DNA of 64,000 bases from a virus. The position numbers and the translations under genes are program-made. The first letter of the stretch is position 1; each line of letters opens with the position of its first letter. The stretch is taken from the IMG/VR virus record IMGVR_UViG_3300003873_000002, positions 90,124 through 154,123 of that record; one strand, given 5' to 3'. Below, piece after piece: positions 1-64,000 of the stretch. Under the pieces are notes generated by a model, which saw only the letters and a list, made by a program, of their open reading frames with translations, was not told the DNA's origin and searched no databases.

Positions 1-846
1 AGTTGTTAATTGTGAAATATTTGATTCGTTAGTATCAAGTCTATTTGTATGGTCTGAGATATCGTTTTTGATATTAGAAATATCATCAGTGTTTGTTTTT
101 ATTTTTGTATTTAGTGACTCGTTTGACGTATTGATAGACGAATTCAATTCATTATTTATATCATTGATTTTTGAGGGTGCATCATAGTCCTCAATCGTTT
201 TGATTCTAGTATTTAAACTAGGAATTTTGTCTGTTTCTATTTTAAGTTTATTTATGTTCGTTGCATTATTATTAATGTTATTCTTAATGGTGTTAATATC
301 ATTTTCGATTCCTGGTACTTTGTTTATTTTAGCTAAAGAATCATTATTAAAATCCGATTGCAAAGCAGTAATTTCATTGTTTATGTTATTTAGTGAATCA
401 TTAACAGTTTTCTTGAAATCTGTATATTTGATTTTTAAATCAACAAGATTATCATTTATTTCGCCTACTATTTTTGTAGATGCACCTGTTACACTATCTC
501 TAACACTATTTGCAACATTATCACTAATATGTGTTACAGTATCTGTAAAAACTGCATTGATTGGTACGGCTGTTTTAACTTTATTTTTAAAAAGGTTATT
601 GAATTTTGTATCTAATGCATTGATTTCATTATTAATTGTTTTAAGGTCTTCTGCAGATTTTGCGTCAGTGTAGTCTTTTTGCAACTTTTTAATTTCTAAA
701 ACGAATGCATTATATTCATCATAAAATGCATCAATATTTTCTTTGAGTTGGTCAGATGCTAGATTAAGATTATATCCAGTCAAATCAGAGAATTTCTTAC
801 TGTCAAGACCTTCATAAAATTGGAAAATTGTTTGATTTGGTAGCAT
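1..846 (-). CDS. Tail fibre-like coiled-coil protein, 3' end outside window (missing from ORF track)
   Basis: Hand translation from ATG at 846: MLPNQTIFQFYEGLDSKKFSDLTGYNLNLASDQLKENI..., apparently open to the window edge. AGAGGG RBS. Shares its N-terminal motif with 3899-4351 and 4387-6477, and VPINAVFTDT with 2130-3902. Confidence 0.75.
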   Translation of the reverse strand, partial: MLPNQTIFQFYEGLDSKKFSDLTGYNLNLASDQLKENIDAFYDEYNAFVLEIKKLQKDYTDAKSAEDLKTINNEINALDTKFNNLFKNKVKTAVPINAVFTDTVTHISDNVANSVRDSVTGASTKIVGEINDNLVDLKIKYTDFKKTVNDSLNNINNEITALQSDFNNDSLAKINKVPGIENDINTIKNNINNNATNINKLKIETDKIPSLNTRIKTIEDYDAPSKINDINNELNSSINTSNESLNTKIKTNTDDISNIKNDISDHTNRLDTNESNISQLTT

Positions 847-883
847 GCGACCCTCTTATTTTATTATTAAGTGTTAAAAATTA

Positions 884-1573
884 TTAAAGCAATTCAGCTG
901 TGGGTTTTTTAATATTTTTATATGTATTTTGAATTTCATCAATACGAGATAACTTACCATCAGACGAAATATTTCTTTCAATAGAGTACATACCTTCAGA
1001 AATATTTCCAGCATATTGTAAGCTTAATCCAAGGATTTCTTCCTGTGTTTTTGATGGTAATTGTGTAATTGCTTCAAGATTGCCTGATGTAATTTTGCCA
1101 GTAGAAACTAAATCAATAGATGCTTGTTTACCCAATCGATTAACCCAATATCTTTCTATTGCTTCATCACTACAAAAAGTATCTTCAATATCTGGATTGT
1201 TTTCTTTGATGTCATTGATAATACGACCAAAATTATTAATTTCCGCTTTTAGACGTCTATTTTTGGTTCGCATAGCGTCAATGATACTGTGGATTTCTTC
1301 GACGTCCATTTCTATTAACTGTTTTTTGAGAACATCCATTTCATTATCTCTTTCGCGCTCAGCAATTTTTAATTCAATTATCTTTTTTTTAATTTTGTGT
1401 TCGTTATCATTGTAGTGTTCTAATCTAGTGTCATATTCCATTAAAGCTTGTTTAAAACGATATTCTTCAGTTTGTTGAGATCCAACAACAAACCATTTAT
1501 CTGTAAATGCTGAATTGCTTGCAGCAGTTTCTAGTAATTGGTCAGTTGAATTTGATAAATTTAATTTTAACAT
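884..1573 (-). CDS. Hypothetical coiled-coil protein in tail-fibre cluster
   Basis: 229 aa ORF co-oriented with the tail genes; charged heptad-like middle region. Confidence 0.6.
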   Translation of the reverse strand: MLKLNLSNSTDQLLETAASNSAFTDKWFVVGSQQTEEYRFKQALMEYDTRLEHYNDNEHKIKKKIIELKIAERERDNEMDVLKKQLIEMDVEEIHSIIDAMRTKNRRLKAEINNFGRIINDIKENNPDIEDTFCSDEAIERYWVNRLGKQASIDLVSTGKITSGNLEAITQLPSKTQEEILGLSLQYAGNISEGMYSIERNISSDGKLSRIDEIQNTYKNIKKPTAELL

Positions 1574-1639
1574 TTTGGTATTGCTCTCTTTCTTATTATC
1601 TTATTTGTTCTTATCTGTTCTTATCTATTCTTATTTATT

Positions 1640-2128
1640 TTATTTCGGCTTTTTAAAAACTGGTAATTTTTCTTTATATTTATTTATATCCAAATCTTTA
1701 AGTTTATCGTTTTTGATTAGTTCTATCTGTTTTTCTGTATATGTCCATACATCTGCTTTCCATTTACCGAGTGCTTCCGCAATTTTTCTAAATTTATTCG
1801 GATAGCCCACATAATCACCTATAGATCTAAAATTATATTTAACACTTATAACATCATAAATATACTGTTCTGTGATTGTGTTTAATGTGTTTATTGTGTT
1901 TATTGTGTTTATTGTGTTTAATGTGTTTAATGTATCTGTTTTATCATTGTGGATTTTTGACACGATAACTAATTCGTTATTTTTTATCGTGATTTCTTTA
2001 TCATCACTTATATTAACCGCATTAATAAATGTTTCACGATCAACATTTATTAAATCTGATGGCAGATTTTTGTATTTAGTTAATTTATTTTTTGGGTAAA
2101 ACAGTTTTTTTGATGGTGAATATTTCAT
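1640..2128 (-). CDS. Tail fibre assembly/chaperone-like protein
   Basis: Likely start MKYSPSKKLFYP at 2128, right after the fibre stop. N-terminus resembles Tfa-type chaperones; C-terminal YVGYPNKFRKIAEALGKW motif; internal NT(I/L) 9-bp repeat. Confidence 0.55.
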   Translation of the reverse strand: MKYSPSKKLFYPKNKLTKYKNLPSDLINVDRETFINAVNISDDKEITIKNNELVIVSKIHNDKTDTLNTLNTINTINTINTLNTITEQYIYDVISVKYNFRSIGDYVGYPNKFRKIAEALGKWKADVWTYTEKQIELIKNDKLKDLDINKYKEKLPVFKKPK

Positions 2129-2129
2129 A

Positions 2130-3902
2130 TTAGTAACCCACTGCACTCCATGTAATTGTTGCATCTAATAAATTTGATTTAACAGTAAACCCTTCGCCAG
2201 TTTTTTCTATTAAAAAAATACTACCTGTTAGGTGTTCACCCATCACAGTTAGTGTAATATTTTTACAACTGTGTGGGAAAACGATTGGGTAATTGATTAT
2301 TTTTGTTGCACCACTTTGTATATTAAATGTGCCCCATTGATATATAGTATCAACTACTTCAAAATATCCATTTAATGCGTTATATGTCGTTATAAGACCA
2401 TTAATATCATCAGTATTTTTAAGTACCTTTTCGTTTACTACACGAAGTATATTAGCAGATGCAGCAGACGTAGTTGATGTTGAATCAACTACATCAATTA
2501 CTTTAGTGTGTTTAAGTGCTTCTACCATTGCATCATCAGCAGATTTTTGTGCATTATCTGTAAGATTTTTTAAATCGTGTGCGCCTTTAAGTGAAAATGC
2601 TGTTCCCGAATCATTTCTATCCAATGCATCACTAATTGGTAAATGTGTATCAGTAAAAACTGCGTTCTTGGGTACATCAGTAAGAACTCTACTATTATCG
2701 ACTTTAGAATTAAGCATTGATTGTAAGTTATCAATATTACCAATTAGATGGCGGTGGCTGTTATCTTTAACAGAAATATAACCTTTGTTATCGATATCCA
2801 CATCCAACCCAGATTTTACACCGCCTATGTAATCTGTAGTTGCTACAGGTAAAGTATAAATAGTATCAGTAAACTTCGCATTTAACGGTACATCAGTAAG
2901 AACTCTACTGTTATCGACTTTAGATGCTAAAGCATCTGATAGTGATTCAATTTTATTAAGTGGTATTTTTTTAGCTAGCTGAATACCACCATCTGCATCT
3001 ATATTAAATTGCGAACTATTTTTAACACCACCCAAAATATTTCCCGCAACTGGTAATGTATAAACAGTATCAGTAAATACAGCATCGACGGGGACATCGG
3101 TGTAAACAGTGCATCCATTTACGGTTGAAGAATTTAAACCACTATCATTTGTATCGACAGTCTTGAGTTTAAATAAAATATCAGACGCATTATAATCTAA
3201 TACATTAACTTTTTTATTTAGTGCATCACTAAGTCCGTCTATTGTATTAAATGTATGTCTATGACTATCATTATCAATTGTAGTGGTGCCATCTAATGCA
3301 ACACTTAATCCATTTCCAGTTTTAACTCCACCTAATTTATCACTTGCTGGTGGGAGCACATAAATGGTATCAGTAAAGACTGCATTGATGGGTACATCAG
3401 TAAGAACCCTGTTATTATTGACTTTATTATCTAACGCATTTTGTAAACCAGCTATTGATGATATAGTTAGTGAGTTTAACATTTCACGGTTCATTTTGAT
3501 AAAATCAACAATTTCTTGAAGATCATTTAAATTAATATCATTTGAACCAATTAAAAGTTCAATTACATGAATTCTGTTTTTTAAATTATCGTAAAATGAT
3601 ACCAAATTATTTTCAATAATGTTCTGATATGAATTACTTAAAGAACTTATTGTTTCGTTTAAAAGCTTAATTTCATTATTTATAATTTCTATGGACTTGG
3701 AATTCGATGCTGTTAAATCGCGCTCACTACTAATTAAACTAATTCGCTGCGACACACTATCAACAATATTGCATAATTTGTTAATTGAATCTCGCAATAA
3801 TATATCGTTGTCAATTACAGTAGCTGATAATTTATTAAGTTCATCTCCTATAACTGGGTGATATTTATCTAGATATGTTTTAGAAACGCTTGAAAGATTC
3901 AT
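2130..3902 (-). CDS. Tail fibre protein with internal repeats and gp53-like C-terminal tip
   Basis: Repeated RVLTDVPxNAxFTDT(xYxLP..GGVK) units; HxH motifs (SHRHTF, SHRHLI); C-terminal IYQWG...YPIVFPHSC typical of fibre tips. Confidence 0.75.
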   Translation of the reverse strand: MNLSSVSKTYLDKYHPVIGDELNKLSATVIDNDILLRDSINKLCNIVDSVSQRISLISSERDLTASNSKSIEIINNEIKLLNETISSLSNSYQNIIENNLVSFYDNLKNRIHVIELLIGSNDINLNDLQEIVDFIKMNREMLNSLTISSIAGLQNALDNKVNNNRVLTDVPINAVFTDTIYVLPPASDKLGGVKTGNGLSVALDGTTTIDNDSHRHTFNTIDGLSDALNKKVNVLDYNASDILFKLKTVDTNDSGLNSSTVNGCTVYTDVPVDAVFTDTVYTLPVAGNILGGVKNSSQFNIDADGGIQLAKKIPLNKIESLSDALASKVDNSRVLTDVPLNAKFTDTIYTLPVATTDYIGGVKSGLDVDIDNKGYISVKDNSHRHLIGNIDNLQSMLNSKVDNSRVLTDVPKNAVFTDTHLPISDALDRNDSGTAFSLKGAHDLKNLTDNAQKSADDAMVEALKHTKVIDVVDSTSTTSAASANILRVVNEKVLKNTDDINGLITTYNALNGYFEVVDTIYQWGTFNIQSGATKIINYPIVFPHSCKNITLTVMGEHLTGSIFLIEKTGEGFTVKSNLLDATITWSAVGY

Positions 3903-4351
3903 AATTTCTTCTCTATATTTGCAATTTTAGTATTGACTTCATCTATTTTGCTTATATTATCTTTAATTAATATATCCATATTAATATATTTTTTATTCAA
4001 ATCATCCACTAAAACATTTATTGCACTGACTTTAATATTGATATCATCAATCTGTGCATTATCTTTACTGACTATGCTGGATACCTTTGTATCGACATAG
4101 TTTCTTAATGTCACATCAGTATTTTCTGATATTTCTTTTGCAATTGAGATGCGCTTATTTAAATCTTCATCACGTGTAATTGAATTATTTTCGTGTGTAT
4201 ATATTAAATCATAAACAGCTGCGTTCAATGCAACGATATTTTCTTGTAACTGTCTAGATGCAGTATTTAGCGTAGATCCAGTGAGTGGGGTAAATTTTTC
4301 AACTTCATCACCCTCATAGAATTCAAATATTTGTTGATATGGTAGATTCAT
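3899..4351 (-). CDS. Short tail-fibre-associated coiled-coil protein
   Basis: N-terminal IFEFYEG..LTG..LN.A..QLQENI module shared with its neighbours; 4-bp overlap with the next gene. Confidence 0.6.
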   Translation of the reverse strand: MNLPYQQIFEFYEGDEVEKFTPLTGSTLNTASRQLQENIVALNAAVYDLIYTHENNSITRDEDLNKRISIAKEISENTDVTLRNYVDTKVSSIVSKDNAQIDDINIKVSAINVLVDDLNKKYINMDILIKDNISKIDEVNTKIANIEKKL

Positions 4352-4386
4352 TTATTAATTCCTTTGTAGATATTTAATCCATAATC

Positions 4387-6477
4387 TTAAGGGGCTGATT
4401 GTATTGCTTTTTGCTTTGGTACAAGCACTGATGATGTATTGTTTAAGAATAAGTCATTCCTGCCGTTGAAACCCCAAACCCACACTTTGTGCTCACTATC
4501 TAATGCTACTACAAATTTTCCATGATCAGCACCAGAACATTTTAAATCAATGATATTTACATCATCTGATAAATGGACTCTTGTAAATCTATTTACGGGT
4601 TTATTTGACCCTATCCCGAGTAACCCAAAATCATTAAACCCACATGAATACAAATTATTGTTTTCATCCTTAATAAACATAGCATTTCTATAGGATTCTG
4701 TATAAGAATCATAACCATTCATAAATAATTTAGTAATCTTTTTATTCGTATTAACTAATGTTGGTTCATAAACATTATGAGGTAAATTTAACCCTAATTG
4801 ATAAGATTTATTATAACCCCATGCATATAAATCACCATCAACACCTAGAACAAAAATAGACGCAGGTCCACCACCAAATACTGAAATTTCTTTAGCTTCT
4901 TTTGGTAGAACAGATTGAATTAAAAATGGCTTAACTATATCAATATCTTGTGTGTGGATATCAATTATATTGTTATTTTTATCATAGATGTAACCGCTTC
5001 CGATTTGTCCCCAGTTATTATTTCCGCATGTTAGATACATTGCGTCTTTATTTTTTAATTTTCTATAACAGAGTAAAAATGATTGTGAATTATAGTCATA
5101 AACAGTATTATCGAAATCAGTTGGGTCATCTTTATATTCATATGATCCATCAAGATAACCATTTGAACTATAACCGTTTACACCATAGAACTCAATTTCC
5201 TCATCATTATTTACATGCCCACCCCAAGCTGCAGTAACCAATTCAAATTGATATCGATCAATTTTATCACCTGTACCTAAATTCCCATTGTGATTATAAC
5301 CAGCAGCATAAATTTGACCACCTTTTAAAAGCACTATTGTACTTGCATATCTATTTCCAATTGGCCAAATTTTTTCTATTGTATTTTCAACGAAGAATGA
5401 TACAACAGTAAAGACATTAACATGTCTTGTGCCAACTTCTAGAATATCACCAATTCCCATATTACCATATTCATTGAATCCACTTGCGTACGCAAGACCA
5501 TCTTTTTTAATAATCCACGTTGAACTATAATTAATATGTATCCCTGGTGAAATTGGTCTATAGAATGTAACAACATCAGTTTCAACAAGTTCGGGCACCA
5601 TAATGGGGTCGTTATGTCCTGCACCACAAGCACCTGTTTTATTATGACCCCATGCCCAAAGATTTCCTGAATCAAATAATACAAAACTTTCAGCACCCGA
5701 CATATCAGATTTTACGTATTTTCCTGTTTCGCCAGGGAACGCTAATCGAAATGAGTTCTGCGCATCATATGTTCCATCACCCTTAGGATTATTCTTGACT
5801 GTACCACCAAAAACCCACATTTCATCAAGAACTGTTCTAACCATAGAATTACTAAATGACGATCTACTACAAATTTCAACAGTATCAATACATGATTTAG
5901 TTGTTGGTTTTGGTGCAGTTTTCATATCAATGTATTTTTTTGCATTTAGGTATGTTGCTTTATCACCATTATTGGCGTAGATTTCACATTGATTTATTAC
6001 ATCCATGTCAGAATCTTTTGCAAATTTTTCGGCTGCAGCCAATGTTTCTGTGTCACCTCCATCTGCATATGCTCTGTCGCTGTTTGATTTATCGTTTAAT
6101 TTTTTATCTACAATAACGTTATAATCATTTATAGTTTTTTTCTCTGATTCACTGATAAATTTGCGAATTACTTCATTGAATTGGTTTATTTCAGTTGTGT
6201 AGTAATTTTTGAGTTCGTTTTTTACATTTAAAACAGAGTTATCAGTATAAATTGTTGATTGCTCATAAATATAACCTTCGGGATTTCCACCGGTAAGTAT
6301 AATTTGCATAACTCTATAAAGTTCTTTTATATTAAGTTGCAATTCGAGTGGTGCAAGATTTAGATTTCTACCAGATAATTGGTCATATTTGTTTTTATCA
6401 TTACCTTCATAGAATGTAAAAATATTTTCAACAGGCAGTTTTAAAATAGTTTCTTGTGTAATAGTGGATTTTGGCAT
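4387..6477 (-). CDS. RCC1/BLIP-II repeat beta-propeller protein, probable receptor-binding tail protein
   Basis: Several RCC1-like repeats (GNLWAWGHNKTGACG, GQIYAAGYNHNGNLGTG, GDLYAWGYNKSYQLG, LYSCGFNDFGLLG) after the shared N-terminal fibre module. Confidence 0.75.
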   Translation of the reverse strand: MPKSTITQETILKLPVENIFTFYEGNDKNKYDQLSGRNLNLAPLELQLNIKELYRVMQIILTGGNPEGYIYEQSTIYTDNSVLNVKNELKNYYTTEINQFNEVIRKFISESEKKTINDYNVIVDKKLNDKSNSDRAYADGGDTETLAAAEKFAKDSDMDVINQCEIYANNGDKATYLNAKKYIDMKTAPKPTTKSCIDTVEICSRSSFSNSMVRTVLDEMWVFGGTVKNNPKGDGTYDAQNSFRLAFPGETGKYVKSDMSGAESFVLFDSGNLWAWGHNKTGACGAGHNDPIMVPELVETDVVTFYRPISPGIHINYSSTWIIKKDGLAYASGFNEYGNMGIGDILEVGTRHVNVFTVVSFFVENTIEKIWPIGNRYASTIVLLKGGQIYAAGYNHNGNLGTGDKIDRYQFELVTAAWGGHVNNDEEIEFYGVNGYSSNGYLDGSYEYKDDPTDFDNTVYDYNSQSFLLCYRKLKNKDAMYLTCGNNNWGQIGSGYIYDKNNNIIDIHTQDIDIVKPFLIQSVLPKEAKEISVFGGGPASIFVLGVDGDLYAWGYNKSYQLGLNLPHNVYEPTLVNTNKKITKLFMNGYDSYTESYRNAMFIKDENNNLYSCGFNDFGLLGIGSNKPVNRFTRVHLSDDVNIIDLKCSGADHGKFVVALDSEHKVWVWGFNGRNDLFLNNTSSVLVPKQKAIQSAP

Positions 6478-6837
6478 TTCTTTTTCCTTTGTACTTAACG
6501 ATTATTTAATCCAAACATCTTTCTATTATTTTGAAAACTGTACAGATTACATCAATTCCTTTAATTTAAATCAATTTCAATTGAATCAATTGTTTCAATT
6601 AATTCATTTTTAATAAAATAAATTAGCATATTTTTACAGCAGTATTTAATATTTGTATATCATATGGTTATCTGGTTATCTAAATATTTGTATTATTTGT
6701 ATTTGTGTTGTCTAAATACCAAAATATATGAATAATGTATTCTGACTCAATAAAAATTATAAAATCATAAATTCTACATATTGTTCCAAAATGGAACTCA
6801 ATTTTCCCTAAAACAGAAATCACCTTTTTTTCGAGGA

Positions 6838-7517
6838 ATCAGCTGTAACTTGTTGATTCTTTATTTTAAGAATCAGCTGTAACTTGTTGATTTTACATAT
6901 ATACCTTCCCATTTAGAATGTATTTGTTTTTCTTTTAAAATCAACAAGTTACCTCGTTTTTCCCACATGTTTTCTTCGAAAATCTGAAAACAAATTTTGT
7001 TTAAAATCAACAAGTTAACATGAAAATTTTCAAGTGCGCAAAAAACGCATCGATTTTGCCATGTTTTTAGAGCACCATAAAAAAAGCGCATTTTTTAACT
7101 TGTTGATTTTAAATGAAAAACATCAAATTTGTACACTATGTAAAATTAGAAACACTTTTCTATATAAAATATATATTACTAAGTAACATATATGTTTCAG
7201 ATGTAATGGCAAACCGGCCCGGATTTGGGACTGCCTGCCTGGATGGGTGGGTGTGGTGTAATGAGTGAAGTGTATTTGAGATAGTTGAATACAATTTCCA
7301 AAAACTTTTTTTACGTGTACAGATTTGACCTTTTCTGTTTAAATTCAACAAGTTATTGGATTCTCTAGATATCACAATTTTTAACCTTTTGTTGTACAGA
7401 TTTAGTGTTTTTTGTTTAAATTCAACGAGTTAATGATTTCATGGTTCCAAAAACTTTTTTCTACGTGTACAGATTTGACCTTTTCTGTTTAAATTCAACG
7501 AGTTATTGCATCTTTTG
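6838..7517. repeat. Long non-coding direct repeat, copy 1, with array of IHF-consensus sites
   Basis: Near-identical to 62995-63632. Multiple AATCAACAAGTTA (WATCAANNNNTTR) or 1-mismatch sites in both orientations. 74-bp identical AT-rich core at 7139-7212. Confidence 0.9.
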
Positions 7518-7943
7518 TTGTGGTTTATTTTTTTTCCCATGAGTTTGGATTTTGGATATTTTCTATTTAAAGTCAATAAGTTATTGGTTTTTAGTGCATT
7601 TTATGTGACATTCATGAGCATTGAATTAATCTGACTAAATTGAACTGAACCAATATTACATAACACATACAGATATGTTTAGATAGTTTAAATATAGTTT
7701 AAACTTCATATAACGCGCTGTATGAGACGATCTCTTTAAAAATGACATATGATATGACAATAAAAAAATAATCACATACTGAGCTTTATTTTAAAAATGA
7801 TTTATTTTATAATTTATAAAATTTTGTTTTAATTTGTTTAAATTAAGATATAGACTTCAAAAGTATTAAATAACATTGATTAACATTGATTAATACATCA
7901 GATCAATTATGTAAAATAAAATAAAGGAAAATAAGGAATTTAA

Positions 7944-8432
7944 ATGGAAAATATTAAATTGTCCAAGAACTTCACATTAAGCGAGTTTCTTAAATCTTCT
8001 ACTGCCTCAAGATTGGGGATTAATAATACACCAACACAGGAAATTGTCGATAATTTAAAAGATTTATGCGAAAATGTGCTTCAGCCAGCTAGGGACCATT
8101 TTGGTGCAATTAAAATTAATTCTGGTTATAGATCAGCAGAACTTTGTGAGGCCATTGGATCCACATCTCATTCAAATCATACATTAGGGTTCGCTGCAGA
8201 TGTTGAAACAAATGTCCCTAATATTGAATTATTAAATTGGTTTTATGATAATGTTGAATATAAAGAACTTATTGGTGAGTATTTTGGTGAGAATCCTAGT
8301 GATGGCTGGGTCCATATCGCATATCAAAAAGGTAACAATAAAGGCGAGCTAAAAATCAAAACTAAGGATATTAATTACAAAAGAGTCGATATCAATGAAT
8401 TAAATGAAATATGTGGGTACACTGGGGTATAA
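7944..8432 (+). CDS. Peptidase M15 family Zn peptidase, probable endolysin
   Basis: LSKNFTLSEF, INSGYRS, SNH..G.AAD, WVHI motifs; AAGGA RBS. Confidence 0.85.
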   Translation: MENIKLSKNFTLSEFLKSSTASRLGINNTPTQEIVDNLKDLCENVLQPARDHFGAIKINSGYRSAELCEAIGSTSHSNHTLGFAADVETNVPNIELLNWFYDNVEYKELIGEYFGENPSDGWVHIAYQKGNNKGELKIKTKDINYKRVDINELNEICGYTGV

Positions 8433-8433
8433 A

Positions 8434-9006
8434 ATGAAAATGCTTGAACAGATCATCAATAATATCAAAAACGATATGATAATAGAAACTGCAGAAGTCA
8501 ATGATACACTTAAAAACATGAAATCTCAAAAAGATATTTTTATTCTTATAATTGGTGGTTCTGGATCAGGTAAAAACTATTTCTATGAAAAAAATCTTAA
8601 AAACATCCCATTGGTCGATAATGATGCGATTACAAAAAAATTATCTGGTGGTGATTTTGAGAAAGCAAGAAAGCTCGTTTCTAAAGCAACATCTATTGCA
8701 AATAAAATGCTAACAGACGCATTTAATGAGAAAAAAAGTGTATGCCAGGTTTCAACTGGCACAAACGAAAAAGCAGTTTTTAATAAATTTAAAAAGGCTA
8801 AAGATGCGGGGATGAAGACTGGGTTGATACTCATTGACGCAGATATTAACGATGCACAAAAAAGAAATGTAAATAGGGCTAGTGGTGGCAAACAGGGCCT
8901 TGTGCCTGATTGGAAAGTAGAAAAAACAAACATCGCGGCCAAAAAAACATATAAAAATATCAAAAACAACAACGTGGTTGATTTCGCATTTATTGCAAAA
9001 AATTAA
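8434..9006 (+). CDS. P-loop kinase (zeta-toxin/AAA_33-like)
   Basis: Walker A GGSGSGKN, LVDNDAI, AQKRNVNRA lid; start placed at ATG 8434 just after the M15 stop. Confidence 0.65.
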   Translation: MKMLEQIINNIKNDMIIETAEVNDTLKNMKSQKDIFILIIGGSGSGKNYFYEKNLKNIPLVDNDAITKKLSGGDFEKARKLVSKATSIANKMLTDAFNEKKSVCQVSTGTNEKAVFNKFKKAKDAGMKTGLILIDADINDAQKRNVNRASGGKQGLVPDWKVEKTNIAAKKTYKNIKNNNVVDFAFIAKN

Positions 9007-9133
9007 AAGCTTCTAATACATTATACAAACAGTATACAAACAGTATACAAACGGTATACAAACAGTATACAAACACTTCAGTGACCATAGCTTGACCATA
9101 GCTTGACCATATAAGTTTAAAGACATCAATGAT

Positions 9134-9188
9134 AATCAATAAGTTGTGCTCATTTAGAGATTAGTGTAAATGACATAACTTATTGATT
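9134..9188. promoter_or_regulatory. Two inverted IHF-consensus sites upstream of flagellin
   Basis: AATCAATAAGTTG (9134-9146, +) and AATCAATAAGTTA (9176-9188, -) both fit WATCAANNNNTTR. Confidence 0.5.
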
Positions 9189-9256
9189 TTGATAATAAAA
9201 ACACTTATTTAACTATTTAAACACAGATAATTAAAAAAAATATTTGAAAATAATTG

Positions 9257-9283
9257 TAACGTTTTTTGTTAAAAGGCCGATAT
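9257..9283 (+). promoter_or_regulatory. Sigma-28 (FliA) promoter of flagellin
   Basis: TAACGTTT-N11-GCCGATAT versus consensus TAAAGTTT-N11-GCCGATAA, ending 62 bp before the flagellin ATG. Confidence 0.8.
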
Positions 9284-9345
9284 ATAATATAAGAGAGAAA
9301 CAATTAAAACAATTAAAAATATTTTTAAATTAAGGGAGAATTATC

Positions 9346-10170
9346 ATGTCAATGGTTATCAACACAAATATGGGTTCAGAAAACGCAGTTCGTTTATTGG
9401 ATCAATCAAGTCGTGAACAAAAAACAGCCATGGAGCGTTTAACCTCAGGTTTGCGAATCAATCATACTGCTGATGATGCGGGAGGTGCCGCCGTTGTTGT
9501 TAGAATGGATTCACAAGTTAAAGGCATCGATATGTCGGTTCGAAACTCAAAAGATGGTATTAACTTGATTCAAACAATGGATGGTGCCGCACAAGAAGTT
9601 GTGAATATGCTACAACGCATTCGTGAATTGGGTGTGCAAGCAGCTAACGAAACTTACACCTCAGCTCAAAGAAATCAAATGAACCAAGAAGTGAGTCAAT
9701 TAAAAACAGAAATTGACCGGGTGGCTAAAACCACTAAATTTAATGGTATTGCCTTAATGAATGGGTCAAATAAAGTTTTAAGTTTCCAAGCTGGTTGGGA
9801 GACTGCTGCAGAAAATACCATTAGTGTTAGTACTTTTAACTTTAGTAAAGGAAATATGTCTGTTGGAGTAGCAAAAATTACCACTCAAGCATTAGCGCTT
9901 TCTGCCATTGGAAAAGTCGATATTGATTTATCAAAAATCAATAAAATCCGAGCTAAATGGGGTGCTGTACAAAACCGCTTTGAACACACTATTACAAATC
10001 TTAATAATGTAAACGAAAATATCAAAGCCTCAAGAAGCCAGATTCAAGATACTAATTTTGCAAAAGAGAGTGCTGCGCTAGCCAAAACACAGGTGTTGCA
10101 ACAGGCAGGAATGAGTATGTTAACACAATCAAATCAAAATAGCAAACAAGTGTTGAGTTTATTGAGATAA
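9346..10170 (+). CDS. fliC: Flagellin (minimal D0/D1-only type)
   Basis: INTN...MERLTSGLRIN..ADDAGG, LQRIRELGVQAAN, TKFNG, RAKWGAVQNRFEHTI, SRSQIQDTNFAKE..QVLQQAG..VLSLLR; GGGAG RBS. Confidence 0.95.
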   Translation: MSMVINTNMGSENAVRLLDQSSREQKTAMERLTSGLRINHTADDAGGAAVVVRMDSQVKGIDMSVRNSKDGINLIQTMDGAAQEVVNMLQRIRELGVQAANETYTSAQRNQMNQEVSQLKTEIDRVAKTTKFNGIALMNGSNKVLSFQAGWETAAENTISVSTFNFSKGNMSVGVAKITTQALALSAIGKVDIDLSKINKIRAKWGAVQNRFEHTITNLNNVNENIKASRSQIQDTNFAKESAALAKTQVLQQAGMSMLTQSNQNSKQVLSLLR

Positions 10171-10217
10171 TAAGGTATAATACATAAAGAGAAATAAAAA
10201 ATAAAACGAGCACTATT

Positions 10218-10634
10218 ATGAAAATCGATCCTATTAATGTTGTACAGACGCGTATTATTATGGCACAAGAAAACTCAAATAAAGAAAATACAAAAATACT
10301 TGATTTGAATGCAAAAAAAGAACGAGGTGATTCTGTCGATATAAGTCTTGAGGCATATAAAAGACTATCAAAAAATAAACCTATTGAAAATAGGAAAACT
10401 GATGGTACTAGCACTAATGGGATTACAAAAGACCACAACCAACCAAACATTCTAGACCATAAACAAACACAAATGATGTTTGTAAAAAAGGAAGGTGTTA
10501 AGGATATGGTTGTAGTATTTAAAGATAAAAAGACTGGCGATGTAGTAGCAGAAATACCGAGCAAAAATGCAATTGAGAATAATAAAAGACTTAAAAATTT
10601 TTTAGATAACATTACACTCGATTTATTAGCTTAA
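10218..10634 (+). CDS. flaG: FlaG family protein
   Basis: C-terminal MVVVFKDKKTGDVVAEIPSK matches the FlaG core; canonical position directly after flagellin. Confidence 0.7.
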   Translation: MKIDPINVVQTRIIMAQENSNKENTKILDLNAKKERGDSVDISLEAYKRLSKNKPIENRKTDGTSTNGITKDHNQPNILDHKQTQMMFVKKEGVKDMVVVFKDKKTGDVVAEIPSKNAIENNKRLKNFLDNITLDLLA

Positions 10635-10687
10635 ATACATTGAAATACAATGAGACACATCAATAAAATCAATCTATGGGGACAACA

Positions 10688-10798
10688 ATGACAGTAACAG
10701 AGATTAAGGAAAAGATTAGAATAGCTGAATCATCAGGTGATATTAATGAAGCTAATAAACTGAGAGAAGAATTGGCAAAAATGGTAGTTAATTCGTGA
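10688..10798 (+). CDS. Small hypothetical helical protein (36 aa)
   Basis: MTVTEIKEKIRIAESSGDINEANKLREELAKMVVNS; GGGG RBS; GTGA overlap with the next ORF. Confidence 0.45.
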   Translation: MTVTEIKEKIRIAESSGDINEANKLREELAKMVVNS

Positions 10799-11010
10799 TT
10801 GAAGAAATTAACTTAGACCGCATTAATTCTAATAAAAAAATTATCACAATTCTCACTTCGGTTGGCATTAAAACCAATGGGGCAAAAAAGTGGTTAGTGG
10901 ATAATACTGATGATATTATAGGAGTGTTGCAACAAAATAATGAACCATATATATTCACAATAAAAGAATATGAATTATTGCGCACTGAATTAATTAAAAA
11001 ACAAAAATAA
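10795..11010 (+). CDS. Hypothetical protein
   Basis: 71 aa ORF coupled to the preceding small ORF. Confidence 0.45.
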   Translation: MIEEINLDRINSNKKIITILTSVGIKTNGAKKWLVDNTDDIIGVLQQNNEPYIFTIKEYELLRTELIKKQK

Positions 11011-11038
11011 CCAATACAATTATGCGTCTGAAGAACCA

Positions 11039-11656
11039 ATGAAATATCGATATAAAACTTCATCTTTATCTGTGAATAGATTGCAGAGACTTAGTATGCA
11101 CTCAATGTTTCAAAACGAAACAAAAATTAGAGCCAGAGGGGTTGGTGGGTTTAAGTATATAGGGTACAGATTTGTTTATCACACCACCTCATCCCAGCGA
11201 TTTAAAAAAAGATGGAAGAATTTAGAAGGTACACCACTTGAGGTGCATATTAAATTGTATTTTTATGTAACTGGGGCCAAATATAAAGGCAAAAAGCGCG
11301 AAAGGTATTTGATTTGTGCTCAATTTCCATATAGTCGTGATTTCAAAACACTTAAAAATTTATATGATTTACCCGTAAAATTATTTTCATCAGACCCATC
11401 ATTTAAGTATTATTTTTCATATGCACTGAATAAACATAATGCTGTCATAACAGATGAAAATGTTATATTAAGACATCTCGGAAAATCTTTAACAAATATA
11501 CCAAAAAAACGGAACCCAAACCTTAATACAGAACTCACAAAACATTTTTATAAATTTTTTATATTTGCAAAAACAAAAAGACCAAATGATATATTAAAAA
11601 AACAATATAACCTTGGTAAAAAATTTAATATGCCAATTAAAAATAAAAATGTGTAA
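11039..11656 (+). CDS. Hypothetical basic protein
   Basis: 205 aa, K/R-rich, no family recognised. Confidence 0.6.
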   Translation: MKYRYKTSSLSVNRLQRLSMHSMFQNETKIRARGVGGFKYIGYRFVYHTTSSQRFKKRWKNLEGTPLEVHIKLYFYVTGAKYKGKKRERYLICAQFPYSRDFKTLKNLYDLPVKLFSSDPSFKYYFSYALNKHNAVITDENVILRHLGKSLTNIPKKRNPNLNTELTKHFYKFFIFAKTKRPNDILKKQYNLGKKFNMPIKNKNV

Positions 11657-11717
11657 TTTATTTGATAATTAAATAATTTTAATACAACAAACATAACAAA
11701 CACAATAAGGCTAAACG

Positions 11718-11912
11718 ATGTTAAGACAAATAATAAAAGAAGCACTTAGTGGTGATAGAGAACAATATATAAAATATTTTAACGGTTTACTTGATAAATA
11801 TAACGTATCATCACCGAGCGAACTTTCAGTTAAAGACAAAGCAAAATTTTTTAATGATGTTGATGCTGGTTGGGTGTCAAAAAAGGAATTAGCAAAAAAG
11901 AAAAATAAATAA
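11718..11912 (+). CDS. Small T4-like phage protein, possible internal head protein
   Basis: YIKYFNGLLDKYNVSSPSELS..KAKFFNDVD resembles a module recalled from T4-like head-associated proteins; IKE near the N-terminus. Confidence 0.5.
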   Translation: MLRQIIKEALSGDREQYIKYFNGLLDKYNVSSPSELSVKDKAKFFNDVDAGWVSKKELAKKKNK

Positions 11913-11935
11913 ATATCAAGAAAGGAAATAAAAGC

Positions 11936-12043
11936 ATGAAGGATTTTTTTAAAAAAATTTTAAAAATTATTAGCCCTACTAAAAAAACAAACGATAATTT
12001 TTCATCATACCGCAGAACTACTAGACGCCATATAAATAAATAA
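11936..12043 (+). CDS. Small basic hypothetical protein (35 aa)
   Basis: AAGGA RBS, MKDFFKKILKIISP... Confidence 0.35.
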   Translation: MKDFFKKILKIISPTKKTNDNFSSYRRTTRRHINK

Positions 12044-12100
12044 TAAACTGTTATAAACTGTTATAAACTGTTATAAACTGTTATAAACTGTTATAAACTG
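12043..12100. repeat. 10-bp tandem repeat (ATAAACTGTT)n, representative of many intergenic arrays
   Basis: Directly visible; similar 9-12 bp arrays occur at many gene junctions (see findings). Confidence 0.9.
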
Positions 12101-12109
12101 CTGTAAAAA

Positions 12110-12622
12110 ATGAATATAAAACACTCCCATACAGATTTGATGATTTTGAACCGCAAAGATATAAAAACAGTGCGTTCATATTTGTTATCAATACAAAATT
12201 CAATATGCCCATTATGTGGGTATCATATAGATGAAGCTGATGCAGTTCTTGACCACCAACACCGGACAAAATTGGAAACAATCGGTGTTAATGGCGCTGG
12301 TCTTGTAAGAGGTGTTCTTCATAGGAATTGTAATTCAGCTGAAGGTCAATTGCTTAGCAAATTTAAGCGAAGTGGTGTTAAAGATATTAAATTCGCTGAT
12401 TTCCTTAGAAAACTTGCTAATTATTACGAAGAAACTAATTATAATTTAATACACCCTAACGAAACAGAAGCCCCCGCTAAAATGGGTAAAAGACTATTTA
12501 ATAGAATATCAAAAGCATATAGTGTTAAATACCCTAAAAGAAAACCACTCGAATATCCCAAATCAGGGTTATTAACTAAAAAATTCCAAGATTTAATCGA
12601 AGAATTGGAAATTAGCAAATAA
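12110..12622 (+). CDS. gp49: Recombination endonuclease VII
   Basis: CPLC, AVLDHQH, GLVRGVLHRNCNSAEG. Confidence 0.9.
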   Translation: MNIKHSHTDLMILNRKDIKTVRSYLLSIQNSICPLCGYHIDEADAVLDHQHRTKLETIGVNGAGLVRGVLHRNCNSAEGQLLSKFKRSGVKDIKFADFLRKLANYYEETNYNLIHPNETEAPAKMGKRLFNRISKAYSVKYPKRKPLEYPKSGLLTKKFQDLIEELEISK

Positions 12623-12650
12623 AAAAATAAAAAAAAATAAAAAATAACTG

Positions 12651-12679
12651 TTGACTTGTATCAAGAAATATAGTATAAT
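12651..12679 (+). promoter_or_regulatory. Sigma-70-type promoter
   Basis: TTGACT-N17-TATAAT with upstream A-tract. Confidence 0.75.
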
Positions 12680-12707
12680 AATCTTATTAAAAATTTAGGA
12701 GATTACT

Positions 12708-13478
12708 ATGATTAATACACACAATACTGATAATATGTCTATTGATGGAAACATTGACGATGATTTTGTTCTTGATATTGAAGAAAAAGAAAACCTTTTA
12801 GTAGACGAAATTCATGACGACAACGAAACTGCTGAAAGTGAGATAAAAACATCAGGGGAATTTTTAAGGGGTGTTTCTAAAAAGGTTAATTATATTAATG
12901 ATTTAGAATTAACTACTAAGTTATTAAAAGAATCAAAAGAATATAAAGACTATGCATTGTTTAAAGAAAATAACCCCGGTGGTGAATATAAATATGTTAA
13001 AAGAGAAGCACCATCCGACGAGTTATGCCTGAATTTTCTTAAAATTTATGAAGGAATAACACGCAAACCAAATTTTAGTGGCTATTCCGATGATTATAAA
13101 GAAGAATTCTTTTCGAAAGCACAATATTTATTTATCAGACATTGGTTTAAATTTGATCCATTAAAAGTAAGAAAAAATTATGTTGTAAATCCGAATTCTA
13201 AATTAAAATCAGTTAATGATATAGAGGTTAAAAAATCAAAAAACGGTGTTAAACTAAAAGAAAAAATTGATGCGGGTGAATTAACATTAAAACCAGAAGA
13301 GGCGTTTGAAGGGGGTTTTAGCTGGTTTACAATGCTTTGTGCTACTGCATGTGTTGATAGTATCACAATGTTTAAAAACCGTAGAGAAAAACAACGCGCA
13401 TTAATTAAATCAGTAGTGGATAAAAATACACTAAGTGACGAGCAGATAAAATTCAATTATGACTGGATTGATTTATGA
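12708..13478 (+). CDS. gp55: Late-transcription sigma factor
   Basis: NYINDLEL, FLKIYEGITRKPNFSGYS, FDP...FSWFTMLC; acidic N-terminal extension. Confidence 0.8.
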   Translation: MINTHNTDNMSIDGNIDDDFVLDIEEKENLLVDEIHDDNETAESEIKTSGEFLRGVSKKVNYINDLELTTKLLKESKEYKDYALFKENNPGGEYKYVKREAPSDELCLNFLKIYEGITRKPNFSGYSDDYKEEFFSKAQYLFIRHWFKFDPLKVRKNYVVNPNSKLKSVNDIEVKKSKNGVKLKEKIDAGELTLKPEEAFEGGFSWFTMLCATACVDSITMFKNRREKQRALIKSVVDKNTLSDEQIKFNYDWIDL

Positions 13479-13540
13479 AATAAAACATATTAATTCTATA
13501 AAAACCCAGTGGAAACCCAGTAGAAATTCAGGGAAAATTC

Positions 13541-14050
13541 ATGGAAAATTCGAGGAAAAATATGGTTGATATTGAATTTACTGGCAGAATTGTTTTTAAT
13601 AACGCATTTCATAAGTTTATATGGGAAGAGTTTGTTTGTAAAGAGATCGATAATAAAAACGGTGTGTGGAGTGATGCTAGAAAACCACATCGTTTATGGA
13701 AAAATCTTCGTGTAGAATTAGATGAAAAATTAGAAATGGGTTTCACCGAATTAAAGGGGTGGGCAAAAAAGCCAGGTTATAGACTCCACAATACTGATTT
13801 TTATGCCAAATATAAAAATGTGTTATTAGATATTAAATCCGCATATAATATTTTAATGGGCGAATACAATGGGGATGATATATTCAAATATGCCCAGTTT
13901 CTCATTAACAGCGATAAGCACACTAAATTAACACCCTTAGAGATTGCGCATTTACATATGATATTTACTAAGCGACGTTGCAAATTCGCAGATTTAAAAA
14001 AAGATTTAAATGAAATAAAAAAAATTCAACAGCGTTGGAATATAATTTAA
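13541..14050 (+). CDS. Hypothetical protein
   Basis: 169 aa ORF, co-oriented. Confidence 0.55.
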   Translation: MENSRKNMVDIEFTGRIVFNNAFHKFIWEEFVCKEIDNKNGVWSDARKPHRLWKNLRVELDEKLEMGFTELKGWAKKPGYRLHNTDFYAKYKNVLLDIKSAYNILMGEYNGDDIFKYAQFLINSDKHTKLTPLEIAHLHMIFTKRRCKFADLKKDLNEIKKIQQRWNII

Positions 14051-14119
14051 AATAAATCGTGACTTTTTCAAGAGTATATGTTATAATATAATCTATACAA
14101 AAATAAATAGGGGATTTCT

Positions 14120-14899
14120 ATGAAACTTGTTGAATTATATAGTAGTTGTGTTGTTATTTCTATTGCGACATCATTATCAACTGTTATGTTGTATAATCAC
14201 CACACCAATGAAAACCACGCTAATCAAAGTATTAAAAATAATGTTAATCACACTCAAATCCCATTTGTTTCTGATTTAAAACACCTTCAACCAAATAAAA
14301 AAAGTAGTCCAATTGCACAACCACCACAACCACCACAACCACCACAACCACCACAACCACCACAACCACCACAACCACCACAACCACAACCAGATAAACA
14401 AGTGAAAGTGTCACCAGATAATGAATTGGAATATTTGACGGTTAAAACTAATTATATAAGCAGTGATTATAAATATGAATTAAATCTTCTAGCAGAAGCC
14501 ATGTTTTTTGAAGCACGCGGTGAGGGTAAAATGGGTGTAACAATGGTTTATGATGTGATTATGAACCGTGTGCACAACAAACATTTTAGTGATACTATAG
14601 AAGGTGTTATACGAAGACATAAGGCATTTAGTTATCGCCATGCATTTACATATATTGAAAGACAAAATATTATGAAAAAACATCAACACACATATAATAA
14701 AATCAAAAATATTGCAAACAAATTGCTTCATAGCAAAACTTATAGGGATTATACTCTAAATTCAGTTTACTATTTTAATTTCAATAAAGTGCACCCATCA
14801 TGGTATTCACATGAATATGTGACTGTAGTATACAAAAACCATGTATTTTTGAACGATTGTCGAAGAGCAACACAACCGCACACAATCGCACTTAAATAA
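14120..14899 (+). CDS. SleB/Hydrolase_2-family cell-wall hydrolase with N-terminal membrane anchor and PQP linker
   Basis: LLAEAMFFEARGE..VIMNRV..IEGVI..AFS, HVF; hydrophobic N-terminus; (CAACCACCA)n encodes QPP repeats. Confidence 0.85.
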   Translation: MKLVELYSSCVVISIATSLSTVMLYNHHTNENHANQSIKNNVNHTQIPFVSDLKHLQPNKKSSPIAQPPQPPQPPQPPQPPQPPQPPQPQPDKQVKVSPDNELEYLTVKTNYISSDYKYELNLLAEAMFFEARGEGKMGVTMVYDVIMNRVHNKHFSDTIEGVIRRHKAFSYRHAFTYIERQNIMKKHQHTYNKIKNIANKLLHSKTYRDYTLNSVYYFNFNKVHPSWYSHEYVTVVYKNHVFLNDCRRATQPHTIALK

Positions 14900-14961
14900 T
14901 AATTAATTAAATAAATCTAAATAAATCTAAATAAATTTATAAAATATCTCAGGAGATTAAA

Positions 14962-16629
14962 ATGGGTGGCAACGCTACAGGAACAAATAAAAAGACTGGA
15001 GTAGAAGTAGAAGCGGAAAAAATTCCTTTGAAACAAATTGGTCGATCAGAATTTACTAATAAATTCACATCAGTTTTTAAAGAATTAAATTCAATCTTTA
15101 AAAAAGAAAATAAAAAACCAATTTGGGTCGATGAAAATAAAATCACTACAGGTGAATTGTTTAACGGATCGACTTCATTTATTTTCGATGCCTCGATTCC
15201 TGACGATGAAATTGTTAAATATAAAGAGTTTGCTGGTGATATTGATATCATCGTCCCTGATAATTTAAAAACTGAATTATGGAATATGCTTGATAAATTA
15301 GAAGGCAATGAAGTTATCCCCGGCGTTACTTATATTGGATCAAATAAACCAACAGTTAAATCAATTGGTGACCAAATTAATGCTGTCTTTGTTGCAACAT
15401 TTAATGAATCAAAAATCGCGGTTCAGGTTGATTTTGAGTTTCTTGAAGTTGATGAAAATGGTTCACCATCTGAGTGGGCAAAATTTAGTCATAGTTCATC
15501 ATTCGAAGATGCAAAAAAGGATATTAAAGCAGTACACCACAAATATTTGTTACAATCATTGATTGGTGGTGCATCTATTAGAGATGATATTGTAATTGCA
15601 ACTCCATCATCTACACCAGAGAAAATTAGATTCAAGAAAATGAATGATTTACCACGTATGTTGAAATTTAGTGTTGGTCGTGGTATTCGAACTGCATATG
15701 AATTAATGTACGACATGGATGGTAATGTTATTCAACATAACGGAAAAGACGTATATAGGGAAATTCCGTCAAAATCAAGTAATTATGAAACAATCGTCGC
15801 TAACATCTATAAACTGGCATTTGGGCGTTTAGATGATAACAAAGATGATGTTAAATTATTCGGATCGTTTGTTGGTTTGATTGAATTAATGAAGAAGTAT
15901 TTAAATAAAAAACAGGTTCTTAATACATTGGATAGATATGTAGATAAATTATTCCGTGTAAAACCACCACGGGGTCAGGAATTGGAATCACATGATAAAG
16001 AATTAGATTACCGCGTTAAGATTGTTGGGTATGAATATTTCCTTAAACATTTAAACATTACTGATTCGAAATTAAAAGACAAATACAAAAACCAAATTGA
16101 TCTTTATTATAAGGAATGGAGAGGCAGACGCGATGAGAATTTGGTTAGGGGTATTATAGATAGTATCATTGAAAATCGAGTTAAAAATAGTAATGAAGAT
16201 GCTGTTGATGGTAGTGATATCACACCTGATGATATGAGCACAATTGCTAGTGTAGGTGCCCAACCAGTCATCAGTAATATTCTCGTTAGTGTCAAAAATA
16301 AGAATATTGATATTGGCGATGATATTGGCGATGATATCGGTGATGATATCGGTGATGATATCGGTGATGATGATGATATTGATATAGGTATTAGTGATGA
16401 TGATGCCAAAAGCATGGGTATTGATATTGATAATGGTGATGATGATGATGATATTTTACTTGAAAATGTATTAGATAAAACATTTAGTCTTGCGTGGTAT
16501 ATTACTACTATCGAGCCAGGTCTTGATTTCGTAAAACTTATTAATGAGTTACCTGAGGAAAATTCTGATTTGGAAGATTTGAATGATATTGTCGATGCTG
16601 TTATTGAGGCGTATAATATAGGACAATAA
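14962..16629 (+). CDS. Pol-beta-superfamily nucleotidyltransferase-like protein with acidic C-terminal tail
   Basis: NGS...AGDIDII...QVDFE pattern; MGGNA N-terminus; DDIG repeats. Confidence 0.55.
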   Translation: MGGNATGTNKKTGVEVEAEKIPLKQIGRSEFTNKFTSVFKELNSIFKKENKKPIWVDENKITTGELFNGSTSFIFDASIPDDEIVKYKEFAGDIDIIVPDNLKTELWNMLDKLEGNEVIPGVTYIGSNKPTVKSIGDQINAVFVATFNESKIAVQVDFEFLEVDENGSPSEWAKFSHSSSFEDAKKDIKAVHHKYLLQSLIGGASIRDDIVIATPSSTPEKIRFKKMNDLPRMLKFSVGRGIRTAYELMYDMDGNVIQHNGKDVYREIPSKSSNYETIVANIYKLAFGRLDDNKDDVKLFGSFVGLIELMKKYLNKKQVLNTLDRYVDKLFRVKPPRGQELESHDKELDYRVKIVGYEYFLKHLNITDSKLKDKYKNQIDLYYKEWRGRRDENLVRGIIDSIIENRVKNSNEDAVDGSDITPDDMSTIASVGAQPVISNILVSVKNKNIDIGDDIGDDIGDDIGDDIGDDDDIDIGISDDDAKSMGIDIDNGDDDDDILLENVLDKTFSLAWYITTIEPGLDFVKLINELPEENSDLEDLNDIVDAVIEAYNIGQ

Positions 16630-16631
16630 AA

Positions 16632-17942
16632 ATGTTTATTTCTAAAATATTAAAGAACATGAGAAGGTGCGAACAAGATGATTCAAATACATCGCACACT
16701 GTTAAAGGTGTTATACATGAAATGATCATTCATGCAAAACTTGAACGCATTAAAAATAAACTTGATGAAGATTCGAGTAACATTTCAATATCACAAAATA
16801 TCTATAACTTTCTTAAAAGTATAAAAACTGATGATATTAATATCAAAGCGATGATTAAAGATATGATGGTATCTTATTTTATTCATAATGATAAATATGC
16901 AACATACCTTAAAAATTATTTTGTTAATGAATTAAATCTGGATAAAAAACTGATAGAAAGTCTTGAAAATAAATTGAGAAGACGCGGTGTTACTAGCGAT
17001 TTCTATAAAATAATGAAAAAATTATTTATTTTTGATGATAATGGTTTTTTGTCCTCTACAAATGACAAACGCCCAGATTATAATGAAATTAACGCAAATG
17101 GATTTATTTCAGATTATTCAAAACCACTTTGTAATAAAATACAAAATACAACAGGAATAAATTCTGATATAATCGAATCTGTGTTTAGTGTTGTTGCGAA
17201 CCATAGTGGTGTTGTCGGTGGTCTTGGTGTTGGTAAATATGAAATAGCACTTATTATTTTCTTTAAAGGTGGTAAAAGTGCCGTTAAAGGCGATGTAATG
17301 TTAAACGATAAAAACGTTGAAGTCAAGGTGGGTAATGCGCGGTTAGGCAGTAATCTTAAAAATCATGCTGATGAAACACAAAGATTTTTAAAACTTACCT
17401 TTGATGCTGATACTGTGACTAGAAATGATGCGCCAATGCCAGTAAGTGTATTAGAATTTATGTGTGATGTTGTTGGAGCCACTAAACAGGATGCAAGTAG
17501 CACTGTGGTTAAAAATTCATTAAACTTTGTTGAAAAAAATATGATGACTCTTATTAATTATGTGACATCAACAAAGAAATATAATATAAACCTTAAAAAG
17601 TTTGTTAATTTTTATACAGCGAACTTTGTTAGTGAGATTTATGGTGGGGATTATAAAAAATACAACAGTGCTTTTTATAATGCATTTAAATCCAAAGATA
17701 TACAAAAGGATGTCATACCATTACTTGCTGCAACATCATTAATTTTATATAAAGAGTCCGAAGGGTTTAATATTTTTATTTTTATAAGTGGTACTGGTAA
17801 ATCTGCATTGAGCATAAATAAATTTACTGAAAAAGGCGTAGATGCCGCTATGAGAACATTTATCAAAAATGGTGGGAAAATTAACGGTACAACTGCATCA
17901 TCGAACCCAACAGGTGTTCGAATGAAATTGGGTGCCAAATAA
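16632..17942 (+). CDS. Hypothetical protein with possible PD-(D/E)xK nuclease motif
   Basis: GVGKYEIAL...KGDV.....VEVK. Confidence 0.45.
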   Translation: MFISKILKNMRRCEQDDSNTSHTVKGVIHEMIIHAKLERIKNKLDEDSSNISISQNIYNFLKSIKTDDINIKAMIKDMMVSYFIHNDKYATYLKNYFVNELNLDKKLIESLENKLRRRGVTSDFYKIMKKLFIFDDNGFLSSTNDKRPDYNEINANGFISDYSKPLCNKIQNTTGINSDIIESVFSVVANHSGVVGGLGVGKYEIALIIFFKGGKSAVKGDVMLNDKNVEVKVGNARLGSNLKNHADETQRFLKLTFDADTVTRNDAPMPVSVLEFMCDVVGATKQDASSTVVKNSLNFVEKNMMTLINYVTSTKKYNINLKKFVNFYTANFVSEIYGGDYKKYNSAFYNAFKSKDIQKDVIPLLAATSLILYKESEGFNIFIFISGTGKSALSINKFTEKGVDAAMRTFIKNGGKINGTTASSNPTGVRMKLGAK

Positions 17943-18014
17943 TTGGACTTAATTGAGACTAAATTAAGTCTAATTATGTGGGCTTAAATTAAATTAAACA
18001 AAAGAAGAATTTTT

Positions 18015-19610
18015 ATGTTAAAGAAAATTGTAGAAAATGCAAAAAACCACAGATCTGAAAATATTTTAGAAGCAAAAATGTTGGATATCAGTATTAAAAC
18101 CGTTAATAAATTTGCTACAAATCCAAATAAATGCTCTGTATTTCTTAGTGAGCCGGTTGATGTTTATCAAAAAACCGATGGTGTGAAGATTACATTAATC
18201 CGCACAGACACATCGTACGATAATACAATTGACGGTTTTTATAGGAACTGGGTTGTTGCATATAAAAACAATATTCTTTTTCATGACGAGTACAACTATG
18301 CCACACATAAAGATATTCACCATACTGTGGGTGCATCACAATTTAGTGTAGTATTAAAACATTTTTTGTCATTGCATATCAGAGGTGCCCTTAAATCAAT
18401 AAAGAAAAACACTGAGTATCTTATTGAATTTTTAATGAAAAAGCCGACACTTTCAAGTAACTATAAAACCAAGCATGGCATGGTATTAATAGGATATGCA
18501 AGAAGCTCTTATAAGATTAAAAATGGTAAAGTAACATCTACACCAAAATTATTTAAAACCATCGGTAGGGAGTCAATTGCGAGCGTATTTGATATTGATG
18601 TGCCCATGCATGTGTTCTCTGGTGTCCTTGGTGATTTTGATAATTTCCAGAAAAATATTATCGATACTAGGTTAGCACCAATCTTCTTAAAGTATAAAGC
18701 TAGTTTAGAATCTGCACCAGATAGTTGTAGTGTTATAGATATCATGAGAAATGTTTTTATTGAGCTAGAATCTGTTTATGGGGGCAATGAAGAAGGTGTT
18801 GTTATTACTGCAAAAAACAAATCATTTAATCTAAAATTTCAACAGGATTACCAAGTCGATCAAAAAGCCAGACAAATTATTAAAATGAAGCACCGAATGG
18901 ACGCTAAAAACAACGAAATATATTGGGAAAATGTTAGAAATTTCGCAGATGGGATTATTAAAGAGCTTGATATTAAAATGGGTGATACTACACCATTAAG
19001 AACTTTGCTTAGTAGAGTAAGCAATTTATTAACTCAAACCAGAATTGATATAGATTTTAAAAATAGTAAAAAAACAATGAGTACCATTGTTGATGATATC
19101 CAACTAACAATCAAATCAAAAATAATCAGAATGTTAGCCGGTAATAATGGTGCATTAATTATTGGTAAATTTAGAGTGCTTACAAATGCGCACACAAAAA
19201 TGATTAATGATGCACTTAAAAAATATGATACTGTTAATGTAGCTATTATCTCAAATAAAAATACCAAGAAAAATTTGCCTGTTATTGTCAAAATGATTGG
19301 ACTTACATTCGGTAGCAAAATTAATGTAGCGTTTGCAAGTACTGGCAATATTATTACATTGCTAGGCAAATTTGATGATAATATTAATACTGTTATAGCA
19401 GGCACCGATCGTGTGGAAGCTTATAAAAAACAACTACTGAGATCACCTGATATGAATATAGAGGAAATTGTGAGAAAAGATATAGATATCTCAGCGACTA
19501 AGGTAATCAAATCATTATCAGATGGTGATGAGTTCTTTTTAGCAAACACGCCGGAGCCAATACATGGCATGTACAACGAATTAAAACACATATATGTTGA
19601 TAACCAATAA
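18015..19610 (+). CDS. Fusion of ATP-dependent ligase-like domain and HIGH-type (cytidylyltransferase-like) nucleotidyltransferase
   Basis: QKTDG (motif I), EEGVVI (IV), LKFQ (V); C-terminal GKFRVLTNAH, AGTDR, ISATKV. Confidence 0.6.
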   Translation: MLKKIVENAKNHRSENILEAKMLDISIKTVNKFATNPNKCSVFLSEPVDVYQKTDGVKITLIRTDTSYDNTIDGFYRNWVVAYKNNILFHDEYNYATHKDIHHTVGASQFSVVLKHFLSLHIRGALKSIKKNTEYLIEFLMKKPTLSSNYKTKHGMVLIGYARSSYKIKNGKVTSTPKLFKTIGRESIASVFDIDVPMHVFSGVLGDFDNFQKNIIDTRLAPIFLKYKASLESAPDSCSVIDIMRNVFIELESVYGGNEEGVVITAKNKSFNLKFQQDYQVDQKARQIIKMKHRMDAKNNEIYWENVRNFADGIIKELDIKMGDTTPLRTLLSRVSNLLTQTRIDIDFKNSKKTMSTIVDDIQLTIKSKIIRMLAGNNGALIIGKFRVLTNAHTKMINDALKKYDTVNVAIISNKNTKKNLPVIVKMIGLTFGSKINVAFASTGNIITLLGKFDDNINTVIAGTDRVEAYKKQLLRSPDMNIEEIVRKDIDISATKVIKSLSDGDEFFLANTPEPIHGMYNELKHIYVDNQ

Positions 19611-19643
19611 CATCAAACAATGATAGATTAATAAGAGTCTTAT

Positions 19644-20360
19644 ATGCGCACAATTAATACCTCATACTTTGTAGAGTATAAACGTTTATATAAATTAGTC
19701 CATGAAGAAAATAAAAAAAATCTCGACACATTGAATTTGGTTAAGTTTCGCTTTATTCCACTTGAAGTTTTTCATACAGATATCCGGAACCTTTTTAATA
19801 AATATCTTGATGCTAATATTACAGAGATAAACTCGCCAGAAAATTATATGTATATTTCACCATCTGATTTTAAAAAGGCAAATGATTTGCTAGATAAAAT
19901 ATTTGGTAAAAATAAATTCTTGATCGCACATAGCATGAATAAAATTAAAAAAGATATACCAGAATATAATGAATTGGTAAGTGAGTATCCAACACTAGAA
20001 AAGAATGGTAGTTTCAAGTGTGATGTGTGTGGTCATATCGTTGATAACAAATTGAAAAAAATAGATGATATTGATTTGAAACCAATAAATAACGATGAAT
20101 ACATTTATGATATTTCAGGCTATGATAATAAAATGATTAAAATTGTTATAAATATGCCGAAAAATAAAACAATGGGCATTTATTTTATGGACGCTTATAA
20201 AAAACCCATAGAATCAGTGCAATTTGATATATTAAGCACGAATGATAGATTTTCAACAGGCCAAATAAATTGTGAGTTGAAAAATGAATATAAATATCTC
20301 GGTTTTTATAAAAAAGGTGTAGAAAATGAGCACATAAACCGTGGTAGATTTATGCGTTAA
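19644..20360 (+). CDS. Hypothetical protein
   Basis: 238 aa ORF, one CDVC motif. Confidence 0.55.
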   Translation: MRTINTSYFVEYKRLYKLVHEENKKNLDTLNLVKFRFIPLEVFHTDIRNLFNKYLDANITEINSPENYMYISPSDFKKANDLLDKIFGKNKFLIAHSMNKIKKDIPEYNELVSEYPTLEKNGSFKCDVCGHIVDNKLKKIDDIDLKPINNDEYIYDISGYDNKMIKIVINMPKNKTMGIYFMDAYKKPIESVQFDILSTNDRFSTGQINCELKNEYKYLGFYKKGVENEHINRGRFMR

Positions 20361-20425
20361 TCTCAATAAACAGCATTAAACAGCATTAAATAAAAACATC
20401 AATATACATCAATATACATCAATAA

Positions 20426-21151
20426 ATGGCAATAAACGACAACACAATGAATAATTTCCCGTCCATGAATTTTTTTAATTTTAATATGGTTCCACAGAAA
20501 CCTCGTAGTTTCGCAGAGTCTATGGCAATGTTTATGCAGTTCACACAGATGTTCAATAAAGCAATGGGTAATCCATTCGTTTTAAGTTACAAAAAGAAAG
20601 TTAAAGGTGTTGTGGGTGAATCTGAAATTGTCATCCGAGCAAATAAAAAAAATTATATGAATTCTGTGGTGAACCCTGGGGATGAACATAATGATGAACA
20701 TAATGATGAAAATACATCTGTCTGTATTACAAATACAAGAACAAGATGCACTCAAATTAAAAAAACAATTAAAAAAGAGGTGCATCTAGTTGATGATGAT
20801 CGTCAACTGACTAAAATATACCCCAAATTGCATAAACATATTAAACTAAAACCACACATAGCAAAATACCGTGATGATATTATATACTTAGATGGTGTTG
20901 GTGATGTGACTTTAGTTAAAAAACAAGCCGACAGCAATATCGATTTAAACCTTATACAAATCCAACAAAAATCACTAAGTGGTTTTTTTATCCCTAAGCA
21001 TAGGGATGGATCATCATGCGAGTATGTAGACCTCATAAAATGCCCTCTTCATAAATATTATAATAGAAATATTCAAGCATGGCCATACCAAAATAAAATT
21101 ACAGAAATAAAAAACAATAATGAAAGCTTATTGCAAGTTAATATCAGTTAA
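20426..21151 (+). CDS. Hypothetical protein
   Basis: 241 aa ORF, M/F/N-rich N-terminus. Confidence 0.5.
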   Translation: MAINDNTMNNFPSMNFFNFNMVPQKPRSFAESMAMFMQFTQMFNKAMGNPFVLSYKKKVKGVVGESEIVIRANKKNYMNSVVNPGDEHNDEHNDENTSVCITNTRTRCTQIKKTIKKEVHLVDDDRQLTKIYPKLHKHIKLKPHIAKYRDDIIYLDGVGDVTLVKKQADSNIDLNLIQIQQKSLSGFFIPKHRDGSSCEYVDLIKCPLHKYYNRNIQAWPYQNKITEIKNNNESLLQVNIS

Positions 21152-21241
21152 TATCAGTTAATGTCCGTTAATGTCCGTTAATGATTGGTATTAAATTAAT
21201 TTTTATAATAAAAAGTTACATAAATAAAGAGGTAATGTGAG

Positions 21242-21514
21242 TTGGAACTTTTAATCAAATGCAACAACTGTGGGCTGCTTTGGAAGCAAAATTGCAACAT
21301 GGATGAACATAAAGACATGCGCAAAGGTAATTATAACTTTATAGGAAATGATAGTTGTTGTCCTCTTTGTGAATCCAACCTATCACAAATTGATATAATA
21401 CACAAAAATAAAGTATGGAATGGTGGTACTTTTGAATCACCGGAGTCCCACGAAACACATAAAAATATTATATACAATACTATTAATAAATTAAAAAAGA
21501 TTCTGATTAACTGA
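21242..21514 (+). CDS. Zn-ribbon hypothetical protein
   Basis: CNNC and CPLC pairs; GAGG RBS, TTG start. Confidence 0.55.
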   Translation: MELLIKCNNCGLLWKQNCNMDEHKDMRKGNYNFIGNDSCCPLCESNLSQIDIIHKNKVWNGGTFESPESHETHKNIIYNTINKLKKILIN

Positions 21515-21638
21515 TAATTAATTTGTTGATAAAATCATTTAAAACCAGTTGAAATCATTTAAAACCAATTGAAATAAATGTTGAAATATTTAGTATAATA
21601 TTATATAATATATTATATTAAATCAAAAGGGTGATGCC

Positions 21639-23108
21639 ATGAAAGTAGAAGAGATAATTAAATTATTAGCAGATACAAGTTCAACAAATCAAAAAATTAT
21701 GATTTTGAAAGATAACTCTGCGAATGAAACCTTAAAGCGTGTATGTTATCTTGCATACAACCCTACCACCGTTTTTGGAATTAAGAAAATCCCAGAAATC
21801 GAGTCACAAACCGATAATATTTCAATAGATAAAGCACTTGATATGCTTGAGCCCATCTATAATAGAGACGTTACTGGAAATAAAGCATCGGTGCATTTAA
21901 AAAATATCTTGTCGAGTTTAAATGATGAAAGACGTGAAATCATTAAAAATATTATTGGGCGGGATTTAAGATGTGGCATTGGTAAAAGAACTGTTTCAAA
22001 ATTATGGCCGGGGTTATTACAAAGTACATCATATATGGGTGCTGTTTCTTTCAGTGACAAACGAGTCGATAATCTTTTTAAAAAAACAAATAAAGGAGTT
22101 AAAATCTATTCTGAAACTAAAATGGATGGAAGATATGCAAATATTACTGTTAATGAAAATGGTTATACTATAACATCTCGCAACGGTAAATTCAATTACT
22201 TTGGAAATATTTTTGATGAAACAATTGATATTATACGCGAAAGATATCACCAGAGTTCATTTGTTATATGTGGTGAGTTGCTCATTGAGGGTGTTTCACG
22301 ATTTGAAAGCAACGGTATCATTTCATCATTGGTATCTATTGGTGATGATTTGGCTAAAGGCAAACCATATAAAAGTGAATACACAATCTCTGAATATAAT
22401 GAACTTCTTGGCAAAGTAAAAATGGTTGCATGGGATATTGTGCCGTTTGATATTGTTGATAATAATATGTTATACAAAGCAAATGAGAAAAAATTGCGTG
22501 AGCTATTAGAAGACGAGGATGCATTCTCAGAACAACTTGCATTGAATGCTATTTACAAAGAACGATATACACGCGAACAACGTTTAGATGATCTTAAAAA
22601 GGCTTTAGATGGTGTTGATAGAATTAAAATGATTGGGTACAAAGAAGTTAAAACAAAAAAGGAAGCACTTGAACATTTTAACTATCTTCTTTCAAACGGT
22701 GAAGAAGGGACGATTTTAAAAAGTTCAGATGGGTTATGGGTTGATGGGAAACCCACTAACCAGATCAAATTTAAAGTAGAAATTGATGTTGAATTGGTTG
22801 TTACTGGGATGAATGAAGGGCGCAGTGGCAAAAAATATGATGGACAAGTTGGGTCATATAACTGCGTTTCATCTGACGGGCTGTTAAAAGTCGCAGCAAA
22901 CGTCCTTGGTGATGAAATGAGAGAACGAAATGAAAATCTTAATGGTCGTGTTGTTACAGTTAGATGTAACGGTTTGAGTGCCACCGAAAATGGATATTCT
23001 ATGTTATACCCAAGATTGATTTGTATCAGGGACGATAAAGATACTGCGGATGATTTAGAATCAATTAAACTTATTGAACAAATGGCCTTATCACTAAAGC
23101 ATGAATAA
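21639..23108 (+). CDS. gp30: ATP-dependent DNA ligase
   Basis: ETKMDGR, GEL, AWD, EEGTILK, KFK, LYPR..IRDDK; T4-type N-terminus. Confidence 0.92.
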   Translation: MKVEEIIKLLADTSSTNQKIMILKDNSANETLKRVCYLAYNPTTVFGIKKIPEIESQTDNISIDKALDMLEPIYNRDVTGNKASVHLKNILSSLNDERREIIKNIIGRDLRCGIGKRTVSKLWPGLLQSTSYMGAVSFSDKRVDNLFKKTNKGVKIYSETKMDGRYANITVNENGYTITSRNGKFNYFGNIFDETIDIIRERYHQSSFVICGELLIEGVSRFESNGIISSLVSIGDDLAKGKPYKSEYTISEYNELLGKVKMVAWDIVPFDIVDNNMLYKANEKKLRELLEDEDAFSEQLALNAIYKERYTREQRLDDLKKALDGVDRIKMIGYKEVKTKKEALEHFNYLLSNGEEGTILKSSDGLWVDGKPTNQIKFKVEIDVELVVTGMNEGRSGKKYDGQVGSYNCVSSDGLLKVAANVLGDEMRERNENLNGRVVTVRCNGLSATENGYSMLYPRLICIRDDKDTADDLESIKLIEQMALSLKHE

Positions 23109-23237
23109 ACGCATTTAACTGAGAATAAACGCGATTAAATATAAAGATACAGTTGTATTATACCCACGAATATAGTATAATATAAAAATAATATAAAAAT
23201 AATAAAAAGCAGTTAGTTCAATTATTGTGTAAAGAGT

Positions 23238-23699
23238 TTGGTTAGAAAGAGAGATATTATAGTGAGAGTTTTGCGGTTATTATTTATTGCTGTATTGATT
23301 ACAACATTTGTGCTTGATTATATTGGATTCCATCAAAAAATTACATCGATGATGTTATTTGTAGAGATCACTATTGAGGCATTTATATACTTGATAGCAG
23401 CAACAACATATTCGTCACTTTCTCAGTACGAAAAAATTACAGCATATTATAATAGAACTGTTTCAAATGACGGTGTATTTGATACCGTAATGATTGCATC
23501 TATTATAGTGTCATCATATTATGTCTTTAATCTTTCACATATTTTAATTATTTCGCCTATCATTTTTATTGGATGTTATATCACATATTCGTTGGTTCAG
23601 CGATTCGATAAATCAATTGATGATGTAAAAGAGCTAGAATTGCCATTAGTAGAAACCATGATAAGGACGTGGTCTGTTGGAAAAAACATGGATAATTAA
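23238..23699 (+). CDS. Hypothetical membrane protein
   Basis: About four hydrophobic segments. Confidence 0.55.
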   Translation: MVRKRDIIVRVLRLLFIAVLITTFVLDYIGFHQKITSMMLFVEITIEAFIYLIAATTYSSLSQYEKITAYYNRTVSNDGVFDTVMIASIIVSSYYVFNLSHILIISPIIFIGCYITYSLVQRFDKSIDDVKELELPLVETMIRTWSVGKNMDN

Positions 23700-23763
23700 T
23701 AAAATAAACAACTAGAAAATAAACTGAAAACAAACCAAAATATTTTAATTAAGTGGAGAGAAA

Positions 23764-26103
23764 ATGCATAATATTAAAGTTAGAAAGAGAGATGGTAGTT
23801 TAATAGATATAGACTACGAAAAGATCCATAAATCTATCGCATTTTGTACGAATGGATTAAGCAATGTTTCTATATCAGAAATTGCAATGAACTGCAAAAT
23901 TAATTTTTTCGATGGAATAACAACAAAAGAAATACATCAAAATATCATTAAATCTGCGAAGGATTTAATATCTGAAAAAACACCCAATTATCAAATAGTA
24001 GCAGGAAGAGCACTAAATATTGATATCAGGAAAAATGTATATAACCAATATACACCACCATCATTATATTCAATTATCACTAAAAACGTGGAAGATGGAT
24101 GGTACGATAGTGAAATACTAGAAATGTATAGTGAGGATGAAATTAATGAACTTGATAGTTATATTAATCATTCACTTGATGAAAATTTCACATTCAGTGC
24201 GTGGAAACAATTAACATCGAAGTATCTAGTGCAAAATAGAACGCAACGAGATGATTTTAAAGAAACACCACAAATCATGTATATGTTAATTGGTATGACA
24301 CTTTTTGGAAAATACAAAGAAAAACGATTAAAGTATGTTAAGTCATTTTACAATTTAACTGCTGTTAAACAAACACTTGGTTTGCCTACACCAATTCTAG
24401 CTGGGGTGAGAACACCAACAAGACAATTTAGTTCGTGTGTGCTTGGAAAATGTGGTGATAACCTGCAGTCAATTTCAGCATCAAGTAAATCAATTATTGA
24501 TTATGTTTCAAAACGAGCTGGTATCGGTTGGGATATGTCTGCCATTAGACCGATTGGGTCGTCTATTAGAAATGGAGAAGCGTATCACACTGGTATTATC
24601 CCATTTATCAAGCATATGAATTCTGCTGTGCAAAGTTGCTCACAGGGTGGAATCAGAGGTGGTGCAGCAACCATTTATTATCCTATTTGGCATTATGAAG
24701 TAGAATCATTGATTGTTTTAAAGAATAATAAGGGAACTGATGAAAACCGAGTAAGAACATTAGATCATGGATTTGCAATCAATAAACACTTCTATGATTG
24801 CGCTATAAATGGTGATGATTACTATTTGTTCGATGTCAAAGATACACCTGGTTTATATGAAGCATTTTATTCAGCAGACCAAACCGAATTTGTTAATTTA
24901 TATAATAAATATTCAAAAAAACGGAAAATCAGAAAACAAAAAGTAAATGCAATGGAGTTACTTACACGAATTGAAATGGAACGTGTATCTACTGGAAGAG
25001 TTTATATGATTCACCCAGATTTAATGAACTCACAGACACCCTTTATTAAAGATAAAATTTATCAATCGAATCTTTGTCTTGAAATAGCATTACCAACTGC
25101 GGATCTTACTAAATGGTCATCATTGACAACAGAAGAGTGTTTGGAATTAGGCATCTATAATAAAGATATGTCTGTAGATGATTTTATTGAAAAATTCGGC
25201 ATTGTTTCACTTTGCACATTATCAAACTTTAATTTTGGCAATATCAAATCAACAAAGGATTTTGAAGAGCTTGCTAATATTTCTGTGCGCGCATTGGATG
25301 AATTAATTGACTACCAGTATTATCCAATGATCGCAGCTGAAGTCCCTACAAAATCATTCAGATCTGTTGGGATTGGTGTTAATGGCCTTGCCCATTTTAT
25401 TGCAAAGCATAAGACTAAATATGGGAAACAATCTGCTGAATTGGTCGATGAATATATGGAAGCAATGAATTATTATCTTGTTAAAACATCGGTCGAATTG
25501 GCTAAGGAAAAGGGTTCATTTGATTGGATTGACCGCACTATTTATAAAACAGATAAACCATTTATTTGGGAACACAGAAAAGCAAAAATTGATAATATTA
25601 TACCAATGAAAACCAGAATGGATTGGGAATCATTAAGGGCAGATATTAAAAAATATGGGCAACGCCATTCGACACTGATTGCACATATGCCGTCTGAAAG
25701 CAATTCTGTTGTGTTCAATGCGACTAATGGTGTGGAACCCATTAGACAAAAAATGACCGTTAAGGGTAACGGTGATAACGTCACAAAGCAAGTTTATCCA
25801 ACGCATTTAAAATATGATTATTTATGGGAAATGGGTGATATGCGGCGCTATATTGAAACACTTGCTGTTATTCAAAAATGGACAGACCAATCAATCTCAA
25901 CCAATATGTCATATGATGCAGAACATTTTGATGATGGGACAATTCCACTTAAAATATTACTTATGGATATTTTGACTGCGTATTCATATGGGATTAAAAC
26001 AATTTATTATCATAATAGTAAAGTTAATAATGAAAATAATACAAATAGTGAAAATAATACAAATAACGAAGATGAAGGCGAATGTGAGAGTTGCAAACTA
26101 TGA
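23764..26103 (+). CDS. nrdA: Class Ia ribonucleotide reductase alpha subunit
   Basis: ATP cone VRKRDG, PTPILAG, QFSSC, QSNLCLEI, C-terminal CESCKL. Confidence 0.97.
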   Translation: MHNIKVRKRDGSLIDIDYEKIHKSIAFCTNGLSNVSISEIAMNCKINFFDGITTKEIHQNIIKSAKDLISEKTPNYQIVAGRALNIDIRKNVYNQYTPPSLYSIITKNVEDGWYDSEILEMYSEDEINELDSYINHSLDENFTFSAWKQLTSKYLVQNRTQRDDFKETPQIMYMLIGMTLFGKYKEKRLKYVKSFYNLTAVKQTLGLPTPILAGVRTPTRQFSSCVLGKCGDNLQSISASSKSIIDYVSKRAGIGWDMSAIRPIGSSIRNGEAYHTGIIPFIKHMNSAVQSCSQGGIRGGAATIYYPIWHYEVESLIVLKNNKGTDENRVRTLDHGFAINKHFYDCAINGDDYYLFDVKDTPGLYEAFYSADQTEFVNLYNKYSKKRKIRKQKVNAMELLTRIEMERVSTGRVYMIHPDLMNSQTPFIKDKIYQSNLCLEIALPTADLTKWSSLTTEECLELGIYNKDMSVDDFIEKFGIVSLCTLSNFNFGNIKSTKDFEELANISVRALDELIDYQYYPMIAAEVPTKSFRSVGIGVNGLAHFIAKHKTKYGKQSAELVDEYMEAMNYYLVKTSVELAKEKGSFDWIDRTIYKTDKPFIWEHRKAKIDNIIPMKTRMDWESLRADIKKYGQRHSTLIAHMPSESNSVVFNATNGVEPIRQKMTVKGNGDNVTKQVYPTHLKYDYLWEMGDMRRYIETLAVIQKWTDQSISTNMSYDAEHFDDGTIPLKILLMDILTAYSYGIKTIYYHNSKVNNENNTNSENNTNNEDEGECESCKL

Positions 26104-27212
26104 AAAATTATTCCACAAGTACATTTAGTAAAAAAAATACATCAAATTTAACTGATACAATGTTTCTTTCTAATAATGGTATTGGTGTATCAAGACACGA
26201 ACATGTTAAATACCAATCAATGTACACAAGACATAAAAAAATGAAATCATTGTTTTGGTCACCTGAAGAGATTGATTTAACAGCAGATAAATATGATTTT
26301 CAAAAAATGCCTGAGTATCAACAAGGTATTTTTACAGATGTGTTATCGCGAGCAGTTCTATTGGATTCTGTCCAAAGTAGAAGCCCGGTAGAAGCCCTTT
26401 TACCTATATGCACGTTGCCTGAATTAGAATCCCAAATTTTAACATGGGGTTTTTTTGAAAACATACATGCAGAAACATATAGCCATATTATTAAAAACAT
26501 ATATAATAATCCGACAGAAGTATTTGACGATATTACAAAATCTACCGAAATTTTGAAGTGTGCTGATTCAATTACAGACCATTACGATAAATTAATAGAG
26601 CTTAATGCAAAACGGATACTGGCAACACCAGATTATGATTTATTTGAGCATAAAAAAATGTTGTATATTACAATGCACAGTATTCAGGCGTTAGAATCAC
26701 TACGTTTTTATTCTGCTTTTGCTGTCATGTTTGCATTTGCTGAGAATGATACTATGATTGGGTCCGCAAACGAATTGAAATTAATCGCCAGGGATGAATC
26801 ATTTCATGTTGGCATAACATCTGAAATTATTAAGCTATTGCCTAAGGACGATAGTGATTATATTGAAATTGCAGAAATTTGTGCAGATGATGTCCATGCA
26901 CTTTATAACGATGTTATTTCACAAGAAATTGAGTGGATTAACCATATTTTTAGAAATGGCTCTATGTTGGGTTTAAACGCAGAAATTTTAAAGAGTTATA
27001 TGCTATATATAGGATATCAAAAATTCAGACACTTTAAATTGGATACATCAAAATTTGGATTTGAAGTGGTTAAGAAAAACCCATTGAGATGGATTGATGT
27101 TTGGCTAGATACAACCAACCAACAAGCTGCACCACAAGAAACAGAAATACTAAATTATCAACAAGGTGTCGTAAAATTAGGTGGAACAGATGATATTAAA
27201 ATTGAACTATAG
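26100..27212 (+). CDS. nrdB: Ribonucleotide reductase beta subunit
   Basis: FWSPEE, LLDSVQ, ENIHAETY, LESLRFY, IARDESFH; ATGA overlap with nrdA. Confidence 0.95.
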   Translation: MKNYSTSTFSKKNTSNLTDTMFLSNNGIGVSRHEHVKYQSMYTRHKKMKSLFWSPEEIDLTADKYDFQKMPEYQQGIFTDVLSRAVLLDSVQSRSPVEALLPICTLPELESQILTWGFFENIHAETYSHIIKNIYNNPTEVFDDITKSTEILKCADSITDHYDKLIELNAKRILATPDYDLFEHKKMLYITMHSIQALESLRFYSAFAVMFAFAENDTMIGSANELKLIARDESFHVGITSEIIKLLPKDDSDYIEIAEICADDVHALYNDVISQEIEWINHIFRNGSMLGLNAEILKSYMLYIGYQKFRHFKLDTSKFGFEVVKKNPLRWIDVWLDTTNQQAAPQETEILNYQQGVVKLGGTDDIKIEL

Positions 27213-27221
27213 GAGTGAAAC

Positions 27222-27437
27222 ATGATTGAGGTTTATATAAAAGCAAATTGTCCAAAATGTGTAGAAGTAAAACACTATCTTAAAAACAGAGAAATTGAGT
27301 TCAGTGAAATTGAGTTAACACAAGATAATACAGAGTCCATCATTAAAAAGACTGGGGCGAGAGTGGCACCAGTTGTATTAATTGATGGTAATTATATCAT
27401 GAATAATGATATTTTAAATGGGGTTGTTAATTTATAA
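27222..27437 (+). CDS. Glutaredoxin/NrdH-like redoxin
   Basis: CPKC, VAPVVLIDG; follows nrdAB. Confidence 0.85.
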   Translation: MIEVYIKANCPKCVEVKHYLKNREIEFSEIELTQDNTESIIKKTGARVAPVVLIDGNYIMNNDILNGVVNL

Positions 27438-27444
27438 ATCACAT

Positions 27445-27476
27445 AATGGGTGCGTATATGTATTATGCACTCATTA
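27445..27476 (+). terminator. Hairpin after nrd operon
   Basis: AATGGGTGCGTA...TATGCACTCATT inverted repeat with G-U pairs. Confidence 0.45.
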
Positions 27477-27591
27477 ATTGATATAACCATCAATAAACAC
27501 AATAAACACAATAAACACAATAAACACAATAAATTAAATAATATCTAGTAATAAACACATATAAACCATGTGAACACATAAGGACGCAATA

Positions 27592-28209
27592 ATGAAACAG
27601 CTCAGTGCAGTGGATATAAAAATCAATAATTTTCTTCTTGAGGAAATTACAGATGATATCAGCAAAGCATTAAAACACGAAGAGTTTATTGATGTATTTG
27701 AAAAATTCAGTGATAAAACAACATTTAAACTCTTAGAATTGCTTGATGACATGTCATCATACAAACAATTGAATCTTAATGTAGAAGACCATACAATTCA
27801 ACAGTTAAGAAAAATTACAGAGTCATTAGTTGATTATAGAAAAGACGATAATACACTGTTTAATGCAATTGCAACTATTTTTAAAAATGTGACTAAAATT
27901 GAAGGCAAATTATGTGGTTATATCTCAAGTGCAACTAAAAGAACATTAATGAAACTACACGACATACCAATTGGTGCTACATCACGTGAAATATTTGATT
28001 TTTTGTTTAATCTTTTTAGTATATTATTTAAATATAAATTTAAGCATAGTGAGTTAAATAACACTATAAAAAGCAAACAACTTCGTGCAAAATTTTATAA
28101 AACGGTTGCGTTTAAGATTATGGATGAATATTATACTTCGCTAACACAGCATAATTTAAAAGATCAGATTGAAACAGACATTTCGTTCGGTTGGAGAAAA
28201 CCAAATTAA
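27592..28209 (+). CDS. Hypothetical protein
   Basis: 205 aa, AAGGA RBS. Confidence 0.6.
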   Translation: MKQLSAVDIKINNFLLEEITDDISKALKHEEFIDVFEKFSDKTTFKLLELLDDMSSYKQLNLNVEDHTIQQLRKITESLVDYRKDDNTLFNAIATIFKNVTKIEGKLCGYISSATKRTLMKLHDIPIGATSREIFDFLFNLFSILFKYKFKHSELNNTIKSKQLRAKFYKTVAFKIMDEYYTSLTQHNLKDQIETDISFGWRKPN

Positions 28210-28822
28210 AAAGTTAAATGGTTTAAATATAACATATAATGCATTGAGCGAAAAGTTCAATGATATTTATATTATTTCTGACACACATTTTATGCATGAT
28301 AATATTATTAAATATGCAAATAGACCCGCTAGTCATAATCAAATAATGTTCGAAAAATGGAATGAAACCGTTAAAGAAAATGATTTAATCATCCATGTTG
28401 GTGACCTTTCACATGGGTTATATAAATACCATAATGGTGATGAAATATTACACGAAATTTGCACAAATCTAAACGGCAAAAAAATCCTATTAAGAGGCAA
28501 TCATGATAGAAACCATGATGAGTATTATAATAACATGGGATTTATAGTCAAAGATTATATTTATATGTCAGATATAAACACTATTATAAATCATTATCCA
28601 CCGATTAGTGATACCTCCAGCAGTATGTATATAAAACAAAAACAGATTGATTACAATACACAATTAATGAAACAGGTTGATTATAAATACTTGATTCATG
28701 GCCACCAGCACAATAACACAAGACAAAATCACAAAAATTGTTTTAACGCCACTGTTGAAAGAATAAATTATACCCCGATCAATATCACAGAAATTTTTAA
28801 AATACTTCAAATCGACACGTAG
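28169..28822 (+). CDS. Calcineurin-like metallophosphoesterase (start uncertain)
   Basis: SDTHF, HVGD, RGNHD, HYP, IHGHQH. Confidence 0.88.
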   Translation: MKQTFRSVGENQIKKLNGLNITYNALSEKFNDIYIISDTHFMHDNIIKYANRPASHNQIMFEKWNETVKENDLIIHVGDLSHGLYKYHNGDEILHEICTNLNGKKILLRGNHDRNHDEYYNNMGFIVKDYIYMSDINTIINHYPPISDTSSSMYIKQKQIDYNTQLMKQVDYKYLIHGHQHNNTRQNHKNCFNATVERINYTPINITEIFKILQIDT

Positions 28823-29083
28823 GTGTCATTCTTTGCCATTCTTTGCCATATATGACATTATGCCAGTCAAACAATATAATCTAATTAATCCCCATCAAAC
28901 TATAATTGTTTGTACATTATAAACACATTATAAACACATTATAAACACATTATAAACACATTATAAAACTCAGTACAATGCGCTATATGCGATGATATTA
29001 TTTCATAGATGGTTTTATGTCAATTTAATAAAAACATACCGTTAATCTCATTAAAATAAAAAAATAAAAAATAAAATAAACTG

Positions 29084-29112
29084 TTGACATTTTAATAATA
29101 ATGATTTATAAT
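29084..29112 (+). promoter_or_regulatory. Sigma-70-type promoter
   Basis: TTGACA-N17-TATAAT. Confidence 0.75.
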
Positions 29113-29752
29113 AACTATAAATTAATAAAAACCATAAAAATAACAAAGATGTAATATGAAATGTTATAAAAACTTCAGCGGCGATAATGTTGTATTGTTT
29201 AGAAATAAAACTAGATTGGTTTAAACAAAAACTCTTATGATAATTATAATGTGGAATGCGTTGAATTTGGAATTGACATCGATTTTGGAATTCAAATGCA
29301 CACATAGATGTTGGTAATATGAAGTTAAACCAAATAACACTTTGTTTTCTGGCGGTTTAGGTAGTTATTTGTCAATACATGATAAGGGTTTAAAAGGGTG
29401 TGGTGAATATAACAAACATATGTCGTGTATTATGATGATTCAGGCTTTTTAAATACCTTTTAATATTCTGGATATTTATAAATCTGGTGATGAGTATAAC
29501 ATTTCTAGCAATGTGAAGAGCCTATTGAATACCCATTAAATCTTATGAAAAACTCAATAATTATTTGGGAAAATCATTCAGATATTTTCACGAACCAGAT
29601 TATAGTAAAGATTTTTTGATGTGTTGATTTGTATGTGGGAAAATATTCAATAGTTGCAAAAAGAAATAAAATAGTGTAAAATAGTGTAAAATAGTGTAAA
29701 ATAGTGTAAAATAAGTACAGATTTAAATTATTAACAACGAGCAGGAGTAATT

Positions 29753-30658
29753 ATGGAAGATGAAATCAGTATCGACATTGGGTATGGTCACTGTAAGGTA
29801 TTATATGCGGGTAAATTAGTAAAATTTCCAACAGCGATTAGTTATGCAAATGATTTAGGTATTTCGTGTGGGGAAATGAATTCTTATGAGTTCGAAGGTA
29901 AACAATATAGCGTTGGTTCGGACGCTTCTGATGAATCATTTAGTACAACTGATTACAAATTGCTATATAAGTTCGCGCCATTAATTGTTTTTCATATTTT
30001 AAGTAAATTTGATAGAGTTAATGCTGACACACCTATCAATATTAATACAGGATTATCAATTGTTGATTGGGTCCATAAAGATGGATTTATTGATAGACTA
30101 TCATGTATTGAAGTAAACGGTAAAAAAATTGATTTGGATGTTACGTTAATCCCACAAGGGGCTGGAGTTGCAGTAGATTGGGTAGAGAATCAAAATAATT
30201 CTATTTACCCGAACAAACTTTCTGTTATTGATATCGGATTTAACACCATTAATCTAATTTATATGGAAAAAGGTAGATTAATCAGACAAAAATCAAAACC
30301 ATATCCTGGGCATGGTATTGTTTCAATTATTAATACATTCTCGACATACCTAGAAAACAAATATTCAATGAATTTTAGTCAGCAAGAAGCTAATGATATT
30401 TTCCTCGATGGTGAATTCTTCTACAATGGTGAAGACCAAGAAGATGTTAAATCGCACATCAAAACAATCAAGGAGCAATTTGTTTCAAAACTTTTCAATA
30501 CTATTTTGGTTGACGCTAAAAAAACATTTGCAACATCAAATGTAGTGCTTATTGGAGGTGGTGGCGCTTATATGCTCGATGACATCCCAATGCCACCAAA
30601 TGTTGAATTTGTCGCTAAAGATTATGAATACTCGAATGTCCGTGGATATGCGATTTAA
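29753..30658 (+). CDS. ParM/StbA-family actin-like ATPase
   Basis: IDIGYGHCK, PQGAG, VIDIGFNT, GGGGA actin-fold motifs; AGGAG RBS. Confidence 0.85.
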   Translation: MEDEISIDIGYGHCKVLYAGKLVKFPTAISYANDLGISCGEMNSYEFEGKQYSVGSDASDESFSTTDYKLLYKFAPLIVFHILSKFDRVNADTPININTGLSIVDWVHKDGFIDRLSCIEVNGKKIDLDVTLIPQGAGVAVDWVENQNNSIYPNKLSVIDIGFNTINLIYMEKGRLIRQKSKPYPGHGIVSIINTFSTYLENKYSMNFSQQEANDIFLDGEFFYNGEDQEDVKSHIKTIKEQFVSKLFNTILVDAKKTFATSNVVLIGGGGAYMLDDIPMPPNVEFVAKDYEYSNVRGYAI

Positions 30659-30726
30659 ACACATTAAACACATTAAACACATTAAACACATTAAACACAT
30701 TAAACACATTAAACAGGAAATAAATT

Positions 30727-31029
30727 ATGCAAACAGAAACAAAAGAAATTACTATTAAACTTGATGGGAATTCAATTGATGTTTTAAAACAAGTTGATAG
30801 TATGTACAGAGAATCAATCATTAATATCGGAATTCGTATGATTTCCTTGACACCATATTATAAATTTTTATCTGGAAAGGATGATGTAGCTGACATTAAT
30901 GCATTGACATCACTAGATACAAACTGCAATACCAATGCACTACTCGCTAGTGAAAAATCACAAGAAGTTGTGAACGAAGCGCCATCAAAATTAAAAAGGA
31001 AAACAAAAAGCTCATGGGACGATTTATAA
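30727..31029 (+). CDS. Small protein downstream of ParM, ParR-like candidate
   Basis: Position; N-terminal beta-alpha-alpha-like pattern (EITIKLD...RESIINIGI). Confidence 0.45.
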   Translation: MQTETKEITIKLDGNSIDVLKQVDSMYRESIINIGIRMISLTPYYKFLSGKDDVADINALTSLDTNCNTNALLASEKSQEVVNEAPSKLKRKTKSSWDDL

Positions 31030-31144
31030 TGGATTTATACCATAAAATAATGTATATGATAGCATTAGGGTGGGTTATTTTGCTGTTTTTGTTATTGGTT
31101 ATTAAACCAATCGATAAATCAACACAATATTTCGAGGAGCATAA

Positions 31145-31711
31145 ATGAAAATAATTTTATTAGCAGGCCCTAAGGGGATTGGTAAAGATTTTGTTGGTGA
31201 ATATATGGTTAACACATATGGATTTAAGCGTATTGCATTTGCAGACAATGTAAAAAAAGTAATTGCAAAAACGCTTGATCTTAATTTAAGTGAAATTGAT
31301 TATTTAAAAAATAATGAACAAATGAGAGTTACTAGCATAGAAACGACTAGTGGGCTTAATATGCGCACAATTATTCAGCGATTCGCTACTGATGCAATGC
31401 AATCTGTATTTGGTGAAACTGTTTGGGTCAATGCATTGAAACGAGATATATATAATTTAATTGGTGATTATAATATTGTTGTTACTGATTTTCGATTTCC
31501 ACACGAATATGAAGAACTAATTAGAAGCGGATTCAGCGATGACATTGTAACAATAAAAATTACTGATAGATTTAACAGTTCAAGTGATTCAAGTCATATT
31601 AGTGAAAATGCGCTTAAAGATTTTAAATTTGATTATACATTTGTAAATAATAAAGACAATTTTGCAAGACGGGAACTTGATGATATTGTTATAGATGCGG
31701 TTTATGAATAA
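31145..31711 (+). CDS. Deoxynucleoside monophosphate kinase (T4 gp1-like)
   Basis: AGPKGIGKD, IAFAD, RTIIQRFAT, VTDFRFPHE, HISE. Confidence 0.88.
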   Translation: MKIILLAGPKGIGKDFVGEYMVNTYGFKRIAFADNVKKVIAKTLDLNLSEIDYLKNNEQMRVTSIETTSGLNMRTIIQRFATDAMQSVFGETVWVNALKRDIYNLIGDYNIVVTDFRFPHEYEELIRSGFSDDIVTIKITDRFNSSSDSSHISENALKDFKFDYTFVNNKDNFARRELDDIVIDAVYE

Positions 31712-31807
31712 CCATAAAAAACATATAAATCATTGTAGAATTGTTGAATGCAAAAATATTGGTAAGTGGACTACGAATGATTTAATTATCAAACTATAAG
31801 GGAAAAT

Positions 31808-32134
31808 ATGAAATCGTGTATCATAACAAATGAACAATTAGAAATTAACAAGAAAATTTTATTAGAAGCAAAAAACGAATTTGACCGAGAAGAGTTTCAC
31901 GATTTTTATAATAATGTAATGGAGTTTAAGCATGAAAATCATTTAGAGACTTTACTAGAGGCAATTATTGGGTACGCAGAAGAACACAACCTTGATATGT
32001 TGGATGTTGCTGATGTTATTAAAAAAGACAATACAATGTCAGACATTCTTACATCAGATTTAATTAAAAATAAACAAATCAAATTTGTTAATAAAGATGA
32101 TAATATTATTTATCAAGTCGAGGAGTGGATATAA
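31808..32134 (+). CDS. gp33: Late-promoter transcription coactivator
   Basis: LLEAIIGYAEEHNLDMLDVADVI resembles the gp33 core; gp55 is present. Confidence 0.6.
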   Translation: MKSCIITNEQLEINKKILLEAKNEFDREEFHDFYNNVMEFKHENHLETLLEAIIGYAEEHNLDMLDVADVIKKDNTMSDILTSDLIKNKQIKFVNKDDNIIYQVEEWI

Positions 32135-32710
32135 ATGATTTCATTTGAATCACAATATAATATCGCATTTGGTATTTTTTTGACATTCGATAAGAAACTA
32201 AAACGCCCAAAATTAAAAGTCAAACATAGTAATGAAGTGATCCAAAAATATGCATTGATGTTTCCATATATTAAGTTTGAAAGCACGACACGCAATTTAT
32301 TTATAAGCACATGTCTTTTTATAATGTTTAAAAGGACACCGTCATCGTTTTACGCTATGATGGAAAGATTGAGAGATGTTGACCCCAAAGATGTGCGCGA
32401 GTTTTTATATGAAATCAAATCTTACCAACAGAATATACAATTAGATATTGATTACATTATGTCTATTTATCAAAACAATGTCGACACCAATGACGTATTT
32501 AACGAATACCAACGCAAGAAAATCCATTTTTATACGTTGTGGTTTTACATAAAGTCGCTCGAAAAACATGATCCAGAAAGGGTTAATTTTAAAAACTCAA
32601 GAATACATATGATTATTTATAATAAACTAAGCAGTTTAATGCTTTTTTTGAAATTTAAACCGGAATCCATCGAAAAAATAGAAATGATGTATAATACGAT
32701 GGAGCTATAA
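32135..32710 (+). CDS. Putative helicase loader (gp59-like)
   Basis: Position after gp33, size, and VFNEYQRKKIHFYTL segment. Confidence 0.45.
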   Translation: MISFESQYNIAFGIFLTFDKKLKRPKLKVKHSNEVIQKYALMFPYIKFESTTRNLFISTCLFIMFKRTPSSFYAMMERLRDVDPKDVREFLYEIKSYQQNIQLDIDYIMSIYQNNVDTNDVFNEYQRKKIHFYTLWFYIKSLEKHDPERVNFKNSRIHMIIYNKLSSLMLFLKFKPESIEKIEMMYNTMEL

Positions 32711-32767
32711 TTGGGTCTCTTAAAGTATTCAAAAAATATTCAAAAAATATTCAAAAGCATTTAATTG

Positions 32768-32796
32768 TTGACAAATATAGTTAAAGATGTTATAAT
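32768..32796 (+). promoter_or_regulatory. Sigma-70-type promoter
   Basis: TTGACA-N17-TATAAT. Confidence 0.8.
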
Positions 32797-32868
32797 ATAA
32801 CAATAGAGCAGAATAGAACAGAATAGAACAGAATAGAACAGAATAGAACAACAGGAGAAATAAAAATA

Positions 32869-33834
32869 ATGTGTACACCGATGAAAAAAATTAACGAGCG
32901 TGAATTTATTTGGGCCCAAAAGTATAGACCCCAAACTGTAGATGATTTAATTTTTCCTGATAAAATTAAGAAAAAATTTCAATCATATGTCCAATCAGGC
33001 GAAATTCCAAATATCGCATTATGGGGTTCAATTCCAGGTTCGGGTAAAACATCTGCGGCGACTGCGATTATTACAGATCTTGATTGTGAAGTGCTATGGA
33101 TTAATGGGTCAAGAGAAAGAGGTATTGATGCGGTTAGAGTAAATATCACAAATTTTGCTTCAACAAATTCAATTGATGGAAGAGCAAAGGTGGTAATTAT
33201 TGATGAAGCGGATCAATTAACTGCCGATGCACAAAAGGCATTGAGAGGCATTATCGAAGAAGTTTCTGTATCATGCAGATTTATTTTTACTGGTAATTAC
33301 AAAGATAATATGATCGATCCTTTAATCAAACGCTTTATCTCATATGATTTGGATGAGTTATATCAAAGTGAATATAAACAAGAACTTGGTTTGCAGATTT
33401 ATCATAGATTGGTGTATATCCTTGAAAACGAAAATATTAGTTATGCACAAGATGATATCAAATCTATCATCACTAATATGTATCCATCCACAAGAGATAT
33501 GATTATGATGTTACAAGAATCGTCATATGGTGGCCAATTAGAAGTCAAAAACACAATCGATACTTTATCACATATTAAACACGCATTCGAATTAATTAAA
33601 CAAAATAATTTTCCAGCATTGCGTTTAATGTTAAATGAAGTTACTATGGTTGATACGTTTATTACACAAGTTTTCAAACACATCGATGAATATTTTGCCG
33701 TTGAGTCAATCCCTAAAGTAATTATGTTATTATCAGATTGTCAGGATAGTGCTAGAAATGCAAAAAACCCAACCATTACAATTACTGCACTATTTACGAG
33801 AATAATGGGTGACAAAAGCATCATTTTGTTATAA
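32869..33834 (+). CDS. gp44: Clamp loader large subunit
   Basis: WAQKYRP, PGSGKT, IIDEAD, AQKALRG. Confidence 0.93.
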   Translation: MCTPMKKINEREFIWAQKYRPQTVDDLIFPDKIKKKFQSYVQSGEIPNIALWGSIPGSGKTSAATAIITDLDCEVLWINGSRERGIDAVRVNITNFASTNSIDGRAKVVIIDEADQLTADAQKALRGIIEEVSVSCRFIFTGNYKDNMIDPLIKRFISYDLDELYQSEYKQELGLQIYHRLVYILENENISYAQDDIKSIITNMYPSTRDMIMMLQESSYGGQLEVKNTIDTLSHIKHAFELIKQNNFPALRLMLNEVTMVDTFITQVFKHIDEYFAVESIPKVIMLLSDCQDSARNAKNPTITITALFTRIMGDKSIILL

Positions 33835-33880
33835 AATATAATAAAATTCAAATAAAGTATAATAAAAGGAAGAGTTTGAT

Positions 33881-34483
33881 ATGATTTTTAAAAGCACAAA
33901 AACATTTAATAATTTACCATGTTCACACCAGCAATGGATGGATTCTGATGAGGATGGGGTAATTGGTGCAGGTCAATGTGCCCAAACACATGGATATAGT
34001 AGATCGTTTATTTTCGAATTTTCTTGTAGTGAAGTAGATAGTTATGGGTGGGTCGTGGGTTTTAGTTCACTTAAAAAGGTTAAGAAGTGGCTAGAATATA
34101 TGTTTGACCATACTTCATTATGGGAATCATCTGACCCTCGCATCGACGATGTACTCAAAATAAATGATGAATTAGATATTCCATTATATAATTTAAGGGT
34201 TCTACCCACTGGTGTGTCTATGGAACAAACAGCATTATTTGTTTCTATGTATATTAATCCTTATATTTATGATACTACTGATGGTCGTTGCTGGATTTCT
34301 AGACTAGAAGTTAGAGAGAACGATAAGAATTCAGGTATTATTGAATTGACTGAAGAAGATGCGATTAAAATGTCACAGCGGTTGAATGAATATGAGCCTC
34401 ATAATTATTTCCCAACTAGGACTGTTTATAGATATACCATGCCAAAAAAATTAATTAACGAAATTGACACGTTTAGTGTTTAA
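33881..34483 (+). CDS. queD: 6-carboxytetrahydropterin synthase
   Basis: CSHQQW, CAQTHGY, FDHT, VREND. Confidence 0.8.
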   Translation: MIFKSTKTFNNLPCSHQQWMDSDEDGVIGAGQCAQTHGYSRSFIFEFSCSEVDSYGWVVGFSSLKKVKKWLEYMFDHTSLWESSDPRIDDVLKINDELDIPLYNLRVLPTGVSMEQTALFVSMYINPYIYDTTDGRCWISRLEVRENDKNSGIIELTEEDAIKMSQRLNEYEPHNYFPTRTVYRYTMPKKLINEIDTFSV

Positions 34484-34526
34484 AGTGTTTAAAGTGTTTA
34501 ATGAAATAGATTGAATAGAGGTATTT

Positions 34527-34994
34527 ATGAATGAATGGGGTATTGAGCTACCCCCTCCACCTATGGAGGAGGTAGTTACACCAAAAACAAAGAAAAAATC
34601 AATATTTGATATTATTGGTTCAACATATAATAAGAGATATTTTGCAAGTGATGAGGATATAAATAGCTCATTGAATGAATTCATGCTTGTAAATATATTA
34701 TCAAATCACCCTGCTACAATTTTTTTGGCTGAGTACTTAAACAATCATAATATGCCATTACCAACAGCTTATAGATTTATTTATCATTCAATTCCAAAGG
34801 GTGCTATTCGAAATATTTTATATCCATCGAATAAAAAATCACAAAAAAATATCAGTGAAGATGAAATAGAGGTGATTTGCAAACATTATAAATGCAATGA
34901 AGTTATTGCACAAAAATATTTTAATATTTTGCCAAAAGAAGAACTTGATAAAATTGTGGATATGTATGCTGAGGGTGGTATAGTCAACCAATAG
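34527..34994 (+). CDS. gp62: Clamp loader small subunit
   Basis: IFDII, FMLVNILS, ICKHYKCN..IAQKY; near gp44. Confidence 0.7.
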   Translation: MNEWGIELPPPPMEEVVTPKTKKKSIFDIIGSTYNKRYFASDEDINSSLNEFMLVNILSNHPATIFLAEYLNNHNMPLPTAYRFIYHSIPKGAIRNILYPSNKKSQKNISEDEIEVICKHYKCNEVIAQKYFNILPKEELDKIVDMYAEGGIVNQ

Positions 34995-35083
34995 TCAACC
35001 AATAGTCAACCAATAGTCAATCAGTAGATAGTCAGTAGATAGTCAGTAGATAGTCAGTAGATAGTCAGAAAAAGGAGCAAAAA

Positions 35084-36043
35084 ATGATCAGTTTAAGCCA
35101 CAATGACCTTGATGGTGTAGTTTCACAATTTTCTGTGAGAATAAAATACGGTGAGAATAATACTTATATTAATACATCATATGCAGATATTTCATATTAT
35201 TTGAACGAAATTAAAACAAGCAAAACAAATGTATCAAATCAGAATCAAGAACTTATTGTTACTGATTTAAATTTTAAAAGCAGTGATATCGATATTTTAA
35301 TTAGTATGAGCGATGATTTTGATATCACATATATTGATCATCATTTATACGATGAAAATGACCTTAAAAAATTATACAAGTCAAAAATCACTACAGTGAT
35401 TGATACATCTAAATCGGCATCTCTTATTGCATATGAATATTTCATAAAAGGCAATGAAAATGCATTAAACCATGTGGACACTGATGAGTTTAAATATCTT
35501 GTAGACTGTACAAATGCATATGATATTTGGTTAACTGATTCAGAATTGTGGGATGATGGGTTTAAACTTAATAATGCTTTTTGGGATTTATCATTAAACT
35601 CATTTGCATCTCATGTAGTGAGTAACTCATATATGTACACTAGTTATATTAAACAACGTGGAAATGAAATAGATAACGATGCAAGAAAATATTTTTTAGG
35701 CGAAGGCAGTGTGCCGAAAGTAAAAGAAAATAATGGTTTATTATTATTTGCGAATAGATTTGTTGCATACGCACAATTTTTATTCCCGGATTTTAATTAT
35801 TACATGATTGTAACATCCGAAAAAAATATTTCGTTCAGAACAAAAGATCTAAATGATGATAGTAGCCTTTATTTTAAAGATAGTATTTGTGATTACGCAA
35901 ATAGTTTAGATGAAGTTGTTTCATGTGGTGGCCACAAACAAGCATTTGGTGTTACTTTAAAATCTGATTTAAGTGATAGTGATAAACAAAATGTAATTCA
36001 AAAACTTTATAATAAATTTAATGAATATCAGGTAAAAAGGTAA
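35084..36043 (+). CDS. DHH/DHHA1 phosphoesterase
   Basis: SHNDLDG, VTDL, IDHH, GGHKQAFG. Confidence 0.85.
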   Translation: MISLSHNDLDGVVSQFSVRIKYGENNTYINTSYADISYYLNEIKTSKTNVSNQNQELIVTDLNFKSSDIDILISMSDDFDITYIDHHLYDENDLKKLYKSKITTVIDTSKSASLIAYEYFIKGNENALNHVDTDEFKYLVDCTNAYDIWLTDSELWDDGFKLNNAFWDLSLNSFASHVVSNSYMYTSYIKQRGNEIDNDARKYFLGEGSVPKVKENNGLLLFANRFVAYAQFLFPDFNYYMIVTSEKNISFRTKDLNDDSSLYFKDSICDYANSLDEVVSCGGHKQAFGVTLKSDLSDSDKQNVIQKLYNKFNEYQVKR

Positions 36044-36047
36044 AAAC

Positions 36048-37463
36048 ATGATAAAACCATCAAAACCATTAAAGATATCTACTAAAACACTCACTAAAAC
36101 ACAACAAGTTGTCTTTAATGATATCATTCACGAAATTAATGATATTATGCAGGATGCTGTTTTTAGTCCACTTGAACGCATTATCTCTTTAAATGGACCC
36201 GCTGGTAGTGGAAAATCATTTTTAACTGCACGTATTATAAAATATATCATCGACAATAAAATGGGTGTAACAAAAGTGACTACCACTACACATAAATCGC
36301 TCGAAGTTATCAAAAATATGTTGGATGATGAGGGGTTAAATGGTGTTGATTCGGGAACAATCCACTCACATTTAAGAATAAAAGTCAGAGATGATTATAA
36401 TACTGGTGAGCAAACATTTGTAGTTGATAAAACCAAGGCACCAGAAAAGGTTGATATTTTATTTATTGATGAATATTCAATGATTTCAGAAGATTTAATG
36501 AAATATATTGTTGCTGCAGTAAAAAACGGTACAATTAAGTGCGTTGTGTTTGTTGGTGATATTTATCAGCTCCCACCAGTTTCAGGTGAAATTGATTTAA
36601 ATTCCATTATTAGGAATAACTATTATTTGACAGAAATAGCCAGGCAACGTGAAGGGTCTCCTATTATTTCTTTGGCAACCGTATTTAGAAATCAAATTGA
36701 AACACTAGGTGAGAGCTTGCATGTGCCAACTATTAAAGAACTTTTATACAATGGGATTAATGAAATTAATAATAATCCGCAAAAATATGGTGAGCGAATA
36801 AATGATATCAAAATTTATAATCGCGAAGATGAGTGGATGGAGAAATTATATGAGAAAAATGAAGAAGATGACGCAGATACTATTTTAGCTGCATACACGA
36901 ATACATATGTTAAAGTAAAAAATAGTGAAATTAGAGGGGTGCTACTTAAAGATAAAATCGTTGTTGATGAATTTAATAACAGAGATTTTTTAATACCTGG
37001 CGAGCACATGATTTTCCAAGAGGCATACACTAAAAATAATGAAGTGATACACAGAAATAATGAATCCATTATAGTCGAGAAATGTGAAAAGAAATTTAAT
37101 AATGGTATTTGGTACTGGGAAGTAGAAACAACTGTTAACACAAAATTTAAATGCATTGACCCTATCTCGATGAATAATTATAAAAATATGCTTAATAGTA
37201 TTATTGAACATGCAAAGTCATTACAGGGAATTGACAGGTCAAAAGTATGGAAGCGATATTTTGATATTAAAAATGATTTTCCATATATAACGTATGGATA
37301 TGCAAGCACTGTTCATAAAACACAGGGTAGTACATATAAAGATGTATTTTTTAGTCTCAGAAATGTTGTTGATTTTGAACAGAGTGTTGATTTTGATATG
37401 TTGTTAAGATTATGCTACGTTGCAATTACTAGATCATCACATAATCTATATATATTGGTGTAA
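36048..37463 (+). CDS. dda: Dda-like SF1B helicase
   Basis: GPAGSGKS, TTHK, TIHS, IDEYSM, GDIYQLPPV, TVHKTQGST, YVAITR. Confidence 0.9.
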   Translation: MIKPSKPLKISTKTLTKTQQVVFNDIIHEINDIMQDAVFSPLERIISLNGPAGSGKSFLTARIIKYIIDNKMGVTKVTTTTHKSLEVIKNMLDDEGLNGVDSGTIHSHLRIKVRDDYNTGEQTFVVDKTKAPEKVDILFIDEYSMISEDLMKYIVAAVKNGTIKCVVFVGDIYQLPPVSGEIDLNSIIRNNYYLTEIARQREGSPIISLATVFRNQIETLGESLHVPTIKELLYNGINEINNNPQKYGERINDIKIYNREDEWMEKLYEKNEEDDADTILAAYTNTYVKVKNSEIRGVLLKDKIVVDEFNNRDFLIPGEHMIFQEAYTKNNEVIHRNNESIIVEKCEKKFNNGIWYWEVETTVNTKFKCIDPISMNNYKNMLNSIIEHAKSLQGIDRSKVWKRYFDIKNDFPYITYGYASTVHKTQGSTYKDVFFSLRNVVDFEQSVDFDMLLRLCYVAITRSSHNLYILV

Positions 37464-37554
37464 ACATTGGTATAGTAAAGTGTATTATTTATTAAATAAT
37501 ACACAAATATTAAACAATAATAACAATAAAAAAAATATTTTTTATAAAGGAACT

Positions 37555-37911
37555 ATTATCAAACACATTTTGGATGTATCAGAACTAATTGATTACATGA
37601 AATCACTAGATGATGACGAATTGCTTGATTTTGTGACACTCACTGATTGGTCAAAAATAGAATATCTTGCTGACGATTTGCATGAAGTTATACTGCATGC
37701 GCTCGGATTTGGGGGCGACCATATTATAGGTGCAATTATCCAAGCTTCAATCGAAACAAAACTTGAAGATTTTTATGATGACGATGAATTTATAAATCCG
37801 CTCGATTATATAGATGCAGACAGTATTGACAGTATTGATTATCAATCAGATGATAGTTACAATAGTTACAATATTTATAATGATGATTATAGCGAGCTTA
37901 AATTTGATTAA
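37555..37911 (+). CDS. Highly acidic hypothetical protein (start uncertain)
   Basis: D/E-rich frame. AAGGA RBS near 37547 is followed by ATT/ATC rather than ATG; first in-frame ATG is about 37598. Confidence 0.5.
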   Translation: MIKHILDVSELIDYMKSLDDDELLDFVTLTDWSKIEYLADDLHEVILHALGFGGDHIIGAIIQASIETKLEDFYDDDEFINPLDYIDADSIDSIDYQSDDSYNSYNIYNDDYSELKFD

Positions 37912-38238
37912 TTGTGGCTAAACACAGTTATTCACAGTTATTCACAGTTATTCACAGTTAATCACAGTTAATCATGCCCAACAAATATCAAAATTTATTT
38001 GGTGACAAGGCGTGCATATTTTTAAATTTTAACATCAAACATATACAAACATATACAAACATATACCAATAAATCATATCCATCTACATTAAAATTTTAA
38101 TCAATCATAATCAATCATAATCAATCATAATCAATCATATTAAACATAACTCATAATTATTCATAAAACGTGATTAATATCTAAAAATATGTTATAATAC
38201 ACAAAAGAAAGTAAACATTTAAAAAGAATAGGTGATGA

Positions 38239-39606
38239 ATGGAAAAAACAATTTTAAAATACCTTTTAACCGATGGAGATTATTTTTCGAAGGTGTTTTC
38301 ATACCTTAATGAAAGTCATTTTAGCAATTTATCTGAAAAAACAATATTCAAAAAAATAAGCGATTATTATTCCAAATACGCAACCAAACCGTCAGCAAAG
38401 GAGATAGGATTAGGTATTAAAAATGATGATAAAATTCCCAATGAATTAAAGACACCGACATTAGAGGATTTCAAATCAATTGTTCTTACAGAAGATATTA
38501 AAAATGCAGAATTTATTATCGATGAAACTGAAAAATATATCAAAAAAATTGAAATGGTTAACGCTATTTATAAATCTGCTGAAGTTATTGAAAAATCAGA
38601 ACCTTTCGAAAATGTTTTAGGCTTTATACAAAAAGCACTTGAAATCAACTTCGATTATGATACTGGTACAGATTACAAAAGCTCGGCTGAAGAACGGTTT
38701 GAATATTATGTGCAGACCATGACAGGTATTTTAATGGGCATCACCAGTATTGACAATTCATTAGACGGTGGATTGCGCAAGAAAACACTCACAGTTATTG
38801 CCGGCCCCAGTCATAGTGGTAAATCAGCGATGTTGGTCGCTGCTGCAGCAAACGCAGCTATTAAGAAATCAAATATATTATTTTTAACTTTAGAAATGCC
38901 TGAAATGGAGATTGGTAAAAGAATTGACTCAAATCTTTTAAATATCCCCGCAAATGATATCAAAACAATGCAGCGCAGTGATTATTTGCAGAAAATTAAA
39001 GATATTGAACAATATGTTGGTAATATTAAAATTAAGGAATACCCAGCTGGATATATGGACACGCTTAAATTGCAATCATTGATGAACGACCTCAAATCAG
39101 AAGACGGGTTTATTCCTGATATGATTGTAGTAGATTATTTGACATTAATGGCGTCATCTAGAATTTCACTTGCAAATGCGGGTGGAAATTATCAATATTA
39201 TAAATATATAGCGGAAGAATTACATGGTTTTAGTAAATTGCACGATGTTCCAATATTGACCGCAGCACAATTGAATCGTTCGGCAATTGGTAATTTAGAA
39301 GCTGATGCCTCATCTATTTCTGACTCGCTCGGCATTTTTATGACAGCTGATAATGTACTTGCATTATTAAGCAATGAACAAATGGTTGGTGATAATAAAA
39401 TTATGACGAAATGGCTGAAAAACAGAAACTCTGGAAAATTAGAATCTAATGTTATTGGTGTTGATTTTGGCACAATGAGATTTTTTGATATTAATGAAAA
39501 CGAAGCACAAAATTTTAATAACCTAGTACAACCATTAATACCACAGGGCAATTCTGTAAGTGATATATTTGATACAAATGCGTTCGATTTTTCCACACTA
39601 CAATAA
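38239..39606 (+). CDS. gp41: DnaB-like replicative helicase
   Basis: AGPSHSGKS, LTLEM, IKEYP, VVDYL, TAAQLNR, KNR. Confidence 0.93.
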   Translation: MEKTILKYLLTDGDYFSKVFSYLNESHFSNLSEKTIFKKISDYYSKYATKPSAKEIGLGIKNDDKIPNELKTPTLEDFKSIVLTEDIKNAEFIIDETEKYIKKIEMVNAIYKSAEVIEKSEPFENVLGFIQKALEINFDYDTGTDYKSSAEERFEYYVQTMTGILMGITSIDNSLDGGLRKKTLTVIAGPSHSGKSAMLVAAAANAAIKKSNILFLTLEMPEMEIGKRIDSNLLNIPANDIKTMQRSDYLQKIKDIEQYVGNIKIKEYPAGYMDTLKLQSLMNDLKSEDGFIPDMIVVDYLTLMASSRISLANAGGNYQYYKYIAEELHGFSKLHDVPILTAAQLNRSAIGNLEADASSISDSLGIFMTADNVLALLSNEQMVGDNKIMTKWLKNRNSGKLESNVIGVDFGTMRFFDINENEAQNFNNLVQPLIPQGNSVSDIFDTNAFDFSTLQ

Positions 39607-39678
39607 TATAAAATTAACAGAAATTAACAGGAATTAACTGAAATTTTATTAAACAAACAATAAACTAAGAGGTAAAAT

Positions 39679-40110
39679 ATGGGTAATTCAAAAATAAATT
39701 ATACATGGGATGACTATGATAGAGACATCCATAATATTGCTGGTATTCTCAGAACACACGATAAGAAAGTTCATCTTGTATCGTTATACAGGGGATCACT
39801 TGGTATTGCAACACACCTGTCAAATATCATTGATGCGCCGTTATCAATAATTAAATTTCAAACGAGAGATGGCAACGACAAATCACCATATTTTATCCAC
39901 AATGAAGGAATTGACCAGGATGATACTGTAGTATTATTGGATGACATTTATGATACTGGGCATACTCTTGATGTGACGGAAGCCTTTCTCAAAGAGAATG
40001 GTTTTAATAATATATTAAAAATTGTATTGTTTACAAATAATGTTGTTGATGGTGTGCATTATGCTAATAAAACATCAGGAAAGTGGGTTGTTTTCCCATG
40101 GGAAGTTTAA
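39679..40110 (+). CDS. Type I purine phosphoribosyltransferase (Gpt-like)
   Basis: YTWDD, LYRGSL, PRPP loop VLLDDIYDTGHT, WVVFPWE. Confidence 0.85.
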   Translation: MGNSKINYTWDDYDRDIHNIAGILRTHDKKVHLVSLYRGSLGIATHLSNIIDAPLSIIKFQTRDGNDKSPYFIHNEGIDQDDTVVLLDDIYDTGHTLDVTEAFLKENGFNNILKIVLFTNNVVDGVHYANKTSGKWVVFPWEV

Positions 40111-40172
40111 TATTTTATAGAATTTTATTTCATAAAATGATTAAAAATGTTTAAAAAATAATTTAAAAACTG

Positions 40173-40201
40173 TTGACATTATTTATATTTTATATTATAA
40201 T
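40173..40201 (+). promoter_or_regulatory. Sigma-70-type promoter upstream of queC cluster
   Basis: TTGACA-N17-TATAAT. Confidence 0.75.
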
Positions 40202-40504
40202 AATCATAAGAATTTTAAACTAATTGGCTATTAAACTATTATAATAACCAATCAATAAACTGCTAAACAACCAATATACATCTATGTAGAAATTTTATAT
40301 AAATACTATGAGTAGTTTAATGAGTAGTTTAATGAGTAGTTTTTATTAATTATAAACTACACAAAACCACTGATAAATAACAGTTATTGTGCATTTATTT
40401 CATATAAGTCTGATTATGAGTAGTTTAATGAGTAGTTTAATGAGTAGTTTAATGAGTAGTTTAATGAGTTTAATGAGTAGAATGAATTTAAACCAAAGAA
40501 AGGA

Positions 40505-41239
40505 ATGTTTATGGAAGATTTATTACCACCAACTGATAATGTAACTGGTGTTGTAGCTGTTTTGAGTGGTGGTTTGGACTCAACAACACTAACATACGCT
40601 TTAGTTGATAAATATGGTAAAGATAAAGTATCTGCTTTATCGTTTATGTATGGACAAAAGCAATCAAAAGAGCTCGATTTGGCTGCGGTCACGTGTAAAA
40701 AACTTGGAATTGCACATAAGATTATTGATATTTCATTTCTAGGTGACATTGTAAGTAAAGTTTCTGCGAATATTGGAACATCAGAAGTTAAAATGCCAAC
40801 CATTAAAGACGTACTGGGTGATCCCCAACCACCAACATACGTGCCATTCAGAAATATGATTTTGAATTCAATTGCATTTAGTTATGCCGAAGTAAATGAA
40901 TGTAATTATATTGCAACTGGGCTTCAAATTCATGATGTATATGGATATTGGGACACCTCTAAGGCATTCGTGGATTCAATGAATAACGTGGCAAAAAATA
41001 ATAGAATGTTTGGTGTTGAAATGATTGCACCGTTCGCATCACTTTCAAAAAAAGATGAAATCGAAATTGGGGATACTTTAAACGTACCATATGAAGACAC
41101 ACTAACATGCTATAACCCATCTGATGATGGCAAATCATGTGGTGTTTGCCCATCATGCGCGGAAAGGATTCATAATTTTAAACTAGCTGGTAAAAAAGAC
41201 CCCGTTGAATATCAAATTGATATTAAGTGGAGTGTTTAG
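40505..41239 (+). CDS. queC: 7-cyano-7-deazaguanine synthase
   Basis: SGGLDSTT, YGQK, TYVPFRN, TCY...CGVCPSC. Confidence 0.95.
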   Translation: MFMEDLLPPTDNVTGVVAVLSGGLDSTTLTYALVDKYGKDKVSALSFMYGQKQSKELDLAAVTCKKLGIAHKIIDISFLGDIVSKVSANIGTSEVKMPTIKDVLGDPQPPTYVPFRNMILNSIAFSYAEVNECNYIATGLQIHDVYGYWDTSKAFVDSMNNVAKNNRMFGVEMIAPFASLSKKDEIEIGDTLNVPYEDTLTCYNPSDDGKSCGVCPSCAERIHNFKLAGKKDPVEYQIDIKWSV

Positions 41240-41878
41240 ATGTGTGCTATATTTGGATCATTCGAAAAACAAACCTTAATGGATTTGTATAATAAAAACA
41301 AATACAGAGGAAATTTTAGTTTTTCAATCACTAGCATTGATACAAAAACACTTAAATCATCCACAAATAAATTTTTTGGCGAAATGGATGAAAAACAACT
41401 AGATAATTGCTTTGTTGAAGGCAGATATCATATATGTCATACACAAGCACCCACAAATGTGCGCGTAAATGATTTTAATAGAATTCATCCAGTTCAAATA
41501 GATGATTATAAATTATTGCATAACGGGATTATTGTTAGTGATTACAATATTAAACTTAAAGAAAAATATAACACAGGGTGTGATTTTGATACATTTAATC
41601 TTGCAGCAGCAATTAAAACTGACGGATACAGTGTATTAAATGATATGCAGGGGTCTTTTGCGTGTGTAGAGATCACAGAGCATAATTATCCACGTATTTT
41701 TAGAAACGAAAACAGTATTTTGTGTACAGATGGGGTGAATATCAGTTCAGCAAAACTTAAAGGATATACCCCAATTATACCAAATCAGGTTTATAAAATT
41801 GATTTTAATAATGGTGTTGATGGGATAGAAATAATTGAAAGTTTTAATAACAAATATACAAATTTTTATTTCGAATAA
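41240..41878 (+). CDS. Class II (Ntn) glutamine amidotransferase
   Basis: N-terminal MC, HTQAPT, HP, HNGII, GSFA; abuts queC. Confidence 0.75.
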   Translation: MCAIFGSFEKQTLMDLYNKNKYRGNFSFSITSIDTKTLKSSTNKFFGEMDEKQLDNCFVEGRYHICHTQAPTNVRVNDFNRIHPVQIDDYKLLHNGIIVSDYNIKLKEKYNTGCDFDTFNLAAAIKTDGYSVLNDMQGSFACVEITEHNYPRIFRNENSILCTDGVNISSAKLKGYTPIIPNQVYKIDFNNGVDGIEIIESFNNKYTNFYFE

Positions 41879-41901
41879 ATTTTGGTATCAAGGAAAGAGA
41901 G

Positions 41902-42714
41902 ATGAATAAAAAGAAACCATTACTGGTAAGTGAAATTTTTGGTGCGGGTGGTACTGGATACCCAACAATTCAAGGTGAGGGCCCATTTTGTGGTAATCCC
42001 TCAATTTTTATCAGATTAGGTGGGTGTAATTTTACATGCGAGGGATTTGGATGCACGGAGGTAGCACCAGATGGAACAACAGTCAATGGGTGTGATTCAA
42101 TTTACTCAGTTTCGCAGAAATTTAAAGAAACGTGGTCACCATATACAGATTTCATGGATATTGTGGATGCAGTTAATTATGAACAACGAAATATGAAAAA
42201 TGAAGCAAACATGCAGCCAGTTGATATTGTTATTACTGGTGGTGAGCCATTAATGCAGCATCAAAATATTGTTCTTATTAATACAATTGAATATTTTATT
42301 ACCAGGGGACATCGTGTAACAATGGAAACAAATGCATCTGTGCATGTTAACTTCATAAAATACCCAATTTATAAAAAGGTCATTTTTACAATGTCTGTTA
42401 AATTAGCTGTATCTGGTGAACCGTATGAAAAAAGAGTTAAAGTAAAAACAATCAATGCTATTATTCAAAATACAAAAGGAAGTCATTTTAAATTTGTGGT
42501 AAGTAAAGAAGAAGCAGATAATGGTGTAATGGAAATTAAAGAAATTCTACGCAAAATTCCAGAATATGCAGATGTTTATTTAATGCCACTTGGAATGCAT
42601 GCAGATGAAATTGATAAAAATTTACCAGCAGTTGCACAAGCATGTGTCAGGGAACAGTTTAAATTATCTGATAGATTGCACGTCAGAGTGTTTGGTGCTG
42701 AGAAAGGTACATAA
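41902..42714 (+). CDS. queE: 7-carboxy-7-deazaguanine synthase (radical SAM)
   Basis: TIQGEG, FIRLGGCNFTC..(insert)..GCDS, ITGGEP, ETN, RLHV. Confidence 0.93.
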   Translation: MNKKKPLLVSEIFGAGGTGYPTIQGEGPFCGNPSIFIRLGGCNFTCEGFGCTEVAPDGTTVNGCDSIYSVSQKFKETWSPYTDFMDIVDAVNYEQRNMKNEANMQPVDIVITGGEPLMQHQNIVLINTIEYFITRGHRVTMETNASVHVNFIKYPIYKKVIFTMSVKLAVSGEPYEKRVKVKTINAIIQNTKGSHFKFVVSKEEADNGVMEIKEILRKIPEYADVYLMPLGMHADEIDKNLPAVAQACVREQFKLSDRLHVRVFGAEKGT

Positions 42715-42794
42715 ATCATTTAAAATCATTTAAAATCATTTAAAATCATTTAAAATCATTTAAACAAATAAAACAAAACAAGAAGAGATGAACT

Positions 42795-43553
42795 ATGAAC
42801 GAGCAAAAAGATTTTGTTTACAAAAGACTAATAAAAAAATATAATATGTCAATTGACCAATTTAATGACATTTATAATCAATATGAAGCAATGGAACCAT
42901 TTAAAATCAGTGAATCATGTTATGAAGTAGGATACAACATTAGTGATGAATTGCATTATATTATTAGATTGTCGACACAATATTTTATCACAAAGGCATT
43001 CAAAGCAATGAAGGTTGATTTAAGTGATGCGAATGTTGAAGAAAACATGGGTGAAGGAAATATCGGCACACCAGGTAGAGTAGCTAAAATGTGGTGTGGT
43101 GGTCATTTAAATGATGATTCAGAACATTTGAGCGGTCGATGGTCAAAAACACCAAGAATTGCAAGTTTTCCAAATACAACCAATAACAAACAACCTATTA
43201 CGAAACGAGTTAGCTTAATGAGTGTTTGTAGCCATCACTTAGCGCCATTTTCATCACTATTCAATGAAAATTCTGTTGCCACGATCTCATACATCCCAAA
43301 TAAACTTGTAATCGGAATTTCCAAGTTACAACGTCTAGTAGAATCTGTCGCAAGAAGGGGTTGGCTACAAGAAGATTTAACAAGAAAAATTTATGAAGAA
43401 GTAAGTAAAATTTGTGAAACAGAATCTGTTTCTGTTAAACTCGAAAATATTGAGCATACGTGTGAGACAACTAGGGGCGCAAAAAATCCAGAGGGTGGGT
43501 TTACATCTGTTTATGAGGGAGGTCAATTTTTAAATCATAAAATAAAAACTTAA
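42795..43553 (+). CDS. folE: GTP cyclohydrolase I
   Basis: TPGRVAKM, SVCSHHLAPF, IGISKLQR, LQE, EHTC..RG. Confidence 0.92.
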   Translation: MNEQKDFVYKRLIKKYNMSIDQFNDIYNQYEAMEPFKISESCYEVGYNISDELHYIIRLSTQYFITKAFKAMKVDLSDANVEENMGEGNIGTPGRVAKMWCGGHLNDDSEHLSGRWSKTPRIASFPNTTNNKQPITKRVSLMSVCSHHLAPFSSLFNENSVATISYIPNKLVIGISKLQRLVESVARRGWLQEDLTRKIYEEVSKICETESVSVKLENIEHTCETTRGAKNPEGGFTSVYEGGQFLNHKIKT

Positions 43554-43623
43554 CTTAAAATCATAAATGGTTGGCATTTTTTCCTTTAATAGCGTATAAT
43601 ATATAATATTAAAGGAGAACGTT

Positions 43624-43791
43624 ATGAAACCGATAGAACAGATAGAACAGATAGAACAGATGAAACAGATGAAACAGATGAAACAATCAAATGAAAAAAC
43701 TTTCAATTTTTTATTTGGTGAATTTTTTTATTTAGTAATTAGTGTTTTGATTTTATATTTGTGTGTCGCATATATTGTTGATTCTGTTTGA
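43624..43791 (+). CDS. Small membrane protein (55 aa)
   Basis: AAGGAG RBS; MKPIEQIEQIEQMKQMKQMKQ...FFYLVISVLILYLCVAYIVDSV. Confidence 0.5.
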   Translation: MKPIEQIEQIEQMKQMKQMKQSNEKTFNFLFGEFFYLVISVLILYLCVAYIVDSV

Positions 43792-43883
43792 TTCTGTTTG
43801 ATTCTGTTTGGTTCTGTTTGGTTCTGTTGAAATACAATATATTTATGATTAAACGTGCACTTTAAGCACACCAAAGGATAAAA

Positions 43884-46664
43884 ATGAGTTTACAATACGA
43901 AAATATTTTCCGTGCAGGTAACAAATATATCGAGCGGTTAAAAAATACAGAGACAGGTGATATTATTTTCCGCCGCTATAAACCACCATTTGAGGTTTTT
44001 ACACAAACCGAGGAAGAATCTGAATATAAATATATCCTAGACCAAAATATTAATTTAGAAAGAAACACATTCAATAGTGGTTATGAAATGAATGAGTTTA
44101 TTAAACTCTGTAAACAAATAAAAAGACCATTATATGGTAAATCAAATCCAATCAATACATATATTAGAGATAATTACTTTTTTAAACACGAAGGGTTTTC
44201 ATCGAGAATATGGCATTTAGATATTGAAGCAATCCCTGTAAAAGGTGAAGGATTTCCTGACCCGGTGGAAGCAAAATACCCAATTAATACTTTTCAAATT
44301 TATGATAATCTTGAAGAAAAAGTATTTATTATTATGTCTAGGGAATTATCTGAAGAATTTAAAACTGGGATGGTTGATAAGTATAAATGTGAAATCGATT
44401 TCATTATATGCAAAGATGAAATCGAAATGTTTGAACAATTCTTTAATCTATTAGATGATTTTAAACCCGCTATTATTGATGCATGGAACGGTGAGTTTTT
44501 CGATTTTCCATATATCACAAACAGAGCAAAAAATCTAATTGGTGTTAATCATTTGCGTTTAAGCCCGGTAAGGCATATTGATGAAAAACCAGTACAAACA
44601 GCAATGGATAATTTCAATAAAGTCATGTGGAGTGGAATTTCACTTATCGACACGATGGCTGCATATAAAAACTTTACATTCGTAACACAAGTAAGTTATT
44701 CATTAGATAATATTGCGAGTGTTGAATTGGGTGAAGGAAGTGGCAAAGTTGATTATGGTGAATTTAATAATATTATTGATTTTTATCACGGTGACCATGA
44801 AAAATTTATAGATTATGCAATCAAAGACGTAATAATTCTTAGAGATTTAGAATCAAAGCTTAATTTGTTGGAAATCATCCGAATGCTATCATATATGATG
44901 GGAATTGTTTATGATGATGCAATGGGAACAGTGAAACCATGGGGTTCGTATCTCACAAACACTTCATATCACGATAAATTAATCATGCCATTGGATGAAA
45001 AGCACGAAATAGAAGAATCTATCGTTGGTGGATTTGTTAAACAACCATCAGTGGGATTACATGAATTTGTAATTTCTATTGACTACAACTCTTTATATCC
45101 AAGTAAATTGGATTCACAAAATATGAGCATCGAAACATACATCAAACCTGATGATTTGCCAGATGAACTCAAAACGTTCTATTATAATAATATGATTGGG
45201 CAAGATGAATCAAAATTTGAAAATAAAGAACTTCAGAAGGAAATTAAAAAATTAACAAACAAATACAACGTTAGTTTTGGTACAAACGCATTCTTTTCCA
45301 ACGAAAAAAAGGGTATTATCCCAACAATCGTTACTGATATTTATGCATCACGCAAAATAGATAAATTAAAGATGTTAAAATATAATGTGATGATTACTCA
45401 AATCGATAACGCTTTAATTAATGTTACAGATGATGATAAAAGCGGTTTTGTATACGACTTGAACCGCATCGAAGAAAATATTGCAGAATTTGATGAATTA
45501 AACAATGTTGACCTATCCAATGTATCAAAAACAGCACTTATGGAAACAAAAGATCATTGTGTAATTAAAGCAGCTTACTGGGAAACCAGTCAGATGGTTA
45601 AAAAAATCAACATCAACTCATTGTATGGCGCACTTGGTAACGCATTTTTTGTTGGATTTAATGATAATATAGCGAAAAGTATTACGGGCACAGGTAGATT
45701 AATTATTAGATTGACTGGTAATTATATTGAACAAAAATTAAACGACATTTTGGGTAAAAGTGATGAACCTAGATGGGTGTATACAGATACAGATAGTTGT
45801 TATTTTGAGTTAAAAGACCTTAAAAATATGTTGTGTAAAAAACTTTTCGACAAAGATTATAGTGATATTAGTTATGAACAGCGTCAGATTATTTTAGAGA
45901 AAACATTGAATTTTACTGATGAGTATATCAATAAATGGGTAGATGAAATTATAGCTTATTATATGGACTTTTCACATAGTTATGATAATATTATACTTGG
46001 CGCTAAACTTGAAAAAATTGCAGACAAGGGATTGTTTGTAGCAAAGAAAAAATACTCCCTGAGAGTAATTTATGATGAAGGAAATATTCTACTTGAACAC
46101 CCAAAAGTTAAAACTTCAGGGCTTGAGATTGTAAGGTCATCTACACCATCATTTTGCAAAAGCAAATTATATGAAGGAATGTACAATATTTTTGAGTACG
46201 ATGAATTATACCTCCAAGATTATTTTAAAACAGTTAGAGATGAGTTTGTTAAACAACCAATTGAAAAAATATCAAAAGTGTCTGGTGTTTCTAATTTAAA
46301 CTATAAACTCGATGCAAAAGGTTTTTATAGAATAAATCCAGAAACAAACAAGCGAGTTCCTTGCCCAATTAATTCAAGAGCTGCATTAGTCCACAACATA
46401 ATAGTACAAAAACTTAACTTAACAGATTTTCAACTTATTACTGCTGGCGAAAAAATAAAATACTGTCATTTGTTGCTACCCAATCCATATATGTCAAATA
46501 TTGTGGGATATATGGATGAACGATTTATTGAAGAAGCGAATCTCGCCGAATTTATCGACTATGATACTTGCTTTGAAAAAAACTTTATTAAACCATTAGA
46601 AATTATGCTAGATGCAATTGGTTGGAGTGCAGTAAAACAAACAAATATTGATGAGTGGATTTAA
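43884..46664 (+). CDS. gp43: Family B DNA polymerase
   Basis: DIE exonuclease motif, WNGEFFDFPY, DYNSLYPS, KININSLYG, YTDTDS, KKKY. Confidence 0.97.
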   Translation: MSLQYENIFRAGNKYIERLKNTETGDIIFRRYKPPFEVFTQTEEESEYKYILDQNINLERNTFNSGYEMNEFIKLCKQIKRPLYGKSNPINTYIRDNYFFKHEGFSSRIWHLDIEAIPVKGEGFPDPVEAKYPINTFQIYDNLEEKVFIIMSRELSEEFKTGMVDKYKCEIDFIICKDEIEMFEQFFNLLDDFKPAIIDAWNGEFFDFPYITNRAKNLIGVNHLRLSPVRHIDEKPVQTAMDNFNKVMWSGISLIDTMAAYKNFTFVTQVSYSLDNIASVELGEGSGKVDYGEFNNIIDFYHGDHEKFIDYAIKDVIILRDLESKLNLLEIIRMLSYMMGIVYDDAMGTVKPWGSYLTNTSYHDKLIMPLDEKHEIEESIVGGFVKQPSVGLHEFVISIDYNSLYPSKLDSQNMSIETYIKPDDLPDELKTFYYNNMIGQDESKFENKELQKEIKKLTNKYNVSFGTNAFFSNEKKGIIPTIVTDIYASRKIDKLKMLKYNVMITQIDNALINVTDDDKSGFVYDLNRIEENIAEFDELNNVDLSNVSKTALMETKDHCVIKAAYWETSQMVKKININSLYGALGNAFFVGFNDNIAKSITGTGRLIIRLTGNYIEQKLNDILGKSDEPRWVYTDTDSCYFELKDLKNMLCKKLFDKDYSDISYEQRQIILEKTLNFTDEYINKWVDEIIAYYMDFSHSYDNIILGAKLEKIADKGLFVAKKKYSLRVIYDEGNILLEHPKVKTSGLEIVRSSTPSFCKSKLYEGMYNIFEYDELYLQDYFKTVRDEFVKQPIEKISKVSGVSNLNYKLDAKGFYRINPETNKRVPCPINSRAALVHNIIVQKLNLTDFQLITAGEKIKYCHLLLPNPYMSNIVGYMDERFIEEANLAEFIDYDTCFEKNFIKPLEIMLDAIGWSAVKQTNIDEWI

Positions 46665-46802
46665 AAATAAATATTGATATTATATTATTTGTGTTATATA
46701 ATATCGACATAATATCGACATAATACCATTATAATATTTTTAATAGTCAAATAAATTAAAATAAATTAAAATAAATTAAAACAATATCATAAAGGATGAA
46801 TA

Positions 46803-47621
46803 ATGAAATATAACATCAAAAAAAGATTCAGAGATTGGGTTGCAAAATTAACTACTAAAAACTGCAAAATTTATTATCCCAGAGATAGCAATTACCTCAA
46901 CAATGTATTTTATGCGGATGAAAATTATAACGAAGATAATTATACTATCCGAGGTGTTTATAGCATTGATAATCAAAATCGCATCAAGATGCTAGAAGAA
47001 ATGTTTAATATTCAAGAAATTATGAATAATCGGATTGATGAAAAATGGCGATCACGTAATAACGACTATGGGATTGCAGCAATTCTTGAAAGTGCAGAAT
47101 TGATTGACCATCTAGATTGGAAATGGTGGAAAAGTGGAAAAAATGATATTAAACAGGCGTATATCGAGTCTATCGATATTCATCACTTTTTAATGTCTAT
47201 TATTGTAGATCCAAATAAAAATAATTTATTTGCTGAGTATTTGCTATCATCAACATATGATGAACACACGTATAATTTTGATATCAAGAGTATTGAGAAC
47301 ACCACATTAGAGATGATTGAATATATATTGAGTTATAATAAAACATGTGATGAAGATGATATTTTAAACGCAATTGCATGCAATATAAGAATATCATTTA
47401 TGCTATGTGGTGATTTTGAAAAATTTTATAAAACTTATATTGGTAAAAATGCTCTTAATATGTTCAGACAAGATAATGGTTATAATGATGGCACATATAT
47501 CAAAATTTGGAATGGTGAAGAAGACAATGTTTATCTTGAAAAAATAATGCAAACAAATAATGTTTTTAGTGATATTTATAATGGTTTGGAGCTGGCATAT
47601 AAAGAAATAATCATTAATTAA
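46803..47621 (+). CDS. Dimeric (all-alpha) dUTPase family NTP pyrophosphatase
   Basis: ESAELID..WKWWK, ESIDIHHF, KNALNMFRQDNGY..G.Y.K.W.GEEDN. Confidence 0.85.
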   Translation: MKYNIKKRFRDWVAKLTTKNCKIYYPRDSNYLNNVFYADENYNEDNYTIRGVYSIDNQNRIKMLEEMFNIQEIMNNRIDEKWRSRNNDYGIAAILESAELIDHLDWKWWKSGKNDIKQAYIESIDIHHFLMSIIVDPNKNNLFAEYLLSSTYDEHTYNFDIKSIENTTLEMIEYILSYNKTCDEDDILNAIACNIRISFMLCGDFEKFYKTYIGKNALNMFRQDNGYNDGTYIKIWNGEEDNVYLEKIMQTNNVFSDIYNGLELAYKEIIIN

Positions 47622-47651
47622 ATATTTTTTTTAATATAATGTGAGAATACA

Positions 47652-48350
47652 ATGGGCACAAATATGGATCACACAGATCACACAGATGGTGAATATACAC
47701 ACAATAATCTTAAATTTGATGATAAAATATGTAGTTTAGAATGTTTTAAAACCGCTATGATGAAAAGAATGGATGATATCAAAAAGAATAAACTTGATAT
47801 CAATGAAACATTACACGAAATATCACATTCACATGTACTCGCAGAAAAAGTACAAGACGAATATAACAAAATCAAAAATCGTGATATAAATTATTTAAGC
47901 GAATTATATGAAGGGATGTATACAAAAAATAAATTTATACGCCTTATTAAAATATTATTGGGAAAAATACCATCCAAACAAAAATTTATCACTAAACATA
48001 TTTGTAGACTCACATATGAAGATTTTTTGGATATTATTAAATCAGATAAAATAATTAATTTAACCGGGAATGGAAGTGAGTCGCCCCAGTTTTTTCGGGT
48101 TTTTAATAATTTTTCATCCTCAGTTAAAGATAGTATAATACTCGCAAATAAACTAAAGACTTCAAAATATGACCTAATAAATGAATTAAAATTTCTAAGC
48201 GAGTTGTTGAATATAGTGACAACACAACAGCAAGAACAGGTTGTTAAATATATAAATTCATTAAAACATGAACAATTATTGTATTTAAAGTCACTAAAAC
48301 AAGAACAATTGGCATATTTAGTGTCTTTAGAATCTGATGAACATCAATAA
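47652..48350 (+). CDS. Hypothetical protein
   Basis: 232 aa ORF. Confidence 0.55.
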   Translation: MGTNMDHTDHTDGEYTHNNLKFDDKICSLECFKTAMMKRMDDIKKNKLDINETLHEISHSHVLAEKVQDEYNKIKNRDINYLSELYEGMYTKNKFIRLIKILLGKIPSKQKFITKHICRLTYEDFLDIIKSDKIINLTGNGSESPQFFRVFNNFSSSVKDSIILANKLKTSKYDLINELKFLSELLNIVTTQQQEQVVKYINSLKHEQLLYLKSLKQEQLAYLVSLESDEHQ

Positions 48351-48371
48351 CCACCATTAAACGGGAAATAA

Positions 48372-50195
48372 ATGAGTATCATTGCAACAGATATAAATGA
48401 AAGCTTTGTTAAGTTTAATTTTGAAAAATTGGCTGACCCCATGACGGCTAAAAAAATGCTTGATAGTATTCTTGCGGTGTACGTGGATAACTTCAAATTT
48501 AATCCCGAATTTCGATCTGGTGTATGGGATGGAAAGAAAAGATTTTATAAAATTGTTGATGGTGAAATGTATGCACCAAAAGGACTTATAAAATCAATTA
48601 TAAAGTTTATGAGTCAGCATTATAATATTGAATACACACCAACATCTTATTTGAACATTACCCGTGATGAATTAGAAGATTTTATACAGTCGCTTAATCT
48701 ACCATTTAAACCATATGATTTCCAGTTCGAGTATATTTATAACTCAATCAACGAAGGCAGAAATGTGGGTATTTCATGCACATCTAGTGGAAAATCCCTT
48801 ATGATTTATATTATCATGCGATGGATGGTATCACAAGGCATGAAATCTGTTCTAATAGTTCCAAATATTTCCTTGGTTGCACAAATGAACGATGATTTCA
48901 AATCATATGGAATTGATATTAATGTTCACTTAATAACCGCAGGGAAACCGAAACATTTCGACGAGCAAATTACAATAACTACGTGGCAGTCAATATATAA
49001 ACACAGTGAATTGTTTAAAGATATTGACTGCATTATTGTTGATGAAGTTCATAGGGCTAAAGGTGATTCACTTCAGGATATCATGTCATCAGCTACAAAT
49101 ACCAAATACAGATTTGGTGTTACTGGCACCCTACCACGACCAATTGACGAAAAAATGACAGTAGTATCTGCATTTGGCAAAACAAGAAAAGTTATTAATT
49201 CAATGTCTTTAATAGATTACGGACTGGCTACACCCATAGAAATACAGATGATTTTCGGCAAATATAGTGATGATGATATGGCCAAATTCAGAAGTGGCTG
49301 CACAGGAAATGCATACCAATCTGAAAAAAAATTTATTGAAACACACACAAATAGAAACAAAATAATTGCTGAGATGGCAAATAAAATTTCATCAAAAACT
49401 GGCAATACATTTGTGATGTTTGGCACAATAGCACATGGAAAATTTCTTCTTTCATTAATACTCGCTGAACGTTATAAAATAGATTATAATAATATTAAAG
49501 TGGTAGATAAGATAACTAATAAATCTATTAATGATATATATGAAAGTTGTATGGGTTATGCAGGTTGTAGTTTTAATAATTCACACTTCTTTATTAATGG
49601 CGTGTTTAATGAAGAAACAAAAAAACAAATTAGGAAGTTTCTTATCTCCAGAAAAAATAAATACACCAAGGAATTAAAAAATAAACCAAATAAACCAAAT
49701 AAACAACACGAAGTATTTATCAATTCAATTGATGATAATATAGATATTTTTATCAGTAGGTTTAAATCACTACAAGATGAAGATGTTTATATTGTATATG
49801 GTGATATTGAAGCAAAACAACGTGAAGAAGTAAGAAAAATTTTAGAAACAAAAGAAACAGCGATTGTGCTTGGTTCGTTCCCCACAATGAGTACAGGTAT
49901 AAGCATTAAACGACTTCATAATGTTATTCTGGGCTCATCTATAAAATCGTTTATAACACTAAACCAAATTATTGGGCGATTAATGCGATTATATGATGGA
50001 AAGGATAAAGCAAAATTATGGGACTTCGTTGATGATTTAACACCAAGCAATGGCAATGAATGCACCATGATTAAACACTCTAATGAAAGGATTGAAATTT
50101 ATTTTGATAATGAATATCCTATATTAACAAACGATATTAAAATTCCAAGTGATTGTGTTAGTGATGGCGACAAGCTTATGCAGTCATGGATTTAG
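48372..50195 (+). CDS. uvsW: UvsW-like SF2 helicase
   Basis: GVWDGK, TSSGKS, TTWQS, DEVH, GVTGT, STGISIKRLH, QIIGR. Confidence 0.92.
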   Translation: MSIIATDINESFVKFNFEKLADPMTAKKMLDSILAVYVDNFKFNPEFRSGVWDGKKRFYKIVDGEMYAPKGLIKSIIKFMSQHYNIEYTPTSYLNITRDELEDFIQSLNLPFKPYDFQFEYIYNSINEGRNVGISCTSSGKSLMIYIIMRWMVSQGMKSVLIVPNISLVAQMNDDFKSYGIDINVHLITAGKPKHFDEQITITTWQSIYKHSELFKDIDCIIVDEVHRAKGDSLQDIMSSATNTKYRFGVTGTLPRPIDEKMTVVSAFGKTRKVINSMSLIDYGLATPIEIQMIFGKYSDDDMAKFRSGCTGNAYQSEKKFIETHTNRNKIIAEMANKISSKTGNTFVMFGTIAHGKFLLSLILAERYKIDYNNIKVVDKITNKSINDIYESCMGYAGCSFNNSHFFINGVFNEETKKQIRKFLISRKNKYTKELKNKPNKPNKQHEVFINSIDDNIDIFISRFKSLQDEDVYIVYGDIEAKQREEVRKILETKETAIVLGSFPTMSTGISIKRLHNVILGSSIKSFITLNQIIGRLMRLYDGKDKAKLWDFVDDLTPSNGNECTMIKHSNERIEIYFDNEYPILTNDIKIPSDCVSDGDKLMQSWI

Positions 50196-50570
50196 AAGAT
50201 TTTGTGTATATTTGACACAGTTGGTATAAATAAAGTATGAATGAAGTATGAAGATAGTATGGAGGAATTACAGACTCTTTTCAAGTAAGGACCATGGTAT
50301 AGTCCACACCCATTGATTTAGTGTGGGTATATCGCGGGCGCGGAGTTAGAATAGCATGGGTATGGTACACGCAGCACAAAATGCTCCGAATGTGGTGAAA
50401 AATTAAGTATTTATAATTAATTAAGAATCATTAAGAAATAATCGAAAATAAATTAATAATAATGAAAATATTGATTAACAAATAATAACAAATAATAACG
50501 AAATTTAATCGAAAATACTCATAACAACAAATGATTTAAACAAAAGCAACGTATAGTAAATGATTTAAAC

Positions 50571-50872
50571 AAAATAACCAACTTAAACGAAAAATAACAA
50601 AAATAACAAAAAATAACAAAAAATAACAAAAAATAACAAAAAATAACAAAAAATAACAAAAAATAACAAAAATAACAAAAATAACAAAAATAACAAAAAT
50701 AACAAAAAATAAATGTTGAAATTAATACATAATGTGTGTTATAATATACGTATAGAAACACATGTATATTTTTAACTACGAAAAATAACCAACTTAAACG
50801 AAAAATAACGAAAAATAACGAAAAATAACGAAAAATAAATGTTGAAATTATATGCAATGTGTGTTATAATAT
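50571..50872 (+). promoter_or_regulatory. Tandem duplicated promoters with A-tract arrays upstream of sliding clamp
   Basis: Two units AACCAACTTAAACG-(AAAAATAAC)n-TTGAAA-N18/N17-TATAAT, each with TGn extended -10. Confidence 0.65.
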
Positions 50873-50927
50873 AAATGTATTGAACACCAATATATTTTTG
50901 ACCGCGGATTAAACGAAAGGATAAAGA

Positions 50928-51629
50928 ATGTTAACGACAGAAACAAAAAACTACATCAAAATGATGTCAAACATCTCAGACTCAGCCATTATTCGATGGC
51001 CAGTAACAAATTTCAACCCGACTGATAAATCGGTAATTGCATTTATTGATTTAGAAAAATTAGGTGAACCATCCTTTGAACAATTTGGTATCTATAGAAT
51101 TTCAGAATTTCTCCAGTTACTTGATTATTATGATGATGCATCAGTTAGTCTAGATAATAATGTTATTACTATCAAAAGTGATTCAACAGTACAAAGATAT
51201 ATTACAACAAATGAAAATAATTTATCTTCTTTCAGTGTATCACCAGCAATCTTAGATAAAATTTCCGAAGCACCATTAGCGTGTTCAATTCATGTTTCTA
51301 AAGAAGAAATGGATAGAATTAAAAAAATTAGTAACCTCTTGAGTCTGCACGAATTGGGTATTAAATCAGTAAATGGTGAAATTATTTTTACAATCCAAGC
51401 TGATTCAAATAAATCAAACATCCAGGCACAAAATGATAATAAAACTATCATGGAAGGCACATCAAATGAAGATTTTGCAATTGCAATGAAAATTGAAAGT
51501 ATCCAAAAATTACCAAACTGTGATTATAATGTAGAAATCCACCGTAATGCATCATCAGGTAATTTTATTACTCAATGGGACGCAGTTGATTTACCTATTA
51601 AAATTGTTGTGATGCCTAAAGCAGAGTAA
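50928..51629 (+). CDS. gp45: Sliding clamp
   Basis: FGIYRISEFL, size about 230 aa, replication-cluster context. Confidence 0.75.
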   Translation: MLTTETKNYIKMMSNISDSAIIRWPVTNFNPTDKSVIAFIDLEKLGEPSFEQFGIYRISEFLQLLDYYDDASVSLDNNVITIKSDSTVQRYITTNENNLSSFSVSPAILDKISEAPLACSIHVSKEEMDRIKKISNLLSLHELGIKSVNGEIIFTIQADSNKSNIQAQNDNKTIMEGTSNEDFAIAMKIESIQKLPNCDYNVEIHRNASSGNFITQWDAVDLPIKIVVMPKAE

Positions 51630-51826
51630 TATTTTTAATTTTTAATTCAAATAAATTAACTAACCCAACATTAATTTATAAATAAGGAAGCAAAAATGTA
51701 GTAAAATATAACAAAAACAACAAACGTAACAAAAACAACAAACGTAACAAAAACAACAAACGTAACAAACGCAATAAAACACAATAAAACGCAATAAAAC
51801 GACAATTAATAGAAGAGAGGAATAAT

Positions 51827-52870
51827 ATGTTTAACTTAAATTGGGACCAACTAAAAGGCAATACAGACGAAAGTATTTTTTCAAAAAAGGATTCATTCAA
51901 AGATAATCGTTTCTGGAAACTTTCACGAGGTGAAGATGAAACTGGTAGTGCCATTATCCGTTTATTACCAGATATGGATGGAACACCTATTATCAAAATG
52001 TTCGAACATTCAATTGCTATTTATAACAAAGCAGCTGGAAAGAAACGTTATTATATTGAAGATTCACCTGCATCGATTGGTTTACCATGCCCAGCCACAG
52101 AAAGATATTTTGAAATCGGTAAGCGCGAAACAAATTCACCAGCAGAAGAAGCTGCAAAAAAAGAAGAGCAAAGATTATATTCACGCAAAGTAACATTTAT
52201 TACAAATATTTTAGTAGTAAATGACCCAGCAAACCCAGAAAATAATGGTAAAGTATTTTTATGGAAATTTGGTGCAAAATTGCTAAGTAAATTTACATCA
52301 GCGCTTGAACCATCGGATGCTGATAAAGCACTTGGTATCCAGCCAATACAATTATTTCACCCACAACTAGGTGCAAATATTTTCTTGAAAATCAAAAAGG
52401 CAGATAATTTCTTTACATATGATGATACCGTTGTTATGCCACAATCTTCAGTGTGCACAGATGATGAATTGAATGGTTTAATCGAAAAGACGCATCGACT
52501 TTCTGAATTTTTAACACCGGAACATTATAAGTCATATGAAGAACTTTCTAAAAAATTAGCATATGTAGAGGGAAAGGATGTTGATTTTACCAAAGGAAAT
52601 GCCACACAGACGACGACCACCGCGCAGGTTCAGCAAGCACAACCAGCTACACAAGCGAATGTTGAAGCGACTACACAAGCGACTACGACTGAGACTACGA
52701 CTGAGACCACGACTGAGACCACGACTGTACAAGCAAACGCTCAAGTACTTGGACAACAAGCGCAAGCACCGTGGGATGAATCCACACCACAGACGCAACA
52801 TGCGCAACAGGCACAACAGGCACAACCCAAATCAGAAAACTCAGATTTGGACTTTTTAAACGATTTATAA
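51827..52870 (+). CDS. gp32: Single-stranded DNA-binding protein
   Basis: DNRFWKL, AIIRLLP, NILVVNDPANPENNGKVF, GAN..LKIK, acidic tip LDFLNDL. Confidence 0.92.
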   Translation: MFNLNWDQLKGNTDESIFSKKDSFKDNRFWKLSRGEDETGSAIIRLLPDMDGTPIIKMFEHSIAIYNKAAGKKRYYIEDSPASIGLPCPATERYFEIGKRETNSPAEEAAKKEEQRLYSRKVTFITNILVVNDPANPENNGKVFLWKFGAKLLSKFTSALEPSDADKALGIQPIQLFHPQLGANIFLKIKKADNFFTYDDTVVMPQSSVCTDDELNGLIEKTHRLSEFLTPEHYKSYEELSKKLAYVEGKDVDFTKGNATQTTTTAQVQQAQPATQANVEATTQATTTETTTETTTETTTVQANAQVLGQQAQAPWDESTPQTQHAQQAQQAQPKSENSDLDFLNDL

Positions 52871-53053
52871 GTCCAGAGTTGAGTTATAAGTTAATGTGTT
52901 AAATTAAATTGAGTTAAATTGAGTTAAAATGAGTTAAATTGAGTTAAATTAAGGCAATGCATTAGTTTATAGGTAGTAAGGTTTATTGGGCCATTGTAAT
53001 TTTGCATTGGCCTATTTTTATTTAAAATGAGCTGCAGCTCATGAAGGAAAGAT

Positions 53054-54154
53054 ATGGTTATTATTGATGCAGGAAACCTTTATTTTAGAATGTTATACAT
53101 TGCTGTCAAACAGTCTAACCCGAGCAAAGATAAAGACGGTATGTTCATTACATCAGAGTTCGAAAGACAATTCATTCACTTAACATTAAGTTCGTTGATG
53201 AATACTAGAATGATGTTTATGCAACAATTTGGTGATGTTGCGTTAACAACAGAAGGAAAGGATCTTTGGCGTAAAAAATATTATAAAGTGTATAAAGCAC
53301 AACGCAAAGTTTTAAGAGATAGTAGTGAAATAAACTTCGTGGAGTTTTTTAAAGTTGTTGATAAATTAACAAAATTTATTGATGATTATACACCAATTAA
53401 AGTAGTTTCTGAACCATCTGCTGAAGGCGATGATATTGTTGCGGCATTAACAAAAGAATTTCACCGAGACCAACCTATTTTGATTGACAGTGTTGACCAC
53501 GATTTTATTCAGCTATTATCGTACCCAAATGTTACTTTAAGAAACCCAATTAAAAAGACTATTACAAAGGCACCTCCCAGCATAAGAAACTTTAAACTTG
53601 AGCATGTGCTTTGTGGTGATAAGGGCGATAACGTACCAAATATATTATATGGCTCTGAATACACTGATACATTTATTGAACACCTAAAAACACTTAATTT
53701 CACGAATTTTGATCCTTATACATTAGAAACCAATGATATGAATAAAATGCAGGAAATTTATGATAATTTTGATGTATTTAAAACAAATAGAAAGGGTGAA
53801 GAACTTTTTGAAAAGGATATCTATAAAATGATGCCTTTTGGTCCAAAAACTGCTGAAAAATATATCAAAGAATTAGATACACACCTTAAAAAGGATTGGT
53901 TTAAACGAAACTTTATTAGAAATTCTACATTGGTTCTTTTTGATAAAATTCCAGAAGAAGTACATAACAACATTATCAAAAGCTTTATTAACGCTAAACA
54001 CGACACACAAATCAATGAAATAATGAATTTTGCAAATAAAAATAGTTTATTGGAATTAGTTGCATCCACTTCAGATTTTTTAATCAAGCCCAAGAAAGAA
54101 TTGACATTTGAATATCTACTCGAAAACAGAAATAAAATTAATGAATGGTGCTAA
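53054..54154 (+). CDS. rnh: RNase H / 5'-3' exonuclease (FEN family)
   Basis: IIDAGN, WRKKYY..YK, EGDD, DHDFIQL, GDKGDNVP. Confidence 0.9.
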   Translation: MVIIDAGNLYFRMLYIAVKQSNPSKDKDGMFITSEFERQFIHLTLSSLMNTRMMFMQQFGDVALTTEGKDLWRKKYYKVYKAQRKVLRDSSEINFVEFFKVVDKLTKFIDDYTPIKVVSEPSAEGDDIVAALTKEFHRDQPILIDSVDHDFIQLLSYPNVTLRNPIKKTITKAPPSIRNFKLEHVLCGDKGDNVPNILYGSEYTDTFIEHLKTLNFTNFDPYTLETNDMNKMQEIYDNFDVFKTNRKGEELFEKDIYKMMPFGPKTAEKYIKELDTHLKKDWFKRNFIRNSTLVLFDKIPEEVHNNIIKSFINAKHDTQINEIMNFANKNSLLELVASTSDFLIKPKKELTFEYLLENRNKINEWC

Positions 54155-54325
54155 ATAAATAATTAATTTATTAACTGATTTTAAGCTGAATTTATTTTGA
54201 TATTATGTTTGTTATAATGTGTTTTGTGTGAATACAAATGAACATGAACGGGCGTGTTTTAATAATAATTTTATATTATAATTATAATAACATAATATCA
54301 TAATATTATTACAAATGGGGTTTTT

Positions 54326-55465
54326 ATGGGACAAAGACTGTCAAATATAAATATAAAATATTTCAAAATGATTATTAACCAGGACCAAATTGGGTATGAA
54401 ACACAGATGGACATTAATTGTAGATGCCCCATTTGTGGTGATTCTAGAAGAAATAAAAGAAAAAGAAGATTTCACCTTTATACAAAAACAACTTATAAAG
54501 AAGGTGATGATAGATTGAAATGTTTCCGATGTGATTGGTCAGGAAATATGTATCAATTCATCAAAGAAATGAATCCATCACTTCTGCGGAATTATTTAGA
54601 TGAAATCAGAGGAAATTCTTTTAATAATATAATAAAGAAAAAGAAAGAATCGGAAAAGAAAGAAGAAGATATATCTAGTGCGCTACTTTCAACAAAAATT
54701 AACTTATCTATTGAATCTAGTAGTTCTAAGGGTGAACTAGCAGATCCCATACAAAACAATAAGTCAGCTACAGAGATAGAAGCAGATAAGATTCATTTAA
54801 AGGTGTTCAGTGTACCAAAAGAATTTAAAAAACTTAAAAACTCTGATAAAAAATTCGTGGATTATATTAATAAAAGGTTACCAAAAACCACAGTTGACAT
54901 TAATGAAGTATTTCTCACATGTGATGAGATTATTGTAATTAATAACAAAAAAATCAATTTAAAAAACTGCATTGTGGTGCCATTGTATTTTAAAGATATG
55001 CTATATGGGTTTCAAGCGAGAGATATTACAGTAAAAAGATTTTATACATATATACCCGATGAAAATTCTGGTATGAAGGCGTTTAATTGGTTTAATTTAA
55101 ATAAGAGTGAACCAGTATACATAGCGGAAAGTGTGTTTGACGCATGTTCTATGGGATTCGATTTAAACCATGTTACTGCGGCGCTCGGATCAGATTTTAG
55201 CAAAAACCTTTTAGATGAACTTCAAGACCCTATTTTCTGTTTTGATAATCAAAATTCTGATAAAGCGTCATTAAAAAAATCAAATAAACTTATTAATAAA
55301 TATAAAGTATTTGTTTGGCCGCCTTTAAAGAGTAAAGATTTCAATGAACTATTATTATTGGGTGCAAATCCGGAGGATATTAAAAAATTAATTGAATCAA
55401 ATATTAAAAAAAATAGTGAAAGTTTTTTGATTCCTTTTTTAAACAATAAATTTAAAAACATTTAA
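54326..55465 (+). CDS. gp61: DNA primase
   Basis: CRCPICGDS, CFRC, GFQAR, TOPRIM ESVFD, FDN, KDFNE. Confidence 0.9.
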   Translation: MGQRLSNINIKYFKMIINQDQIGYETQMDINCRCPICGDSRRNKRKRRFHLYTKTTYKEGDDRLKCFRCDWSGNMYQFIKEMNPSLLRNYLDEIRGNSFNNIIKKKKESEKKEEDISSALLSTKINLSIESSSSKGELADPIQNNKSATEIEADKIHLKVFSVPKEFKKLKNSDKKFVDYINKRLPKTTVDINEVFLTCDEIIVINNKKINLKNCIVVPLYFKDMLYGFQARDITVKRFYTYIPDENSGMKAFNWFNLNKSEPVYIAESVFDACSMGFDLNHVTAALGSDFSKNLLDELQDPIFCFDNQNSDKASLKKSNKLINKYKVFVWPPLKSKDFNELLLLGANPEDIKKLIESNIKKNSESFLIPFLNNKFKNI

Positions 55466-55585
55466 AAACATTTAAATACATTTAAAAACATTTAAATACA
55501 TTTAATGATACATGTTGAAGTAAATTAAATAAATTTGATTAACAATTTACCATAATAAGAATAATAAGAGTAAAAAGAATTTATC

Positions 55586-56029
55586 ATGTTTATAAAGCAA
55601 TCAAATAACCCTTCAGCCAAATTAATCAATATTAAAAATGTCTCAAACATTGGCATTGAGCGCGAAAAAATGCGCATAATTTTTAATTTTCAACATAGTA
55701 TAAATATTTTTAATGGTGGATTGCGCCCAGATTATATTTATATGGACTTCAAAACACTGGATGATTTCTATCATGAGCTTAGAAATGTTACAGAAAAATG
55801 TAAGGATGATTTTTTTATTGATAAAAATTATAATAATAGATATGTTAATAAATCGGCAATATGCTCTATTAATATAGAAACAAAACGCAGACGCATCATT
55901 TTTAATTTAAATCATCAAATCAGTGCAAAAAATCCAGATAAGATTACATCAAATTTTATTTTTTGGAATTTTGATTGTGAAAGTTCATTCAACGACGCTA
56001 AAAAAGACATCGAATCTAATATTTTTTAA
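55586..56029 (+). CDS. Hypothetical protein with internal duplication
   Basis: Two similar halves (INIKNVSNIGIE..RIIFNF / VNKSAICSINIE..RIIFNL). Confidence 0.6.
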   Translation: MFIKQSNNPSAKLINIKNVSNIGIEREKMRIIFNFQHSINIFNGGLRPDYIYMDFKTLDDFYHELRNVTEKCKDDFFIDKNYNNRYVNKSAICSINIETKRRRIIFNLNHQISAKNPDKITSNFIFWNFDCESSFNDAKKDIESNIF

Positions 56030-56048
56030 TAAATTATAAAAATACATG

Positions 56049-56077
56049 TTGACATAATCATTGGTATGTATTATAAT
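56049..56077 (+). promoter_or_regulatory. Sigma-70-type promoter
   Basis: TTGACA-N17-TATAAT. Confidence 0.8.
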
Positions 56078-56117
56078 AATAAAAAAATAAAAACACCAAA
56101 CACATAAAGGTAATTCA

Positions 56118-56387
56118 ATGGACGAAGTAGCTGCAGTTTTAAATTATGCAAAATCTATTCTAGGTATCGAATATGAAATCACTATGTTAAGAGAGCAGGT
56201 GAAAGACATAAAATCCGATGCCAAGAATGATGGTGTATCAATTAAATCAGTAAACGCTGCAATCAGCAGAATTAAAAAAGAACTATCAACTACCATCGAC
56301 GAAAAAACTGATATCGAAGATATGGAATCTATTATCAAAGATGACCCAGGTGTAATGAAAGTTATCAGGGCGATTGTCGATAAATAA
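56118..56387 (+). CDS. DsbA/GapR-like small dsDNA-binding protein
   Basis: LREQVKDIKSDAKNDG pattern, 89 aa helical. Confidence 0.6.
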   Translation: MDEVAAVLNYAKSILGIEYEITMLREQVKDIKSDAKNDGVSIKSVNAAISRIKKELSTTIDEKTDIEDMESIIKDDPGVMKVIRAIVDK

Positions 56388-56583
56388 GACTCATAAACCA
56401 ATCTTGCAAATCATATAATTGCATTAAAGGCATTAAATTAAAAAAAAATAGTGCCTTTTATATAAACGTGTGTTATAATATACATAAATAAACAAACATT
56501 AACAAACACCATGTTGTTTATAGTTGTCGCATCAAAATCACAATAACAAAATCGCACTAAAATCGTGTTAAAAAGGAAGATGC

Positions 56584-57408
56584 ATGCCATTAAAATTTGC
56601 ACCGTATTCATTTAGTAAAATTACAACGTTTACCCAGTGCCCGAAGAAATTCAAATTTAAATATATAGATAAAATTTATTTTAAATCTGACAATATCGCG
56701 CTAGAAAAGGGTAGTTATATACACCTACTATTGGAAATACTGGCAAATCCATCATTTGCAGATTCAAGAAAGATTGATATTGTATCTACCGCTATGCATG
56801 TAATTAATAAAACACAGTTCAAATTTTCACTATCAACTGAACAAGATATTAAATCACACCAAAAAATCTTTTTAAATTTTATTCAAAGCGATATAGGCCA
56901 CAAGTATTTTATTGATTATGATATCATCTCTGCAGAAGAAGAGTTTGGTATAAAGTGGGATAACAATAACTTTGATGCAACAAGCTATTACAATAAATCA
57001 GCTACTATCAGAGGAAAGGTTGACCAAATTTCAAAAAATGGCAATGAAATCCATATCATTGATTGGAAGTCAGGAAAGGTACCTCAAGAAATAAGTGAAA
57101 TGCAAATTCAACTTTACGCTATCTGGTTTTTTCTTAAATTTAAAAATATAGATAAAGTAATAACATCATTTGTTTATATTGAACACAACAAAGAAAAAAC
57201 AGTTGTATACAAAAGAGATGATATCCCACTTATTAAAAAAGCGTACGGAAGACGAATCAAAGAAATTGAAATTGAAAATTCTTTTAATAAAAAAGAAACA
57301 CACATGTGCAATTGGTGTGAGTATAGAAATAAAGGGCTTTGTGACGAATTAAGCTCATTTAAAAATATCAAATTACAAACCCAAAATAGTCAAAATAAGA
57401 GATTATAA
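56584..57408 (+). CDS. Cas4-like / RecB-family PD-(D/E)xK exonuclease
   Basis: YSFSK..CP, GSYIH, RGKVD, IDWKSG, QIQLYA, CNWCEY....LC (four-Cys arrangement). Confidence 0.85.
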   Translation: MPLKFAPYSFSKITTFTQCPKKFKFKYIDKIYFKSDNIALEKGSYIHLLLEILANPSFADSRKIDIVSTAMHVINKTQFKFSLSTEQDIKSHQKIFLNFIQSDIGHKYFIDYDIISAEEEFGIKWDNNNFDATSYYNKSATIRGKVDQISKNGNEIHIIDWKSGKVPQEISEMQIQLYAIWFFLKFKNIDKVITSFVYIEHNKEKTVVYKRDDIPLIKKAYGRRIKEIEIENSFNKKETHMCNWCEYRNKGLCDELSSFKNIKLQTQNSQNKRL

Positions 57409-57409
57409 A

Positions 57410-58129
57410 ATGTTTAAAAGTATTTATGAATTTATGTCTGCGCCCTTAGAAATTAGTAGTGATATTAATAAATTCAATGAAGTAATCAAAAACGACAATA
57501 TCATGGACGAAATTAATGAAAAGGGTGTAATTTTACTTTATATTGAGAGCGGGATGCTCGAATTTGTTGAAGCATTAATCAAAAACGGCGCTAATATCCA
57601 AATAGTAGATATTGATGGTTTTACACCACTTGATTATGCTATCTCATTTGAAATGTATGATATTGTTGAACTACTTGTCGATAGTGGTTTTAAACTAGTA
57701 TATAACGGGTGCAGTGCACCATTAGTTGATGCAATTAACACTAATAACATAAAAATAGTTGAATTATTATTGGCATCTTATACCAAAGAAAGTTTAGATA
57801 TTCCTGTAAATACTGGTATTTATGCGGGCGCATATCCATTGCATCTAGCAATTTATAATCCATACATTTTGCTACTATTGATTAGATATGGATTTGATAT
57901 TAATAGAGAAACAGACAACCATATTTATAATGTACTTGAAGCAGCCATTTATAATAATGCACCACCAGAAATAATTGAGATACTTATTGATGCAGGTGCA
58001 GATACAGAATGTTTGAAAAATGATGCGAGGGTAATGAAAATTATTGACGACAATTATAAACCATCAGAAATAGAATTTTTTAAAAAATTAGAAAGCGGTG
58101 AATTGGTATTGAATAAGTATAACCAATAA
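57410..58129 (+). CDS. Ankyrin-repeat protein
   Basis: LIKNGANI..DGFTPLDYA, YPLHLA, LIDAGAD. Confidence 0.85.
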   Translation: MFKSIYEFMSAPLEISSDINKFNEVIKNDNIMDEINEKGVILLYIESGMLEFVEALIKNGANIQIVDIDGFTPLDYAISFEMYDIVELLVDSGFKLVYNGCSAPLVDAINTNNIKIVELLLASYTKESLDIPVNTGIYAGAYPLHLAIYNPYILLLLIRYGFDINRETDNHIYNVLEAAIYNNAPPEIIEILIDAGADTECLKNDARVMKIIDDNYKPSEIEFFKKLESGELVLNKYNQ

Positions 58130-58230
58130 GTAACTAATAAGTAACCAATAAGTAACTAATAAGTAACTAATAAGTAACTATAAACAAAATAAAATAAAAC
58201 AAAATAAAACAAAATAATTAAGGAGCAATT

Positions 58231-58527
58231 ATGCCTGGTTTTGCAAGATTAGGCGACAATGATACGGGCCACCCATGTTATGGTGGAAGACCATCAAATG
58301 CAGCAAATGGCTCTGTTTTCGCTAACGGCAAATTAATTATGGGTGTTGGGTGTTCCGGGTGGCCGTCACACTGTTGTGGCCCAGCATGCCATGGTTCTGC
58401 GGTCGCAAGTGGTTCTGGCTCTGTTTTTGTTGAAGGTTGTCCGTCCGCGAGGGTAGGAGATCCGTTGGATTGTAGCTCGATTGATTTTTGTGACGGCCAT
58501 TCTGGTGATGTAAACGCTGGCGGGTAG
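58231..58527 (+). CDS. PAAR spike-tip protein (T4 gp5.4-like)
   Basis: ARLGD, SVFANG, GSGSVFVEG.PSARVGD; His/Cys ligands. Confidence 0.88.
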   Translation: MPGFARLGDNDTGHPCYGGRPSNAANGSVFANGKLIMGVGCSGWPSHCCGPACHGSAVASGSGSVFVEGCPSARVGDPLDCSSIDFCDGHSGDVNAGG

Positions 58528-58609
58528 AGTATAAATGAGCATAAATGCGTACAAATGGGTACAGATGGGTACAAATGAGCACAAATGTGTGTAAGAGGGT
58601 GTATAAGTA

Positions 58610-59263
58610 ATGGATATAAAATGGAATAATCCTTTTGAGGATGCATTCGGCCTTAAAACATCAAATGGTGACGGGTCAAGCAGATCAATTACTAAATGTG
58701 CCCCTGCAAGCACAAGTAGCTCAGGTGGCGCAGATGCTGACATGGGTCCACCACCACCAATATATACTGGGAATGATACATACGGTGATTTTATTTTTCT
58801 TTCACAGAATATCACATACACTGGTATAATTGAAAGCCATTATATGCGCACAACAGTCAATCTTACACTCACCGGCGACAACGAAGCTGGCGTACCATAC
58901 GATATGGAATTTAACTATACAATGGAAGGAATCCAAGAAGAATTTCATTTTAGTGAATCATTTCCAAAGTTATTCATGAACGACCCTATATTATATGAAA
59001 ATACAACTACAGATCTATACCATGGTATTGGTGATTGCGATGGATACGGCAACTTCACTACAGGTAATGTGTCCACAAATCCACATATTGATGAAAATGG
59101 TGCATTTATAATCACAACATTATCAGGAAAAAAATGGGCATGGTATTTCTTTATGTTAGGTGATGTTGAGAATGTACCTGAAATGGTCAAGAATGTAAGA
59201 TTAATAAATGACGGCAGAATTATACATTACAAAAAAGGCCGCAAAACACAGTGGCTTGGGTAA
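58610..59263 (+). CDS. Hypothetical protein
   Basis: 217 aa ORF after PAAR; GAGGG RBS. Confidence 0.55.
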   Translation: MDIKWNNPFEDAFGLKTSNGDGSSRSITKCAPASTSSSGGADADMGPPPPIYTGNDTYGDFIFLSQNITYTGIIESHYMRTTVNLTLTGDNEAGVPYDMEFNYTMEGIQEEFHFSESFPKLFMNDPILYENTTTDLYHGIGDCDGYGNFTTGNVSTNPHIDENGAFIITTLSGKKWAWYFFMLGDVENVPEMVKNVRLINDGRIIHYKKGRKTQWLG

Positions 59264-59383
59264 TTGTTGTTTGGGTTGATGTTGTTTGGGTTGATGTTTT
59301 AATATTTTTCAGATATAATACAATATAATACAATATAATACAATATAATACAATAATTCAAATAAGATAAGTAAGGAATAAAA

Positions 59384-59836
59384 ATGATCATCACATATCT
59401 AAATGCATATTTAAACACAAAATTACGCAGCAAATTCATGAAAGTCAAAGATTTTTTCACCACAACTAAAACAGATAAAACAAATATTGTAGTAAGCCAA
59501 TCACAACCACTGCAGCCATTACAACAGCCACAAAATGAAAAAATAGATTTATTATTATCTTTAATCGAGCATATTAAAATTAATAATGACAATACTGCAG
59601 TTATTAGATTATCAAAAGATATTATGATTGAATCAGATTATTCAGTAATCAATTTTTATAAAGGACACTCAGTTACCGTGGCTGAAACGATTCATTTTAA
59701 TCCAGATTTTAAAAAAAATATAGATAATAATGTGCTTCATAATTTATCATATGAACTACATGCAGTCGAACAAAGAGCCAACGAAGAATACAAAAAGTTA
59801 AAACAACAACAAGAAAATCCGTGTATCAGTTGTTAA
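59384..59836 (+). CDS. Hypothetical protein
   Basis: 150 aa; AAGGA RBS. Confidence 0.55.
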   Translation: MIITYLNAYLNTKLRSKFMKVKDFFTTTKTDKTNIVVSQSQPLQPLQQPQNEKIDLLLSLIEHIKINNDNTAVIRLSKDIMIESDYSVINFYKGHSVTVAETIHFNPDFKKNIDNNVLHNLSYELHAVEQRANEEYKKLKQQQENPCISC

Positions 59837-59861
59837 CCATACCACAATAACCAACAACACC

Positions 59862-62510
59862 ATGCTCTTTATGAAAACTATGAAAACTATTAAAATCACC
59901 GTATTCAATTCCGTAATAACAAATAAAAAAATTCCAAAATCACCATTTGAGAGTGGTGAATTTGTCTTCAATACAGTAGAAACTAATATAAATGATGTTT
60001 TTGAAATTATTTCAAACAATTTTTATTTGAATAATAATTTTGATTTGAATGGGACATACCTCAGAAGAAGTAATCAGCTTCAACACCATCTCACAAAAAA
60101 TATAGGACACATTATCCTTGATATCGATGAAGTTTATTCGCAAAATGATGCAAATAAAATATTTGAAACACTTAAATCAGAGGATTTTCATTTCGCATTA
60201 GGTAAAAGTAAGAGTTTTAATGGCACTGATAATTTCAATTTAAAGGGTGTTATCCTTTGCGATGGAAAAAATAATAAAGATGCTATAAGAAATTTTGTAG
60301 ATGAGTTAAACACTCTTATTGGGCAGTACGGGCACGTAGATCCAAGTATTTTATCTGTTGCCAGTTTTCAAGCACCAACTCATAATGGAGGGGCAATTTT
60401 TAAACACGAGGGAATGAATCTTTATAAGCTAAGCCAAAAAGCAAAAAGCACCAAACAAATAAGCAAAATACCAGACCCATCATGCTTTCTAGATGTATGT
60501 ATCAATGAATTTGCTATGAGAGGATTTCATCAAACAAATAAAGATAGTAATAAAAATATAAGAATTTTTTCGCACAGAAATGAAAAAACTCCTAATGGGT
60601 ATTTTCTTTTTGAAGATCACCCATTTATTATGCATCACCATAATGGTACAAAGATTAATATTTTTGAAACTATTATGAAAACATCCGCAAGCAATAAGTA
60701 TGTAGTTGAGTACACACAAAAACAACAAATAAATTCTATTAAACATAAAGTACCAAATAGGACACAAAATAATATCATTTGCAATGAAAAAATAATGACT
60801 ATTAATAAACGCAAATCTGATTTAATTAGCAAATTTATCCATAGCAAAAAGGCAACTCTAAAAATTAAGGCAGCGATGGGCACAGGTAAAAGTATTATTA
60901 TACAAGAAGTCGTTAAACAATGCAGTGAACAAAATAAACGTGTGCTTTTTATTACAAATAGAATATCAATTGCCAATGATATCAAAACCAAGACAGGTAT
61001 TAAGATATATAGTGATGGGGATTATAAAGAAGGCGATAATATTATTGTGCAACTAGAATCACTATGGAAATATGATTTAAAGTTTTTTGATGTTGTAATT
61101 TTAGACGAGTTCATGTCATTATTGCTGCATACAAGAAATACATTATCCAATCATAGTAAAATAAATAAAATGAAATTTAATTATATTTTAGAACACAAGT
61201 CGTATGTTGTAGCAGATGCATTTTTATTTAAAACTGACATGTTTTTCAAAAAAAGTTTCACAATTTATAATAAATATCTTGATAATGTTGGATTATATGA
61301 TTATCAAAAAATTGATGATTTAATCGATAAAATGATTACAACCTTAAAAAAACCAAACCATAAAAAAACAAAAAAAATAACTATTTCAAGCAATAATAAA
61401 AAAATGGTTGGAGTAATTAATCATATACTTAGGGCGAATAATTTCAAAACGATGTTATTGACTGCTGAGACACCTGAACACACAAAAAAATTAATCTACG
61501 AACATTTTAATAAAGAAAACCACGATGCATGGGACGCACTCATTTATACACCAACATTAACTGTGGGCATCTCTAACCTTAATGATATTTCTGATCATTT
61601 TCATATTGATAATGGTATGTCAATTGATACAATATCGTCATTGCAAATGATTAAACGTTCCAGAAAAGCTAAAAATATTCATTTTTATGTTAAATCTGGG
61701 CGCAGAATGATGCCATTTGACCTTGATACACTAAATAAAAAATCACTTGCGAAAATGGGTGTAGATGATATCACAATTGATAGTACAGGTAGTGTTGTTT
61801 TGACACCAGAACGCATTTTTGAAAATAAAGTAGAATCGATTTTTAATGCACTTGAATCAAATCACGAGAATGCATTTAAAACTTTGTTGCACGAACAATT
61901 TAAAAATAAAATTCTAACTATTACACCATCACAAAGAACATTTAATATACCATCTATTACAAAGGATATTAATGAAGAGTCTATTAAAAATAAACTTTCG
62001 ATTATAGAAAACCTTCATCAATCTATTTACGACAAAAATACAAATACTATTCAATTAAAACAATTAAAACAAATAGATGAATCTAAAGCAATGACAAAAT
62101 TAATAACAATTATTAAAGACCATGTGGTGTGTGATATAAGTGATGATGATTTATTTGAATTGGCTAAAAAGGAAATCAAAAGCAATTTTAAGTACATCAA
62201 AACACTAAAAAACATTTCTATATTTTATTCAGATGAACATAAATTGGGTGTTATTAAGCAAAGTATGGAATCTAATAATAACACCAAAGGTATAAAATTC
62301 ATAGAAACTACTTTAAGTCTCAAGGCACATGGCATAAAATTATACAATAAATTCTCACCGAATTTAATTAAAAGTATAAGCGAATCAAATGAAATAATTT
62401 TAAGCATTCCATTGAGAACTTTTTTAAGAGAAGTTGGCTATACCAATAAACATGGTACTTATATTCTGGGTGATAATATATTAAAAGACGCATCGTTGAT
62501 AAATCAATAA
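59862..62510 (+). CDS. SF2 helicase of origin-binding (UL9-like) type with uncharacterised N-terminal domain
   Basis: AAMGTGKS, TNRIS, VQLESL, ILDE, ADA, YTPTLTVGIS, QMIKRSR. Confidence 0.7.
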   Translation: MLFMKTMKTIKITVFNSVITNKKIPKSPFESGEFVFNTVETNINDVFEIISNNFYLNNNFDLNGTYLRRSNQLQHHLTKNIGHIILDIDEVYSQNDANKIFETLKSEDFHFALGKSKSFNGTDNFNLKGVILCDGKNNKDAIRNFVDELNTLIGQYGHVDPSILSVASFQAPTHNGGAIFKHEGMNLYKLSQKAKSTKQISKIPDPSCFLDVCINEFAMRGFHQTNKDSNKNIRIFSHRNEKTPNGYFLFEDHPFIMHHHNGTKINIFETIMKTSASNKYVVEYTQKQQINSIKHKVPNRTQNNIICNEKIMTINKRKSDLISKFIHSKKATLKIKAAMGTGKSIIIQEVVKQCSEQNKRVLFITNRISIANDIKTKTGIKIYSDGDYKEGDNIIVQLESLWKYDLKFFDVVILDEFMSLLLHTRNTLSNHSKINKMKFNYILEHKSYVVADAFLFKTDMFFKKSFTIYNKYLDNVGLYDYQKIDDLIDKMITTLKKPNHKKTKKITISSNNKKMVGVINHILRANNFKTMLLTAETPEHTKKLIYEHFNKENHDAWDALIYTPTLTVGISNLNDISDHFHIDNGMSIDTISSLQMIKRSRKAKNIHFYVKSGRRMMPFDLDTLNKKSLAKMGVDDITIDSTGSVVLTPERIFENKVESIFNALESNHENAFKTLLHEQFKNKILTITPSQRTFNIPSITKDINEESIKNKLSIIENLHQSIYDKNTNTIQLKQLKQIDESKAMTKLITIIKDHVVCDISDDDLFELAKKEIKSNFKYIKTLKNISIFYSDEHKLGVIKQSMESNNNTKGIKFIETTLSLKAHGIKLYNKFSPNLIKSISESNEIILSIPLRTFLREVGYTNKHGTYILGDNILKDASLINQ

Positions 62511-62994
62511 TTTTATAATTTTTTGTAATTTAATGGGGTGTTGCTGGCAATGTTGTGTAATGTCATGACATCCCAATATAAATGAAGACAAAATAAAACA
62601 ACCCTGTTTAAATCAGTGCAAACCGATACAAACCGTTGCAAACCGATACAAACCGATACAAACCGCGTCAACACAAAAAATATTATCGCACTGTATATGG
62701 AATACCACAATTTTTAAACAATTTTAAGTACAACTCCAATTGAATCCATCACACCACACTAATTGAATAATTCAAAGTCATACCAAATCATACCAAATCA
62801 TACCAAATCATACCAAAATCACCCAAGCTAATTTAACACTTCATGTTTTTCATATTTAAAAAAAATAATAAAAAAATAATAAAAAATAATAAAAAATTAT
62901 GCTAAAATCACACTGAAATTTCCATGCTGATTTTGAAAAAACATCCGGAGAATTACCTATAAAAAAATAAAAAATCACAAAAATTTTTTTTGGC

Positions 62995-63632
62995 ATCAGC
63001 TGTAACTTGTTGATTCTTTATTTTAAAACCAGCTGTAACTTGTTGATTTTACGCATATACCGTCCCATTTAGAATGTATTTGTTTTTCCTTTAAAATCAA
63101 TAAGTTACTGCGTTTTTTATGTGATTTTTTTAAAAATCTGAAAAACAAATTTCGTTTAAAATCAACAAGTTAACATGAAAATTTTCAAGTGTGCAAAAAC
63201 TGCTCACTTTTCGCGCTGTTTTGAGACAGGGATGAAAAAAGCGCATTTTTTAACTTGTTGATTTTAAACGAAAAACATCAAATTTGTACACGGTGTAAAA
63301 TTAGAAACACTTTTCTATATAAAATATATATTACTAAGTAACATATATGTTTCAGATGTAATGGCAAGGCGTGTTCTGGATGTGTTGTGGGGTTTTTTCT
63401 GTTTATGGATTTCCAAAAACTTTTTTTTACGTGTACAGATTTGACCTTTTCTGTTTAAATTCAACGAGTTATTGAATTCCATGGATGTCACAATTTTTGA
63501 CCGTTTGTTGTACAGATTTAGTGTTTTCTGTTTAAAATCAACGAGTTAATGATTTCATGGTTCCAAAAACTTTTTTTACGTGTACAGATTTGACCTTTTT
63601 TGTTTAAATTCAACGAGTTATTGCATCTTTTG
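62995..63632. repeat. Long non-coding direct repeat, copy 2, with IHF-consensus sites
   Basis: Aligns with 6838-7517; identical 74-bp core at 63294-63367; further homology 63955-64000 versus 7722-7767. Confidence 0.9.
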
Positions 63633-64000
63633 ATTAAAATGTGTATTTTATAAAAATTGCTTTATAATTTTCTGTTTAAAATCAACAATTTAAGAAATCT
63701 TAAAAATATCAATTATAATTTTATTTTATATTTTTTATTTAAAATCAATCGGTTCGCTTAATGTGTTAACAATTATTGTATCACTAAAAACAAAGAGTTG
63801 TGTTATTTGTGTTCATTTTTGATCCAGTCACTGTTTGGTAAATTATCTCTTATTTTATAATCGATGCGAGCCGCTTGAACTCATTAAACACATTATAAAG
63901 CTTGGTTATTAATATCAGTATAAAAATAGTATAAGACTTAGTATAAAGCTCATCATAAGACAATCTCTTTAAAAATGACTTATGGTATACCAATAAAAAA

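Follow-up and report, generated by a model that had tools for sequence, protein, structure and literature searches.

A flagellin and FlaG gene pair in a tailed phage

The 154-kb contig of a tailed phage from a sulfur-oxidizer (vent) community carries a complete flagellin gene followed by a flaG homologue, and this fliC-flaG cassette is borne by the phage and not the result of a chimeric assembly. By comparison with bacterial loci, the pair is a late-flagellar unit that was captured from a sulfur-oxidizing Piscirickettsiaceae host of the Thiomicrospira group. The interpretation that we favor, albeit with somewhat less than an even chance of being correct, is that of a host-maintenance auxiliary pair, which would be expressed via sigma-28 and would supply flagellin to the host filament. 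All positions given below refer to the window, the 64,000-nt stretch of the contig that was analyzed.

The phage combines T4-type genes for replication, recombination and late transcription, among them those for a gp55-like late sigma factor, endonuclease VII, a family-B DNA polymerase, Dda-like and DnaB-like helicases, RNR, ligase and topoisomerase II subunits. Its DNA polymerase had a best match of only 34% (Vibrio phage phiKT1024), the structural genes gave weak matches to generic head and tail PHROGs, and the phage appears to be a distant, undescribed lineage relative to the T4-like genera. Phage_integrase had no match on the contig, which is an estimated ~85% complete, so that this absence is not proof. 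An actin-like ParM/ALP gene was present within the window, and the phage encodes several fibre genes, one of them for an RCC1-propeller protein.

The cassette is flanked by phage genes, as the original prediction had stated. Pfam matches placed a Peptidase_M15_3 endolysin (7944-8432) and an AAA_33/polynucleotide-kinase-like protein (8404-9006) upstream as well as endonuclease VII (gp49-like, 12110-12622) and the gp55-like late sigma factor (12708-13478) downstream, with the endolysin, the kinase-like gene and viral hypothetical genes adjoining the pair. The accompanying claim that further flagellar genes are missing from the vicinity was upheld, since neither tblastn with the host-locus proteins Maf, FliD, FliS, FliT and NeuB nor the Pfam FliS model returned a match on the 154-kb contig. 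The TNB domain of TnpB/Cas12f (TnpB/TldR) was without a match anywhere in the same 154 kb, and inspection for direct or inverted repeats flanking the cassette, as marks of a mobile element, revealed just short, low-identity matches. The host-derived pair has viral genes on both sides on one molecule and is under purifying selection, the features by which auxiliary genes are recognized.

Contiguity of the cassette with phage DNA

Assembly breakpoints and coverage were examined around the cassette, and unitigs of equal depth (~55x) were found to tie both ends of fliC to phage genes. Unitig 7488-9364 spans the endolysin, the kinase, the promoter and the first 19 nt of fliC, while unitig 9964-12072 spans the 3' end of fliC, flaG and phage genes; depth was ~55 for both of these flanking unitigs and ~62 for the middle of fliC. 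It is extremely unlikely that phage and host contigs were joined inside conserved flagellin sequence, even though a few features of the assembly would fit such an event: the unitigs break in the conserved 5' part of fliC (9364-9445), where the summed depth climbs to ~160x, single contigs depart from the sequence at 9318, 9331 and 9404, and the read runs are probably those of the source sample and thus not independent. Apart from the continuity and even depth of the unitigs, a joining artefact is opposed by the phage composition and phage-type repeats in the promoter, 5' UTR, flaG and spacers, and by the distance of the closest bacterial sequence in any collection, which is no nearer than 79-90% at the protein level. 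A second assembly (L016) contains the 3' end of fliC, flaG and phage genes in one piece, with deletion artefacts. We considered it as independent confirmation, but it represents the same population, differing by 0 mismatches and 11 deletions of 20-103 nt; as a probable assembly artefact, it was counted as weak support.

Features of the encoded flagellin and FlaG

The fliC gene (9346..10170, + strand) encodes an intact flagellin of 274 aa comprising D0/D1 only. Flagellin_N (PF00669) matched residues 5-142 (E 7e-37, 127 bits vs a cut-off of 26.6) and Flagellin_C (PF00700) residues 189-273 (E 6e-22, 78.3 bits vs a cut-off of 23). The ORFs and Pfam matches bear out the predicted succession of an intact 274-aa flagellin and a FlaG-like gene. 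The protein had further been described as having almost no D2/D3, which is correct but applies to the whole donor family (272-278 aa) and is not a trimming by the phage. All 98 of the 98 family-invariant columns of an 11-sequence alignment are kept, and among the positions conserved to at least 90% in 120 homologues the phage flagellin differs at 6, with a single phage-unique change, T61I. Given these six differences and the conservative nature of T61I, no dominant-negative signature was seen. The AF2 model reached a pLDDT >90 over D1, and Foldseek aligned it with filament flagellins of ~270 aa from Roseburia, Kurthia, Shewanella and Pseudomonas at TM 0.72-0.75. That the phage supplies its own filament subunit, as had been proposed, is the natural reading of this protein, which appears to retain all needs for export and polymerization that are visible in the sequence.

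The flaG gene (10218..10634, + strand) encodes a 138-aa homologue of the filament-length regulator. Its match to Pfam FlaG (PF03646) was marginal (25.9 bits vs a cut-off of 23.8, residues 77-128), but is backed by FlaG 6JSX as the sole PDB sequence match of the product alone (E 0.007) as well as by tblastn matches (23-38% identity) to the FlaG genes that follow flagellin genes in dozens of loci from Piscirickettsiaceae and Vibrionaceae. The E value for 6JSX improved to 8e-11 with a profile including host FlaGs, and YvyC (2HC5) was also matched. Conservation is confined to the C-terminal FlaG domain (~residues 77-132), the N-terminal half being divergent, and by these comparisons the phage protein is a divergent yet genuine FlaG. 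Host FlaGs from lineages whose flagellins are ~75% identical share just 28-35% identity with each other, so that the 23-33% between them and the phage FlaG fits co-capture with fliC. The spacer between fliC and flaG measures 47 nt in the phage and 24-71 nt in host loci.

The region upstream of fliC

The spacer following the kinase-like gene is occupied by two tandem-repeat arrays (9018..9111, + strand; TRF, repeat family D1) with 11-nt units in 5.3 and 2.7 copies, and a third small array (9298-9318) lies within the 5' UTR of fliC. Since TRF detected arrays of 9-12 nt in most intergenic spacers of the window, such short tandem arrays are a phage-wide intergenic signature and not specific to the cassette. 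They are followed by a stable hairpin with a subsequent T-run (9129..9193, + strand; inverted repeat I2), for which RNA folding gave -28.3 kcal/mol compared to -12.6 +/- 2.8 for shuffled sequences (z = -5.6, with 0/200 shuffles equally stable). This structure looks like a terminator that would insulate the cassette from the endolysin/kinase transcription unit.

Downstream of the hairpin, a match to the class-III flagellar promoter recognized by sigma-28 (FliA; consensus TAAAGTTT-N11-GCCGATAA) is located at 9257..9283 on the + strand, with the -35 element TAACGTTT at 9257-9264, an 11-nt spacer and the -10 element GCCGATAT at 9276-9283. With 14/16 matching positions it is the only one of its kind on both strands of the 154-kb genome, for which Markov shuffles gave an expectation of 0.67; GCCGATA has 2 occurrences in the window. 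The motif ends 62 nt before the fliC ATG, a position homologous to that in the fliC genes of host locus L002, where 66 and 73 nt separate the end of the same motif from the start codon, and copies were also located by eye upstream in L004 and L005. A Shine-Dalgarno sequence, AAGGGAGA, was read directly from the sequence at 9332..9339 (+ strand). The suggestion that the pair is regulated agrees with this apparently retained sigma-28 motif at a host-like distance from the ATG, and transcription of the cassette in vivo would accordingly be expected to depend on FliA.

Promoters of the phage's own types were not apparent, as both the late-type motif ATTAAATAA and the full early promoter TTGACA-N17-TATAATATA are absent in front of fliC. 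A TATAATAT motif beside the sigma-28 -10 element is similar to the -10 box of early phage promoters; it is not accompanied by the TTGACA -35 of the real early promoters of this phage and was treated as a chance occurrence.

Occurrence in other phages

No near-identical DNA was found among GenBank phages. Searching 50,697 phage records by tblastn with the flagellin yielded 12 weak matches (<=47% identity), mostly on tiny or unannotated contigs and none in a T4-type phage. Pattern scans of IMG/VR with the protein and with the 11-sequence alignment revealed no other viral copy, which is weak evidence of rarity considering the few patterns used, and the best match for the flagellin in a scan of metagenome contigs was 61%, leaving the closest relatives out of reach. 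The sole related phage contig found (G001, 79% complete) has the replication module alone in common with our phage, at 30-59% aa identity. Because this contig ends where the cassette region would be, its missing flagellin is uninformative. The original prediction had stated that no T4-like phage with a fliC-flaG pair is known; none was present in the literature and collections searched, but phage flagellins as such have already been published (PMC13418256).

Origin of the cassette and selection

The phage flagellin is 73-79% identical to bacterial flagellins of the Piscirickettsiaceae, the nearest named relatives being those of Sulfurivirga, Galenea, Thiomicrorhabdus and Hydrogenovibrio along with a Piscirickettsiaceae MAG at 77%. 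Two further copies are 86-90% identical, but their genomic context is not visible: one (L015, 86%) is on an 865-bp contig without flanks, and the other is a partial protein (P0023, 90%) on a 2181-bp contig. In the tree, the phage copy fell into a clade with 99% SH-aLRT support and was nested among Piscirickettsiaceae-type flagellins. The host loci are arranged as maf-fliC-flaG(-fliC-flaG-fliD-fliS-fliT), and the phage pair follows the same order. GC3 was 0.284 for fliC and 0.209 for flaG, compared to 0.20-0.29 for phage genes. We evaluated GC3 as proof of a long residence of fliC in the phage, an argument weakened by the closest donor-like locus (L005), which is low in GC as well (GC3 0.31), so that the composition of fliC alone cannot date the capture.

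Phage fliC is under strong purifying selection. Its NG86 dN/dS was 0.072-0.073 against the two closest genes with available DNA, compared to 0.07-0.145 for bacterial pairs, and thus not near 1 when checked against host flagellins, while dS to the nearest known relatives was 1.4-1.9. The terminal branch of the phage flagellin measured 0.046 compared to a median of 0.074, indicating that the phage branch is not accelerated. These values bear on the quite improbable alternative that the cassette is a passenger without adaptive function, host DNA that was captured illegitimately in the fairly recent past and has yet to decay. Its restriction to a single phage lineage, its absence from the only related contig and the low GC of the nearest donor-like locus, owing to which the composition of fliC is no proof of long residence, would be compatible with a passenger, but dN/dS of ~0.07 at such dS without acceleration would not. 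Equally contrary to it are the intact state of both ORFs, the RBS and the promoter, the GC3 of flaG, which is below that of every bacterial copy examined, and the phage-type tandem repeats that have arisen within the 5' UTR.

Proposed role during infection

As a host-maintenance auxiliary pair, the cassette would function as follows. The hairpin would halt transcription arriving from the upstream endolysin and kinase genes, and the pair would be transcribed from a sigma-28 (FliA) promoter of host type that it has retained, which would limit expression to cells with free host sigma-28, meaning those whose hook-basal body is complete and whose flagellar secretion system is competent for export. 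The phage flagellin, with the D0/D1 residues and C-terminus of its family, would be bound by host FliS, pass through the flagellar type III system of the host and join the filament beneath the FliD cap at its tip, while FlaG may act at the FlhA export gate and tune flagellin delivery in analogy to Campylobacter FlaG. The likeliest benefit would be a supply of filament that enables the infected cell to swim in the sulfide/oxygen gradient after the phage cuts host gene expression. A more specific version, in which a virulent-type T4-like vent phage plugs flagellin and FlaG into the sigma-28 checkpoint of its host and thereby maintains or readjusts how the infected cell swims, is possible, although we hold it with clear reservation. 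If true, this would be the first lytic phage to maintain a host organelle via the alternative-sigma regulon of the host.

Several points argue against maintenance. A check for RNA runs containing the stretch found none. Because filaments are stable and elongate solely at the tip, new subunits may be of little use within a short lytic cycle. T4-type phages often seize the host RNA polymerase, so that the sigma-28 holoenzyme may not remain active. FlaG restrains flagellin export, which is awkward for a reading purely in terms of boosted supply, and the cassette is known from one phage lineage. In addition, the actin-like ParM/ALP gene may allow a persistent carrier state, which would favor a conversion-type role over maintenance during lysis.

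The restraining action of FlaG could also be the purpose of the pair. Excess FlaG would then block the FlhA gate and/or surplus flagellin would titrate FliS, with the effect that costly flagellin export stops or motility changes, freeing energy and precursors for the production of phage or disturbing the FlgM/sigma-28 circuit. FlaG antagonizes the docking of FliS-flagellin at FlhA (PMC11536152), and the phage FlaG has retained the conserved C-terminal domain. A sigma-70-like match (TTGAGT-N17-TATAAT, 10/12) at the end of fliC could drive flaG separately, but this AT-rich DNA contains no more matches of such quality than expected by chance (28 found vs 28 expected). We consider such interference improbable, since blocking would not require the flagellin to be fully conserved and competent for polymerization, at a dN/dS of 0.07, and both gene order and promoter type are the same as in hosts, where the pair builds filaments.

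Alternatively, the phage flagellin might alter the exposed surface of the new filament through its short variable loop and possibly glycosylation sites. Such remodelling would block the flagellum-dependent adsorption of competitors or of the phage's own progeny, or serve as a conversion factor in a carrier state, and would be the environmental counterpart of the FRphi TldR-FliCP system, a published precedent of phage-driven flagellin replacement (PMC13418256). Consistent with a change of the surface, the phage flagellin is least similar to its relatives in surface segment 143-188 (39-70% identity, vs 57-95% in D0/D1), but this variable segment is no more diverged than it is between the bacterial relatives themselves. 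The host flagellin loci include genes for a Maf glycosyltransferase and nonulosonic-acid synthesis, so that surface chemistry is probably glycan-based and Ser/Thr-sensitive; the several fibre genes, including that for the RCC1-propeller protein, and the hint of plasmid-like persistence given by the actin-like ALP gene would also suit this alternative. On the other hand, in the absence of a repressor of host fliC (no TnpB/TldR match) the host flagellin would dominate unless the phage shuts off host genes, and the remodelling would be confined to the distal tip. Superinfection exclusion via the flagellum was tested and ruled out for FRphi (PMC13418256), and no integrase was found on the present contig. 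Taken together, we regard surface remodelling as rather unlikely.

If expressed, the cassette would mean that phages manipulate the motility of chemolithoautotrophs, whose energy depends on their position in redox gradients, and would widen the idea of auxiliary genes from metabolism to the subunit of a secreted organelle. The locus also represents a natural test of FlaG and flagellin as a functional unit.

Comparison with known systems

The bacterial class III fliC-flaG units of the polar flagellates Piscirickettsiaceae (L002/L004), Vibrio, Shewanella and Campylobacter agree with the phage cassette in gene order and protein lengths, in the type of sigma-28 promoter and how far it lies from the start codon, and in the C-terminal FlaG domain. 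In contrast to them, the phage pair stands alone between phage genes, without maf, fliD, fliS and fliT; its base composition is that of the phage, and its leader contains tandem repeats of the phage type.

The classic host-derived auxiliary gene of virulent phages is cyanophage psbA, whose product stands in for a host component while infection proceeds. This gene shares with the present pair the location of a host-derived gene among core phage genes, purifying selection and a product whose supply would otherwise cease after host shut-off. Here, however, the product is an exported structural protein of an organelle and not a metabolic enzyme or photosystem protein, the apparent promoter is that of a host alternative sigma factor and not a phage promoter, and the benefit is putative.

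FlaG of Campylobacter jejuni antagonizes FlhA and restricts the length of the filament (Waller et al. 2024, PMC11536152). Like the phage protein it is small, belongs to PF03646 and is encoded beside flagellin genes under flagellar sigma factors. The two were compared by sequence alone, and the N-terminal half of the phage FlaG is unrelated; even to gammaproteobacterial FlaGs its identity is low, at about 25-35%.

Phage-encoded flagellins that remodel the host flagellum have been described for temperate TldR-FliCP prophages of Enterobacter and other Enterobacteriaceae (Walker et al. 2026, PMC13418256; bioRxiv 10.1101/2023.11.30.569447). While our analysis supports a real, phage-borne, captured, selected and, judging by its promoter motif, regulated pair, these prophages temper the novelty that had been attributed to it. 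Both cases involve a phage genome with a complete flagellin and a conserved D0/D1 core, and the host machinery can export the FRphi flagellin and build it into the host filament (PMC13418256). FRphi is a temperate siphovirus with an integrase, whereas the phage studied here is a 154-kb T4-type tailed phage without an integrase match. The FliCP of FRphi has large, highly divergent outer domains compared to the minimal D0/D1 flagellin described here, which is 73-79% identical to host-family flagellins. In FRphi, the RNA-guided repressor TldR silences host fliC; here, TnpB/TldR had no match, the partner gene is flaG, and control would be exerted through the retained sigma-28 promoter motif instead. 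Phage flagellins were first reported in 2023-2026, all of them from temperate enterobacterial prophages with an RNA-guided repressor. What is new is thus the presence of a flagellin in a virulent-type environmental phage, as opposed to the temperate gut phages of the earlier reports, and the locus would constitute a second, independent route to phage flagellins that relies on the flagellar sigma factor of the host in place of a repressor.

A flagellin and FlaG gene pair on a T4-type phage genome

The IMG/VR viral contig comprises 154,123 bp (CheckV completeness estimate 85%) with a GC content of about 30% along its whole length; its final 64 kb make up the window. It represents a tailed phage with structural genes for head maturation protease, major head protein, tape measure and baseplate wedge, and carries a T4-type replication and transcription set of topoisomerase II subunits, family-B DNA polymerase, Dda-like and DnaB-like helicases, as well as RNR, ligase, endonuclease VII and a gp55-like late sigma factor. 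Since the polymerase shares just 34% identity with those of the nearest described phages (Vibrio phages), the phage belongs to a distant, undescribed T4-type lineage. No integrase and no TnpB/TldR-like gene were found on this 85% complete contig. An actin-like protein (29753-30658; Pfam ALP_N, E 3.7e-13, plus MreB-like_C) is followed by a 100-aa gene (30727-31029) matching no family; the two could form a ParM/ParR-type segregation module, which, if true, would suggest plasmid-like persistence.

The ORF at 9346-10170 (+) encodes a 274-aa flagellin with complete Flagellin_N and Flagellin_C domains, and the next gene (10218-10634, +) a 138-aa protein with a Pfam FlaG match just over threshold. 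The sole PDB sequence match of the latter was FlaG 6JSX (E 8e-11 in profile form), and tblastn with its C-terminal domain retrieved, from dozens of Piscirickettsiaceae and Vibrionaceae loci, FlaG genes that lie behind a flagellin gene. These matches confirmed the originally predicted pair of an intact flagellin and a FlaG-like gene. Its described position between phage genes also held, a 205-aa gene downstream of the cassette being a member of almost wholly viral clusters, and genes for FliS, FliD, FliT, Maf and sugar synthesis were not found on the contig, in line with the claim that no other flagellar genes lie nearby. The AlphaFold model of the flagellin exhibited pLDDT >90 over D1 and low values at the D0 termini, which is normal for a monomer, and resembled filament-forming flagellins of about 270 aa (TM 0.72-0.75).

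Contiguity and phage residence of the cassette

Contigs from two runs, probably of the source sample, were aligned to positions 6500-13500. One unitig (7488-9364) contains the endolysin gene, a kinase-like gene, the spacer, promoter, RBS and first 19 nt of fliC, while another (9964-12072) runs from the final 200 nt of fliC through flaG into phage genes; depth was ~55 on both and ~62 in mid-fliC. With both ends of fliC joined to phage genes at this depth, an assembly chimera is highly improbable. The assembly graph breaks within the conserved 5' part of fliC. Summed depth at 9308-9541 climbs to ~160, roughly threefold that of the flanking regions, and individual contigs diverge at 9318, 9331 and 9404 into AT-rich sequence. 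The sample thus contains a flagellin 5' end at least 95% identical in different surroundings as well, perhaps in strain variants or in a host gene that recombines with the phage copy. In a second assembly of the region (L016), the 3' end of fliC and flaG are continuous with 7 kb of phage genes; as it has zero mismatches and eleven deletions relative to the phage, it stems from the same population and is in detail probably artefactual. L016 is also without 36 nt of an exact repeat (9 nt x 8, 14316-14387) encoding a PQP-rich linker in a cell-wall hydrolase gene (14120-14899; Hydrolase_2, N-terminal membrane segment).

Base composition agrees with phage residence, as GC3 was 0.284 for fliC and 0.209 for flaG, compared to 0.20-0.29 in phage genes and 0.31-0.63 in the bacterial homologues. 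Tandem repeats of 9-12 nt, typical of the phage intergenic spacers, are present upstream of the cassette as well as within the leader of fliC. Nearly every intergenic spacer in the window has its own short array (unit 9-12 nt, 2-6 copies), for example at 9018-9111, 12043-12100, 14908-14936, 20367-20424, 27491-27541, 28914-28967 and 29667-29713.

Promoter and regulation

Between the kinase-like gene and fliC lies a spacer of 339 nt containing, in this order, two tandem-repeat arrays, a stable hairpin with T-run (-28.3 kcal/mol, z = -5.6) and a sigma-28 motif, TAACGTTT-N11-GCCGATAT (9257-9283), whose end lies 62 nt upstream of the ATG. This is the sole 14/16 consensus match in 154 kb on both strands, with 0.67 expected by chance. 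In the bacterial comparison locus L002 both fliC genes have such a motif, with 66 and 73 nt separating its end from the start codon; upstream copies in two further flagellin loci (L004, L005) were identified by eye. Over the whole contig, early and replication genes are preceded by TTGACA-N17-TATAATATA, and structural, fibre and endolysin genes by ATTAAATAA ~30-35 nt before the start codon (~33 nt for structural genes), likely a gp55-type late promoter distinct from T4's TATAAATA. Neither motif is present in complete form in front of fliC. With hairpin and sigma-28 motif in place of phage motifs, the cassette seems to be shielded from the phage's own transcription programme and connected to the flagellar regulon of the host.

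The late-type motif also precedes a gene on the minus strand (4387-6477) encoding a 696-aa protein with RCC1 beta-propeller repeats, a candidate receptor-binding fibre adjoining a gp53-like tail-fibre protein (2130-3902).

Origin from a host flagellar locus

The cassette is known from a single phage lineage, and the host is uncultured. The closest named flagellins, at 58-75% identity, are those of Sulfurivirga, Galenea, Thiomicrorhabdus, Thiomicrospira and Hydrogenovibrio, while the best species-representative genome was an uncultured Piscirickettsiaceae MAG (77%). Bacterial contigs with 75-77% identical flagellins exhibit the order maf-fliC-flaG, one continuing fliC-flaG-fliD-fliS-fliT and then flagellar regulators; the phage pair therefore represents one fliC-flaG unit taken from such a locus. 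The identity of phage FlaG to host FlaGs (23-33%) is what co-capture predicts, because host FlaGs are themselves just 28-35% identical in lineages with flagellins ~75% identical. The near-absence of D2/D3 was borne out, but is not a phage modification, since the whole donor family measures 272-278 aa.

In a maximum-likelihood tree of 77 sequences, the phage protein grouped with three metagenomic sequences (79-90% identity) in a clade (SH-aLRT 99%) nested among Sulfurivirga/Galenea-type flagellins. Context was recoverable for one partner alone, the bacterial-looking L005 (JGI 3300051640, 1-3680; GC 39%), in which two flagellin genes in tandem, their products 79-81% identical to that of the phage, precede a 372-aa gene matching no family and a 167-aa FliD_C-like gene, flaG being absent in between. 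As the closest bacterial-looking locus, L005 may come from the organism nearest to the true host.

Selection and proposed function

Against the two closest genes with DNA, dN/dS (Nei-Gojobori) was 0.072 and 0.073 at near-saturated dS (1.4, 1.9), within the 0.07-0.145 of bacterial pairs and not near 1. The phage terminal branch (0.046) is below the median (0.074). Six differences affect positions at least 90% conserved among 120 homologues; some recur in the nearest relatives P0002 and P0023, and only T61I is unique to the phage, at a position which we take to be hydrophobic in Salmonella FliC. Neither dN/dS, branch length, conserved positions nor the AlphaFold model gave any sign of the suggested dominant-negative protein or of a crippled one; a role in blocking the export gate or sequestering FliS is improbable, and a functionless passenger even less probable.

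Intact domains, selection and the sigma-28 motif uphold the original interpretation in part, namely as regards a real, functional-looking and regulated cassette. Where the hook-basal body is complete, host sigma-28 polymerase would transcribe fliC-flaG, host FliS would bind the conserved flagellin C-terminus, the flagellar type III system would export the protein and FliD would place it at the filament tip. Phage FlaG may act at FlhA, by analogy with Campylobacter FlaG (PMC11536152). Surface remodelling, masking of the receptor or carrier-state conversion is rather unlikely as the purpose; the actin-like gene makes persistence conceivable. We tentatively rank first the upkeep of the filament, hence of swimming and taxis, once host gene expression is cut, a benefit in keeping with the rationale for other auxiliary genes taken from hosts.

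Comparison with known phage flagellins

Full-text literature searches for phage-encoded flagellin returned the TldR work only. FRphi are temperate siphoviruses of Enterobacter encoding a highly divergent FliCP and an RNA-guided repressor of host fliC; flagellin replacement enhances motility and immune evasion, while superinfection exclusion via the flagellum was tested and ruled out (PMC13418256). The likeness lies in a filament subunit that the phage would supply. With no TldR or integrase found and no divergent outer domains, the present phage does not show the features defining the TldR-FliCP family, and its flagellin is close to those of the family presumed to contain the host, the Piscirickettsiaceae. 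A flagellin gene is not without precedent in phage collections, given the match to phrog_16088 in PHROGs (flagellin-like, function not annotated; E 2.5e-56); no comparable lytic-type phage flagellin was found in the phage collection searched. Phage flagellin as such is already known; what is new here, and distinguishes this locus from FRphi, is a T4-type phage with a host-like flagellin, a FlaG partner and predicted sigma-28 control.

Follow-up and report, generated by a model that had tools for sequence, protein, structure and literature searches.

A run of genes for the synthesis of 7-deazaguanine lies immediately 5' of the DNA polymerase gene in the window, by which we mean the whole 64-kb stretch of the contig that was analyzed (Table 1). 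It begins with a gene encoding a phosphoribosyltransferase (PRTase) and continues through queC, a gene for a class-II glutamine amidotransferase (Gat), queE, and folE directly to gp43. A preliminary description of the DNA gave this same arrangement, and it holds: all of the genes are intact and lie on the plus strand. It was also right that queD stands apart, as a queD-like gene is inserted between the two clamp-loader genes gp44 and gp62.

Table 1. Features of the 7-deazaguanine cluster and its surroundings (positions in the window)
Feature	Position	Strand	Length (aa)	Evidence or remark
gp44	32869..33834			clamp-loader gene
QueD-like 6-carboxytetrahydropterin synthase	33881..34483	+	200	PF01242 (E 3e-13); phrog_2389 (E 3e-29)
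gp62	34527..34994			clamp-loader gene
Gpt/XGPRT-type purine PRTase (by sequence)	39679..40110	+	143	PF00156 (E 2.6e-14)
Sigma-70 consensus promoter-like site	40173..40201	+		TTGACA-17-TATAAT; 12/12 pattern match
QueC, 7-cyano-7-deazaguanine synthase	40505..41239	+	244	PF06508 (E 5e-55)
Gat, standalone class-II (Ntn) glutamine amidotransferase	41240..41878	+	212	phrog_12378
QueE, radical-SAM 7-carboxy-7-deazaguanine synthase	41902..42714	+	270	TIGR models and CP220-type homology
FolE, GTP cyclohydrolase I	42795..43553	+	252	PF01227 (E 1.3e-28); CSHH and HTCE motifs
gp43-type family B DNA polymerase	43884..46664	+		PF00136, PF03104; adjoins the cluster
All-alpha NTP pyrophosphohydrolase (dUTPase_2/MazG-like)	46803..47621	+	272	PF08761 (E 2.7e-24); phrog_173 (E 4e-20)

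QueC exceeds the cut-off of its family model (TIGR00364, 166.8 bits vs 150.3), retains the SGGLDS PP-loop and a zinc motif (Cys202/212/215/218), and is 63-65% identical to the QueC of KVP40-like phages. QueE matches five QueE TIGR models, four of them with E-values of 1e-12 to 3e-14, short of the cut-offs of those models, and one at 1.6e-9, and it is 44% identical (E 1e-62 to 2e-64) to QueE of the Campylobacter Firehammervirus group (CP220). The QueD-like protein is 28-31% identical to the QueD proteins of phages phiST and immuto and carries the phage-type motif CxxxHGY, of which HGY is common to the phage QueD family. The polymerase, gp43, is about 30% identical to its counterparts in KVP40 and CP220.

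The NTP pyrophosphohydrolase encoded directly 3' of gp43 is possibly a nucleotide-pool arm of the system. MazG or PRA-PH genes are also found beside the clusters of phiST and immuto; by sequence, no orthology was detected between these and the enzyme encoded here.

The PRTase gene has its own ribosome binding site, 72 bp 3' of the gp41 helicase gene. The promoter-like site, the only 12/12 match between positions 38000 and 48000, falls within the 394-bp gap 5' of queC. Its location suggests that queC-gat-queE-folE may form a transcription unit apart from the PRTase.

QueC, its probable amidotransferase partner, and the predicted base

The start codon of gat abuts the stop codon of queC. Gat gives only weak matches to the N-terminal part of GlmS (E 4e-5), but it has an MCAIFG N-terminus and an HNGII motif; a 63%-identical homologue (P0027) carries PF13522, and the KVP40 orthologue is annotated with PF00310. 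It is 32-34% identical to the ORF directly 3' of queC in KVP40-like Vibrio phages and Pseudomonas phage pf16, where the same gene order and translational coupling are seen, and in pf16 the pair likewise lies just 5' of the DNA polymerase gene. Matches to Gat by tblastn were confined to Vibrio phages and pf16, with none in 9g-like phages. As in phages of the KVP40 type, Gat is probably a conserved glutaminase that works with QueC rather than a standalone enzyme that sets the final substituent, as had been proposed for it. A Gat-QueC fusion, like the dG+ synthase of the phage 9g type, was considered and rejected, as each protein here has an ORF of its own and queC precedes gat.

Since QueC scores above the cut-off of its model and neither QueF nor DpdL was found in the contig, the final base is predicted to be preQ0 (7-cyano). 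The contig (154 kb) is about 85% complete, and the part not covered could hold other tailoring genes. The clusters of KVP40-like phages and pf16 carry a putative QueF-like gene (annotated as "GTP cyclohydrolase") and, between it and folE, an uncharacterized ORF of 440-460 aa. In the DNA of relatives such as phi-Grn1 and phi-ST2, dPreQ1 is present, at a low level only (PMC10516641), and DpdA2 has been described in another relative, nt-1 (PMC6884629).

The PRTase and its association with 7-deazaguanine genes

The PRTase carries the PRPP motif of type I PRTases (LLDDIYDTGHT) and a PPi loop (YRGS). A profile of its family matches the purine PRTase of P. horikoshii (1vdm, 6e-23) and the XGPRT of E. 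coli (1a95, 5e-9) over positions 2-144. These motifs and the full-length similarity to solved enzymes assign it to the Gpt/XGPRT type. It is similar in length to E. coli Gpt (143 vs 152 aa), and with that enzyme and the archaeal purine PRTases (1a95, 1vdm, 4z1o) it has in common the PRPP motif, DDxxD, a Trp, and PW(D/E). R38, G39, D88, D89, D92, T96, W136, P140, and W141 do not vary between E. coli Gpt and the PRTases of this phage, phiST, immuto, and CP220. D92 we take to be the contact to purine N7 in Gpt. The likeness has limits. The phage protein is only 17-18% identical to E. coli Gpt, and it scores 26.8 bits against NCBIfam NF006613, where the cut-off is 138, so by sequence it is not an equivalog. 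Lys115 of E. coli Gpt, presumably the contact to O6, shows no clear conservation in the subfamily, in a region where the alignment is gappy. Furthermore, among 185,579 species genomes none of the cellular proteins matched SIIKFQTRDG, a loop motif of the subfamily, so the specificity of the enzyme may have diverged. Its closest homologue in an isolate is the PRTase of phiST (26% identity, E 1e-13).

Among 80 IMG/VR loci with relatives of the PRTase, QueE, FolE, or QueD is encoded in the flank of 58 (72%; median gap 104 bp) and within 500 bp in 42 of the 80, against a background in which QueE matches 384 of 50,697 phage records (<1%). Most often the PRTase gene sits between those for QueE, QueD, and FolE; 35 of the 80 loci have a TGT-like gene, and 31 IMG/VR loci have clusters combining PRTase and DpdL. 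The PRTase is encoded as well in phiST, immuto, and CP220. The suggestion that it is part of the 7-deazaguanine system is thus borne out by conservation.

What it does there is hinted at by two observations. In a DpdA1-type siphophage with the gene order queE-queC-queD-folE-dpdA, a PRTase-like domain is fused to the N-terminus of FolE. Modification by clusters of this order is motif-specific and partial (PMC10484667), hence post-replicative, and a route through a deazaguanine nucleotide makes no sense there. Second, the end products in phages with the same PRTase family differ (dDG, fdPreQ1, and dADG; PMC10516641), a pattern compatible with one shared substrate, for instance guanine. The published accounts of DpdA3-type systems that we located mention neither the small PRTase nor the P-loop kinase encoded alongside DpdA3. 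We predict that this conserved PRTase is a helper of the 7-deazaguanine system.

A DpdA3-family transglycosylase and possible routes to guanine replacement

The preliminary description had no dpdA in view. This stands for the window, in which no TGT/DpdA gene was found, but not for the genome. A search of the remaining contig, which that description had named as a check on its reading, found what it had named as counting against it: a gene encoding a DpdA3-family transglycosylase at G000:C1:16374-17135, 72,989 bases before the window starts and about 113 kb from the base-synthesis cluster. A scan of the whole contig identified no other TGT-like gene. The protein is assigned to phrog_19058, keeps the DNSxFE and D-x-S motifs, and is 49% identical (E 1e-66) to the "DNA guanine transglycosylase" of Flavobacterium phage immuto (immuto_2-6A). 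To the group of CP220 gp056 it is about 40% identical (E 8e-43), and CGPG_00065 of phiST is matched at E 2e-14. With its AF2 model (pLDDT 80), both TGT and DpdA structures were hit with a probability of 1.0. The genome therefore has a DpdA3-subfamily gene together with FolE, QueD, and QueE, which lead to CDG, and a tailoring step (QueC). With DpdA3 in the same contig, we take the cluster to be the half of a DpdA3-type system that makes the base, and the phage joins CP220, phiST, and immuto.

The resemblance to each of these is partial. Immuto has FolE, QueD, QueE, and a small PRTase in a cluster, and the kinase adjoining its DpdA3 is 33% identical to the one here, but it also has QueF and the formyltransferase DpdN, its polymerase is of family A, and the SIIKFQTRDG loop is absent from its PRTase. 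The phage considered here has no QueF or DpdN, has its genes at two loci, and has a QueC with a Gat partner. CP220, with its dADG system, is likewise a T4-like myovirus, has a kinase adjoining DpdA3 that is 35% identical, and shares an HD-kinase fusion and a small PRTase. However, its genes are scattered over the genome, no Gat homologue was found in CP220, and its product is the amide ADG, whereas a nitrile is predicted here, where QueC passes the canonical equivalog model. The dDG system of phiST (FolE, QueD, QueE, DpdL, DpdA3) shares the PRTase and a DpdA3 beside a P-loop kinase, and its cluster, which includes a MazG-type gene, likewise adjoins the polymerase region; phiST, though, lacks QueC, using the decarboxylase DpdL, and its genome is not T4-like.

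We propose, at about even odds, a DpdA3-type replacement of guanine in which the PRTase recycles the guanine expelled. FolE, QueD, and QueE would convert GTP to 7-carboxy-7-deazaguanine, and QueC would convert this to preQ0 with ammonia from the adjoining glutaminase. DpdA3 would then swap guanine in DNA for the 7-deazaguanine base, an exchange that probably runs to the end, as it does in CP220, phiST, and immuto. The Gpt-like PRTase would combine the expelled guanine, as well as guanine from the breakdown of host nucleic acid, with PRPP to form GMP, which kinases would raise to GTP, again a substrate for FolE. Since guanine is a product of a reversible exchange, its removal would pull the exchange to completion. 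Several considerations weigh against this reading. To our knowledge, every fully substituted phage base of known route is made at the nucleotide level. DpdA3 with DpdL failed to modify DNA in E. coli (PMC10516641). The departures of the PRTase subfamily from Gpt, the incompleteness of the contig, and the 22 of 80 loci in whose fetched flank no deazaguanine gene is seen count against it as well.

Perhaps, instead, and in essence as the preliminary description had it, the PRTase acts like TubE/ToyH on preQ0, ADG, or CDG, after which a kinase, NrdAB, NDK, and gp43 incorporate the product during replication. This we consider unlikely, although several observations favor it. TubE and ToyH, compared here by context, are PF00156 enzymes encoded in FolE/QueD/QueE clusters for nucleoside antibiotics in Streptomyces; TubE has been shown to be a CDG-specific PRTase, with decarboxylation following at the nucleotide level (PMC6112128), and the clusters combining PRTase and DpdL parallel this route. 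The phage PRTase has the same setting, here and in most loci. In addition to NrdA/NrdB, the phage encodes an NTP pyrophosphatase and a gp1-like dNMP kinase; phiST has the gene order PRTase, kinase, one ORF, RNR; a PRTase is present in each of the three isolates for which replacement of every G has been demonstrated; and a failed reconstitution with DpdA3 and DpdL lacked it (PMC10516641). But the TubE/ToyH clusters and genomes, which make free nucleosides, have no TGT/DpdA, while DpdA3 is present in this genome and a TGT-like gene occurs alongside the PRTase in four of four lineages and in 35 of the 80 loci. Under such a route the transglycosylase would be redundant; the route is no longer needed, and it would leave DpdA3 without a role. 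Moreover, D92 is invariant and 7-deazapurines lack N7, its presumed contact; each lineage would require a PRTase of different specificity (CDG, preQ0, preQ1-type); and the RNA pool would receive the ribonucleotide too. The fusion of the PRTase-like domain to FolE in a post-replicative cluster of DpdA1 type (PMC10484667) argues in the same direction.

Or perhaps the substrate of DpdA3 is not DNA but dGMP, which an NTP pyrophosphatase would form from dGTP. After the exchange of the base, the kinase would phosphorylate the product and gp43 would incorporate it, with the PRTase again recycling guanine. We regard this too as doubtful. It would account for the P-loop kinase gene found directly after DpdA3 in this phage and beside or close to it in immuto, CP220, and phiST; for the operon that DpdA3 shares with genes of nucleotide metabolism (a DCD-like enzyme, dCMP deaminase, and ThyX); for the MazG/PRA-PH/dUTPase_2-type pyrophosphatases near the clusters; and for the 100% substitution in three isolates and the ADG nucleoside in the cytoplasm of CP220-infected cells (as cited in PMC10516641). 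DpdA3 proteins are small (about 250-310 aa), acidic (pI 4.6-6.4), and without the CxCxxC zinc motif, although size and acidity are weak indicators. Against exchange at the nucleotide level, all characterized TGT/DpdA enzymes act on polynucleotides, no kinase adjoins DpdA3 in 10 IMG/VR loci of the FolE-DpdL-DpdA3-DCD type, and pf16 has NTP pyrophosphatases with a cluster in which a different, much larger uncharacterized ORF stands in the place of DpdA3.

That the PRTase is a generic auxiliary gene for salvaging purines from degraded host nucleic acids, with no tie to modification, is very improbable in view of its association with deazaguanine genes far above background and its fusion to FolE, even though 22 of the 80 loci have no such gene in the flank fetched and gpt-like relatives occur in PA5oct-like jumbo phages (a comparison of the genes themselves).

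Implications for complete guanine replacement

In phages of three known lineages, a 7-deazaguanine takes the place of every G. DpdA3 is not known to have worked in vitro or in E. coli, where DpdA3 with DpdL failed to modify DNA (PMC10516641). The contig adds an environmental, T4-like lineage as the fourth, and its tailoring set differs from the others in having QueC and a split glutaminase but neither QueF nor DpdL. From this set, a genome fully of the dPreQ0 type is predicted, one not reported in the table of PMC10516641. Either the PRTase or the P-loop kinase could be the ingredient missing from the failed reconstitutions. Should DpdA3 prove to act on nucleotides, the pathway would be pre-replicative, parallel to those for hmC in T4 and Z in S-2L, and would overturn the published view that all 7-deazaguanines are post-replicative.

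The synthesis genes and their setting

All genes named in the preliminary description (those for the phosphoribosyltransferase, or PRTase, QueC, the amidotransferase Gat, QueE, FolE and QueD) are present and intact. The cluster is real and belongs to a known kind of system; what does not stand is the proposed route without DpdA, for a member of DpdA3, the transglycosylase subfamily of the all-G-replacing phages phiST (dDG), immuto (fdPreQ1) and CP220 (dADG), lies in the same contig.

Coordinates of the features discussed (window positions unless marked as contig, the whole 154-kb record G000:C1, or as a fetched locus, L plus number)
Feature	Position	Remarks
QueD-like gene	33881-34483	between gp44 and gp62
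DHH-family phosphoesterase-like protein	35084-36043	weak match (E 6e-5); between gp62 and Dda-like helicase
PRTase	39679-40110	PF00156, E 2.6e-14
Sigma-70 consensus site	40173-40201	perfect pattern match inside the 394-bp PRTase-queC gap
QueC	40505-41239	above TIGR00364 equivalog cut-off; PP-loop and four zinc cysteines
Gat	41240-41878	starts at the base right after the queC stop; begins MCAIFG, HNGII inside
QueE	41902-42714	44% identity to Firehammervirus QueE
FolE	42795-43553	zinc motif present
Short tandem arrays	39611-39645, 40308-40342, 40416-40480, 42713-42764, 43624-43685, 43778-43828	units of 9-12 nt, 3-7 copies
Cas4-like PD-(D/E)XK nuclease, then ankyrin-repeat protein	56584-58129	unusual for a T4-like phage
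DpdA3	contig 16374-17135	253 aa
Nucleotide-metabolism run headed by DpdA3	contig 17231-20257	outside window; includes AAA_28 kinase
HD-domain and AAA_33 kinase fusion	contig 79264-80238 (- strand)	outside window; 33% identical to CP220 gp055
PRTase-FolE fusion, gp47	L103:4971-5864	Stenotrophomonas phage vB_SM_ytsc_ply2008005c
Longer TGT-like families	L059:659-2200; L043:7897-9186	family of 15, ~510 aa; family of 9, ~430 aa
Families without Pfam match	L053:14916-15308; L094:4541-5644	27 loci, ~130 aa; 24 loci, 364 aa

The window, with a GC of about 30%, takes up the final 64 kb of an IMG/VR viral contig of 154,123 bp, whose completeness is estimated at 85%. T4-type replication genes (gp44, gp62, a Dda-like helicase, gp41, gp43, UvsW, gp45, gp32 and RNase H) surround the cluster, and NrdA/NrdB and a gp1-like dNMP kinase are also encoded. 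Identity of the gp43 to the polymerase of any isolate reaches only about 30%, the best matches including those of KVP40-like Vibrio phages and of CP220 from Campylobacter. The cluster gave no megablast match to phage records. Short tandem arrays, the unit differing from one to the next, occupy almost all gaps between the genes of the cluster. Nearly all of the phage QueD family, the phiST and immuto members included, shares the CxxxHGY variant of the QueD-like protein.

The ORF after queC is, judged by its sequence, a class-II glutamine amidotransferase: PF13522 is found in a 63%-identical homologue, and the orthologue in KVP40 has a PF00310 annotation. KVP40-like Vibrio phages have a QueC 63-65% identical to the one here, and in these phages and in Pseudomonas phage pf16 the ORF right after queC is 32-34% identical to Gat. 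A gene annotated 'GTP cyclohydrolase' in their clusters is taken as putatively QueF-like, and phi-Grn1 and phi-ST2, members of the KVP40-like group, carry dPreQ1 in their DNA (PMC10516641), so the QueC-Gat pair there would yield preQ0. The simplest role for Gat would be to supply ammonia to QueC. The arrangement here differs from the Gat-QueC fusion of the 9g type, which makes dG+ (PMC6884629), and no 9g-like phage is among the Gat matches. Since neither QueF nor DpdL (the putative CDG decarboxylase) was found in the contig, preQ0 is the predicted final base; it may instead be ADG or G+.

The transglycosylase outside the window

The preliminary description saw no dpdA, correctly for the window, and went on to infer pre-replicative incorporation of a deazaguanine nucleotide. 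With DpdA3 elsewhere in the contig, this inference fails by the criterion which that description itself had set. The TGT model PF01702 finds no match in the whole contig, a false negative explained by the divergence of DpdA3; the 2023 paper that defined the subfamily detected it only by HHpred (PMC10516641). When phiST CGPG_00065, taken from its record, was compared by BLAST with the ORFs of the contig, it matched the DpdA3 gene at E 2e-14. The product shares 49% of its residues (E 1e-66) with the immuto_2-6A 'DNA guanine transglycosylase' and about 40% with the CP220 gp056 group. Its AlphaFold model (pLDDT 80, pTM 0.80) resembles TGTs from bacteria, archaea and mouse as well as the DNA preQ0 insertase DpdA (7ui4), all with a match probability of 1.0. 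It is the sole TGT-like gene in the contig.

Downstream of DpdA3 lie genes for a P-loop kinase (PF13521), a dCTP-deaminase-like (DCD-like) protein, dCMP deaminase and ThyX. Among these, the DCD-like protein stands out as strongly conserved: most of the IMG/VR loci concerned match it at E 1e-54 to 1e-61, and in ten IMG/VR loci its gene stands directly after DpdA3 or one ORF further. Outside this run is the HD-kinase fusion, whose relative CP220 gp055 is encoded just upstream of CP220 DpdA3; it was given little weight as part of the system, in view of its PHROGs placement near polynucleotide kinases.

The phosphoribosyltransferase family and its neighbours

A profile built from 24 database relatives of the PRTase matches, over its full length, E. 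coli XGPRT at 5e-9 and, more strongly, 1vdm, the purine PRTase of P. horikoshii, at 6e-23. The PRTase of this phage was aligned with E. coli Gpt, with its counterparts in phiST, immuto and CP220, and with the N-terminal domain of FolE from a Stenotrophomonas phage. Invariant throughout are R38, G39, D88, D89, D92, T96, W136, P140 and W141, which we take to represent, in Gpt, the PPi loop, the PRPP motif, the stacking Trp and, at D92, the Asp contacting purine N7. The loop motif of the subfamily, SIIKFQTRDG, had no counterpart among the 185,579 species genomes scanned. Within the phage record collection, tblastn with the PRTase found the phiST group only; the CP220 PRTase, annotated and divergent, was found by protein-level search and record annotation and missed by PF00156. 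The immuto PRTase sits between QueE and FolE.

In IMG/VR, 80 loci with PRTase relatives were fetched. They contain QueE (54 loci), FolE (42-45), QueD (32-34) and DpdL (31-33). At least one of QueE, FolE and QueD occurs in 58 of the 80, and within 500 bp of the PRTase in 42 (median gap 104 bp); for comparison, QueE occurs in 384 of 50,697 phage records. Many of the contigs are T4-like, with a cassette of QueE, PRTase, QueD, FolE, DpdL and DpdA3 placed among gp44, gp62, gp45 and gp43, the same placement as in this phage. Among the commonest PRTase neighbours in such contigs are the two families without a Pfam match, the 364-aa one often beside DpdL.

TGT-like genes occur in 35 of the 80 loci, of which 11 have DpdA3 and the other 24 members of two longer families. 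The longer families adjoin PRTase/DpdL clusters and have an invariant DSGGFQ or DSGGLQ. Neither has a match in PDB profile searches and they have almost none in Pfam; their assignment as TGT-like draws on the motif DSGG[FL]Q, on hhalign (91% and 69%) and on a single weak match in Pfam, and they may represent further unnamed DpdA subfamilies.

In one siphophage isolate that was checked, gp47, annotated as FolE, carries an N-terminal extension of about 117 aa homologous to the small phage PRTases, with RG, DDxxD and WVVFPWE kept, in which Pfam detects no PRTase. Similar matches under the name 'GTP cyclohydrolase' come from Vibrio VpKK5-like, Sphingomonas and Pseudomonas siphophages. The fusion is absent from all 80 IMG/VR loci and came up solely when the immuto PRTase served as query. 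A search limited to lengths of 393 aa and above, hence beyond fusions of ~300-390 aa, found no longer PRTase of this kind.

What the phosphoribosyltransferase may do

To our knowledge, every TGT-type exchange releases guanine. Guanine is also the substrate of Gpt-type enzymes, and GTP that of FolE. We therefore favour a guanine recycling loop, giving it about an even chance of being right: the PRTase would return the expelled guanine to GMP and then to GTP, which would feed FolE, and recycling would also take away the product of a reversible exchange.

It is unlikely that the PRTase acts on the deazaguanine base itself, as the preliminary description proposed. The co-occurring TGT-like enzyme would then be left without a role, and D92, presumably the contact to purine N7, is invariant in the family, whereas 7-deazapurines have no N7. 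There is precedent in TubE, a PRTase specific for CDG and encoded in a cluster with FolE, QueD and QueE, in whose pathway decarboxylation follows at the nucleotide level (PMC6112128). However, one PRTase family accompanies the end products dDG, fdPreQ1 and dADG (PMC10516641), which fits one common substrate. Also, the siphophage with a PRTase-like domain N-terminal to FolE has the cluster order queE-queC-queD-folE-dpdA. Queuovirinae are described with this order, and their dPreQ0, which takes the place of about 16% of G at a GA motif, must be inserted after replication (PMC10484667).

Perhaps DpdA3 instead exchanges the base on a nucleotide. A P-loop kinase lies adjacent or close to DpdA3 in this phage, immuto, CP220 and phiST; the protein is small, acidic and without the zinc subdomain; substitution is complete in isolates; and DpdA3 failed in E. 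coli (PMC10516641). Yet in the ten IMG/VR loci it is the DCD-like gene, not a kinase, that stands beside DpdA3. We regard this reading as about as unlikely as the preceding one. The idea of a conserved dGTPase was dropped, the dUTPase_2 protein of the window having no detectable homology to the pf16 or phiST pyrophosphatases.

Neither the DpdA3 paper (PMC10516641) nor the iggy paper (PMC10484667) mentions a phosphoribosyltransferase. What makes the Gpt-like PRTase interesting is its conservation, as an unstudied part of the systems behind full replacement of G.
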